Source: Candidatus Parvarchaeum sp. | Lineage (GTDB): Archaea > Nanobdellota > Nanobdellia > Parvarchaeales > Parvarchaeaceae | DNA: 34,911 bases | NCBI GenBank assembly: GCA_049965555.1 | Contig: JBMFWF010000010.1 | Span: 1-34,911 of the forward strand | Direction of reading: 5' to 3' | In this document: positions 1 to 34,911 of the stretch, in pieces | Position numbering within the stretch: position 1 is the first letter of the stretch | Layout of the letters: every line of letters begins with the position of its first letter | The notes under the pieces: generated by a model | Told to the model about the DNA's origin: nothing | What the model saw: only the letters and a program-made list of their open reading frames with translations | The model's database searches: none | Translations under genes and position numbers: made by a program

Positions 1-123
1 GTAAAAGCGTTATCTGGTAGGGAACCTGCCAGTATGCTCGCAGAGCTTAGGCCTCTACAACGGAGAAATCCATTGCAAGCCAGAGTGTTGAAGCGAGAAG
101 CCCCATGCAAAAACTTGGGGTAG
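1..123 (+). CDS. tnpB: C-terminal tail of IS200/IS605-family TnpB (5'-truncated by window edge)
   Basis: Frame +1 reads VKALSGREPASMLAELRPLQRRNPLQARVLKREAPCKNLG* (TAG 121-123). This resembles archaeal TnpB tails (G..P....E.RPL....K.EAP....G*) that overlap the element right end. Confidence 0.75.
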   Translation, partial: VKALSGREPASMLAELRPLQRRNPLQARVLKREAPCKNLG

Positions 124-128
124 TTCAC
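1..128 (+). mobile_element. Right end of an IS200/IS605 (IS1341-like) element
   Basis: GAAGCCCC-n-GGGGTAGTTCAC signature: subterminal hairpin CCCCA(101-105)/TGGGG(116-120) followed by terminal TTCAC(124-128). Locally more GC-rich than the flanking DNA. Confidence 0.8.
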
Positions 129-150
129 GCAATTGCTGTTTATCATTGTT

Positions 151-1455
151 ATGGCAAGCAAAGTAATAGTTATAGGCGCTGGTGCAACAGGTTCTTTTAT
201 TACACATGATTTGGCTAGCAGGGGCTTTGATGTTATAGTTATAGAAAAAGGCAATATCATAGGAGGAACAAGCGGAAAATTCCACGGGATGCTCCACAGC
301 GGCGCCAGATATGCAATGAATGATGTGAAAGCAGCGCAGGAGAGCATAGAAGACAATAAAGTTATCTCCGATATAGCTCCTTTTTGTATAGAAAATACCG
401 GCGGGCTCTTTGTAGCTTTGAATGAAGATGATTTGTCTTTTCAAAGTAAATTTGAAAATGGGTGCAAACAATCCAATATTCCAATAGAATCCTTAAGCAT
501 AGAATCCGCTTTGAAAGAGGAGCCGTTTCTTAACAATTCAGTAAAGGCGGTGTATAGAGTTCCCGATAAAGTAATAAATTCGTTTAGATTCATAACGAGT
601 TTGCTCCTGACTGCAAAAAGAGAATCCGCAAAGGTTTTGTTGAATACAGAAGTATTGGAATTTATAAAAGAAGGAAATGATGTAAAGGGAGTTAAAATAA
701 AAAACAACAATACCGGACAGATCAGCGAGCTAAAAGCGGATTTAGTTGTAAATGCTAGCGGGGCCTGGGCATCAAAGCTAGTAGATGAAAAACTGGGGAT
801 AAAAAGCATAGAGATGATATTATCAGCAGGCACAATGGCAGTCATAAACAGAAGGTTTACGAAACATATAATAAACAGGCTGAGGGAGCCTTCTGATGGC
901 GATATAGTCGTGCCGTTTTTCAATGATTCAATAATAGGGACTACCGCATTTATCGTTGATGATCCCGAGAAGTTTGAAGTTGATAAGGAAGATATAAGTT
1001 TTCTTCAGAAAGCTGGAAGCGAAATGCTGCCGATTCTTGCAAATTACCCCGTTTACAGGTACTATGCAGGCGTAAGACCGCTAATAGCGGCGGGAGAAGA
1101 TGATGACAGCAGGAAAGCAAGCAGGGACTTCAAGATCTTTGATCATTCTACTACGGATAATGTAAATGGAATAATAAGCATAGTTGGAGGCAAATTGAGT
1201 ACTTCAAGGATAATGGCAAAGGAAATCGGCGATTTTATAGGGGGCAAACTCGGCAATAAAATCGAATCAAAAACCGATAAGATAAAGCTTTACTGGCCCG
1301 ATTTAAATAATGGAAATATAGATGAATTGTCTAAATCGCTTTCATTAAACAAGGAATTCCTTTATGAGATGATGAATGAATCAACGGGTAAAACCTACTC
1401 TGACATTTATTCAAATGCAAGGGACATATTATATTCGCGGATGTTGTTCAACTGA
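151..1455 (+). CDS. glpA: FAD-dependent glycerol-3-phosphate dehydrogenase (GlpA-like, short C-terminus)
   Basis: VIGAGATG FAD motif, GTSGKFHGMLHSGARY, SDGDI, AGVRPL, GGKLST. Start moved to ATG 151. Confidence 0.85.
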   Translation: MASKVIVIGAGATGSFITHDLASRGFDVIVIEKGNIIGGTSGKFHGMLHSGARYAMNDVKAAQESIEDNKVISDIAPFCIENTGGLFVALNEDDLSFQSKFENGCKQSNIPIESLSIESALKEEPFLNNSVKAVYRVPDKVINSFRFITSLLLTAKRESAKVLLNTEVLEFIKEGNDVKGVKIKNNNTGQISELKADLVVNASGAWASKLVDEKLGIKSIEMILSAGTMAVINRRFTKHIINRLREPSDGDIVVPFFNDSIIGTTAFIVDDPEKFEVDKEDISFLQKAGSEMLPILANYPVYRYYAGVRPLIAAGEDDDSRKASRDFKIFDHSTTDNVNGIISIVGGKLSTSRIMAKEIGDFIGGKLGNKIESKTDKIKLYWPDLNNGNIDELSKSLSLNKEFLYEMMNESTGKTYSDIYSNARDILYSRMLFN

Positions 1456-1456
1456 T

Positions 1457-1921
1457 ATGGAAATGAAAGGAAGTTTTACAGTAGATTACAATGTTGAAAA
1501 AGTTTGGGATATAATAGCAGATGCAAATAAATTTGCAAAATGCCTGCCCAATGTAGTTTCTACAGATGTAAACGGGGATAACTTTCAGCTGCAGTTCAAG
1601 GCAGACGCAAAAAAATATACCTCAAAGTTTCTCGGTGCAAGCTATCTTTCTAATCTTAATATCAAGTTTTCTGCACAATTGAAGGAAAAACAGGAAAACA
1701 AGCATATATTGATACAGGGAGACGGTTCTACAATAGGTTTGAAGTTTTCCCTTTCTCTTTACGTCGATTTGAGTGCACAAGATTCATCAACTAAAGTAGA
1801 TTGGAAAGCGGAGATAGAACTTGGCAGGATGGCGAAGCTTTTCGGAGAGGATGTTGTAAATCAGGCCGTGACCGATGTCGTGAATCAGACAATAGATAAT
1901 TTGAAGAACCTGCTTAAATGA
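1457..1921 (+). CDS. coxG: CoxG/SRPBCC (START-like) domain protein
   Basis: G.F.V....EKVW....D...FAKCLP pattern. ATG 1457 lies 1 nt after the glpA stop, so it is coupled. Confidence 0.75.
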   Translation: MEMKGSFTVDYNVEKVWDIIADANKFAKCLPNVVSTDVNGDNFQLQFKADAKKYTSKFLGASYLSNLNIKFSAQLKEKQENKHILIQGDGSTIGLKFSLSLYVDLSAQDSSTKVDWKAEIELGRMAKLFGEDVVNQAVTDVVNQTIDNLKNLLK

Positions 1922-1945
1922 TTTTGGTTAATCCCTAAAGCAATT

Positions 1946-3418
1946 ATGAAAGCGATTTTAAATGAAAAGGATGTAGATATAAATAGCAACTTTAAAAATG
2001 AAAACCTGATTCTTTCAGTTCTTGTAATAAGCGTATTGATGGCTTCTATAGATTCCACAATAGTTTTGCTTGCTTTTCCGGCTATAACCCAGGCTCTTCA
2101 CTCCAATCTTTCGACTATAATCTGGGTAATCCTAATATACCTGCTTGTTACGGCGGTTGCTGCTACTCAATTCGGCAGAATAGGGGATATCTTTGGAAGA
2201 TCAAGAATTTTTAATTCAGGCATAGCGATATTTACTATCTTTTCCTTTATGTGCGGAATTGCTCCAACGGATATTACTTTAATTATATTCAGGGGTTTCC
2301 AGGCCATGGGCGGTGCAATGATGACTGCTAACAGCGGGGCAATAATAGCAGATACTTTTAAGAGGGAAAAGCTTGGCAAAGCATATGGTTTTACCGGCAT
2401 GGGCTGGAATGTCGGAGCAATGTTAGGCATTGTCCTTGGAGGGGTAATAACTACTTTTATAGGGTACAGGTATATCTTTTTCATTAATGTTCCTATAGGG
2501 ATAGTTCTTTTGGTTCTTTCTCTCAAATATATAAAGGATGATAAAAGAGAGGATGAAAGACTTGATATAATAGGGATGAGCATTTTGGGCATAACCCTTT
2601 CAATGGTATTATATGCAGGTGTAAGAATAGCATCGGTTGGATTAAATTACACAAACATTTCCATTCTTATGGCGGGCTTCATTCTTCTAATTCCATTCTA
2701 TTTCAGGGAGAGGATCTTTGTCAATCCCGTGATAAAGTTTTCAATGTTCAAGAACAAGGTATTCAAGAATTCTGTTTTGGCATCTATGTTTCAGGGTTTA
2801 GGATTTATGGGAGTAGCATTCATGCTCATAATGTATTTGCAGGGAGTTAGGGGATTAAGCCCATTCAATGCATCTTTACTGCTTCTTCCAGGTTATGTAC
2901 TAAGCGGGGTTCTCTCTCCATTTATGGGAAGGTATTCGGATAGATACGGGGCAAGACTGCTTGCAACCCTCGGTCTTTTGGTAATGATATTGGGCATAAC
3001 CGTCTATTTTTTATTGACTGCAAGCTCAAGCGTATACATTGTACTCATAGGGTCAGCAATAACAGGTTTTGGCGGTTCGATGTTTTGGCCTGCTAATAAC
3101 AGTGCAGTCATGAAAAGCAGCGAAGCGGGCAGATTTGGAACTGCCTCCGGAATTTTAAGGCTGTTCGGAAGCATCGGCATAATGGGCAGTTTCATAATAG
3201 TTATAGTGACTGCAACACTGGCTATTCCAAGGTATCTTGCCTTTGAGATATTTGTAGGCACCTCTAAGTTGATAGGAGGTATAACAAATGGATTTATAAC
3301 AGGCATGCATTTTTCATTTGTATTTCTTATAATAATGCTTGTAATCGCGGCTGTGCTATCTCTCACAAGGGGAAATGAGAATGAGGCAAAGAAAGTAAAA
3401 ATAGCCACTTATAAGTAA
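1946..3418 (+). CDS. MFS drug/H+ antiporter, DHA2 (14-TM, EmrB/QacA-like)
   Basis: D.TIV.LA.P motif, GRIGDIFGRSR motif A, IFFINVPIG, about 14 hydrophobic segments. Confidence 0.9.
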   Translation: MKAILNEKDVDINSNFKNENLILSVLVISVLMASIDSTIVLLAFPAITQALHSNLSTIIWVILIYLLVTAVAATQFGRIGDIFGRSRIFNSGIAIFTIFSFMCGIAPTDITLIIFRGFQAMGGAMMTANSGAIIADTFKREKLGKAYGFTGMGWNVGAMLGIVLGGVITTFIGYRYIFFINVPIGIVLLVLSLKYIKDDKREDERLDIIGMSILGITLSMVLYAGVRIASVGLNYTNISILMAGFILLIPFYFRERIFVNPVIKFSMFKNKVFKNSVLASMFQGLGFMGVAFMLIMYLQGVRGLSPFNASLLLLPGYVLSGVLSPFMGRYSDRYGARLLATLGLLVMILGITVYFLLTASSSVYIVLIGSAITGFGGSMFWPANNSAVMKSSEAGRFGTASGILRLFGSIGIMGSFIIVIVTATLAIPRYLAFEIFVGTSKLIGGITNGFITGMHFSFVFLIIMLVIAAVLSLTRGNENEAKKVKIATYK

Positions 3419-3467
3419 TACAAAGCTTTAAATACTAGTTATCATCTAAATAAGGGAAGGTGAAAAT

Positions 3468-3947
3468 ATGAAACTAAGCGACATTTTAAAAAACGAAAAG
3501 GGAACAAAAAGCATTGGGAACAGCGGTTATTATGGACTTTATAACACATTTGAAAGACTAAAGAACAGCGAGATAAAGGAGAATCAGCTGGAAAGATACG
3601 CTAATTACATGCTCAAACACATAGATGGTTACACTCCCAGAGATTTGATTTACTTTGTTGGCACTAAAATTGAAGAGGCAAGTTCTAATGAAGAAAAGAA
3701 GCTTTTAAGCATCTATAATAAGGCAGCATGGAACAACATTGCAGATAAATACAGGATGGACAAGTTCTTTGAATCCGGGAAAACCGGTTATCTTTCAAAG
3801 ATAAAGGATTACCTGCTCGATAAATACGAAAAACTGTCAAACGGTTTGTATACTGTTATAGACAAGTACGCGTCAAAACTCAAAGGAAACGATGAGTACA
3901 GTGAAAGAAGCGATGGGTTAAAAATGGTGTACAGCGGAAGAAATTAA
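3468..3947 (+). CDS. Hypothetical protein
   Basis: 159-aa ORF with TTTAAATA box and GGAAGGTGA SD upstream. No family recognised. Confidence 0.7.
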   Translation: MKLSDILKNEKGTKSIGNSGYYGLYNTFERLKNSEIKENQLERYANYMLKHIDGYTPRDLIYFVGTKIEEASSNEEKKLLSIYNKAAWNNIADKYRMDKFFESGKTGYLSKIKDYLLDKYEKLSNGLYTVIDKYASKLKGNDEYSERSDGLKMVYSGRN

Positions 3948-4138
3948 CCGTGTCTGCGCATCGCAAAAAAGAAGAAAAAGAATACTAATACTTCGATTAC
4001 TATTATAAAAGAAATGGAAAGTAGCGAAGGGTTTTTTTGGAACCTGTTCGGAGCAACAAGAAAGACTATTATGAATGCGGTTACAAGTGAAGCAATTCCT
4101 GCAAAAATCGCATAAAAAATATCTTCTTTTTCTATCAT
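3944..4138 (-). CDS. Small two-TM membrane protein
   Basis: 64 aa with two hydrophobic helices. ATGA overlap with the helicase stop. Confidence 0.65.
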   Translation of the reverse strand: MIEKEDIFYAIFAGIASLVTAFIIVFLVAPNRFQKNPSLLSISFIIVIEVLVFFFFFFAMRRHG

Positions 4139-6855
4139 ACTTTTTTAGAAGGACTGTACTCTTCTTTCAACTTCTTGAATATTTCCTCATTTAAGCTGTC
4201 GGAATAATAGTACTTTTCAGTCGCTTTTTCAATTAATTTTTCCGGGTTTTCTTTATACTCCAAAAGCTGTAAAATATGCTTCTTGACAGTATCTATTTGC
4301 ATATCCTTTACCTTCTGGGTGTCCAATTCATATTCAAATTTTCCAGTGTTTATTTTTCCCGTTAAGTTTATGTATGCTATTGCAGTGTCTATATCCTTTT
4401 CATTGATCTTCTTTTCTATTGCAAAGAGTCTGCGGTAAAGAGCAAGCTGTCTTCTATGCTTAGACCCCTGGTCATCCGACCGATCTGTTTTGAAGTCTAT
4501 TATCAGGAATTTGTTCTTTTCCTTGTTAAAGAACACAGCATCAAGCTTCGCTGAAACCTTTAAATCAACTTTTATGTCCGGAAAAACTATTTCAAGAGGC
4601 ATTTCAATCGTTTTTTCTGCGTCCACTTCTTCTGCATTGTATTTTCTTTTTATTTCCTCCATAATGCTTATTATGTTCTGAAGGATTTTTTTCTGAGTCT
4701 CATTCAATTCCTCTTCTTTTAATGTATGTTTGAAGTAATCCTCGGCTATTTTGTGCGCGTTTAAACCGAATTTTGTGCTCTCTGTTACTTCACTTATTCC
4801 CAAAACCTTTGTTTTTATGAAATTTAAGGGATCTGACATCACATCAAGCAGCGAAAATGAAATGCTTTTGAGCTGGCTGAAATAGCTGTTTATCCGTTTT
4901 ACAAGCCATTTATCACTTTCTTCAAGTAAAGCCTTCGCTGCATCGTATTCCTTATTTACAAAAAGAGAGTATGCTTCAGCGTATTTTTTCTTGAAAGGAG
5001 CAGGCTCATCTTCCATTTCTGCAATGCTCTTTTCAATGAAACCTTCTATGTAGTAATCCTCGGAAATAGAGGGAGGAGTTACAACAAAAAGGTTTTCCTT
5101 TGCCCTTGTAAACGCAACAAAGTCTATTCTTATGCTTTCCTCGGCCAATTCTTCCTTGACATCCACTTCTTTTGTCTGTTTGATTATGGAGTTGGTTACT
5201 AAGTCAATAAAGCTCGTTTTATTGTTTTGTTTCTTAGGAACATAAACAACGTTGTCGAATTCTAAACCCTTTGCCTTATGAACGGTCGTAAGTATGAGTT
5301 TTTCCTGCTGGTCATTTGATTCATAGCTGTCCTCCGCCGTGTAAAGGTATACCAGCATATCCGAAAGGCTAGGCAGTTCATTGCTGTCCATATACTGGTT
5401 TATGTTTTCAAGCGTAGCAGCTGCACTTATGTAATAGTCATTATCCAATGCCACAGATATCGGCAGTATCGTTTCATTGAAAAGCTTGTTTATGTTGAAT
5501 ATATTCAGCTCTGCAGCGGCCTTTCTATCGAAAAATGGTTTTGCAAGCTTCTTTATCTCATCCATGCTTATCTCCTTTTTTCTATATCTTTCCTCTATTT
5601 CGAATGCCTTTTTAAGAGAAATCCCGGAAAAAGGGGTGAACAATGCTTTTAAAATGTCTTTTTCATCCGAATTGAATATGCCTTTCAAATAATCAATTAT
5701 TGAATTCTTTGCCCTAGTCGATACGGAAGCGCTTGCAGTTGTTGCGTATTTTACGTTCTTAGCGTCTAAAATACGGGAAATGCTTACTATCTGGTCATTG
5801 GTCCTTGTTATTATCGCCGCATTTTTCCCCTGCGAAACAAGGTCCATAGCAAGCTTTACAGCTATATCATCAACGTTGTTGCCTATCAACTGTTTTACGC
5901 TGCCGCCTTGCCCTTTATTGCTTTTAAAGGTTGACAATTCATCTTCATAGCTTTTATCCTTCGTTTTGCTTAAAAAATACTGCTTAGAATACTCGAGGAT
6001 TTCTCTGTAACTTCGGTAATTCAAACCTTTTGTCAGTTGCTCTAAGTTACTTAGTTTTTGAAATTCAATGAAGTTTTTTAGGCTACCTCCCTGGAAACCG
6101 AAGATGGATTGCTTTCTGTCTCCTACAAGAAACAGGTAATCCCCTAAAAGCCTAGCTATCTCTGCTTCTACGTCGTTTAAATCCTGTAGTTCATCCACTA
6201 ATACATACTTATAATGTTTTTTTAACGGATCATATCCAAGCAAAAATCTCTTCAAAAGATCATTGTAATCTATTTTAGTTTCTCCCTTTTCTCTTTCATA
6301 ATCCTTAAAAGCCGTTACAAAATAATCAAGAAAGGCGAGGATTTCTTCCACGCTTACGCTGCTCATATTCTCTAGAAAGGATTTGTTTATCAGCTCTTCT
6401 TTGGTCATTTTTATGTTTATTTCATCAGGAGTTATGCCAAAGCTTTTTATGTACCTTATTGAATTTTCTATCTTTGGAACCAATTCCTGTATTACATAAT
6501 CTCTGTCATAATTGAAAGCATTGTTCTTTTCAAAGCTCTTGAATATTGAAAATCTTATGAAGTTGTTGCTTACAAGCTCGTATTCTTTTCCCTGTTCTGA
6601 AAAATATGAATTGGATAGGCTGTGGAATGTAGAAATTGTTATTCCATTTATCCTTGAAACTTCCAAGTTATTCTCCTTTAATTTTTGGCTTATTTTTTCA
6701 AACATTTCGTCAACTGCCTTATTTGTAAAAGTTAAGCAAAGTATCTCTTTTTCGCTTACCCCATTTTTTATAAGTTCTATTACCCTCTCGGCTAATGAGG
6801 TTGTTTTCCCAGTACCTGGGTTAGCTTTTATAAGTATGTTTTTATTTAGATCCAT
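4135..6855 (-). CDS. UvrD/AddA-like SF1 helicase fused to C-terminal PD-(D/E)xK nuclease
   Basis: Helicase motifs ANPGTGKT, TFTNKA, TFHS, VDELQD, VGDRKQSIFGFQG, NYRS, TVHKAKGLEFD, VAFTRAK. Nuclease motifs KLDAV, IIDFKT, QLALY. Start ATG 6855 fits the TATA at 6876-6883. Confidence 0.9.
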   Translation of the reverse strand: MDLNKNILIKANPGTGKTTSLAERVIELIKNGVSEKEILCLTFTNKAVDEMFEKISQKLKENNLEVSRINGITISTFHSLSNSYFSEQGKEYELVSNNFIRFSIFKSFEKNNAFNYDRDYVIQELVPKIENSIRYIKSFGITPDEINIKMTKEELINKSFLENMSSVSVEEILAFLDYFVTAFKDYEREKGETKIDYNDLLKRFLLGYDPLKKHYKYVLVDELQDLNDVEAEIARLLGDYLFLVGDRKQSIFGFQGGSLKNFIEFQKLSNLEQLTKGLNYRSYREILEYSKQYFLSKTKDKSYEDELSTFKSNKGQGGSVKQLIGNNVDDIAVKLAMDLVSQGKNAAIITRTNDQIVSISRILDAKNVKYATTASASVSTRAKNSIIDYLKGIFNSDEKDILKALFTPFSGISLKKAFEIEERYRKKEISMDEIKKLAKPFFDRKAAAELNIFNINKLFNETILPISVALDNDYYISAAATLENINQYMDSNELPSLSDMLVYLYTAEDSYESNDQQEKLILTTVHKAKGLEFDNVVYVPKKQNNKTSFIDLVTNSIIKQTKEVDVKEELAEESIRIDFVAFTRAKENLFVVTPPSISEDYYIEGFIEKSIAEMEDEPAPFKKKYAEAYSLFVNKEYDAAKALLEESDKWLVKRINSYFSQLKSISFSLLDVMSDPLNFIKTKVLGISEVTESTKFGLNAHKIAEDYFKHTLKEEELNETQKKILQNIISIMEEIKRKYNAEEVDAEKTIEMPLEIVFPDIKVDLKVSAKLDAVFFNKEKNKFLIIDFKTDRSDDQGSKHRRQLALYRRLFAIEKKINEKDIDTAIAYINLTGKINTGKFEYELDTQKVKDMQIDTVKKHILQLLEYKENPEKLIEKATEKYYYSDSLNEEIFKKLKEEYSPSKKV

Positions 6856-6994
6856 TCTAATAATTGTGTACATTATTATAAAAGGTTTGTAATTTTTATT
6901 TTTTAGAAGCTAAAATTTTTGTCTGTAGAAAAATTTATAAATAAATTTGTATATATAATTATTATAGGGTATAAAATCTAAGGAGGTGGTTTGT

Positions 6995-7057
6995 ATGACT
7001 GCCAAAAAGGATTTTATAACGAGAATTTTAGTTTACTTCAAGAGTTTTAGAACATAA
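6995..7057 (+). CDS. 20-aa small ORF upstream of hsp20 (MTAKKDFITRILVYFKSFRT)
   Basis: Strong SD AGGAGGTGG at 6981-6989, ATG 6995, TAA 7055-7057, TATA-rich region upstream. Absent from the ORF track. Confidence 0.6.
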   Translation: MTAKKDFITRILVYFKSFRT

Positions 7058-7063
7058 CATCTT

Positions 7064-7077
7064 GGCCGGTTACGGCC
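7064..7077 (+). promoter_or_regulatory. GC-rich hairpin GGCCG-GTTA-CGGCC between the small ORF and hsp20
   Basis: Perfect 5-bp all-GC stem in AT-rich surroundings. Confidence 0.45.
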
Positions 7078-7119
7078 GCCTTAAATTTTAAATTGAATAA
7101 AGACAAGGAGGTGGTTTAT

Positions 7120-7533
7120 ATGAGAATAAAAGACTTGCAGCCAATAGACCCAATGGATTTAAATCCATTTCAGCAGCTCGATAGGTTGATCTCGGGTTTC
7201 GGGTTTAATTTCAATTACCCGAGAGTCGACATTTTGGATGAAAAAGACAAAGTCAAAGTAGTTGCAGATCTACCAGGTGTGGGCAAAGAAGACATAAAGC
7301 TTAAGATAGAGGAAGACAGGCTCATAATAAGAGCGAATACACAAAAAGAAGTAGAAGAGAAGAAAGAGAATTATTATAGGGTGGAAAGAAACTCCGCAGG
7401 GTACTACAGAGAGATTCCTTTGCCCGCACCTGTCCAAAAGGAAGGAAGCAAGGCAAGCTTTAAGAATGGAGTACTAACTGTGGAGCTGCTAAAGAAGAAA
7501 GGTTTAGAAGACAACGACATAAAAATCGAGTAA
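7120..7533 (+). CDS. hsp20: Small heat-shock protein (Hsp20/alpha-crystallin)
   Basis: PRVDI, ADLPGV.KEDI, YYRVER..G.Y.R.I.LP, ASFKNGVLTV. SD AGGAGGTGG precedes ATG 7120. Confidence 0.95.
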   Translation: MRIKDLQPIDPMDLNPFQQLDRLISGFGFNFNYPRVDILDEKDKVKVVADLPGVGKEDIKLKIEEDRLIIRANTQKEVEEKKENYYRVERNSAGYYREIPLPAPVQKEGSKASFKNGVLTVELLKKKGLEDNDIKIE

Positions 7534-7562
7534 TTTTTGTTTTATTTTTTTATTCTTTTTTT
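7534..7562 (+). terminator. Oligo-T archaeal-type terminator
   Basis: Several T runs directly after the hsp20 stop. Confidence 0.55.
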
Positions 7563-7599
7563 GATAAAAGTTTATAATTAATAAGATTTAGTTTAAAAT

Positions 7600-8184
7600 A
7601 TGGAAAGAAAAGTTTACACTGAAATAAGGGAAATTGTAAATTCAGAGCACACTGCATTAATCGTGTGGGATGTTCAGAGGATGCTAGTCGATAACATATA
7701 CAATAAGGAAGAATTTCTTAAAAACATTAATGAGCTTATAGGGATGGCAAGAAATAAAGGAATGCCAATATTCTTTACAAAGATTACTCCATTACCGAAG
7801 GAATTTGAGTCTCCTGCTAGAAAATATTCATCAAGCAAGATGAAGTTCAACATGTCACAGATACCAAAGGAGATGTTTGACCTAGCTATTGAAACTAAGG
7901 CCAATGAAATAATCATAAACAAAAACACTGCAAGCATATTTATAGGCACAAATTTTGAGCTCATGTGCAGAAATGCCGGCATAGAGACTCTAGTAATAGC
8001 AGGAATAGCAACTGAAATAGGAGTTGAATCTACAGCAAGAGATGCAGCAAACAGGGGTTTTTATGTAGTTGTAGCTTCTAATGCCTCTTCATCCAGTGAC
8101 AAAGAAGCTCATGAAAGATCGATACAGAACATGAAAAAGCTTTTTGATGTTTTGTCAACCGAAGAGATAATTAAGGCGCTTTGA
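7600..8184 (+). CDS. Isochorismatase-family cysteine-hydrolase-fold protein
   Basis: TALIVWDVQ, K..ASIF.GT, GIATEIGVESTARDA..RG. Confidence 0.9.
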   Translation: MERKVYTEIREIVNSEHTALIVWDVQRMLVDNIYNKEEFLKNINELIGMARNKGMPIFFTKITPLPKEFESPARKYSSSKMKFNMSQIPKEMFDLAIETKANEIIINKNTASIFIGTNFELMCRNAGIETLVIAGIATEIGVESTARDAANRGFYVVVASNASSSSDKEAHERSIQNMKKLFDVLSTEEIIKAL

Positions 8185-8434
8185 TGGCCTCAAAGAAAAA
8201 CCGTTATTGTGACAAAATAAAAGGGATATATAGAGAAACTACAAGGTTTTAGGCTTGATAAACGATTTTATGATAGGGTTGGAGTTTTTAATAGGCAGCA
8301 TAGGATTTCTGCCTAGGCACTTAAATACAAGGGGTTTATCTCTTTATTTTAGCAGTTTTTAAATATTGTTAGTTCCCGCAATAAAAATACCAAGAGGCTT
8401 ACATATTAAACTCAGATTAAAAAACAATAAATAG
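8184..8434 (+). pseudogene. YrhK-like small membrane protein pseudogene
   Basis: Joined frames give MASKK...NYKVLGLINDFMIGLEFLIGSIGFLP...GVYLFIL/SF*ILLVPAIKIPRGLHIK, resembling the YrhK pattern (NDF..G..FLIGS..F....G..LF..GS.Q). Frameshifts near 8230, 8330 and 8351, with an in-frame TAA at 8360. Confidence 0.6.
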
Positions 8435-8454
8435 AATCAGCAACTTAATAGACT

Positions 8455-9348
8455 ATGGAAACAAAGGAATTCAACAAAACAAAAAATAAACTTTCTGTCT
8501 TAGGCGTGGGTACTTGGGAGCTTAGCAACAACAAAGAAGAGAATGTGAAAGCCATAAGATATGCAATAGATAACGGGGTAAACTTCATAGACACTGCAGA
8601 AATGTACAATACGGAGGATGTAGTGGGAGAAGCAATAAAAGGATATGAAAGAGAAAAACTTTTTATTGCAAGTAAAGTTTGGCCGACACATTTCAAATAT
8701 GATGATGTAATAAAAGCATGCGAAGCAAGCTTAAAAAAGATAGGAACAGATTATTTGGACCTATATCAGCTGCATTGGCCTACTAAATCGATTCCTATAA
8801 AAGAGACAATGCAAGCGATGGAAAAGCTAGTAGAAGAAGGTAAAGTAAAGAACATAGGGATAAGCAATTTTTCGCTTGATGAGATGAAAGAGGCTCAATC
8901 AGTTATGTCAAAATACGAAATAGCTTCTAATCAGGTAGAATACAGCATAGTTACAAGAGACATAGAAAAGACGGGCGTATTCGATTATTGCATGGAAAAT
9001 CACATTGCAGTGATAGCGTATAGTCCTTTATCGCATGGAAAGATGTTCAATAACAAGGAATTGCTCGAAGATATAGGCAAAATAGCAAACAAATATGGAA
9101 AGACTCCTGCCCAGATTGCATTGAGCTGGCTTGTTCATAGAAGGAATACATTCCCGATACCTAAAGCTAGCAACATTGAACACATGAAAGAAGATATAGG
9201 AGCTGCAGATATAAAGCTGGATAAAGAGGACATAGATTTTCTTTCCGGATTGGAAAGCAAGTATTATACTGAACCGATAGCAAAACAGCATAAAAAGAAT
9301 GAAGACAAGGTAAACCAGTATAATTTTAAGGAAGAAAAAATAAACTAA
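8455..9348 (+). CDS. Aldo/keto reductase
   Basis: LGVGTW, IDTAEMY, SKVWP, LDLYQLHWP, IGISNF, NQVEY, AYSPL, IPKAS. Confidence 0.95.
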   Translation: METKEFNKTKNKLSVLGVGTWELSNNKEENVKAIRYAIDNGVNFIDTAEMYNTEDVVGEAIKGYEREKLFIASKVWPTHFKYDDVIKACEASLKKIGTDYLDLYQLHWPTKSIPIKETMQAMEKLVEEGKVKNIGISNFSLDEMKEAQSVMSKYEIASNQVEYSIVTRDIEKTGVFDYCMENHIAVIAYSPLSHGKMFNNKELLEDIGKIANKYGKTPAQIALSWLVHRRNTFPIPKASNIEHMKEDIGAADIKLDKEDIDFLSGLESKYYTEPIAKQHKKNEDKVNQYNFKEEKIN

Positions 9349-9382
9349 AGGCATTAAAACAAAGAAAATCATTTAATTTAAT

Positions 9383-9763
9383 ATGACGTGCAATACTGTA
9401 GACCTTTTAAATCTACTTGGGAAAAAGTGGGATGCAACTGTATTAGAAGAAATAAACAAAAATGAGGGCATAAGTTTCGATAGACTTCTTTTATTAAATC
9501 CAAAGATCTATCCTAAAACGCTGAACAAAGCCTTAAATGATCTAATCAAAAGGGAGCTTGTAACCAAGAAGATATTCTACAATAATAACATGAAAAGAAG
9601 CGAGTATAGCATAACTGAAACAGGCAAAGCGCTCATTTCCGCATTTGAATCTTTTAAAAGCATTAATTGTGGCAGTTCAGAAAACATCAAAGACTGCGGG
9701 GAATGCAAAAACGGGCCAAATAGCGGCAATAAAGTTGTTAATTACAATAGTATTAGTTTATAG
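9383..9763 (+). CDS. HxlR/DUF24 winged-helix regulator
   Basis: N-terminal Cys, LLGKKW, F..L, K.L...L..L, EYSITE.G. Extra C-terminal CxxC. Confidence 0.8.
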   Translation: MTCNTVDLLNLLGKKWDATVLEEINKNEGISFDRLLLLNPKIYPKTLNKALNDLIKRELVTKKIFYNNNMKRSEYSITETGKALISAFESFKSINCGSSENIKDCGECKNGPNSGNKVVNYNSISL

Positions 9764-9835
9764 TTTTGAATAATATAAAAACTTGTAACTTATTGTATAG
9801 TACCCCTTTATAAACGAAGAAATAGTATTATAATT

Positions 9836-10477
9836 ATGGGATTTGTTGATGAATTGGCACTAGAATTGTTCTTTGTTGCATTCATTGGCTTCCTAATGGA
9901 TTATACAGTGATTGCTATATATAGAGATTACAGAGCAAGATACATACGTAAATCAAATTCAAAAGTAAGCATAGAATCACATCTGCAGGGTTCAATATAC
10001 ATGTTTGCTGCTATAGCAGTATTCATTCTAGTGATGGGCTTTTATGGAGAAGTGACTTGGAACCTTCCCGGTGCATACGATTTATTATTCTACGATCCTT
10101 TCATAATGTTAGGCATACTTACACTGGGATTCGTATTATCAGTCAAATATAACCAGAAATTGCAGTACGTTGGACTTATTGCATTATTTATGGGTTTAGT
10201 GTTGATTGAATATGGGATTTCGGGATACAATTTAGGCTATACAAATTCTCCATTAGCACTACTTGGATTATATGCTACTTTTGGCGTTGCAGGGATATTT
10301 GCTTACCCGACTACATTGGTAATGGACAAATACAGGGAAAATGGCAGTAATAAGCCGCTTAACAAAAGTTGGGTAGTATACATAATACTGTTTTTGATTT
10401 TCTTAACATTAGGTTCATTGCTTGCAGCATACATTGGTGGAGTTGCGGTTCCTGCCCACCTCGCAGCTCCTCCTTAA
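9836..10477 (+). CDS. DUF981-like membrane protein
   Basis: FVD.L.L start, W.LPGAYDLLFYDP motif, about 6 TM helices, ends in AHL..PP. Confidence 0.7.
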   Translation: MGFVDELALELFFVAFIGFLMDYTVIAIYRDYRARYIRKSNSKVSIESHLQGSIYMFAAIAVFILVMGFYGEVTWNLPGAYDLLFYDPFIMLGILTLGFVLSVKYNQKLQYVGLIALFMGLVLIEYGISGYNLGYTNSPLALLGLYATFGVAGIFAYPTTLVMDKYRENGSNKPLNKSWVVYIILFLIFLTLGSLLAAYIGGVAVPAHLAAPP

Positions 10478-10541
10478 TTTATTAAATTTTAACTTCTAAA
10501 AAGCAAAAACTATTAATATTATTTACTTTCTAATAGAGAAA

Positions 10542-11507
10542 ATGAAAATAGAGCTGCTTCTTGGAGCAATGAAGAACATTGAAACTGCTAAAAACGGAAG
10601 CCCTTATGAGGTTATAGAAAACATACACCGAGCTAAAGATAAGGGAATAGACGTTTTAATAGGGCCAGAATGGAGCCTTACATGTCCCCCTGGTGTTTAT
10701 ACCAAAACACTTATTAAAAAAAACAAAGCAAAGGATGCAATTGATATACTGTTCAATGCACCGGATTATGTAGAATATGCTCCCAGAGATGCAAAAAAGA
10801 TTCTTGAAGCTCAAATAGAAGATGGACTTGAAATATTTGATGAAGTTCCTAGGATACCGTATTCAAAAAGAGAATATCAGAAACTATTAAATGGACTTAA
10901 GATGGCGAGCCGCGGGTCTGATATGATTATCTTCCCTGGAACCGCCATGTTTTATGATGAAAATAAGGTTCTTTATAATGTCATGCCTGTAGTAAGGGAC
11001 GGCGAATTAGTTAAAGAAATATACAAGTTTAGAGATGGTTTAGGTTCTAATTTTAATTTGAATGATGAGCTTATTCTCTACCCAACTGAGGTATACTCAA
11101 AGTCAATTTATAACCCGAGTAAAAATAAATTAAAATTTACGAACGACGAGAAATATCAAAGATTCGAAAATATAATTTATACGGGCTGTACTAATGCAGA
11201 GCCCATAAGTAAACTGTCATACGGCGGTAATCCTATAATTCATTTTAATGGCTTACTAACTTCGGCAGAGATATGCGCGGATGCTGGTTTGCTGTCTGAA
11301 ATGAACGTAAATAATCTTGATTTGCAGATATTGTCCTCTTGCGGCAATTCTTCTACAGAAAGCGTTATAAACAATAGCGGGTACATTGCTGTTGTTGATG
11401 GCTTTAAGGATGTGGAAATAAGGGTTTCAGGCAAGCATACTCCTAAATTAAGACCGGTAGAAAAATCCGATAAAATGTATTCGTTTAATCTAGAGTTTTA
11501 TTTATAA
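10542..11507 (+). CDS. Divergent carbon-nitrogen hydrolase (nitrilase fold) protein
   Basis: Candidate E-K-C triad in DVLIGPEW, IYKF and EICAD. Confidence 0.55.
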   Translation: MKIELLLGAMKNIETAKNGSPYEVIENIHRAKDKGIDVLIGPEWSLTCPPGVYTKTLIKKNKAKDAIDILFNAPDYVEYAPRDAKKILEAQIEDGLEIFDEVPRIPYSKREYQKLLNGLKMASRGSDMIIFPGTAMFYDENKVLYNVMPVVRDGELVKEIYKFRDGLGSNFNLNDELILYPTEVYSKSIYNPSKNKLKFTNDEKYQRFENIIYTGCTNAEPISKLSYGGNPIIHFNGLLTSAEICADAGLLSEMNVNNLDLQILSSCGNSSTESVINNSGYIAVVDGFKDVEIRVSGKHTPKLRPVEKSDKMYSFNLEFYL

Positions 11508-12065
11508 CTCTCCCTTATTAGCTCTTTTCTTCTTAAGCAAATGCTCTTTACTTAAATAATATAGAAAGGGAGAAACACAGATTATAGTAAGGGGTATAAA
11601 TGACTGTGCATAGCTCATATTCGCTATTACGTTGTTATAATTGTTCATTGCAAGGTAATTGTGCAATGAAACCAGCGATTCTGATCCACCCAAGCCAAGA
11701 TATATACTTCCAAGCATTTGCCTGTTTTTCAAACCGACTTTTTTATGTATTTTTGAGGAAAAAATATACATGGATATATTCGCTATTATATAGGAGCTTA
11801 TCGCTGAAGGTATTATTCCCATATAATTAAATAACTTGGCCATAATGGGATTGGCTTCCTGCCCTCCTTGATATTCAATGCCAAAATAAGTAAGTATCCT
11901 GTCAGAGAACATTGCCGCGCTTTCGTAAATAAACTTAAATTTTACAGCCAAATTGTCCTTGTAGAAATTCTTTAAGCCAGAAAAAGCCCTGTTGAGGTAA
12001 TATTTTAGATTTTTCTTTGGATAGCTTTCTTTTTTTCCGTCTTCAATTATGGAGTCTAAGCCCAT
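11502..12065 (-). CDS. Membrane protein, DUF5658-like
   Basis: D..LTY.G.....EANP.M motif followed by hydrophobic helices. Confidence 0.6.
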   Translation of the reverse strand: MGLDSIIEDGKKESYPKKNLKYYLNRAFSGLKNFYKDNLAVKFKFIYESAAMFSDRILTYFGIEYQGGQEANPIMAKLFNYMGIIPSAISSYIIANISMYIFSSKIHKKVGLKNRQMLGSIYLGLGGSESLVSLHNYLAMNNYNNVIANMSYAQSFIPLTIICVSPFLYYLSKEHLLKKKRANKGEL

Positions 12066-12080
12066 TACAACACTAAAGAA

Positions 12081-13289
12081 TCATTGCTTATAAACCCTTT
12101 TTTTATTGGAAGATAATACTTTAAAGTAAACAAAACCGCCTATTGATTGGAGTATGCCACCTAAAAGCACTGGGAAGGGGAGAGAAACATCCATCAAATA
12201 ACCAGATAAACCGGAACTTGTCTGTGAAAGCCGGTTTGCTAGGCCCATTATACTAGAAGCCGTACCATAATCCTGGGAATTGACGCCGCTCATGTTTACT
12301 GCGCTCCTGGAAGGTGAGCCAAAGCCTGCTATAAATGAACGTATTGTGAAGAAAAGCGAAGAAAGAACAAAAAGAGGGGAAAATGCTATTGCAATGAGCA
12401 TAACGCCTAGTAATGTTCTTGTATAAGAAGCTGTGAAAAGCGTGGAAAATCTGGGAGAATAAGCTTTCTTAGACGCTGCGTATGCAGCGATGGCAGTAGC
12501 TGCGTAAGAAAGAGTGTATATTATGCCTATAAGGCTACTGTTTACATCAAAACGCAGTTCAAACCACAAAGGGAGGAGGGGAACTGCCATACCCAAGCCA
12601 AAACCGTTTAATGAATTGGCAAGTATAACCTTAATTGAATAGTGCATGCTCTCTCTTTTCATTATCTTTGTCATTTTTCTTGGTCTCTTTACTTCTGCAA
12701 CGAATAACAGTGAAAGGAGAGATATCAACAGCATAAATGCTGAAAATCCGAATAATACCCTGAAACTTGATATTATGCCGACGTAATTAACGAAAAATGC
12801 CTTGAAATAAAGCATCAAACTTCCTAATATAGCGAATGCGGAGCCGACATAAGTTGTATCTGCCAATTTTTTTACTCTTTCCTTATTGTCTTTCCAATTA
12901 CTCACTATCAAAGCGGTGGATCCTGGTGAAAATGTCCCACGCATCCCTCCGGCAGCGCCTGCTATCCCCCCGATTGTTGCAGCTATTACTATAGCAAAGA
13001 AGTTAGTTGAAGTTGTAAGCAATATTAGAGCAACAAGAGGGAAAACCTCTCCGATTATAAGCGATTTCTTGTAGCCTATTCTGTCGCCCAATGCACCAAG
13101 AAGAAGCGATAATATGGCATTGAATGCCATTATAACAAAATATATTATACCTATTGAAATTATGCTGTAATGAAGTGCAAACATATACAGTGGCAGGGAT
13201 AATGTCACGAATATTAATGCTACACTTCTAGATGCTCTGGAAATTAAGAAGAATTTAAAGGTACTCTCTTCCTTCCCCTGTTTATTCAT
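12081..13289 (-). CDS. MFS transporter (12-TM)
   Basis: GALGDRIGYKK motif A and about 12 hydrophobic segments. Confidence 0.85.
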   Translation of the reverse strand: MNKQGKEESTFKFFLISRASRSVALIFVTLSLPLYMFALHYSIISIGIIYFVIMAFNAILSLLLGALGDRIGYKKSLIIGEVFPLVALILLTTSTNFFAIVIAATIGGIAGAAGGMRGTFSPGSTALIVSNWKDNKERVKKLADTTYVGSAFAILGSLMLYFKAFFVNYVGIISSFRVLFGFSAFMLLISLLSLLFVAEVKRPRKMTKIMKRESMHYSIKVILANSLNGFGLGMAVPLLPLWFELRFDVNSSLIGIIYTLSYAATAIAAYAASKKAYSPRFSTLFTASYTRTLLGVMLIAIAFSPLFVLSSLFFTIRSFIAGFGSPSRSAVNMSGVNSQDYGTASSIMGLANRLSQTSSGLSGYLMDVSLPFPVLLGGILQSIGGFVYFKVLSSNKKRVYKQ

Positions 13290-13362
13290 TCATTTATTTT
13301 GCAATACATGTATATATTCTTTATACGCAAAACATTATTAGGCTTGCTTGCTAAATTATTAA

Positions 13363-14415
13363 ATGGAAGGCTTAAGAGGCCAGAGTTCAATAAGCATTAT
13401 AAAAAAAAGAGACAGTATTCTTCTTGATTTAAGAAAGACAAAACAGGCCAAGATTTGGGAAGTTCCTGGCGGCGGTATAGAAGAGGGAGAAACTGCCGAA
13501 GAAGCAGTCAAAAGAGAGACAAAGGAAGAAGTAGATATTGATATAGACAATCCAACATGGCTTGGTGCAAAAAACCAAGCGATACACTGGATAAATGCAG
13601 GTATAGATCATTTTTTCTTATCAACTTCCTTTTCTGGAAAACCGACAGCAGTAGATATAAAGGATAAAGAAACTATCGGAGTAAGGTGGATAAAGATAAG
13701 CGACATAAAAAAGATGCTTAATATCAGCTGGAGAATAGTTGATGCGATGTATTTTCTTTCTCTTCGTTTTCCCGGCCTTAGGACAGAATACTACAAAATA
13801 AAAAATGCATTCGATAACCGAGCTGTTTATTCTTTTGAAAGATTTTCTTATTGGCCCGGAAAGCCGTCTTCTTTCTATAGGTACAAAAATTACCTTGATA
13901 ATAGGTTATTGGATAAGACTAAAGAGATTTTGGATAAAAGCAAACCGCCCATACTTCAGATAAATCCCGGCTTTGGAGAGATAACTAAACGATTAATAGA
14001 GAAATTCGGCGTAATCGATGTAGTAGAACTTTCTCCGGAAGCAAGATACTCTCTTGCAAAGAATTTTGGCACCAAAGTTCATTTTATAAGAGGGCTCCCG
14101 GAGGTTTTCCATTCCAGCAAAAAATATAATAGCGTGATAGCATTGAACTCCTTCATATACCAGCCTTCTTATATCTTATTTGGGCAAAGTATAGTGTCTT
14201 CAATGGATCTTGGGGGCAAGCTTCTCTTTTCGCCTTTGAGTGTGAAACGCCATATCCTACCTTCGTCGTATGTAGCCTACCGCCATTCTGTAAGCAATCT
14301 AGATTCTTACAGGCAATTCTTTATTGATTTTGGCCTTAAATTTGATGAATCCTACAGTTTTTATCTGGACAGGCTTAACAACATAAAAACAAACGTAATT
14401 GCATTTACAAAATAA
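13363..14415 (+). CDS. Nudix hydrolase fused to a class I SAM-methyltransferase-like domain
   Basis: Nudix box PGGGIEEGETAEEAVKRETKEE. C-half has ILQINPGFG, DVVELSPE, YNSVIA and LGGKLLF, in the order expected for Rossmann MTase motifs. Confidence 0.75.
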   Translation: MEGLRGQSSISIIKKRDSILLDLRKTKQAKIWEVPGGGIEEGETAEEAVKRETKEEVDIDIDNPTWLGAKNQAIHWINAGIDHFFLSTSFSGKPTAVDIKDKETIGVRWIKISDIKKMLNISWRIVDAMYFLSLRFPGLRTEYYKIKNAFDNRAVYSFERFSYWPGKPSSFYRYKNYLDNRLLDKTKEILDKSKPPILQINPGFGEITKRLIEKFGVIDVVELSPEARYSLAKNFGTKVHFIRGLPEVFHSSKKYNSVIALNSFIYQPSYILFGQSIVSSMDLGGKLLFSPLSVKRHILPSSYVAYRHSVSNLDSYRQFFIDFGLKFDESYSFYLDRLNNIKTNVIAFTK

Positions 14416-14471
14416 TATCGTTTCTACGATATTATAGAAAGATTTATATTTATCCAATGAATTCCTAGAAA

Positions 14472-15026
14472 ATGGAAAAAATAACAATAGCAGCAATTGC
14501 AGGAAGCCTTAGAAAAGACTCGTTTAATAAAGCAATAATAAACACCGCTAAAAAATACGCGCCTGAAAATATAGCGATAGAGATACTTGACTTGAAGGAT
14601 ATCCCATTGTTTAATCAAGATGAAGAAAAAGAGATGCCGGAAAGCGTAAAGATATTCAAGGAAAAGATAAAGAAGGCAGACGCCGTATTGATAGCTACTC
14701 CTGAATATAATAGATCCATACCTGGAGTTTTAAAAAATGCAATAGATTGGGCTTCTAGACCATACGGTGACAATTCATTTGATGACAAAGCAGTTGCGAC
14801 AATAGGAGCAACCGGCGGCTCAATAATAGGAACAGCAGTAGCGCAATACCACTTAAGACAGATATTCTCATTTCTAAACGCACATCCTTTGGAAAGGCCA
14901 CAGGTTTTTATAGGGGGAGCAAGCGATAAAATTGAAAATGGCCTTTTTGTAGATGAAGACACTATAACATTAATAAAGGACCTGGTACAAAAGCTTGCAG
15001 AATGGGCTATTCGGCTGAAGAAATAG
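14472..15026 (+). CDS. NAD(P)H-dependent FMN reductase (ChrR-like)
   Basis: GSLRKDSFN, TPEYNRSIPGVLKNAIDWASRP, AQYHLRQ. Confidence 0.93.
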   Translation: MEKITIAAIAGSLRKDSFNKAIINTAKKYAPENIAIEILDLKDIPLFNQDEEKEMPESVKIFKEKIKKADAVLIATPEYNRSIPGVLKNAIDWASRPYGDNSFDDKAVATIGATGGSIIGTAVAQYHLRQIFSFLNAHPLERPQVFIGGASDKIENGLFVDEDTITLIKDLVQKLAEWAIRLKK

Positions 15027-15034
15027 AAAACTTG

Positions 15035-15676
15035 TCAATGAGTTTTTCTTTTATATAAGACACTTTTCAAGCTGTAGATATGTTGAATCGGCATTAGTAA
15101 AAACAATAAAGAATACATGCCTTTTATTGCCATTTTCCTATAATCCTGCCAATAGATATATTCTTTTGAAAACTCATCCAAAAATTTCTTGAAGCCGGCT
15201 TTGTTTGAATAGTTGTAATATGCAGCTGATAATATCATCAAGGATATATCCCAATACATGTATCTCTTCTTGTCGCTTTTAATTGCCTGTTCTGAATCTA
15301 TTATATATGCAGTTTCAGAATCGCATATAAAGTTGTCAAGCTTTGAATCTCCTAAAGAATAGCCCTCTTTATGTATATCTGAAAATAATCTTCCTATCTT
15401 TGATCCTTCGCAGTAATCTATTTTTCCATTTATATATTCACGATTTATTTCTTTGTTTTCGATATTAAAGGAATAAACTTTAGGTTTCTTTATATCATTA
15501 TTGGAATTGAGAAATTCTAATTCCCTTTCAAGCCTGCTTTTTGGCAGGGCAGCAAAGGGATAGAACAGCTGTAAAATCGGGGATAAAAGCCACTTATAAG
15601 AATTAAAACTATTGTATTTTTTTCTGATTATTTTGCGATCTTTCTCTTCCTTGATCAATACCTGGCTCAAGACCAT
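15035..15676 (-). CDS. Atypical protein-kinase-like protein (Bud32/RIO/Kdo-like)
   Basis: RE helix, REYI.G hinge, H..G.SLGDSKLDNF catalytic loop, IIDSEQ. Confidence 0.7.
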   Translation of the reverse strand: MVLSQVLIKEEKDRKIIRKKYNSFNSYKWLLSPILQLFYPFAALPKSRLERELEFLNSNNDIKKPKVYSFNIENKEINREYINGKIDYCEGSKIGRLFSDIHKEGYSLGDSKLDNFICDSETAYIIDSEQAIKSDKKRYMYWDISLMILSAAYYNYSNKAGFKKFLDEFSKEYIYWQDYRKMAIKGMYSLLFLLMPIQHIYSLKSVLYKRKTH

Positions 15677-15701
15677 TAAATTTAAAGATTATAATGGATA
15701 T

Positions 15702-16220
15702 TTAAGCCTTAATTTCATTCTTCCTTTCAAAAAGCAAGAGGTAATGGTATCTTAATTCCTTTTCTTTTATTAACTTAAAGCCTATGCTTTTCATATCCTC
15801 CTCAACCTTTTCCTTGCTTAATCTTATGCTTACAGGAGGGCCGAACATAGTATCTTCTGGCTTGAAATCTAACACGGCAATATATCTCTTTGCTATTTTC
15901 CCTATGTTTTCCAAGGCTTTTTCATTACATTCCTGCATTAGATCATGATAAACGTTTGACATGAAAACCAAATCAAATGAACCGGAAGAATAATCACAGA
16001 TATCTGCTTTTATGGTTTTTATACCTGCTTGTTTAAGCTCGCCAAAATACATATCATTTAAATCCAAAACAGTTACATCATCTGTCTTTTCCAGCATTTT
16101 CTTGCTGAAAAAGCCGTCCCTTCCGCCTATATCAATTACACTATGCCCTCTTTTAATATTGAGAAAATCAATTATGGTTTTATCATTTAATCCACTCATT
16201 TCTCTGATTTTATCTAGCAT
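15702..16220 (-). CDS. Class I SAM-dependent methyltransferase
   Basis: VIDIGGRDG, VLD, FDLVFMSNVYHD, FGPP...R. Confidence 0.85.
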   Translation of the reverse strand: MLDKIREMSGLNDKTIIDFLNIKRGHSVIDIGGRDGFFSKKMLEKTDDVTVLDLNDMYFGELKQAGIKTIKADICDYSSGSFDLVFMSNVYHDLMQECNEKALENIGKIAKRYIAVLDFKPEDTMFGPPVSIRLSKEKVEEDMKSIGFKLIKEKELRYHYLLLFERKNEIKA

Positions 16221-16321
16221 AAGATTTTTTTAAAGTAATTAAACTATTTAAATTATTTGATATTGAAAATTTCTACTATAGCTAGATAACGTTTAAATTT
16301 ACCAAAAATTTCGATATTAAG

Positions 16322-17452
16322 ATGGAAGAAGTATCCGATGAATCAGAGAGTAAGAAAAATATAGCTTCAGAGAATGACACTAAAAGTGCTTCCGTCAATA
16401 ATGATGAAAACAAGAGCAATAAAGACAGCAACGGCAGCAACACTCTTCCTTCTGATGACAGCATACCTAACAATCCGGGCGGTGATATAAAGATCAACAA
16501 ATATCTAATAATCGGGGTAGCCGTTATAGTGATTCTTCTCATAATTGCATATTTCTTTTATCACTACAATATATTAGGGGCAAGAGTGTTTGTAAGACAT
16601 GCTTTAGGCCTAAGCACTTCGAGTTATACCGCTAACTATGCCCTTAAAACTCTAGTTTCAAGCAATTTTGCCGGAGTTAATAAATTAAATCTTTCGTCAG
16701 CAGCCGTTAGTGCAGAAGGCTTAAACTCTTCCAATTTTAAAAGTTACACTATTTTTGGTGCAGGAAACGTTGCAAAAGATGTAGAAAACGGCTCCTTGCC
16801 TCCAGGAGTAAATGGACTTCTCATCTTTATCGGAGCTTTAAAAAACAATCAAAGCCTTGGATACTATTATCATGTTATGTCTGCTTCGAAAAATCTTTAC
16901 AATATAACTATCGGAGGCATACCTGCAATCGAAGGAATAGAAAACACGACCCCGCCAGAAAACTCTTCGTATTCTGGAGCATATGGAGCCTTTAATCTTA
17001 CTGGTTATAGATGCAATAGCTCAGGATTTGACGCCATTCTATATAGTAAACTGAATCAAACCGTTAAAATAACAAATGCTTCAATTTACTCTATTGCCAA
17101 CATGAGTAGATTAAATAGCTCAGTATTCAATTCCTCTGTGAAATTTATAAAACCTAATGAAACATTTAATGTTCTTTTTCCAGAAGAAAAATGTAATGCA
17201 AGCGGATACTCAACTCAGTTTACAATATCTACTAATTATAGCATAAGTAGTCTCAGGGGCTTTGTAAGCTTTGTAAAGTTTTCTCCTTATCTAGTCAAAC
17301 AAAATCAATCCGAGTTAATAACAGTCCTGGCAGTAAATAATTCTACTCTTTATGAAATATCTGCTCTTTCAAATGGAAACAACTATGTAGATGAGCTAAA
17401 TTCAGGATTTAATACTTTTATTAAAGGTATTACGCTTTCAGATTTCACTTAA
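16322..17452 (+). CDS. Single-pass membrane-anchored surface glycoprotein
   Basis: Disordered N/D/S-rich N-terminus, one TM helix, then a domain with about 20 NxS/T sequons (hand count). Confidence 0.75.
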   Translation: MEEVSDESESKKNIASENDTKSASVNNDENKSNKDSNGSNTLPSDDSIPNNPGGDIKINKYLIIGVAVIVILLIIAYFFYHYNILGARVFVRHALGLSTSSYTANYALKTLVSSNFAGVNKLNLSSAAVSAEGLNSSNFKSYTIFGAGNVAKDVENGSLPPGVNGLLIFIGALKNNQSLGYYYHVMSASKNLYNITIGGIPAIEGIENTTPPENSSYSGAYGAFNLTGYRCNSSGFDAILYSKLNQTVKITNASIYSIANMSRLNSSVFNSSVKFIKPNETFNVLFPEEKCNASGYSTQFTISTNYSISSLRGFVSFVKFSPYLVKQNQSELITVLAVNNSTLYEISALSNGNNYVDELNSGFNTFIKGITLSDFT

Positions 17453-17554
17453 TTCAAATTCTTTATTTCACCATAATTATTTGCACGGCCTTTATTTTTT
17501 ATTAAAAATAGATAATGACTATAACTATTAATTATATAATCTCTATTATTTTGA

Positions 17555-18343
17555 ATGGCTGAACAAAATAATATAATTAATTTATTTGATTTACATGGAA
17601 AGAGCGCAATAGTAACAGGTGCTTCCAGTGGGTTAGGAATAAGTTTTACCGAAGCATTAGCAGAAGCTGGAGCAGATGTACTTATCTGCGCAAGAAGGGA
17701 AGATAAACTTCTTGAAAACGCAAAAAGGATAAGTTCTTATACAGGTAGGAAAATAATTGCTGTAAAAGCTGATCTTACGAATGAAGATGATATAATAAAT
17801 GTCGTTCAAAGAGCAGATCAGGAATTCGGCAAGATAGACATATTAGTTAATAACGCTGGTTCTGCAGTAGCAGGTTCTTCACTTGAATTGAAAAAGGAGG
17901 ACTGGCAAAAAGTCCTTGATCTTGATATCTCTGCTGTTTTTCTTCTTTCAAAAGAAGTAATATCAGACATGATAAAGAAGACAATAAACGGAAGCATAAT
18001 AAATATTGCATCAATATATGGTTTATTTGGCGACATAATCCCTGCTGCCCCTTACTATGCAAGCAAAGGCGCGGTGGTGAATCTTACACGTGCGATGTCT
18101 GTTGAGTTCGCAAGTAAATGTATACGTATAAACGCAATAGCCCCCGGCTTCTTTCCAAGTGAGATGACAAGCGGATTGCTTTCCGATAAAGCCGTATTAG
18201 ATCATATAAATCAGCGTACGCCGCTTGGCAGAGTTGGTAATCCAAATGAACTTAAGGGCGCGGTGATATTCCTTGCTTCAAATGCATCTTCTTACGTTAC
18301 GGGACATATCCTCGCGGTAGATGGTGGATGGAGCGCAGTCTAA
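17555..18343 (+). CDS. SDR oxidoreductase (gluconate 5-dehydrogenase/FabG-like)
   Basis: TGASSGLG, NNAG, YYASKG, PGFFPS, VDGG. Confidence 0.93.
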   Translation: MAEQNNIINLFDLHGKSAIVTGASSGLGISFTEALAEAGADVLICARREDKLLENAKRISSYTGRKIIAVKADLTNEDDIINVVQRADQEFGKIDILVNNAGSAVAGSSLELKKEDWQKVLDLDISAVFLLSKEVISDMIKKTINGSIINIASIYGLFGDIIPAAPYYASKGAVVNLTRAMSVEFASKCIRINAIAPGFFPSEMTSGLLSDKAVLDHINQRTPLGRVGNPNELKGAVIFLASNASSYVTGHILAVDGGWSAV

Positions 18344-18475
18344 ATAAATCGCTAGAAATGGCTCCATAGTGTTAGCTCGGCTTTAGAATTAGCTTAGTTT
18401 TTGAAAGTAAGATAGTACTAAGGCTAAAACCTAAAATTGGCTAATTATTAATATTTGTCAATACTTATACTAACT

Positions 18476-19828
18476 ATGAAAAAGGACCCAACTTCGAATT
18501 CAGCAAGGCTTATCCTTTCCATAATTGGGGCAATACTGCTTATTTTCGGTTCAGTTATTTTTTTCTTCGGGTTTTTAATATTTCTGGGAGTAAATATTTT
18601 AAATAATTTCTTGCCAAAATCAGTATCTTCTGCTTTCCTTCCATCTAATGTATCATTTTTATCTGGGCTTAGCATGGTTGTTGGAATATCTATTATAATA
18701 TTAAGCAGGTTATTCCATACTAGCAGCAAATGGCTTAAGAATAGAGAAAAAAAGGGAGGCATACTGGCTATACTTTTATCTATTTTTTCATTAGCAGTGT
18801 TTTTTCTGTTTTTAACAGCGCTGAATTTCACATTGCTAGGTTATGTAATTTATCTAGTATTACTGCTTTTTGTAGCTGTAATAGTTTCGGTATTGCTAAA
18901 TTGGAAGTATATGAATGGAGGTTTAGATGAAGTTCTCCCGGGCGTTGGTTCATTTATAGCGGCAGGTTTTATTATATTTGTAATGTTTGCAGTTCTATAT
19001 GCGATGTTTCCAAATCAATCTATTTCTATTTCTAGTATAAGCAGTCAATCCTTATTTTCAGTGTTTACTGGCTCTTTTGGTCACAGCACATTTCATTCTG
19101 CTAATCTGAACTATACCTATCCAAGCTACCTAATTAATATCAATTTAAATGGCATATTCTCCTCTGCTGGTTCCCTTCTCTCTTTTAGCAATTCAACAAA
19201 TGCTAGCAGTAAGAATATAACAAAGATGCTGGAAAACACAAGTTTAAGTGTTCTCATACCGAATTCATTTCTTTTTTCAGCAATTGGAAACTCCCCGGAT
19301 TTTATATCCAACTTGAAGAATATAAACATAAGCACTTACTTAAAGCAGAATAGTTCTGAAAATGCGAGAAAATACTTAGAAAGTTATTTTCCTGAACTTA
19401 GTCAGTTCTACTTTATAATTACAGGGAGAGAGCGTATCAATTCATCGAACAATATAAGCGTATTCCATCTTTCTCCTTCTCAACTTATAGTTTACCTGAA
19501 AAAATACAACATAACCAATGTAAATTCGAGCTTCCCTATAAACCTAACCCAGTATATTTCAAACTCTACTTATAATAGGACAGTAGTAAATTACCTCCCC
19601 TCACAACTTTATCTTGTAAATATGTCCAATCATGTCGGAATAGAAGTTATATACAACAGTAAAAAGATATTCAATATTACACGCGTGCCTTTTTATTCTG
19701 CAAGCTTAAGCATGTACATTCAAAATTCAACTTTATGTTTTGAAGTTGGAGCAGACTTCCCCTCTAATACAGAAAATAATTTTGTTGAATCTAGCTTGTT
19801 TATACAGAGAACTATTAAATGCAGTTAA
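18476..19828 (+). CDS. Multi-TM membrane protein with large glycosylated external domain
   Basis: About 5 N-terminal TM helices followed by an N/S-rich domain with many sequons. ATG 18476 fits the TATA near 18445-18455. Confidence 0.75.
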   Translation: MKKDPTSNSARLILSIIGAILLIFGSVIFFFGFLIFLGVNILNNFLPKSVSSAFLPSNVSFLSGLSMVVGISIIILSRLFHTSSKWLKNREKKGGILAILLSIFSLAVFFLFLTALNFTLLGYVIYLVLLLFVAVIVSVLLNWKYMNGGLDEVLPGVGSFIAAGFIIFVMFAVLYAMFPNQSISISSISSQSLFSVFTGSFGHSTFHSANLNYTYPSYLININLNGIFSSAGSLLSFSNSTNASSKNITKMLENTSLSVLIPNSFLFSAIGNSPDFISNLKNINISTYLKQNSSENARKYLESYFPELSQFYFIITGRERINSSNNISVFHLSPSQLIVYLKKYNITNVNSSFPINLTQYISNSTYNRTVVNYLPSQLYLVNMSNHVGIEVIYNSKKIFNITRVPFYSASLSMYIQNSTLCFEVGADFPSNTENNFVESSLFIQRTIKCS

Positions 19829-19873
19829 GATTAAACAATTGCTGCTATTTGCTAGAATTTTAATAAAATAAAG

Positions 19874-19892
19874 GGGTTGAATTATACAACCC
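19874..19892. terminator. Hairpin between convergent genes
   Basis: GGGTTG-AATTATA-CAACCC, flanked by A-rich tracts (T-rich on the minus strand). Confidence 0.4.
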
Positions 19893-19932
19893 TAAATAAA
19901 AGAATTTCATTTTTCACAGAATCCAAAGAAGA

Positions 19933-20232
19933 TTACTGTTGATTACTTTGATTCTGTTGCGGTTCTTCTGAAGATTCAGAATTCGCTTCTGCACCAGTGT
20001 TTAAATCTGCTGCATCTTCCTGTTTTTCAGGAACACTTGATTGCACAGTTTGCTGTTCTTCTTTGTCCTCTTGCGGTTCCTGAGTTTCCTCAGCAACTGT
20101 TTGTTGAGGAACCTGCTCTGATGCCTGCTGTTGAGGCTCCATGTGCATTTTCATGTGTTCGTCGAGTTCTTCTTTAGTCTTGAACTCTTCTCCGCACTTT
20201 TCACATTTAAATTTTTTGTGGAATAATTCCAT
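19933..20232 (-). CDS. C2H2 zinc-finger protein with Q/E-rich disordered tail
   Basis: FKCEKCGEEFKTKEELDEHMKMH. Confidence 0.85.
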   Translation of the reverse strand: MELFHKKFKCEKCGEEFKTKEELDEHMKMHMEPQQQASEQVPQQTVAEETQEPQEDKEEQQTVQSSVPEKQEDAADLNTGAEANSESSEEPQQNQSNQQ

Positions 20233-20350
20233 ATTATTTAATGTAGCTCATGATATAAAAGGATTTGCGAAAATTGAATAAAAAACTGTAAATTTTTCAA
20301 TAAATTTTATGTTTTTAAAGAGATTTAAATTAACAAAAGAATAATCATAA

Positions 20351-21136
20351 ATGGTGTATTACTCACAGATCAATAGAAAGGAGATTTTGATTGAGGAATT
20401 TGGAATTGAACAACTAAACAAAAGAGTCATAGTCTGTCCAATAGAATGGAACAGAGTATTGCCGGATGATTGGATTGAAAGATTAAGCAAAGAATACAGC
20501 ATTAAAACTTTTAAAAGTTGCGACAGGCATTCAAGTAAGATTGAAAGTAATTACAAAATAAAAGATACGCTGTTTCTCTTCATAAATCGAGGAGTAGCAG
20601 AAGCAACTGATAGATTTTATATACTGGCTAAAAACTCAAAAGTTAAAGAGATTATATTTCTGGGATTAGCAGCATCTTTAGTTGATTCTCTTGACGCAGG
20701 TGACATAAATATACCAAAATTTGTACTTCCTTGGGAAGATATAAGTTCAGACTATGTCAACGCCTTTGAATTTTTACCTGTTGGAGATAAAGCACTTATT
20801 GATAAACTCACCAAAATAACAAAAGAATACACCGGCAGTTATAATCTAAAAGTTAAAAACGACAACCATGCGACGGTAGAATTATTCTATGGCGAAACTG
20901 TTCAGCTTTTGGAATTTTTCAAGCAGATGAACGTTTCTACACTTGATATGGAGTTATCTGCTTTATACAGATTATCTGCTGCTTTTGGTAAGAAAGCTGC
21001 AGGTATATTAGAAGTAGGAGATAGGCCATTACATAAGGAAGAATTTTTTTCAGAGAAGCATAAAAACAAAAAGGAGCTAATGAACAAAAGCAAAGAGGTT
21101 GTTTTTAAAGTTATTGAATCGCTATTAAAAAACTAG
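20351..21136 (+). CDS. Nucleoside phosphorylase (PNP/UDP family 1)
   Basis: IIFLGLAASL....GDI.IP, T..LFY.ET, LDMELSALY, GD.P. Confidence 0.75.
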   Translation: MVYYSQINRKEILIEEFGIEQLNKRVIVCPIEWNRVLPDDWIERLSKEYSIKTFKSCDRHSSKIESNYKIKDTLFLFINRGVAEATDRFYILAKNSKVKEIIFLGLAASLVDSLDAGDINIPKFVLPWEDISSDYVNAFEFLPVGDKALIDKLTKITKEYTGSYNLKVKNDNHATVELFYGETVQLLEFFKQMNVSTLDMELSALYRLSAAFGKKAAGILEVGDRPLHKEEFFSEKHKNKKELMNKSKEVVFKVIESLLKN

Positions 21137-21146
21137 AGGATTAAAA

Positions 21147-21705
21147 ATGGTAAAATATCCAATCCTTAGCTTTGAAATATCCCAGGAGAAAGATGAAAAG
21201 GTATGCATACAACGTCCTGAAGGCCTTCCATTAAAAATCAGCGGAAAGGTAAACATAATAAAGTACGTCGATAGTGTTTACAAAATACGATTAAAAGATA
21301 TACAAGCAAGTAGAGACCTTTTACAAAATGAATGGGATAAAGTTAATAGATTGGGAAAGCGTCAGGCTTTCAGAGCCGCAATTTGAAATAGCCACTGCTT
21401 TGGATAGATTGAATCTAAATGATGAGAAAAGAGCGCTATTTCTTTCTAGTTATATAAAAAACTCTAAAAAAGAAAACCTAGATGAATTGAATGACTATGA
21501 AAAGATAAGGTATTTTGACAGACTACTTTGGTCAATCTCCGAATTCGCAAAGCTTAAAGCAGGCATAACAGAAAGAGAAAAAGCAAGACAAAAATCTCCT
21601 TTGACATATGCACACAATGCCCATAGAGAATTCAAGAGATGCCGGGCTTTAGGGTTATTTCCCAAGAGAACGGTATTGATAATCTATCAAAAAAATCACA
21701 GTTAA
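21147..21705 (+). pseudogene. Aminoglycoside/choline-kinase-family phosphotransferase, internally deleted and frameshifted
   Basis: First frame has an N-lobe-like VYKIR...LLQNE. Second frame starts at IKLIDWE...EPQFEIA. The HxD catalytic loop is missing and the junction is near 21325-21335. Confidence 0.6.
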
Positions 21706-21788
21706 TATTGATATTTATTAACTTCTTTGTAATAGTAAACTATTTATATGGGTAAACTTCTATAATAGTTATTAAAAAGAGGTGTAAC

Positions 21789-22250
21789 ATGGAAATTAAA
21801 TTGGATTTGATTCTGTTGGAAGAACTAACTAGAAAATATGGGAAGGTTGAAAGTGATTCTTCCCCTGGAAAAGAAGGGAGTTTTAACGCCAATTCATACT
21901 CTCTTGACCTGAGTAATGGAAAAAATAAACTCGAAGTGCATTTACATGAATACCAAATTGGTAACAAAAGCGGTAATTCAAAGGTTATAAACTTGAACCT
22001 ATACGCAAAGAGCGGCTTATTTTATGACTATAGAAAAATCCTAAGTTACACGCGGGGATCAAACGACGAGAAAAAATTGATTTTATTGACTGGAAACAAA
22101 TACAGAGAGAACAAAACTTACACCGAAGGAGATTCGACTTTCATTGAAATGAAATACACTAAAAACGTAAAGACCGCAATAGCAGCCCTTAAAAACTTTG
22201 CTTACAACAAAGAAGGGTTAGAAAGCCTGGTTCCAATATCTGAAGTGTAA
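21789..22250 (+). CDS. Hypothetical protein
   Basis: 153-aa ORF with TTTATATG box and GAGGTG SD. Confidence 0.7.
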   Translation: MEIKLDLILLEELTRKYGKVESDSSPGKEGSFNANSYSLDLSNGKNKLEVHLHEYQIGNKSGNSKVINLNLYAKSGLFYDYRKILSYTRGSNDEKKLILLTGNKYRENKTYTEGDSTFIEMKYTKNVKTAIAALKNFAYNKEGLESLVPISEV

Positions 22251-22339
22251 AGGCATTATTCTTAATTCATTATAATTTTATTTTGTGAACCTTATTTAAA
22301 GGGATTAAGATTTATATAAGATCTTATTTAATAATTTCG

Positions 22340-23266
22340 ATGACAAAAGAAAGCTTAGAGGTGCTTATTAATGATTTTTCAATAATTAAGAGTGAAAAAC
22401 CAAGCCATGATTTTTGTTATTCTACTTACCACGAAATCAGAGATTATTACAATAAAATATACCAAGAAATGAAAACTCAGTATATGATAAAAGACATAGA
22501 AGAATTTGCCAGAAATCCAAAAACCTATGAAAAATTGAAGCATAGCTCAAAATTGGGGATATTCATATCCGCTGCCATAAACAAAAACATCCAAGAGGGA
22601 GAAAGAGTTTTCATAAATTCTCCAATTCCCATTGACTTGCTTTTTTATAATTTGAAGGGTTCAGAAGCCCATACGGATAAGGCTGGCGATAGGTTAGGAT
22701 ACTGCGCAGAGAACAGCAGGATATACGCAAATGAAGCAGGCGATTATGCAGGCTCAGACATTGTTAATTCAGAGCTACATATTATTAGTGCGGGCAATTC
22801 TCTAGGAGAGTACGCAAAAAACAGCAAAATATATGCAGAAAAGGCCGGAGACGACGCAGGAAGCTATATAGATAATTCAGAGCTGCATATAACTATAGCA
22901 GAGGATTACCTTGGATCAGGCGCAGAGAACAGCAGGATATATGCCGGCAATGCAGGTGCTTGGGCGGGATATTATCTAAAAAATTCAGAACTAAGAGTAG
23001 TGAGCGCATTGGATTACCTTGGTTATGGAGCAAAAAACAGCACAGTATACGCTGAAAAAATGAAAGTTCAGTACAATAAGGAGAGCTACGATCAAGTAAA
23101 GAACCTGAGATTGTGCATAGGCACATTAGAAGGAAAATTAAAGCACAAGCTAAACTTTTTGAAAGGCCTTGCAGGAGAAGGCAATGAAATTTGCCTATCT
23201 AAGCAAACTTATAATAAGCACAGAATATTGTACAAAATGACCGGGGCAAAGATCTGGGAAATATAA
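22340..23266 (+). CDS. Beta-helix repeat protein (FwdC/GltB-C GXGXG-like)
   Basis: About seven 18-aa units of AGD.[LA]G....NS.[IL][YH], alternating in 36-aa pairs. Confidence 0.7.
   Translation: MTKESLEVLINDFSIIKSEKPSHDFCYSTYHEIRDYYNKIYQEMKTQYMIKDIEEFARNPKTYEKLKHSSKLGIFISAAINKNIQEGERVFINSPIPIDLLFYNLKGSEAHTDKAGDRLGYCAENSRIYANEAGDYAGSDIVNSELHIISAGNSLGEYAKNSKIYAEKAGDDAGSYIDNSELHITIAEDYLGSGAENSRIYAGNAGAWAGYYLKNSELRVVSALDYLGYGAKNSTVYAEKMKVQYNKESYDQVKNLRLCIGTLEGKLKHKLNFLKGLAGEGNEICLSKQTYNKHRILYKMTGAKIWEI
22657..23058 (+). repeat. Intragenic tandem repeat with 54/108-nt period
   Basis: AATTCAGA at 22766, 22874 and 22982 (108-nt spacing). GCGCAGAGAACAGCAGGATATA at 22704 and 22920 (216-nt spacing). 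Confidence 0.8.
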
Positions 23267-23360
23267 TCGATAATCTGTAAAATTTAGGGATAACCCAAAA
23301 TATTAAATCAAGAATACCATTATATCAGTAATAAATATCCATAATCTTTATTATTATCTT

Positions 23361-23909
23361 ATGAAGGAGATAGAGACTAAGATAATAAATATAGATGAGA
23401 AGGAAGTAAGAAAAAGGCTAATAAAAATCGGCGCCAAGAAAGTTGCCAAGTTGTTTTATAGAAGGTATGTATTCTCTTTGACTAATAAAAAGAAGATAGA
23501 TGAGTTTGTAAGAGTAAGAACAGACGGCAAAAAAACGACTATTACCTACAAATACAGAGAAGGAAATGGACTTAGAAACACAGAAGAGATAGAGACTGAA
23601 GTAGAAGATTTCAAAAAGGCCACAGATTTATTCAAAAAAGCGCTTAAGATAACGCCGATATATCAGGAAAATATCGTTGAAAAATGGCTTTACAAAGGAG
23701 TAGAAATAGACATAGCGTACTGGCCTTTGATAAAACCTATCCTAGAGATAGAAGGGAAAAGCATAAAAGATATTGTCAAAACGAAGGAAAAACTGAACAT
23801 AAAAGGGATGGATATAGGGAACAAGAACCTTGATTTCACATTTAGATATTATAATCAAGCTGGAAAAGACCGCGGAGACTTGTACTTTAAAAAACAAAAA
23901 TCAATATAA
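23361..23909 (+). CDS. CYTH / class IV adenylyl cyclase-like triphosphate tunnel enzyme
   Basis: EIETK start, RVR....TITYK, EEIET.V, LEIEG. Confidence 0.85.
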   Translation: MKEIETKIINIDEKEVRKRLIKIGAKKVAKLFYRRYVFSLTNKKKIDEFVRVRTDGKKTTITYKYREGNGLRNTEEIETEVEDFKKATDLFKKALKITPIYQENIVEKWLYKGVEIDIAYWPLIKPILEIEGKSIKDIVKTKEKLNIKGMDIGNKNLDFTFRYYNQAGKDRGDLYFKKQKSI

Positions 23910-23969
23910 CCTTGAATGTTCCTTTAAGACCTATTAAAAAGTAATTTAAGCTTATAAAGGGGAAAATAC

Positions 23970-24479
23970 ATGGAAATAAGCGGTAATCCAGAATGCAAGG
24001 AATTATTAATCAATTCTTTAAGGGTCTTTAAGCCTTTTAGAGGTACTTACATAAACATAGACTATGGATTTCTGCCGAAGGGGATAGCCGGCAGAGTAAA
24101 CGCAGAAATAGAAACAATAAGAAAGAGAAAAATACCTAGGTTTTTTGGTAAGGAAATCGTAAGGATAAGGCGCAGAATAAAAAACAATGAGTTCTACATA
24201 AGAATAAATGCAAATTTGGCAAAGATAGAAGAGGAAAATTTGAGAAAACAGGTAGTCACTAGTGTCATAATTCATGAACTTCTGCACATAGAAAGAAAGG
24301 ATCTATTGGAGCACAGTAAAAATTACAGAAAAAGAAAGCATAAAAAGATACATTCCTCCCTTGAAAAGGAAGCCCTTAAAAGATTAAATGCATTGAGAGA
24401 AATGGGCGGCTTAAAGCCTGTAGGCAAGGAAAACTACATCGAAAAAGAGATTTTAAGCAGAGTAAGCAATGCCCAATAG
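23970..24479 (+). CDS. Basic SprT-like zincin metalloprotease-fold protein
   Basis: I.IN..L...VIIHELLH....H. Confidence 0.6.
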   Translation: MEISGNPECKELLINSLRVFKPFRGTYINIDYGFLPKGIAGRVNAEIETIRKRKIPRFFGKEIVRIRRRIKNNEFYIRINANLAKIEEENLRKQVVTSVIIHELLHIERKDLLEHSKNYRKRKHKKIHSSLEKEALKRLNALREMGGLKPVGKENYIEKEILSRVSNAQ

Positions 24480-24488
24480 CTTATTATC

Positions 24489-25067
24489 CTATTTATCATT
24501 GCAGTAACTGATTATTTCCTTTATTTTACTGTTGAAATCATTTGTAGTATAGCTTTGTATATTATAACAGGTCTTAAGTAACCCTTTAACTTCCTTTTCC
24601 ATCTCTGAAAAGTTTACATCGGTGTAAAGCTTGTATATATAGGAATTTATAAAATAGCTGATGCCTGCTTTATAGTCCTGCGGATGGCCTACATTCCCGA
24701 ATTTATGCGTTAATTCATGGAGAAGTACCTCTGTTAACTTATTAGAGGTGGAATCGAAAAGCTGCTCATCTACAGCATCTTCAAAGTATTCTTTATCCAA
24801 AGCATTACTTCTTTTATTTGAATCGCTATTAAGAAAATTAAATAGGTCTTTGTTCTCCCTTTTTATCGCTTTGTAGCATGATTCTCCTATTTTACTCAGG
24901 AATATCTCTACCTTATCCTGATTATGATTGTACCTGCCGAGCAGATTCTTGTCAAAATCCGGATTCGAAACTATAAACTCTATTGTTGTTTCATTGGGTT
25001 TTTTATTTCTATACTGGCTCTTAATACTGTTATCTCTTCTAATAATGTCTGCAAACTTAATATCCAT
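24489..25067 (-). CDS. Hypothetical HExxH zincin-like protein (start uncertain: 25067 or 25079)
   Basis: LGRY...VEIF, VLLHELTH.....H. Confidence 0.6.
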   Translation of the reverse strand: MDIKFADIIRRDNSIKSQYRNKKPNETTIEFIVSNPDFDKNLLGRYNHNQDKVEIFLSKIGESCYKAIKRENKDLFNFLNSDSNKRSNALDKEYFEDAVDEQLFDSTSNKLTEVLLHELTHKFGNVGHPQDYKAGISYFINSYIYKLYTDVNFSEMEKEVKGLLKTCYNIQSYTTNDFNSKIKEIISYCNDK

Positions 25068-25210
25068 AACTACTATCATATAGTGAATATAATTTATATA
25101 AATAGCTTTTGCCAAACAATAAACCTAAAATATGCAGTTATTTGTATAATCAAAATAAGGCTTGGCTTTAGTTAATTAATGGTTATATACCTACTTTTCT
25201 TTATATTCGA

Positions 25211-25855
25211 ATGGAAGAGATAGTTTTTCCTTCAATTCCGAACTTGGTAACTGTGCCAGATTACAGCAATAGATTGAATACTTTAATACAAACCAAAATC
25301 ACATACCCATATAATTTTATAGCAGCTAAGAAGGAATTTAGAACGCTTTACGCAGAGGCCATAAAATGCTTTCTTTACGGCCTACCGGATGCCGCTCTGT
25401 CACTGGCAGTAAGGTGTCTGGAAAGGGGTTTGAAGGAGTACTTTGCGAAAAATGGGATCAAGGAGATAACATACAAAGACAGAGATAAAAAATTAAAGAA
25501 GAAAAAAGCAGAGTATGCCAGGCTATTTGAAATTATAAGGTGCTCAGAGAACCCTCTTAAAGACAGGGAGATACTGGAATATCTAAAATCGCTTAGAAAT
25601 TATATACATGAAGATACCTTGGTAACCGACTTTCATGCATTAGAAGCAATAAAACATGGCACTGATGCATTAAACAAGCTGTTCCCATTTGAAAGTGTAA
25701 ACATTGCAGTGGAAAAATGCAGGATTTGCGGAGAAAAGCATGAATTAAAGGCAGAACCTGATGAATATTACATAGGAAACAGGATACAGCTGCGCTGTAC
25801 AAACAGGCCTTACCCCTTCAATTTCATCGGCGAGCTCGTAGTAAACTTAAACTAA
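25211..25855 (+). CDS. DUF4145/HEPN-like protein with C-terminal Zn ribbon
   Basis: EA..C...G...AA.....R.LE helix pattern, LRNYIH, then CRIC..H...C. Confidence 0.6.
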   Translation: MEEIVFPSIPNLVTVPDYSNRLNTLIQTKITYPYNFIAAKKEFRTLYAEAIKCFLYGLPDAALSLAVRCLERGLKEYFAKNGIKEITYKDRDKKLKKKKAEYARLFEIIRCSENPLKDREILEYLKSLRNYIHEDTLVTDFHALEAIKHGTDALNKLFPFESVNIAVEKCRICGEKHELKAEPDEYYIGNRIQLRCTNRPYPFNFIGELVVNLN

Positions 25856-26379
25856 TTGCCTAACTTATCTTTATTTTCCTTCTTTGTGCCGTAATAATGC
25901 CTAAGTGAAAGCAGGAATACCGGTATCTGGAAAAAGTAGAATATGTCATTCCATACTCTGCCGTAAAGCCCAGAATAGATCCCTTTCATTGCAAGATTAT
26001 AAAAAGCATAATTGACTAAGCTGCCTGCTTCATACGCAATTGCATAAATGCCCATCTTTTTCTTTTCTTTTGCGGTAAAAACTAAAGCTGTCATTGTTGC
26101 AAGTTCTTGCAGAAAAGCCTCCATATACCAAACAGGGCCGCTCACTGTAGTATTTTCGTATATCAACGGCAAACCTACGACTTTGGAGGCTGCAAAATCC
26201 TTGCTCCAATTTGCCACCCCTATTGAAAGAGCGGCCAGCGGAGCTATATACTGCCTTAATCTGCCTATGTTCTTTCTATAGTAATTAGCTATCCTGTACC
26301 TTAGATTGTTTTTAATTCTTTTTCCTTTATATTCGCTGTCCTCTTCCATAATTTCATCTAGTTTTTTGCCAGTGAACAT
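25852..26379 (-). CDS. Hypothetical membrane protein
   Basis: About 4 hydrophobic segments. ATG 26379 fits TTTATAAA at 26401-26408. Confidence 0.65.
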   Translation of the reverse strand: MFTGKKLDEIMEEDSEYKGKRIKNNLRYRIANYYRKNIGRLRQYIAPLAALSIGVANWSKDFAASKVVGLPLIYENTTVSGPVWYMEAFLQELATMTALVFTAKEKKKMGIYAIAYEAGSLVNYAFYNLAMKGIYSGLYGRVWNDIFYFFQIPVFLLSLRHYYGTKKENKDKLGN

Positions 26380-26509
26380 TAAATTATTAAAAGGCAATTA
26401 TTTATAAATGAAACTGTCAACAAAACGAAAAGACAAGGCTAATAATCAAGGTATAAAAACCCTTAAACAACGCTTAAAGTATGGCAGCTGGCAGCAATGA
26501 TCTCATTAC

Positions 26510-27031
26510 TTAAAAATTTTTGATTTCTTCCACTATTTTTTCGCTTATCCTCTGGTTCTCATCGAATAAAAATGCCGCTTTTATCTTTTTGCCTTTTAGT
26601 ATATCCGGCAGCCAGTACCTGTCGTCTTCCCACATTTTATCAAGGGGTATTTTGTCTATGTCTACCCATAAAGGGGCCATTTCCTCTGTTTCATTCGGTG
26701 TGCCTTCCCATGAATAAGAGATAAAGACATAGGCTCTTTGATTCATGTTTTTATCAGCAGTGTTGCCCTTAAAATAAAACTCGATTACAGCAACTTTTTC
26801 AAAGTCTTTCAACTTGACTGTTATCTCTTCCCTCGTTTCTCTGATCAAAGCCTGCTCTACAGTCTCATTCTTTTCTAGCTTTCCGCCAACCCCGTTGATT
26901 TTCCCTTCTCCAAACCCTCTTTTTTTCATTGCCAGCAAAACTTTGCCGTTTTTCCTGTCTATTAAGTAACATAGTGTAACTTCCTTCAAGCCTTTGCTGT
27001 ATTTCTTAATGTATTCTTCTATTCCTTCCAT
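26510..27031 (-). CDS. Nudix hydrolase, MTH1-like 8-oxo-dGTP diphosphatase
   Basis: KKRGFGEGK.NG.GGK, RETREE, ETEEM.P.W, MWEDDRYWLP. Start 27031 fits the TATA at 27052-27059. Confidence 0.9.
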   Translation of the reverse strand: MEGIEEYIKKYSKGLKEVTLCYLIDRKNGKVLLAMKKRGFGEGKINGVGGKLEKNETVEQALIRETREEITVKLKDFEKVAVIEFYFKGNTADKNMNQRAYVFISYSWEGTPNETEEMAPLWVDIDKIPLDKMWEDDRYWLPDILKGKKIKAAFLFDENQRISEKIVEEIKNF

Positions 27032-27088
27032 AAAAACAATTGTGATGCACATTTATAAATTTGAGCTACTTATAAACACTGTATAGAT

Positions 27089-27472
27089 ATGAGAAAATAT
27101 AAAAATAAGGAAGTAGAAGAATTTGACTTATTTGGCATACCTCTAAAAGTCTTATTCATGTTCCTCCTCTTTGTGTTTCTAATAGCGGCGGTGTTTGCAA
27201 GCATAATGGCAGTCATAACTATACCTTTTGGCATGTACCCCTACTTTGTCAACCCTTTTTGGCACATATTCGGAGTAATAATAGGCGTTCTTTTCTTATT
27301 CTGGATATTCAGCTGGATTTTCAGGCCAAGGTTCTATGTGAGAAGGTATAGATGGAATGGCTTTGGATCATTCAATAGCAGCAATGCGGAAGAGATACTG
27401 AAAATGAGGTTTGCCAGAGGGGAAATTTCAAAGAAGGAATTTGAAGAGATGATGCGCGAAATCAAGAAATGA
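27089..27472 (+). CDS. Membrane protein with C-terminal SHOCT domain
   Basis: Two TM helices, then AEEILKMRFARGEISKKEFEEM. Confidence 0.85.
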   Translation: MRKYKNKEVEEFDLFGIPLKVLFMFLLFVFLIAAVFASIMAVITIPFGMYPYFVNPFWHIFGVIIGVLFLFWIFSWIFRPRFYVRRYRWNGFGSFNSSNAEEILKMRFARGEISKKEFEEMMREIKK

Positions 27473-27502
27473 CTTATAACGCAAGAAAAACTGACAAGCA
27501 AA

Positions 27503-28216
27503 TCACTGGCTGTAGCGTTTCAAGTATTCCTGGTGTGCAATGTGTACAGCATCGCTTAAAACTGACTTGAGCCTGCTTATAACACCAGGATTATAGGCCT
27601 TGCTTATTTTCCGGTAGTATTTGTCATTTTTGTCGATGTAATCCAAAAGATTTGCCTCCTTCAGGTCTATTATATCCTTGTCGCACCTGCCATTCATCAA
27701 CCGGTTTCTCCAGGCATTGTACTTCAGCCTGCAGAGGTTCAATGGATCTACGAAGTAGATCTTTTGGCCGTTGTATTCCCTGTAAAGAGCATTTTTCCTG
27801 AGGTTTTCAAAGCCTTCATTTTTATCAAGCAGGCCTTCGCTGGAATAGAACTCCACCCTTATCTTTTTATTATCTAACTGCAGATAGGAAACATGTATAT
27901 CTGCATTGAACAGCGGCTTTGAGCCTGCATCCTTAATGTCTCTAAACCCTTTATCATAAAGCAAATCTTTCATTTCCTCTACATTTCCATCCACGACAAC
28001 ATCTATATCTTTGGGTTTATGAAAAGGATAGTAATTCTGCAATGCCGCGCCACCTATTAATATTGCGTTTTCCTTGCCGAAAATTGAGGAAAAAATTGAA
28101 TAGCTCTTAGCTATGTCTTCCTGACTTAGATATTCGCCCGATTCATAATTAACCGGCTCTATAAGATCTTCGTTAGATAGTTTTGAAAGTATCATTTGCA
28201 GAGTTCTTTTTATCAT
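27503..28216 (-). CDS. Pol-beta-fold nucleotidyltransferase (AbiEii/DUF6036-like)
   Basis: LIGGAAL, KDIDVV, L..LK....R.....KD..DL. Confidence 0.75.
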   Translation of the reverse strand: MIKRTLQMILSKLSNEDLIEPVNYESGEYLSQEDIAKSYSIFSSIFGKENAILIGGAALQNYYPFHKPKDIDVVVDGNVEEMKDLLYDKGFRDIKDAGSKPLFNADIHVSYLQLDNKKIRVEFYSSEGLLDKNEGFENLRKNALYREYNGQKIYFVDPLNLCRLKYNAWRNRLMNGRCDKDIIDLKEANLLDYIDKNDKYYRKISKAYNPGVISRLKSVLSDAVHIAHQEYLKRYSQ

Positions 28217-28310
28217 AAATCTAGTAGAAGGTAAATATTATTTAAATCTTTCTTTTGGTTGAACACTTAAAAGTGATAAATATTTAAATAGTTCCTTTCT
28301 ATAATTATGA

Positions 28311-28712
28311 ATGTTTAATCAATTAGAGGACGTCTTGAAAAATACGAAAGAAATAAACGCCTATCTGATAGGAGGAGTGGCAGTAAATTCGTATATCCAA
28401 GGAGCAGGGTACACAATAATAAGGCCTTCCTCCACATCAAATGACATAGGCTTTGCAAGCGCTTACATAAAGATAAAAGACCTGCCTGCAATTGCCTATA
28501 AACTTGATGGAAAGATATCGCCGTTCATACAAAAATCAAAGATAAATTACAGCATGAACGGAATAAGCGGCAATGTAAATTATGACCCTGCTCCGGTATT
28601 AACACTAAATGAAAAGCTAGACGGCAAGGAAATACAGATATTCCCAGAATTTGTAGGGCCGATAAAAGTAGACAGCTATTATAAAGTAAATGATTTATTA
28701 GAGCATTCTTAA
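28311..28712 (+). pseudogene. Truncated/degenerate nucleotidyltransferase N-terminal part
   Basis: YLIGGVAV...R....NDIG, where the second Asp of DxD is Gly. The ORF ends before any C-terminal helical domain. Confidence 0.45.
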
Positions 28713-28756
28713 TATTTTAGATAAAAAATTAATATCCAGAAATCCATAAATAAAGC

Positions 28757-29281
28757 ATGAGGGCAATAGACTACGTCTGCATAGATGATCAAAGAATAAT
28801 AGAGGATTTAGAGTGGAATGCCGGAAGCTTTTTAACATGCCCTAGAACCAGGTATGGGCTGGAGTTAGTCGAAAACTCTAGCTTCTCTATCGAAGAGATA
28901 AGAAGGATATATGATGTCTGTTCCATGGAATCTGCCATCGTTTATGCAAAGGAATTTGCAAAAAAAGACAAAATCTATGAAAGGCTTTTGCATGATGAGG
29001 ATTTCAACTACTACAAGCTGGTTAGAACATTTGACTATTATAACTTGCTTAAAACACTTTGGCCGGAACAGGCTGCCAAATTCATAATAAATGAACTGCC
29101 AACTATTAAATACCTTAAAAACAAGGGCTATGACATTAAAATGAAGAGATATGTAGAATTTATCACTAGAAATGTAAAATATGAAAAAATAAACGAGAAC
29201 ATAAAATTGATGAAAGAAAAGGCAGATTTATACAGGAAATACCCGGATATGTACTTAAATGAGAACAACTGTTTGGATTAA
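28757..29281 (+). CDS. Hypothetical protein (possibly the C-terminal remnant of the upstream gene)
   Basis: 174-aa helical ORF 44 nt downstream of the previous stop. No family recognised. Confidence 0.5.
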   Translation: MRAIDYVCIDDQRIIEDLEWNAGSFLTCPRTRYGLELVENSSFSIEEIRRIYDVCSMESAIVYAKEFAKKDKIYERLLHDEDFNYYKLVRTFDYYNLLKTLWPEQAAKFIINELPTIKYLKNKGYDIKMKRYVEFITRNVKYEKINENIKLMKEKADLYRKYPDMYLNENNCLD

Positions 29282-29391
29282 AAATGCAAATATGCTGCAG
29301 CATAGTGCTTGTTAAATGATTATATGTCTTAAAAATCAAGATAGATTATATAAGATTCAGGCAAATCAAAATTTTTTGGAAAACTATAGAA

Positions 29392-29405
29392 AAGCTTATA
29401 AGCTT
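29392..29405 (+). promoter_or_regulatory. Putative promoter/operator of the five-gene operon
   Basis: Perfect 14-bp palindrome AAGCTTATAAGCTT containing a TATA-like TTATAA. SD-like GAGGGG at 29461-29466. Confidence 0.4.
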
Positions 29406-29478
29406 ATTCCCCCAATACTATTTTATATTATTCCTAGTTACTAAGCATAAACTTAGCAAAGAGGGGTTTTAGATCAAA

Positions 29479-29925
29479 ATGAAAACTTATAAACCTGGCC
29501 TCCTGAATCAGTTAACTGAAAAGGCAAGAAAAGAAGGTATAGAAAGATTTGTTGTAGGTGCTGTAATAGCTATCAATGGAAAAGTACTAATATTAAGACG
29601 AACCAAAGAAGATTTTATGGGAGGAATATATGAACTTCCAAGTGGTAAAGTAGAACAGGAGGAAACCCTAGAACAAGCACTTTACAGAGAAATTAAAGAA
29701 GAAACTGGCCTCAATATCAAGGAGATATTGTCTTACATAAAATCATTTGATTATGAATCTGCTAGTGGTAAAAAAACAAGACAATTTAATTTTTTAGTTG
29801 TAACTAAAGAAGGTGATATAAAAATCTCCGAAGAACATGATGATTATAAGCTTATAGGAAAAAACGAAGTTAACTCATACAACATAACAGATAATGTAAA
29901 AGAAGTAATATTGAATGCGGTATGA
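29479..29925 (+). CDS. Nudix hydrolase (candidate Pur7-like)
   Basis: ELPSGKVEQEETLEQALYREIKEETGL, SEEHD. ATGA overlap with the next gene. Confidence 0.9.
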   Translation: MKTYKPGLLNQLTEKARKEGIERFVVGAVIAINGKVLILRRTKEDFMGGIYELPSGKVEQEETLEQALYREIKEETGLNIKEILSYIKSFDYESASGKKTRQFNFLVVTKEGDIKISEEHDDYKLIGKNEVNSYNITDNVKEVILNAV

Positions 29926-30599
29926 AAGGTTTATTCATAAATTTTGAAGGATTAGATGGAAGCGGGAAAAGTTCAATAATCTCAAATTTAGAATCAATAC
30001 TTCTGTCTAAAGGTTACAAAGTTATTAAATTTCCTGAATTCTCTGATTCTATTTTCGGGGATGAACTTAAAAATAGACTGAAGTCCGATAAGTTTTTACG
30101 TGACACAAAGGATTTTCCAACAAGTATAACACAAAGTTTGTTAGTTATGACGGATCTTGCTTACATTTTTGAATACCATATAAGAGATTACCTTGAAAAT
30201 AATCATATAGTACTAAAAGATAGGTATATTGATACGATTATTTCATCTCAGCTCCCATTTCTACTCAGAGACTACCCTAACATTGGTTCGGAGCGCTTGT
30301 ATAATTTTTTGGATTCGATTTCAAGTATAATTCCAAAGCCGGATATAACTTTCTACGTATACACTGATGATAAAATAAGAAAAGAAAGAATAAGAAATCG
30401 ATACAGGGATGAATTTGAGAAGAATTCAAATAAAATTTCAAAGGAAGATGAAGAAATATTCAAAATGCGTGAAGAGGTGTACAATAAAATAATAAATAAC
30501 AACAAAAACATCTATATAATAAACAACAATGGAACATTAGATAAAGCAGTATCTCAAGTACTTGAGAAAGTCGAAGGGATATATGAAAGAAAAACTTAG
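29922..30599 (+). CDS. tmk: Thymidylate-kinase-family nucleoside monophosphate kinase
   Basis: FEGLDGSGKSS P-loop, VLKDRY, KPDITFY, lid R..RI..R. The usual REP motif reads PEF, so it is divergent. Confidence 0.8.
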   Translation: MKGLFINFEGLDGSGKSSIISNLESILLSKGYKVIKFPEFSDSIFGDELKNRLKSDKFLRDTKDFPTSITQSLLVMTDLAYIFEYHIRDYLENNHIVLKDRYIDTIISSQLPFLLRDYPNIGSERLYNFLDSISSIIPKPDITFYVYTDDKIRKERIRNRYRDEFEKNSNKISKEDEEIFKMREEVYNKIINNNKNIYIINNNGTLDKAVSQVLEKVEGIYERKT

Positions 30600-31074
30600 T
30601 GACATTCTTGATAAAGAAAAATTAGATTACAGCTACCTGGTCGTAAAACCAGACATATACCACAAATCTGAGGAGATATCTAAGTATTTAATTTCAAAAG
30701 ATTACAGAATACTTGAAGAGATAAGAATACAGAAACTTGATAGAACCGACGTTTCGCTTTTGTATGCAAACATGATAAACAGTGACAAATTTGAAGCTTT
30801 AGTAGAATACTTAACCTCCGGCCCAATTACAATATACAAAGTAAGTCACAAAAATTATGATACAATTTCCAAGTTAAAAAGTCTAAAAGGAAACATGGAC
30901 CCAGAAAAAGCAGATAAAGATACACTAAGATATATATTCGCAGATAGAAAGATATGGGATGGCATATACCTGGATGGTATCCATACTACAGATTCTAAAG
31001 ATGAAATTGAAGATTTAAAGAGAATTATATCAAAATACAATAAAGCCTACGACTTAAAAACAAGAGGCCCTTAA
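30583..31074 (+). CDS. ndk: Nucleoside diphosphate kinase, divergent
   Basis: VVKPD, F..LVEYLTSGP, G..DPE.A...TLR, and DGIHTTDS in place of N..HGSDS. Overlaps tmk by 17 nt. Confidence 0.85.
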   Translation: MKEKLSDILDKEKLDYSYLVVKPDIYHKSEEISKYLISKDYRILEEIRIQKLDRTDVSLLYANMINSDKFEALVEYLTSGPITIYKVSHKNYDTISKLKSLKGNMDPEKADKDTLRYIFADRKIWDGIYLDGIHTTDSKDEIEDLKRIISKYNKAYDLKTRGP

Positions 31075-31075
31075 A

Positions 31076-32089
31076 TTGGAAAAGCTAAGATGTTGTATTA
31101 TTGGATTGGGACATCAAACTAATAGTGACCATATACCGGCAATAAAAAATTCTAGTAAAACTGTAATAACTGCGATTTGTGATATTGACGAAAAAAAGTT
31201 AAAAGAGGCACAAAAGTCCCTTGGAGTAAAAGGTTACAAAAATTACAAAGAAATGATAGACAATGAAAAGCCTGATTTCATCTTGGTTGCTGTTCCACAC
31301 AATCAATACCTAGAGATACTAACATACGCAGCAAGCAAACATGTTAATGTATTGAAAGAAAAACCTCTTGCATTAAATCTTAAAGAAGCAATAGAGATAA
31401 GAGACCTTGCAAGAAAGAATAATATACAAGTCATGGTTGCACTTCAAAGGCGTTTTGATCCAATATATTCTTCTTTTTATAAAATGAAGGAAAAGGTTGG
31501 AAAAATATTTTTTGTTGAAGGCAAATATCATTTTCTAGTCAATGACCTAGCGCAGGGGTGGAGAGCGCATAAACTTGAGGCAGGTGGCGGTGCTATAATA
31601 GATCTGGGTTATCACATGGTAGACCTTATTATATGGTACTTTGGGGTTCCAGACCTAATTCATGCAGAATTTTCATCTCGTGCACAGGAAAATGCTTCGT
31701 ATGATGTTGAGGACACTGCAGATATACTATTTAGATTTGAACATCCAGAGATTATAGGAAATCTTTTCCTTTCAAGGCATTATGCACCAAAAGATGAAAG
31801 TATAACCGCAATAGGAACTGAAGGGACGGTTATACTCAAGAGAGACAATATAGTTAGACTTAATAATAAAGGAGAGGTAGTAGAAAGTTTAGATAGAAAG
31901 CAAACCTGGACAATGGCATTGAAAGAACAAATAGATTATTTTTGCGATGTAATAGAAGGAAAAAAGAAAAATATAAACCCTCCGGATTATAATATAAACC
32001 ATATGGCTTTTATAGAGGCATGCTATCTTTCTAAAAGAGAAGGAAAATTTGTGAGGGTGAACGAATTGATTTCCAAATATGAAAAGTAA
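31076..32089 (+). CDS. Gfo/Idh/MocA NAD-dependent oxidoreductase (candidate Pur10-like)
   Basis: IIGLG, VPH..Y, VLKEKPLA, QRRF.P, WR.....GGG.IIDLGYH.VD, VED.A. TTG start 1 nt after the ndk stop. Confidence 0.9.
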   Translation: MEKLRCCIIGLGHQTNSDHIPAIKNSSKTVITAICDIDEKKLKEAQKSLGVKGYKNYKEMIDNEKPDFILVAVPHNQYLEILTYAASKHVNVLKEKPLALNLKEAIEIRDLARKNNIQVMVALQRRFDPIYSSFYKMKEKVGKIFFVEGKYHFLVNDLAQGWRAHKLEAGGGAIIDLGYHMVDLIIWYFGVPDLIHAEFSSRAQENASYDVEDTADILFRFEHPEIIGNLFLSRHYAPKDESITAIGTEGTVILKRDNIVRLNNKGEVVESLDRKQTWTMALKEQIDYFCDVIEGKKKNINPPDYNINHMAFIEACYLSKREGKFVRVNELISKYEK

Positions 32090-33338
32090 ACTTGCAATTT
32101 TTGGAGGAAGCAAAACAATTAATGTAAAAGGCCCACAATATACCTGGCCGATAATAAATAAAGAAATGGAGATAGCCGTTAAAAAACAGCTTTATAAAGA
32201 CATATCAATATACGACCGTTCTGGTATAATAAAAGAAGTTGAGGATGAACTTGCAAAGTATTATGGAAGAAAACATGCTTTATTAGTAAACTCCGGAACA
32301 ATGGCAATATATTCAATGTTCTTCTCAATTAACTTAAAGCAAGGAGATGAAGTAATCTTCCCCAATTATAACTTCTTCGCATCGGTACTGCCTGTGCTAT
32401 TTACGGGTGCAAGCCCAGTCCTTTGCGACTCTAACCCTATTGATGGTAATATAGACCCAGAAAAGATAGAGGCTCTCATAACAGATAAAACCCGCGCGAT
32501 ATCTGTTACTCATATGTGGGGAATGCCGTGTGATATGGATAAGATAATGAGAATTGCCAAAAAATATGCTATAGAAGTTTTAGAGGATTTTTCGCATGCA
32601 CATGGTGCAGAGTTCAGAAACAAGAAAATAGGTTCTTTTGGAGCGGCATCTGCAGCTAGTCTACAAGGCCAGAAAATTATAACCGGTGGAGAAGGGGGAG
32701 TATTACTTACAGATGATGATGAAATTTATTATAAAGCATTACTACTTGGACATTATAATAAAAGATCAGTTCAAGAAATACCTAAAGAAAACAGACTTGC
32801 AAAATTTGCAGTCACAGGGATGGGTTTAAAACTAAGAATTCACCCATTAGCTGCAGCAATAATAAAACAACAGATGAAGCACGTTAACGATTGGCTAAAA
32901 ATAAAGCGGCAAATCGCTGAAAAGATGACCCGTGAACTTAAGGATGTAAAAGGCATACTTTCTCCTGAAGTCCCTTCTTACAAAAAACCGGCTTGGTATG
33001 CTTATATAATAAGATATAATAAAGATGAACTTGAAGATGTGCCGATAGAAACCTTCTACAATGCCCTTTTAGCAGAAGGAGCTTCTGAAGCAGACATACC
33101 GCACTCAACAGGGATACTTAATCAATATCCAATCTTCCAGAATCCAAAGGAACTATTCAATTATTATAAAGGACCTAGGTACAAATTAGGAGATTTCCCC
33201 GTATCTGAAAAGTTCTATAGAAGTATAATAAAACTTCCGGTATGGGCGGAAAAGAAAGACATGAAATTTGCTAAACTTTATCCTGCTGCAATTAAAAAAG
33301 TAGTAGATAACATAGATTACCTGAAAAAAAAGGTTTAA
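32079..33338 (+). CDS. DegT/DnrJ/EryC1/StrS PLP aminotransferase (candidate Pur4-like)
   Basis: LAIFGG, NSGT.A, HMWG.PCDM, EDFSHAHGA, SLQGQKIITGGEGG (PLP lysine). Overlaps the previous gene by 11 nt. Confidence 0.93.
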   Translation: MKSKLAIFGGSKTINVKGPQYTWPIINKEMEIAVKKQLYKDISIYDRSGIIKEVEDELAKYYGRKHALLVNSGTMAIYSMFFSINLKQGDEVIFPNYNFFASVLPVLFTGASPVLCDSNPIDGNIDPEKIEALITDKTRAISVTHMWGMPCDMDKIMRIAKKYAIEVLEDFSHAHGAEFRNKKIGSFGAASAASLQGQKIITGGEGGVLLTDDDEIYYKALLLGHYNKRSVQEIPKENRLAKFAVTGMGLKLRIHPLAAAIIKQQMKHVNDWLKIKRQIAEKMTRELKDVKGILSPEVPSYKKPAWYAYIIRYNKDELEDVPIETFYNALLAEGASEADIPHSTGILNQYPIFQNPKELFNYYKGPRYKLGDFPVSEKFYRSIIKLPVWAEKKDMKFAKLYPAAIKKVVDNIDYLKKKV

Positions 33339-33544
33339 ATTATTAATTTAGAATATTATCCAAGACTATAATTATTTAATGGCGGATTCACAAGAATTGG
33401 AATAAACAGTTTAGGTTTACTCTTGTATAGGTATAATTGTTTGGATTGAATCAGCTGTCATGCATATCCTTTAAATCAAGTTTTAATTCAAATTTATCAT
33501 TTTGGCTGCTATTACTTATACTATTAAAAATCCGAACTCTATTT

Positions 33545-34141
33545 TCAATTTTTTGGCTGTAAAAAATTATTTACCTTAATTCTTAAACTTTTATCCAGCT
33601 TGTCGAGATATCTTTGCAATTTTTCCTTGTCTATCCTTTTTTTCATTTCTTCTAAAACATCCTTTGGAATTGCTGCCTTGAAATAAACAAAGTCTATCAA
33701 AGTCTTTTCCAAGTCGGAAACAGGCAGAAAATTATTGCCCACACGTTTTGCTTCATATCCAAAGAACATCTTCCTTTGTATGTGTCTTATAAGTATATTT
33801 CTGCCAAGCACACTCCTTATGCCGGTCCTGACCTTTCTAGTCGTTATCACAACAGGATTAGTTTGCTGATTCCACAGGCCGTGCAAGGACAAAGCTTCCT
33901 GTAGACCATAATAGAAAGGCTCAAATATGAATCCAATGGTGTCTAGGTTATCGCTGAATGAGTAATAACCTCTTTTCAGTCTTTTTATCTCTCCTTTCTT
34001 TTCCAATTTATGAAGCGTAAGCCTTGCATAGTCCTTGCTCGCTCCTTTTTGCGTCAAAAATAGTTCTGCATCTTTAGCAGAAAAGTAATCCCTGTCCTTG
34101 AAATGCTCTAGGAATTCCTTCCGGTATTTTATCGCGCCCAT
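33545..34141 (-). CDS. abiEi: AbiEi-like type IV antitoxin / transcriptional regulator
   Basis: N-terminal wHTH (L.KKG.IKRLKRG.Y), PFYYGL..ALSLHGL..Q, SDLEKTLID. Confidence 0.85.
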   Translation of the reverse strand: MGAIKYRKEFLEHFKDRDYFSAKDAELFLTQKGASKDYARLTLHKLEKKGEIKRLKRGYYSFSDNLDTIGFIFEPFYYGLQEALSLHGLWNQQTNPVVITTRKVRTGIRSVLGRNILIRHIQRKMFFGYEAKRVGNNFLPVSDLEKTLIDFVYFKAAIPKDVLEEMKKRIDKEKLQRYLDKLDKSLRIKVNNFLQPKN

Positions 34142-34767
34142 ACTTTTAATTCCTCTATCATATCATAGAAAGTGGGGATTTTGCCCTCGTAGACTATTGT
34201 TTTAAGATCATTCTCATCTAGAGGTTTCTTTATTTTTGATAGGCAATCTTTTACTATTTTCTTTGTGTCTTTGTCAGTGACGATTCTAGAAAGAAAATAA
34301 ACATCATATATGTCCCTTATCCTGCGTCTATCATTATATGCTTCTATTTTCTCAAGTATCAATTCCTCCGGTTTCAATGTTAATACGTCAATTGAGCTGC
34401 CATTAGCCTTTTGGTATACCTTTAACGTTCCTTTAATATTCTTCCTTGTTATCTCCAGACTCATTTTTGTTGTATCATTAGATATTTGAGAGAACAACGT
34501 ATTTTTCGTCTGTCTAAATTTTAATAAAATCAAACCTCTCTTCTTTAACTCTACTTCTAATTTGTCTCTAAAATCTTCTTTATAATAAGAATAAAGATCT
34601 ATATCCTCAGAAAATCTTTTACCATTATAGCATCGCCATATAGCAGTCCCACCGTGTATAACTGCATTTTCCAATAACGAGTACACTACTTCTACGACTT
34701 CATCCTGCAATTGGGCCAATTCTTTCTGCTGTTCCCTTCTTAACTTATAAATTATTGGAAGTTCCAT
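34129..34767 (-). CDS. abiEii: AbiEii-family nucleotidyltransferase toxin
   Basis: HGGTAI, RFSEDID, EK..A...R...RDIYD. SD-like AGGTTGA before ATG 34767. Confidence 0.9.
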   Translation of the reverse strand: MELPIIYKLRREQQKELAQLQDEVVEVVYSLLENAVIHGGTAIWRCYNGKRFSEDIDLYSYYKEDFRDKLEVELKKRGLILLKFRQTKNTLFSQISNDTTKMSLEITRKNIKGTLKVYQKANGSSIDVLTLKPEELILEKIEAYNDRRRIRDIYDVYFLSRIVTDKDTKKIVKDCLSKIKKPLDENDLKTIVYEGKIPTFYDMIEELKVWAR

Positions 34768-34911
34768 ATTCAACCTTAGTTATACATATATATAATTATG
34801 GTTATCTATAAATAGCTTTCGTAGATTCAGACAAGCTTATTTCAAATTTATTATTTGTAATTTCAGGCCTTCAAATGTAAATTTAGTACATTTATATATA
34901 TACTAAAGTAT

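Follow-up and report, generated by a model that had tools for sequence, protein, structure and literature searches.

The window analysed here, a 34,911-nt stretch of the 0.78-Mb genome of an archaeon, carries five co-oriented, overlapping open reading frames (ORFs) that form one operon and encode Nudix, TMK-like, NDK-like, Gfo/Idh/MocA, and DegT proteins, all with Pfam scores well above the cut-offs (Table 1). The ORFs, domains, and junctions of the initial annotation were reproduced; the junctions of -4, -17, +1, and -11 nt are obtained, the Nudix and TMK-like genes overlapping by 4 nt, if the NDK-like gene begins at ATG 30583, the start that matches the N-terminus of its sole close homolog, P0122. 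The leader contains an AT-rich TATA-like stretch, TTTATATT (29422-29429), and a Shine-Dalgarno-like motif, GAGGGG (29461-29466), 12 nt before the ATG of the Nudix gene. A sigma-70 scan of the leader, which does not apply to an archaeon, gave nothing better than shuffles. The claimed AbiE pair was recovered on one flank, whereas the "nucleotidyltransferases" claimed upstream were not, since the three ORFs there gave no above-threshold match in Pfam, NCBIfam, or PADLOC. The stated absence of a glycosyltransferase, acetyltransferase, epimerase-type sugar enzyme, and sugar-1-P nucleotidyltransferase holds for the scanned window ORFs of at least 100 aa. A short-chain dehydrogenase of the window gives a weak Epimerase-family side match. 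No phosphatase or exporter lies inside or adjoining the operon.

Table 1 Features of the operon and of other genes in the window.
Feature	Position	Strand	Basis
Operon leader, intergenic	29282..29478	+	Read from sequence; putative promoter function
Nudix, MutT-type, 148 aa	29479..29925	+	Pfam NUDIX, 61.7 bits
TMK-like NMP kinase, type-II, 225 aa	29922..30599	+	Pfam Thymidylate_kin, 70.3 bits
NDK-like, divergent, 163 aa from ATG 30583 (longest ORF: TTG 30562)	30583..31074	+	Pfam NDK, 59.3 bits
Gfo/Idh/MocA NAD-dependent dehydrogenase, 337 aa, TTG start	31076..32089	+	Pfam GFO_IDH_MocA, 80.9 bits
DegT/DnrJ/EryC1-family PLP aminotransferase, 419 aa	32079..33338	+	Pfam DegT, 249 bits
AbiEi/AbiEii pair	33545-34141 and 34129-34773	-	Domain searches including PADLOC
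Three ORFs upstream of the operon	27503-29281		
ORF among these, CCA-adding-enzyme heads	27503-28216	-	Marginal likeness
Two further Nudix genes	13363-14415 and 26510-27052		
MFS transporters	1946-3418 and 12081-13289		
Nucleoside-phosphorylase-family gene	20351-21136		
Short-chain dehydrogenase	17555-18343		

EKP and D-x3-H motifs are present in the Gfo/Idh/MocA protein, whose N- and C-terminal Pfam domains score 80.9, 69.2, and 58.9 bits. Its best likenesses among curated models are inositol 2-dehydrogenase and archaeal UDP-GlcNAc 3-dehydrogenase, and every NCBIfam equivalog is far below its cut-off (best iolG, 98.8 vs 355). Its best PDB match reaches 92 bits, and its homologs in related gene cassettes reach 170-404 bits. 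The DegT protein has a presumed PLP lysine, K199, that does not vary across the family alignment, and the NCBIfam sugar-aminotransferase equivalogs are all far below cut-off. We regard the former as a candidate 3'-hydroxyl oxidase in the Pur10/AdgB position and the latter as a candidate for the Pur4/AdgC position. The tree check suggested initially was made for the aminotransferase only, with NDP-sugar aminotransferases represented by three named proteins, PseC, ArnB, and WecE. The window protein is sister to a Micrarchaeota protein within a 43-row cassette clade (94/95), and the sister of this clade (joint support 100/99) is an adg-type clade of Photorhabdus laumondii, Xenorhabdus, Providencia, and Pantoea proteins (9 rows, 100/97). 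A branch of 0.65 (100/100) parts 55 rows, both clades included, from two viral-contig rows and the three NDP-sugar enzymes. An adg-type query of 5.8 billion proteins returned, among its best 120 matches, members of the match list of the window DegT.

The adgA-E genes of Photorhabdus luminescens, like the window, have a Gfo/Idh/MocA protein, a DegT-family aminotransferase, and a Nudix protein as neighbours. As reported for this system, adgB-E are homologs of pur10, pur4, pur7, and pur3, heterologous expression of the operon yields 3'-amino-3'-deoxyguanosine (ADG), and in target cells ADG is active as its 3'-amino triphosphate, formed via Gsk, Gmk, and Ndk (PMC9239236). A Ca. Pantoea carbekii plasmid (6.3 kb) carries only RepA and Gfo, aminotransferase, NUDIX, and inositol monophosphatase genes, the last four in the order reported for adgB-E. 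The window proteins are 42% (DegT), 40% (Nudix), and only 27% (Gfo, 115 bits) identical to those of the adg-type Pantoea operon, whose aminotransferase is 72% identical to the P. laumondii protein. The proposed puromycin-like trio shares both homology and collinearity with an adgB-E-type operon, and a relationship to the adg/pur core is partly supported, as it is traced through a generically named P. laumondii protein and the architecture of an uncharacterised Pantoea plasmid. The chemistry proposed for the pur core comprises an NAD-dependent ATP dehydrogenase, an aminotransferase, and a Nudix enzyme releasing NMP and pyrophosphate (PMC11641026); these three enzyme families of the Pur10/Pur4/Pur7/Pur3 core, present also in the A201A (AtaP) and cystocin (Cst) clusters, are common to the window.

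At the end of the adg and pur clusters stand an exporter and a phosphatase of the inositol-monophosphatase type; the window operon has kinases in their place. Compared with adg, it is without the AdgE-type inositol monophosphatase and the AdgA-type MFS exporter, its Nudix gene occupies the first place instead of the third, the producer itself encodes two dedicated kinases, and the host is archaeal. Compared with the puromycin cluster, it is without the Pur3 phosphatase, Pur6 ligase, methyltransferases, Pac acetyltransferase, and Pur8 exporter. The downstream phosphatase, ligase, and acetyltransferase genes are missing and NMP- and NDP-kinase paralogs are present, as first noted. A literature search found no description of this kinase-equipped operon.

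The Nudix protein has a complete Nudix box (G56-x5-E-x7-REIKEETGL) and is 47% identical to its Streptomyces pSGZL counterpart. In NCBIfam and PDB comparisons it most resembles NTP pyrophosphohydrolases (MutT, NudG, and NudI), with far lower scores for NDP-sugar hydrolase models. This MutT-like character argues against a pathway of the RifL/RifK or WbpB/WbpE kind, in which an amino sugar is built on a nucleotide carrier: Gfo and DegT would form a 3-amino NDP-sugar, the Nudix protein would split it into amino-sugar-1-phosphate and NMP, and the two kinases would recycle NMP to NTP. Characterised DegT enzymes mostly, and their Gfo/Idh/MocA partners often, act on NDP-sugars. The kanosamine/3-amino-sugar routes (RifL/RifK/RifM, NtdC/NtdA/NtdB, and WbpB/WbpE) likewise combine a Gfo/Idh/MocA 3-dehydrogenase with a DegT-type aminotransferase before phosphate removal, and their enzymes are among the PDB relatives of the window proteins, though with low scores (WbpE 107 bits, NtdA 84.5 bits, and WbpB 37 bits); those of DegT are all sugar or cyclitol aminotransferases. 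The substrates of these routes, however, are sugars or NDP-sugars, and to our knowledge the routes are not linked to MutT-type Nudix, TMK-like, NDK-like, or GreA-like genes. Five sugar-1-P nucleotidyltransferase-family (NTP_transferase) genes elsewhere in the window genome indicate that NDP-sugar substrates are available, which counts against a nucleotide substrate, and a resemblance of the Pur10 N-terminus to RifL has been reported (PMC11641026). On the other hand, DegT groups with adg-type operons, the sugar-aminotransferase and dehydrogenase equivalogs score as low as described above, and the operon holds no nucleotidyltransferase, glycosyltransferase, or acetyltransferase, none of which is prominent in the surveyed flanks of related loci either. 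Special kinases would be needless for recycling ordinary NMPs, and an altered ribose contact in the NDK-like protein and linked GreA-like paralogs (both described below) would be left unexplained. We consider the amino-sugar pathway unlikely.

Conservation of the gene neighbourhood was surveyed around DegT homologs in 79 other loci. Within 5 kb, a Gfo homolog is found in 68/79 loci and a Nudix homolog also in 68/79; both occur in 62/79, and the contiguous order Gfo-DegT-Nudix in 41/79. This cassette recurs in DPANN archaea, CPR bacteria, Nocardia, and others. TMK-like genes (26/79) and NDK-like genes (5/79) are accessory to the cassette rather than core, a point against the kinase-based pathway proposed below. 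Since the same partners recur in so many loci, the linkage is beyond chance. Ordinary Nudix, TMK, and NDK genes could have come to lie beside an unrelated dehydrogenase/aminotransferase pair through the tight gene packing of small genomes, and two more Nudix genes do occur in the window. However, such fortuitous adjacency is very unlikely in view of the close junctions, the recurrence across phyla, the DegT-Nudix fusions (P0078, P0089, P0111, and P0113), the TMK-NDK fusion proteins that come after DegT in loci L031 and L037, and the housekeeping copies of both kinases elsewhere in the genome. The cassette is accessory in the host genus, with a close homolog in 0/24 same-genus genomes (best 32% identity).

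The TMK-like protein, with GLDGSGKS as its P-loop and a DRY motif, scores below the NCBIfam dTMP-kinase equivalog cut-off (74.5 vs 83.25). Because two better-scoring TMK genes (146.6 and 102.9 bits, on another contig) and a housekeeping NDK (107.6 bits) lie elsewhere in the genome, the operon kinases are extra, dedicated paralogs. The TMK-like protein matches cassette-linked TMK-likes of other phyla at 111-144 bits (29-39% identity) and the housekeeping TMKs of its own genome at only 39-48 bits, and by these scores groups with the former.

In the NDK-like protein, the catalytic His is kept within GIHTTDS, and the residue three before it is Asp, not Asn. In human NDPK, the corresponding Asn115, with Lys12, hydrogen-bonds the ribose 2'/3'-OH, and Arg88 and Thr94 are phosphate contacts (PMC10853775). 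The alignment has Asp at this position in the window, P0122, L031, L035, and L042 and Glu in L037, whereas the cassette-linked NDK-domain protein of L014 retains Asn. Of 239 His-bearing NDK domains, 232 carry Asn here and 6 an acidic residue, four of the latter being cassette-linked. A search of 1.84 billion representatives gave only 220 matches at E<=1e-3, with one close relative, P0122 (66%). Arg88 and Thr94 are likewise replaced in the NDK-like protein, by Lys and Met respectively, which makes its activity uncertain.

The trio of a puromycin-type 3'-amino sugar route together with two dedicated kinases suggests that this tiny symbiotic archaeon probably makes and retains an intracellular chain-terminating 3'-amino nucleotide. 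By homology, the Gfo/Idh/MocA protein would act like Pur10/AdgB and oxidise a nucleoside triphosphate at its 3'-OH; the Nudix protein would remove pyrophosphate, as Pur7/AdgD, before or after DegT transaminates the 3'-keto group, as Pur4/AdgC; and the type-II TMK-like and divergent NDK-like kinases would return the 3'-amino-NMP to the di- and triphosphate. The resulting 3'-amino-NTP would stay inside the cell as end product and could terminate chains in RNA (or DNA) synthesis, and the Nudix protein could double as a safety valve. If it hydrolyses the final triphosphate, however, Nudix and kinases would run a futile cycle, which counts against the proposal. We give roughly an even chance to the best explanation as a whole, that a horizontally acquired operon in a DPANN-type archaeal host makes a 3'-amino-3'-deoxynucleotide and keeps it phosphorylated. 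The trio and the replacement of the phosphatase by kinases stand from the pathway first proposed, and the triphosphate as end product gains indirect support from the Asn to Asp/Glu change in cassette-linked NDK-like proteins; the proposed antiviral role is unsupported. An HD-domain phosphohydrolase accompanies the kinases in L017 and L037, which blurs a simple exchange of phosphatase for kinases.

The same core chemistry could instead end in a free 3'-amino nucleoside, a secreted prodrug antibiotic like ADG, with unlinked housekeeping phosphatases and transporters finishing the route and the operon kinases turning salvaged NMPs into NTP, a role proposed for the kinases associated with viperins. 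In favour of this reading, DPANN archaea rely on nucleotide salvage, the TMK-like protein gives a weak match to VakA, the PADLOC model of the viperin-associated kinase (E 7.7e-8), and MFS transporters and a nucleoside-phosphorylase-family gene are present in the window. In the accounts cited above, pur and adg, the sole experimentally characterised relatives, export the nucleoside. However, the operon and its neighbours are without phosphatase or exporter, the housekeeping TMKs and NDK mean that substrate supply needs no extra paralogs, and the acidic residue at the ribose-hydroxyl contact is unexpected for a kinase of ordinary NDPs. A free nucleoside is a rather unlikely product in our judgement.

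A retained, phosphorylated 3'-amino nucleotide would act on a polymerase, and the flanks of related loci bear on its target. A GreA/GreB-like gene adjoins the cassette in 11/79 loci, all bacterial versions, and is an extra, lower-scoring paralog beside a canonical greA in 5/5 genomes tested; these linked paralogs fit RNA polymerase as the target. Related loci also carry a conserved 370-aa protein without Pfam family (11 loci, archaeal ones among them), radical SAM enzymes, second Nudix genes, tRNA-ligase-like and GNAT genes (a B. thuringiensis plasmid), and alaS adjoining the cassette (Streptomyces pSGZL). Such tailoring genes would suit an amino-nucleotide that is a building block and not a poison, going into a modified RNA or tRNA 3' end, into a cofactor, or into a metabolite tailored further (a guanidino derivative, as suggested by the 370-aa archaeal partner, or an aminoacyl-nucleoside), as would the CCA-adding-enzyme-like ORF upstream of the operon. 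However, the window operon holds none of these genes, its upstream ORFs are conserved with the cassette in 0/79 loci, and the resemblance to CCA-adding enzymes falls short of significance (E about 0.02), which leaves the building block only a slim chance.

The cell might put a chain-terminating product to antiviral use, by suicide or inhibition, direct it at a host or competitor, or employ it in some other way. A defence role for the operon is unsupported, as the flanks of related loci are heterogeneous, with no clear defence-island pattern, and AbiE adjacency is unique to the window (0/79 related loci). The window encodes no viperin, and PADLOC gave no match for its Gfo and DegT proteins. Prokaryotic viperins (pVips) convert a normal NTP into a 3'-modified chain terminator by radical SAM dehydration and are often linked to NMP-kinase-family genes. 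The logic shared with the window would be an NTP-derived chain terminator with linked genes of that kinase family, whereas the proposed window chemistry, that of a dehydrogenase and a transaminase, is entirely different.

Five ORFs of the plus strand form the operon, in a genome of 0.78 Mb (92% complete) whose partial 16S gene is archaeal (RF01959, 685.7 bits) and whose size fits a DPANN-type archaeon. The junctions of -4, -17, +1 and -11 nt proposed in the initial annotation are reproduced when the NDK-like gene begins at its ATG at 30583, a start position shared by P0122, the sole close homolog of the NDK-like protein; the last junction is an 11-nt overlap of the Gfo and DegT genes. Since all NCBIfam equivalog models score below their cut-offs for the five operon proteins, these are probably not ordinary orthologs of named enzymes. 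A sigma-70 promoter scan, with a model that is not applicable to an archaeon, gave results no better than shuffled sequences.

Features of the window in and around the operon
Feature	Position	Strand	Basis or remark
Five-gene operon	29479-33338	+	
NUDIX	1st operon gene	+	Pfam 61.7 bits
Thymidylate_kin (TMK-like)	2nd operon gene	+	Pfam 70.3 bits (cut-off 27)
NDK (NDK-like)	3rd operon gene, ATG at 30583	+	Pfam 59.3 bits (cut-off 27)
GFO_IDH_MocA, N- and C-terminal domains (Gfo)	4th operon gene	+	Pfam 80.9, 69.2 and 58.9 bits
DegT_DnrJ_EryC1 (DegT)	5th operon gene	+	Pfam 249 bits
AbiEi antitoxin / AbiEii nucleotidyltransferase toxin	33545-34141, 34129-34773	-	Pfam, PADLOC; at contig end
ORF of 237 aa	27503-28216	-	GG...DIDVVV motif
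Further Nudix gene	26510-27052	-	
CYTH-domain protein	23361-23909	+	
PNP_UDP_1 nucleoside-phosphorylase-family gene	20351-21136	+	
Further Nudix gene	13363-14415	+	
MFS genes nearest to the operon	1946-3418, 12081-13289		

Gfo, DegT and Nudix resemble an aminonucleoside module that is already known from work on the pur, adg and cystocin clusters. According to the report on 3'-amino-3'-deoxyguanosine (ADG), adgA-E of Photorhabdus luminescens encode an MFS exporter and homologs of pur10, pur4, pur7 and pur3; E. coli makes ADG when it is given adgB-E as a heterologous host, and its own kinases convert ADG to a chain-terminating triphosphate (PMC9239236). The pur enzymes are summarised in PMC11641026. 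The 6.3-kb plasmid pBMSBPS2 of Ca. Pantoea carbekii (L104) has the adgB-E architecture, as it encodes only RepA together with Gfo, aminotransferase, NUDIX and inositol monophosphatase proteins. The window trio is collinear with this plasmid (DegT, 42% identity and 310 bits; Nudix, 40% and 76.6 bits; Gfo, 27% and 115 bits), and members of the window's family fall within the best 120 matches of the Pantoea aminotransferase. The Nudix protein has a complete Nudix box, and its best likenesses are to MutT, NudG and NudI. From sequence, the core trio is predicted to carry out 3'-oxidation and 3'-transamination of a nucleotide.

The Pantoea aminotransferase itself shares 72-79% identity with its counterparts in Photorhabdus laumondii, Xenorhabdus, Proteus and Providencia; close relatives at 74-80% identity are known from other Pantoea symbionts as well as from these genera. 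The comparison suggests that ADG-like nucleoside production is common in insect-associated Enterobacterales. The host of pBMSBPS2 is a stink-bug gut symbiont.

The initial annotation had related the aminotransferase to Pur4, and a careful DegT tree of 60 rows agrees with this in part. A nine-row adg-type clade (100/97; Photorhabdus laumondii, Xenorhabdus, Providencia and the Pantoea plasmid) is sister to the 43-row clade of the window (94/95), and the node that joins the two is supported at 100/99. The nearest rows outside this node are the enzyme of a B. thuringiensis plasmid (L105), one haloarchaeal protein and one from a viral contig. All 55 rows are set off by a branch of 0.65 (100/100) from two further viral-contig rows and from PseC, ArnB and WecE, the only named sugar enzymes in the outgroup. 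Within the adg-type clade, the P. laumondii and Pantoea plasmid proteins stand in for AdgC and Pur4 of the characterised strains.

The tree bears on the alternative that an NDP-sugar is the substrate of the Gfo/DegT pair and that the Nudix and the kinases recycle the nucleotide handle. Five NTP_transferase-family genes on other contigs of the genome could speak for such a route. The equivalog models of the corresponding enzymes in NCBIfam, on the other hand, score far below their cut-offs (PseC, 182.6 vs 423.5; archaeal UDP-GlcNAc 3-dehydrogenase, 90.6 vs 450; iolG, 98.8 vs 355), and no sugar-1-phosphate nucleotidyltransferase, glycosyltransferase or N-acetyltransferase was found among the scanned window ORFs of at least 100 aa, in line with what had been read from the sequence at first.

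Unlike the Pantoea plasmid operon, the window lacks an Inositol_P-family phosphatase of the Pur3/AdgE type: as initially proposed, none is present among the scanned window ORFs of at least 100 aa. No exporter of the AdgA MFS or Pur8 type lies in or beside the operon, and the nearest MFS genes are more than 16 kb away. The ADG report proposes that GTP is oxidised, that pyrophosphate is removed by the Nudix enzyme, and that transamination and dephosphorylation follow (PMC9239236). If an NMP kinase and an NDP kinase replace the phosphatase, the same route would end in a 3'-amino-NTP inside the producer. Alternatively, the kinases may merely feed substrate into the pathway and the nucleoside may be exported, or the amino-nucleotide may be a building block of a further product.

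The two kinases of the operon are extra paralogs. Other contigs of the genome carry a tandem pair of TMK genes (146.6 and 102.9 bits) and one NDK gene (107.6 bits), all of which score higher than the operon copies in the same searches (TMK-like, 69.7 bits; NDK-like, 59.3 bits). The TMK-like protein has a type-II P-loop, GLDGSGKS, with the TMPK-specific Asp (motif as explained in PMC3169407), and reaches 74.5 against TIGR00041 (cut-off 83.25). Cassette-linked TMK-like proteins from loci of CPR bacteria, actinobacteria and archaea are nearer to it (111-144 bits) than the housekeeping TMKs of its own genome are (39-48 bits). The housekeeping NDK, in the region 40974-45028 of contig C1 of the same genome, is extended at its C-terminus by about 80 residues and lies between two NTP_transferase-family genes.

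The NDK-like protein is more divergent from its named relatives (best NCBIfam NDK equivalog, 48.4 vs 155). Among 1.84 billion representatives, 220 match it at E<=1e-3, of which 12 reach E<=1e-10 and a single one is closely related. Metagenome scans, run with this protein as sole query and with alignment A2, yielded at most one generic NDK (24% identity). The AlphaFold model of the NDK-like protein, from a two-row alignment, has a mean pLDDT of 49.8, which is too low for the model to be of use. Lys12, Tyr52, Arg105 and the catalytic His (in GIHTTDS) are kept, and in the alignment Asp, Lys and Met take the positions of the canonical substrate contacts of the human enzyme, Asn115, Arg88 and Thr94 (roles from PMC10853775). 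Since Lys replaces Arg88 and Met replaces Thr94, its kinase activity is putative.

In human NDPK, the Asn three residues before the His hydrogen-bonds the ribose 2'/3'-hydroxyls together with Lys12, as described in PMC10853775. This position is Asp in P0122, in the fusion protein of locus L031 and in the NDK-like proteins of loci L035 and L042, Glu in the fusion protein of locus L037, and Asn in the NDK-like protein of L014. Among 239 His-bearing NDK domains, a count to which L035 and L042 are additional, Asn occurs in 232 and Asp or Glu in six, four of which are cassette-linked. An acidic residue at this sugar-hydroxyl contact would be expected for a 3'-ammonium substrate. Ordinary NDKs phosphorylate 3'-modified nucleotides poorly, which limits the activation of nucleoside-analogue drugs; the cassette points to natural kinases that are adapted to such nucleotides.

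Because of the aminotransferase tree, the MutT-like Nudix, the lack of sugar-pathway partners and the presence of dedicated kinases whose ribose contact is altered, we weigh the NDP-sugar, export and building-block alternatives below a proposed 3'-amino-3'-deoxynucleotide pathway whose product would be kept phosphorylated in the producer.

The cassette is widespread. Assemblies of DPANN, CPR, Asgard, chlamydial and cyanobacterial origin contain over 120 proteins that share more than 50% identity with DegT, some of these proteins being fused to one or two Nudix domains, and a scan with one genome per species gave 221 related stretches. We counted partners within 5 kb of DegT in the best 79 of these 221, with at least 100 bits required for a Gfo homolog. 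The recurrence of partners near DegT holds in this survey: Gfo is found in 68/79 loci, Nudix likewise in 68/79 and both in 62/79, and the contiguous order Gfo-DegT-Nudix occurs in 41 of the 79. TMK-like kinases are present in 26/79 loci. In L031 and L037, a TMK-NDK fusion protein follows DegT, and NDK-like genes occur in L014, L035 and L042; in a word-indexed search, the L031 fusion matched only itself and one relative at 82%. Its greatest diversity is seen among DPANN archaea and CPR bacteria, as far as the cassette is concerned.

No close homolog was found in 24 genomes of the same genus (best, 32% identity), and the nearest DegT relative is a Micrarchaeota protein (61%), which argues that the operon is an accessory, transferred element. 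Viral contigs and phages hold only distant DegT relatives (<=33% identity) and no cassette, so that there is no evidence for a phage-borne system.

Accessory genes near the cassette include a second Nudix, an HD-domain phosphohydrolase (five loci) and a conserved protein of 362-377 aa with no Pfam family (cluster c15; L020:2685-3797 and ten other loci). In loci of DPANN and of some bacteria, the c15 gene separates Gfo from the TMK-like gene. In three DPANN loci that lack Gfo (L035:7072-8001, L040:4897-5844 and L042:7076-8005), a radical SAM protein of 309-315 aa stands just upstream of DegT and may have replaced the dehydrogenase non-orthologously; it is accompanied by a small NDK-like protein and an ArsR-HTH protein.

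In MAGs of CPR bacteria and of some proteobacteria, the cassette is linked to a divergent GreA/GreB-like gene. Such genes are found in 11 loci (L016, L018, L023, L024, L026, L028, L033, L034, L045, L080 and L027:10643-11557), and in the ten loci other than L027 they are ORFs of about 150-215 aa beside the Nudix gene. All five bacterial genomes that were checked (5/5) have, elsewhere, a greA that scores better (66-84 bits) than the copy linked to the cassette (36-48 bits). Since transcript-cleavage factors cut 3'-terminal nucleotides from stalled complexes, the GreA-like proteins may serve self-protection, and they fit a product directed against RNA polymerase. The window, being archaeal, has no GreA-like gene.

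The AbiEi/AbiEii pair downstream of the operon, noted in the initial annotation, is real. The AbiE pair and the upstream ORFs (27503-29281) were considered as members of the system and rejected, as they are present in 0/79 related loci; the AbiE adjacency is particular to this window. With PADLOC 2.0, the Nudix protein matches PDC-S07 (77.9 bits) and the TMK-like protein weakly matches PDC-M51B (VakA, E 7.7e-8); Gfo, DegT and the NDK-like protein match nothing in this set. From the flanks of 77 loci, 223 ORFs were selected at two per cassette side, and a random 148 of them were scanned; ORFs longer than 600 aa had been dropped before the scan, and each recurring cluster had been reduced to one member. 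Matches were to PDC-S07 (four), two pVip models (two each), two mREase_IV and two ZorD models (one each), and LmuA, SduA and a DRT model (one each). The Pfam content of the flanks is heterogeneous and includes three resolvases. Since these matches are scattered, with no clear pattern and no baseline for the 148 flanking ORFs, we make no claim of the defence-island association that had been envisaged.

3'-Amino nucleotides are classic synthetic chain terminators, and the only natural ones known are intermediates or prodrugs that belong to a few secreted antibiotics (puromycin, A201A, cystocin and ADG). A pathway with its own kinases and with neither phosphatase nor exporter would mean that the active triphosphate is deliberately retained in cells, the same logic as in viperin-type antiviral immunity but with a different chemistry. 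We tentatively entertain, as a possible rather than a probable interpretation, that the operon represents, in an archaeon, an undescribed immune or conflict system that is widespread among ultra-small archaea and bacteria; the system would make a 3'-amino-NTP chain terminator intracellularly as a dehydrogenase/transaminase counterpart of viperin. Its kinases would be adapted to a 3'-ammonium sugar through the Asn to Asp/Glu exchange, the Nudix would act as a safety valve, and the bacterial GreA-like protein would remove terminated transcripts from the cell's own RNA polymerase. Neither a kinase-linked version nor the cassette in DPANN or CPR was found in a full-text literature search that covered few subscription journals. 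The cassette offers a testable handle on how DPANN and CPR symbionts fight viruses, hosts or competitors.

The Nocardia loci (L051-L088, about 4530-6730, minus strand) have a different kinase solution, in culturable actinomycetes. Here an APH-family phosphotransferase of about 297 aa and a conserved protein of 436 aa that belongs to no Pfam family are encoded ahead of the cassette, in divergent orientation; in up to 15 species, the 436-aa protein is present in 15 loci, 11 of which also have the APH-family kinase. These cassettes could give an experimental entry point.

The B. thuringiensis plasmid L105 encodes, at 1079-9826, an oxidoreductase, DegT, an MFS transporter, a hypothetical protein, a MazG-like protein, a class I tRNA-ligase-family protein and a GNAT protein. 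Judged by gene content, this looks like an undescribed puromycin-like peptidyl-aminonucleoside cluster with MazG in the place of the Nudix. The L105 aminotransferase is also found on two other Bacillus megaplasmids.

Upstream of the operon, the nucleotidyltransferases of the initial annotation were not confirmed. The sole signal is a marginal likeness of the 237-aa ORF to the heads of CCA-adding tRNA nucleotidyltransferases (E about 0.02; 0.017-0.024), next to a sub-threshold DUF7277 match. CCA-adding enzymes are able to put 3'-amino-ATP onto tRNA in vitro. The two further Nudix genes (one product is 350 aa, with a C-terminal half that has no assignment), the CYTH gene and the PNP_UDP_1 gene all lie at most 16 kb upstream of the operon, and these surroundings may be a nucleotide-metabolism neighbourhood. 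CYTH proteins were also seen twice in the flanks of related loci.

Follow-up and report, generated by a model that had tools for sequence, protein, structure and literature searches.

An NDP kinase with aspartate in place of the 3'-OH-binding asparagine, encoded in a five-gene operon of Candidatus Parvarchaeum, and its possible link to 3'-amino nucleotides

Introduction

Few residues of nucleoside diphosphate kinases (NDKs), which are textbook enzymes, vary as little as the asparagine that contacts the sugar 3'-OH, and its change (N115 in human NDK) alters the handling of 3'-modified analogues such as AZT nucleotides. Here we ask what an NDK with Asp at this position is doing in an operon of an ultrasmall archaeon. 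The stretch of DNA that we analysed, called the window throughout, comprises 34,911 nucleotides from Candidatus Parvarchaeum sp. (assembly GCA_049965555.1, contig JBMFWF010000010.1, positions 1 to 34,911 of the forward strand). An initial annotation of this DNA had pointed out the Asp and argued that an acidic residue would suit a protonated 3'-amine, in support of a 3'-amino-nucleotide pathway. According to an excerpt of PMC10853775, the ribose hydroxyls of GDP bound to human NDPK-B are hydrogen-bonded by Lys12 and Asn115. A literature search for NDK N115 or N119 mutants, which included the NDK review PMC7554756, returned nothing relevant.

Results

The NDK gene is the third of five co-directional genes, followed by a toxin-antitoxin pair on the other strand. 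The features are:

29405..29478, + strand: putative operon leader, with an A/T-rich TATA-like 'attttatatta' and a GAGGGG Shine-Dalgarno-like site, both picked by eye in the sequence
29479..29925, + strand: Nudix hydrolase, MutT-like, 148 aa (Pfam NUDIX, 61.7 bits)
29922..30599, + strand: thymidylate-kinase-family NMP kinase (TMK-like), 225 aa (Pfam Thymidylate_kin, 70.3 bits)
30583..31074, + strand: accessory divergent NDK, 163 aa (Pfam NDK, PF00334)
30973..30975, + strand: GAT codon of Asp131, in the column of the 3'-OH-binding Asn (human N115)
30982..30984, + strand: CAT codon of His134, equivalent of the catalytic (phospho-)histidine
31015..31017, + strand: TTA codon of Leu145, in the column of a Glu (human E129)
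31076..32089, + strand: Gfo/Idh/MocA NAD-dependent oxidoreductase (GFO), 337 aa (Pfam GFO_IDH_MocA, 80.9 bits, plus C-terminal domains)
32079..33338, + strand: DegT/DnrJ/EryC1 PLP aminotransferase (DegT), 419 aa (Pfam, 249 bits)
33545..34773, - strand: AbiEi/AbiEii toxin-antitoxin pair (Pfam; PADLOC AbiEi/AbiEii), directly downstream and outside the operon

The five genes form a translationally coupled operon in the order Nudix, TMK-like, NDK, GFO, DegT. The TATA-like sequence precedes the first ATG by about 58 nt. Neighbouring genes overlap: by 4 nt at the Nudix stop, where the TMK-like gene begins; by 17 nt between the TMK-like gene and the NDK gene, the ATG of which has GAAGGGA ahead of it; and by 11 nt between the GFO and DegT genes. 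Neither Rfam nor tRNA scanning gave a match in the window. AbiE modules adjoin the cassette both here and in a second locus (L040).

By domain content we propose that the GFO protein is a Pur10-like nucleotide 3'-dehydrogenase, that the DegT protein is a Pur4-like 3'-aminotransferase and that the Nudix protein is a Pur7-like (3'-amino)NTP pyrophosphohydrolase. A search with the GFO protein yielded 212 homologues (E<=1e-10; 37-53% identity), and many of its PDB neighbours are C3-specific sugar dehydrogenases, for instance DgpA, glucuronide-3-dehydrogenase and WbpB. The closest PDB relative of the DegT protein is QdtB (E 1.3e-46), a sugar C3 aminotransferase. The TMK-like protein falls below the cut-off of the dTMP kinase equivalog (74.5 against 83.25), and archaeal, CPR and actinomycete cassettes have orthologues of it beside them (alignment A5). 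When the operon was run through PADLOC 2.0, the Nudix protein matched the candidate system PDC-S07 (77.9 bits) and the TMK-like protein gave weak matches to PDC-M51B (36.3 bits) and VakA (31.1 bits), while the NDK, GFO and DegT proteins had no match.

The product of 30583..31074 is an NDK-fold protein and an accessory paralogue. Its Pfam score is 59.5 bits (cut-off 27), it stays below the NCBIfam equivalog NF001908 (48.6 against 155) and below four further NCBIfam NDK equivalogs (27.8-31.4 against cut-offs of 202-255), and its AF2 model (pLDDT 92.2, pTM 0.85) retrieves NDKs for all of the top 50 Foldseek matches (E about 1e-11, TM 0.62-0.82). The motif reads Y-L-D-G-I-H-T-T-D-S where canonical NDKs have N-x-x-H-G-S-D-S, and Asp131 falls on the Asn column in three independent alignments, by phmmer, by MAFFT (A1, A2 and A6) and in the hmmsearch domain alignment; in the phmmer alignment with PDB 6ay1, 'ldgiHttds' stands opposite 'danavHgsds'. 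K22 (the KPD lysine, equivalent to Lys12), Y61 (Tyr52), R116 (the TLR arginine, Arg105) and H134 are all kept. The initial annotation had thus read both the motif and the retained catalytic residues correctly, and the structure modelling it called for gives the NDK fold with confidence.

Four further departures had escaped it. Leu145 takes the place of the Glu (human E129) that is the usual partner of the catalytic His, in a column holding E in 76/87, D in 5/87 and L in 2/87 sequences; the same 87-NDK alignment places Met105 at the position of T94 and Lys99 at that of R88; and a 5-residue insert, RKIWD, precedes the motif. In addition, Thr-Thr occupies the positions where G119 and S120 normally stand. 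With the housekeeping enzymes (human NDPK-B/1NUE, the NDK of the same genome, and E. coli Ndk, which we take to be an ordinary housekeeping NDK, presumably with Asn) the protein shares the Pfam family, the ferredoxin-like fold, the catalytic His, the P-loop-free KPD lysine and the Tyr52 and Arg105 equivalents; it differs from them by N115D, E129L, T94M, R88K, the Thr-Thr after the His and the insert, and in being encoded within a nucleotide-modifying operon, whereas the housekeeping genes stand alone. The Mimivirus NDK (PDB 2b8p/3b6b series) is among its best structural matches. Changes around the Kpn loop have reportedly given that enzyme, too, an altered nucleotide preference. In the window NDK the segment ahead of the motif is longer and the 3'-OH ligand itself is changed.

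Asp at this column is rare among NDKs, with a background of about 1%, and its presence here is more than a chance event. Of 87 single-domain NDKs, 85 have N in this column and two have D, namely the window NDK and a homologue, P0002; among 248 His-bearing NDK domains from 165 proteins it holds N in 241, D in 5, S in 1 and E in 1. The five Asp domains are those of the window NDK, P0002 and P0273 (the NDK of locus L083), plus two others, outside the cassette-linked set, that both lie in long multidomain proteins. Nor is Asp a common feature of housekeeping DPANN enzymes: the housekeeping NDK of the same genome (G000:C1:43497-43889, 107.6 bits) reads N-L-V-H-A-S-D-S, and all six housekeeping NDKs checked from cassette-bearing DPANN/CPR genomes have Asn.

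A word-index search identified P0002 (66% identity) as the sole close relative of the window NDK; beyond it, the next matches among 1.84 billion representatives are about 30% identical, and scans of metagenome and genome contigs with an alignment of P0001 and P0002 found no further relative. The ten residues YLDGIHTTDS are identical in the two proteins despite 66% overall identity, which argues for selection. P0273, only 15-18% identical to the window protein, also has Asp in this column ('LKDTVHGS'); its gene lies 3 nt upstream of a GFO-DegT-TMK cassette, and its 12 nearest relatives by BLASTP (26-37% identical) all have Asn. Both P0273 and P0002 retain the catalytic His, Lys, Tyr and Arg105 equivalents. 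The His-pairing Glu is Ser in P0273, and the E129 column lacks an acidic residue in 3/3 cassette-linked Asp sequences (the window NDK, P0273 and P0002, the last being counted with them and encoded on a 2,713-base contig) against 28/241 Asn-bearing domains. The cassette-linked NDK of locus L004 retains both Asn and Glu.

A careful maximum-likelihood tree, calculated with the trait columns removed, requires two origins of Asp, and none of its 200 bootstrap trees joins the Asp rows. The AU test does not reject a single origin (p 0.70 on a quick tree, p 0.26 on the careful tree), so the recurrence may count as one event. Two independent Asp lineages are therefore favoured by the phylogeny but not proven.

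The GFO, DegT and Nudix genes occur together within 6 kb at 77/80 related loci across DPANN, CPR and actinomycetes, nearly always in the order GFO-DegT-Nudix. TMK-family kinases are present at 15/80 related loci, and an NDK at 3/87 cassette loci, the other 84 being without one. In GTDB, 363 loci carry the oxidoreductase. We surveyed the phylum of the window and one CPR phylum, with 401 genomes from each; just three additional cassette loci emerged, none with an NDK. No relative of the oxidoreductase was found in viral contigs. Other partners of the cassette are NMP kinases, HD-domain proteins and Gre-like factors. Homologues of 40-45% identity are found in Streptomyces, Kitasatospora and Nocardia, but their annotations do not name them as Pur proteins. 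We looked beside the actinomycete cassettes for a Pur3-like phosphatase: 19 of the 23 ORFs, crude picks from GC-rich DNA, had no informative Pfam match, and the others were HTH, HATPase_c_2 and one RIO1.

Two candidate leads were discarded. Metagenome loci retrieved by scanning with the TMK alignment were in 77/80 cases ordinary dTMP kinases without a cassette, the pattern being a generic P-loop. In the L004 NDK fusion, a RIO-like kinase identity of the C-terminal half (Atlas rank 24, score 0.91) was unsupported, and phmmer revealed no recurring partner.

Discussion

Our preferred reading, a tentative one, is that the window NDK is a working, specialised accessory NDP kinase in a five-gene operon of a 3'-amino-nucleotide pathway. 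The GFO and DegT proteins would most likely convert a nucleotide 3'-OH to a 3'-ketone and then to a 3'-amine by Pur10/Pur4-type chemistry; the TMK-like kinase and the NDK would raise the sugar-modified NMP to NDP and NTP; and the Nudix protein, in a Pur7-type role, would return the toxic triphosphate to the monophosphate. From domain content and gene neighbourhood we infer a 3'-amino product for the cassette, and the substrate of the NDK would be a sugar-modified nucleotide. Asp131 would replace Asn, the hydrogen-bond donor to the 3'-OH, and its carboxylate would face the 3'-ammonium, a pairing that can reasonably be inferred. Such a pocket would disfavour ordinary NDPs and so keep the pathway apart from the housekeeping NDK. 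Since the His-pairing Glu is lost (Leu here, Ser in P0273) and Thr94 is Met, NDK activity is not assured, and the presence of the Nudix protein and the kinases in a single operon would create a futile cycle unless it is regulated.

The published enzymology bears on this reading in two ways. 3'-Modified NDPs such as d4U-DP and ddU-DP are poor NDK substrates in the excerpted text of PMC5890512, and a dedicated enzyme therefore makes sense. On the other hand, E. coli Ndk converts 3'-amino-3'-deoxy-GDP to the triphosphate in vitro, as described in an excerpt of PMC9239236, so Asp is not required for 3'-amino-GDP. The support that the initial annotation drew from the Asp therefore stands in part: the residue is rare and recurs beside the L083 cassette, but E. 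coli Ndk, presumably with Asn, already phosphorylates 3'-amino-GDP, the L004 enzyme has Asn, and 84 of the 87 cassette loci have no NDK at all. The Asp variant itself is real, and its link to 3'-amino nucleotides is partly supported.

An unlikely alternative is that the kinases simply supply substrate, raising a salvaged NMP to an NTP for the oxidoreductase as in viperin systems, and that N-to-D was tolerated by drift in a fast-evolving paralogue under relaxed constraint. The lineage is indeed very divergent, with nothing between the 66% identity of P0002 and matches of about 30%; R88K, T94M and E129L are further active-site changes; the TMK-like protein matches, weakly (31.1 bits), VakA, the model for a viperin-associated kinase; and both the Asn of the L004 NDK and the ability of an ordinary E. 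coli Ndk to cope with 3'-amino-GDP (excerpted text of PMC9239236) would fit. However, a supply NDK would be redundant in a genome that already has a housekeeping one, the motif is unchanged over 10/10 residues in P0002, and Asp appears again, against a background of about 1%, in the dissimilar L083 NDK beside the same cassette.

The same active-site changes allow for a protein that is no longer an ordinary kinase. With neither the His-pairing Glu nor Thr94 left in place, the NDK fold might serve as a nucleotide-binding regulator, a sequestering protein or a phosphotransferase with another acceptor. The Leu and Ser in the E129 column of the window NDK and P0273, the lack of an acidic residue there in all three cassette-linked Asp sequences, Met and Lys for T94 and R88, and a score far under every NCBIfam NDK equivalog cut-off all point this way. 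We consider it quite unlikely, given that the His, Lys, Tyr and Arg105 equivalents are retained in the window NDK, P0002 and P0273, that the gene tightly overlaps that of an NMP kinase, as expected for consecutive phosphorylation steps, and that the NDK fold is predicted with confidence. Very unlikely is an operon that makes a nucleotide-activated 3-amino sugar (such as a UDP-GlcNAc3N-type precursor), with kinases feeding NTP for sugar activation and an Asp unrelated to any amine: the closest GFO homologue is named 'UDP-N-acetylglucosamine 3-dehydrogenase' at NCBI, the GFO protein reaches 90.6 bits with the NCBIfam model of archaeal UDP-GlcNAc 3-dehydrogenase, far from its cut-off of 450, and the best PDB relatives of the DegT protein (QdtB, perosamine synthase, WbpE) work on NDP-sugars. 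Against it, neither a sugar-1-phosphate nucleotidyltransferase nor a glycosyltransferase or N-acetyltransferase was identified in the operon, the cassette is constantly accompanied by a MutT-like Nudix protein (77/80 loci), with NMP kinases, HD-domain proteins and Gre-like factors as further companions, and the Asp is left unexplained.

Returning to the 3'-amino-nucleotide reading, the closest parallels are Pur10/Pur4/Pur7 of puromycin and AdgB-E of 3'-amino-3'-deoxyguanosine, where the same three families stand side by side, a match by domain content only. As described in an excerpt of PMC9239236, adgB-E homologues make 3'-amino-3'-deoxyguanosine, the triphosphate of which terminates RNA chains; the adgB-adgC-adgD order given there is the GFO-DegT-Nudix order of most related loci, while the window operon has its Nudix gene first. 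Unlike those pathways, the window operon encodes no Pur3-type monophosphatase among its proteins by Pfam, and we saw no genes for tailoring or export; its TMK-family NMP kinase and NDK would push the product to the triphosphate rather than the free nucleoside. Prokaryotic viperins and their associated nucleotide kinases, which act in chain-terminator defence, follow the same logic, a nucleotide-modifying enzyme beside kinases with a polymerase-stopping 3'-modified NTP as plausible product, although the window operon has no radical-SAM enzyme. By this analogy the cassette may have a role in defence.

A bolder version, which we regard as doubtful, takes the double change, Asn to Asp with loss of the His-pairing Glu, as having arisen twice in NDKs recruited to 3'-aminonucleotide cassettes and as defining a 3'-ammonio-selective class. 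The cassette and its TMK-like kinase would then provide everything needed to make 3'-amino-NTP chain terminators inside ultrasmall archaea and CPR bacteria, restrained by a Nudix (or CYTH-like) hydrolase and, in bacteria, by a dedicated Gre-like transcript-cleavage factor, and would be used for defence or host attack.

If the Asp is tied to a 3'-aminonucleotide operon, it would link the reading of the sugar 3' position by NDKs to a single residue, a rule open to direct test, and the change may be a specificity switch. The question has practical weight because poor turnover by NDK limits the activation of 3'-modified nucleoside drugs. Should the NDK and its TMK-like partner prefer 3'-amino substrates, they would be a tool for the enzymatic synthesis of 3'-amino-NTPs, which are used to build phosphoramidate nucleic acids and chain-terminator reagents. 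For the organisms themselves, the chemistry behind the aminonucleoside antibiotics of Streptomyces and Photorhabdus appears to be widespread in DPANN and CPR with its product kept phosphorylated, which hints at an intracellular chain-terminator strategy.

An accessory NDK with Asp at the sugar-binding Asn position

The NDK gene is the third of five plus-strand genes that overlap or abut one another, with a TATA-like A/T box and a GAGGGG site upstream of the first. The operon has a GC content of 31-36%, similar to the rest of the window, in which our scans found no Rfam families and no tRNAs. The features of the region are:

27503-28216 (-), 28311-28712 (+) and 28757-29281 (+), small ORFs upstream of the operon, one with a weak DUF7277 match
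29479-29925, +, Nudix, first operon gene
29922-30599, +, thymidylate-kinase-family (TMK) kinase, second operon gene
30583-31074, +, NDK ORF, 163 aa, GAAGGGA ahead of the ATG, 17-nt overlap with the end of the upstream kinase gene
30973-30975, +, Asp131, codon GAT
30982-30984, +, His134, codon CAT
31076-32089, +, Gfo/Idh/MocA oxidoreductase (GFO), fourth operon gene
32079-33338, +, DegT/DnrJ/EryC1 aminotransferase (DegT), fifth operon gene
33545-34773, -, AbiEi/AbiEii pair downstream of the operon (Pfam, PADLOC)

The neighbourhood is of the accessory-island or defence-island type. Elsewhere in the window we observed a PNP_UDP_1 phosphorylase-family gene (20351-21136) and, at 4135-6873 on the minus strand, a UvrD-type helicase of 911 aa that has a PD-(D/E)XK nuclease domain at its C-terminus and PADLOC matches to GajB-like and DRT-associated helicase models. 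The 35-kb window, from a 0.78-Mb genome, contains three separate Nudix genes (13363-14415, 26510-27052 and 29479-29925), the first of them fused to a C-terminal region of ~220 aa.

The ORF belongs to the Pfam NDK family (PF00334, 59.5 bits vs a cut-off of 27) and lies under all NCBIfam NDK equivalog thresholds (best score 48.6 vs 155). An AlphaFold2 model, with 87 aligned NDKs as input, had a mean pLDDT of 92.2 and a pTM of 0.85, and its best Foldseek matches were all NDK crystal structures (E ~1e-11, TM <=0.82). The motif reads Y-L-D-G-I-H-T-T-D-S. When aligned by phmmer to PDB chain 6ay1, 'l-d-g-i-H-t-t-d-s' lies against 'a-N-a-v-H-G-S-D-S', placing Asp131 on the canonical Asn, and MAFFT alignments A1, A2 and A6 and the hmmsearch domain alignment place it in the same column. 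The codon reading and the alignments therefore bear out the initial annotation, which had claimed an Asp three residues before the catalytic His, where the Asn that touches the sugar 3'-OH normally sits (N115 in human NDK). The KPD lysine (K22), Arg116 and the catalytic His are retained, as it had also stated, and so is Tyr61. It overlooked further changes: Leu145 stands where the catalytic His normally has its partner Glu (human E129; the column is E in 76/87, D in 5/87 and L in 2/87), Met105 and Lys99 are the equivalents of Thr94 and Arg88 in the 87-NDK alignment, and a five-residue insert, RKIWD, immediately precedes the motif.

Among the 87 single-domain NDKs (the query, the second NDK of the window's genome and relatives found by exhaustive HMMER searching), the column is Asn in 85 and Asp in two, the window protein and its homologue P0002. 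A wider census, skewed to relatives of the query, covered 300 NDK domains from 165 proteins; the catalytic His was present in 248, with N at the third position before it in 241, D in five, S in one and E in one. The Asp cases are the window protein, P0002, P0273 (the NDK of cassette locus L083, see below) and domains of the long multidomain proteins P0014 and P0137, both with an acidic residue in the E129 column and no Lys12. Despite its skew, the census puts the Asp background at about 1%.

When compared with 1.84 billion cluster representatives, the window NDK had a sole close relative, the 160-aa P0002 (66% identical), encoded on a contig of 2,713 bases; the matches after it were generic NDKs ~30% identical. 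Only one match reached E<=1e-30, against 12 at E<=1e-10 and 222 at E<=1e-3, and the protein is close to being an orphan. All ten motif residues are the same in P0002, as are the changes to Leu, Met and Lys, a point in favour of purifying selection at the altered site. P0010, P0075 and P0070, next in relatedness, share the insert before the motif but keep Asn. These three form a separate odd NDK-like group of 156-165 aa that has lost Arg88 and the His-pairing Glu and reads H-S-P or H-R-T after the His; in the Atlas, NDK clusters of 160-165 aa are chiefly bacterial.

The window's genome (783,591 bases, 28 contigs, 92% complete) encodes a second NDK on contig 1 (107.6 bits), with the motif I-N-L-V-H-A-S-D-S and the normal Glu; the window NDK is the accessory of the two paralogues and not the housekeeping enzyme. 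The initial annotation had named a common Asp among housekeeping NDKs of DPANN as grounds against its reading. This is not so in the genomes checked, since the housekeeping NDKs carry Asn in all six cassette-bearing DPANN/CPR genomes (the window's and G001, G402, G404, G405 and G406).

Asp beside a second cassette

The initial annotation had also suggested a check on whether the N-to-D change co-occurs with the aminotransferase, which here is part of a cassette (GFO and DegT, usually with Nudix). An NDK adjoins the cassette in only three of the 87 loci examined (80 genome loci, L083-L085, L181-L183 and the window), leaving 84 without one; it carries Asp in the window and in L083, and Asn in L004.

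The metagenomic contig that carries locus L083 is 1.15 Mb long, and the genes around the cassette are of bacterial type: RecJ, a Gre-like factor and a member of the poly(A)/CCA-polymerase family. Its NDK, P0273 (139 aa, Pfam 88 bits), ends 3 nt ahead of GFO-DegT-TMK and has the motif A-L-K-D-T-V-H-G-S, with Asp at the same column; the His-pairing Glu is lost (Ser), as in the window protein. Alignment A6 gives P0273 an identity of 15-18% with the window protein and with P0002, and BLASTP yields only short local matches (26-28%). With 12 ordinary NDKs it is 26-37% identical (BLASTP), and all 12 read x-N-T/V/L-V/I-H-G/A-S/T.

In L004, from an Aenigmarchaeota MAG, an NDK domain is fused to a C-terminal half of ~230 aa that matches no Pfam family:

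L004:8767-9948, NDK fusion, directly upstream of GFO-DegT-Nudix-HD

Its motif, I-D-N-G-V-H-C-S-D-S, retains Asn, and the Glu is also kept; the genome has a separate housekeeping NDK (150.8 bits). A ribonucleotide reductase gene lies 1.4 kb upstream of the fusion on the opposite strand.

In a quick maximum-likelihood tree, P0002 and the window protein grouped next to the Asn-bearing clade of P0010 and P0075, and P0273 fell among bacterial NDKs, giving two changes. A careful tree, built without the two trait columns, again gave two, and the three Asp rows were joined in 0/200 bootstrap trees. All Asp rows are on long branches, and AU tests did not reject a single Asp clade, either for the quick tree (p 0.70, the constrained tree being 13 log-likelihood units better than the free search) or for the careful one (p 0.26, 17.9 units worse). 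Independent recruitment of the two Asp lineages is therefore favoured but unproven, and independent events number two at most. Under either count Asp accompanies the cassette: two origins would make it convergence, and one origin long-term retention across the archaeal-bacterial divide.

Distribution of the cassette

The GFO oxidoreductase has 212 homologues at E<=1e-10, 37-53% identical among the matches listed, and they belong to actinomycetes, CPR bacteria and DPANN archaea. When a single genome was scanned for each GTDB species, 363 GFO relatives emerged, and the gene counts that follow are for the best 80 of these 363 loci. DegT is present in 79, and both DegT and a homologous Nudix lie within 6 kb in 77, almost always in the order GFO-DegT-Nudix; the three loci without the complete trio are L007 and L038, cut by contig ends, and L040. 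A TMK-family kinase accompanies the trio in 15/80, and the window-type TMK, its P-loop E-G-x-D-x-x-G-K invariant, is conserved between archaea and bacteria as distant as Salinispora and Amycolatopsis. The cassette occurs in 4/401 sampled genomes of the window's phylum, in none of four congeners of the window's genome (G019, G143, G220 and G391) and in 4/401 genomes sampled from a CPR phylum. This distribution is sporadic and, together with the 40-53% identity of cassette proteins across archaea, CPR bacteria and actinomycetes, suggests horizontal spread.

A second flavour of the cassette, seen at seven loci, has three added genes: another Nudix, a TMK-family kinase of another type, and a gene for a ~365-aa protein that has no Pfam match at a threshold as loose as E 5. 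The insert lies at:

L005:2685-4905
L006:7343-9546
L007:3214-5333
L008:12246-14487
L011:10998-12720
L013:7819-10008
L181:2479-4890

A candidate product of the operon

Photorhabdus adgB-E, homologous to pur10, pur4, pur7 and pur3, yield 3'-amino-3'-deoxyguanosine (PMC9239236). The Pur/Adg sets comprise the same three enzyme families as the window trio (dehydrogenase, DegT aminotransferase and Nudix), and on domain content and gene order only we class the trio as a cassette of this type. Many PDB neighbours of the window oxidoreductase are C3-specific sugar dehydrogenases (DgpA, glucuronide-3-dehydrogenase, WbpB), and the best neighbour of the aminotransferase is QdtB, a C3 aminotransferase; these relatives are consistent with chemistry at sugar C3. 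The substrate might also be an NDP-sugar, as one GFO homologue is labelled UDP-GlcNAc 3-dehydrogenase by NCBI, but the NCBIfam score is 90.6 vs a cut-off of 450.

In place of the phosphatase of Pur/Adg clusters, the window operon has an NDK and an NMP kinase. This is most naturally read as keeping the modified nucleotide at, or bringing it back to, the triphosphate level, although the kinases might merely feed an ordinary NTP. E. coli Gsk, Gmk and Ndk convert 3'-amino-3'-deoxyguanosine to a triphosphate that is incorporated into RNA and interrupts transcription (PMC9239236).

Neighbourhoods elsewhere fit such a polymerase-directed product. A GreA/GreB-domain gene directly adjoins the cassette in 10 loci, all of CPR-type bacteria:

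L010:8978-9535
L012:12769-13227
L014:3573-4040
L018:13438-13899
L027:9538-10002
L035:12747-13214
L040:13643-14557
L042:5534-5989
L063:13498-13959
L083:8669-9727

The protein is long in L040 and L083 (304-352 aa), and the cassette-linked factor could be devoted to transcript cleavage, clearing RNA chains that a 3'-amino terminator has blocked. The L040 and L083 cassettes are Nudix-less, and both encode a protein of 176-179 aa (49% identity between the two) whose CYTH match is sub-threshold (E 0.0047) and which may be a triphosphatase replacing Nudix:

L083:4783-5322, CYTH-like protein gene
L040:13057-13587, CYTH-like protein gene

AbiE modules flank the cassette in the window and in L040, and PADLOC assigned the window Nudix to candidate system PDC-S07 and, weakly, the TMK-like kinase to VakA, with no match for GFO, DegT or NDK. 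For a defence role, the Gre, CYTH-like, AbiE and PADLOC points are context, not proof. AbiEii, PIN and HTH genes lie beside the L040 cassette. The window has a CYTH-domain ORF (23361-23909, 5.5 kb upstream of the operon) with no detectable relation to the L083/L040 proteins.

How Asp might act

The 3'-OH touched by the canonical Asn also hydrogen-bonds the β-γ bridging oxygen during NDK transfer. In human NDPK-B, Lys12 and Asn115 hydrogen-bond the ribose hydroxyls of GDP, Thr94 binds the β-phosphate, and His118 and Arg88 face the diphosphate (PMC10853775). NDKs use 3'-modified diphosphates such as d4U-DP and ddU-DP very poorly as substrates (PMC5890512). A 3'-ammonium would offer no acceptor for the Asn amide hydrogen and would neighbour the Lys12 ammonium. 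A carboxylate at the Asn position would pair with it, and its negative charge beside the phosphates of ordinary NDPs would be unfavourable, so that Asn-to-Asp is the minimal change to be expected for a switch from 3'-OH to 3'-NH3+; such a switch would also keep the operon pathway separate from the housekeeping pool. In the TMK family the 3' position is already read by a carboxylate in the P-loop, and the E-G-x-D Asp does not vary among the 11 cassette kinases, which is consistent with the carboxylate idea but does not discriminate. Loss of the His-pairing Glu, common to the window protein and P0273, could offset the added charge or be a sign of altered catalysis. The window NDK might be without kinase activity.

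We tentatively regard the window protein as a specialised accessory NDK with its sugar pocket retuned, most likely for a 3'-amino nucleotide from its own operon; the 3'-amino product, the substrate choice and the Asp-ammonium contact are what we infer. The observation of the initial annotation is confirmed and extended, and its 3'-amino interpretation gains partial support from the rarity of Asp and its recurrence beside a second cassette. However, E. coli Ndk, an ordinary and presumably Asn-bearing housekeeping enzyme, already yields 3'-amino-GTP (PMC9239236), the L004 enzyme keeps Asn, most cassettes have no NDK, no more than two independent Asp events are involved, and Nudix and kinases in the same operon would form a cycle requiring regulation.

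Our literature search, in which the only relevant aminonucleoside papers were those on pur and adg, found no paper linking aminonucleoside cassettes to DPANN or CPR organisms, no description of an Asp-bearing NDK, and nothing on NDK under N115/N119 mutant names. A retuned pocket could be tested by a handful of enzyme assays. The window NDK is a novel form of a known enzyme, within a variant of a known biosynthetic cassette.
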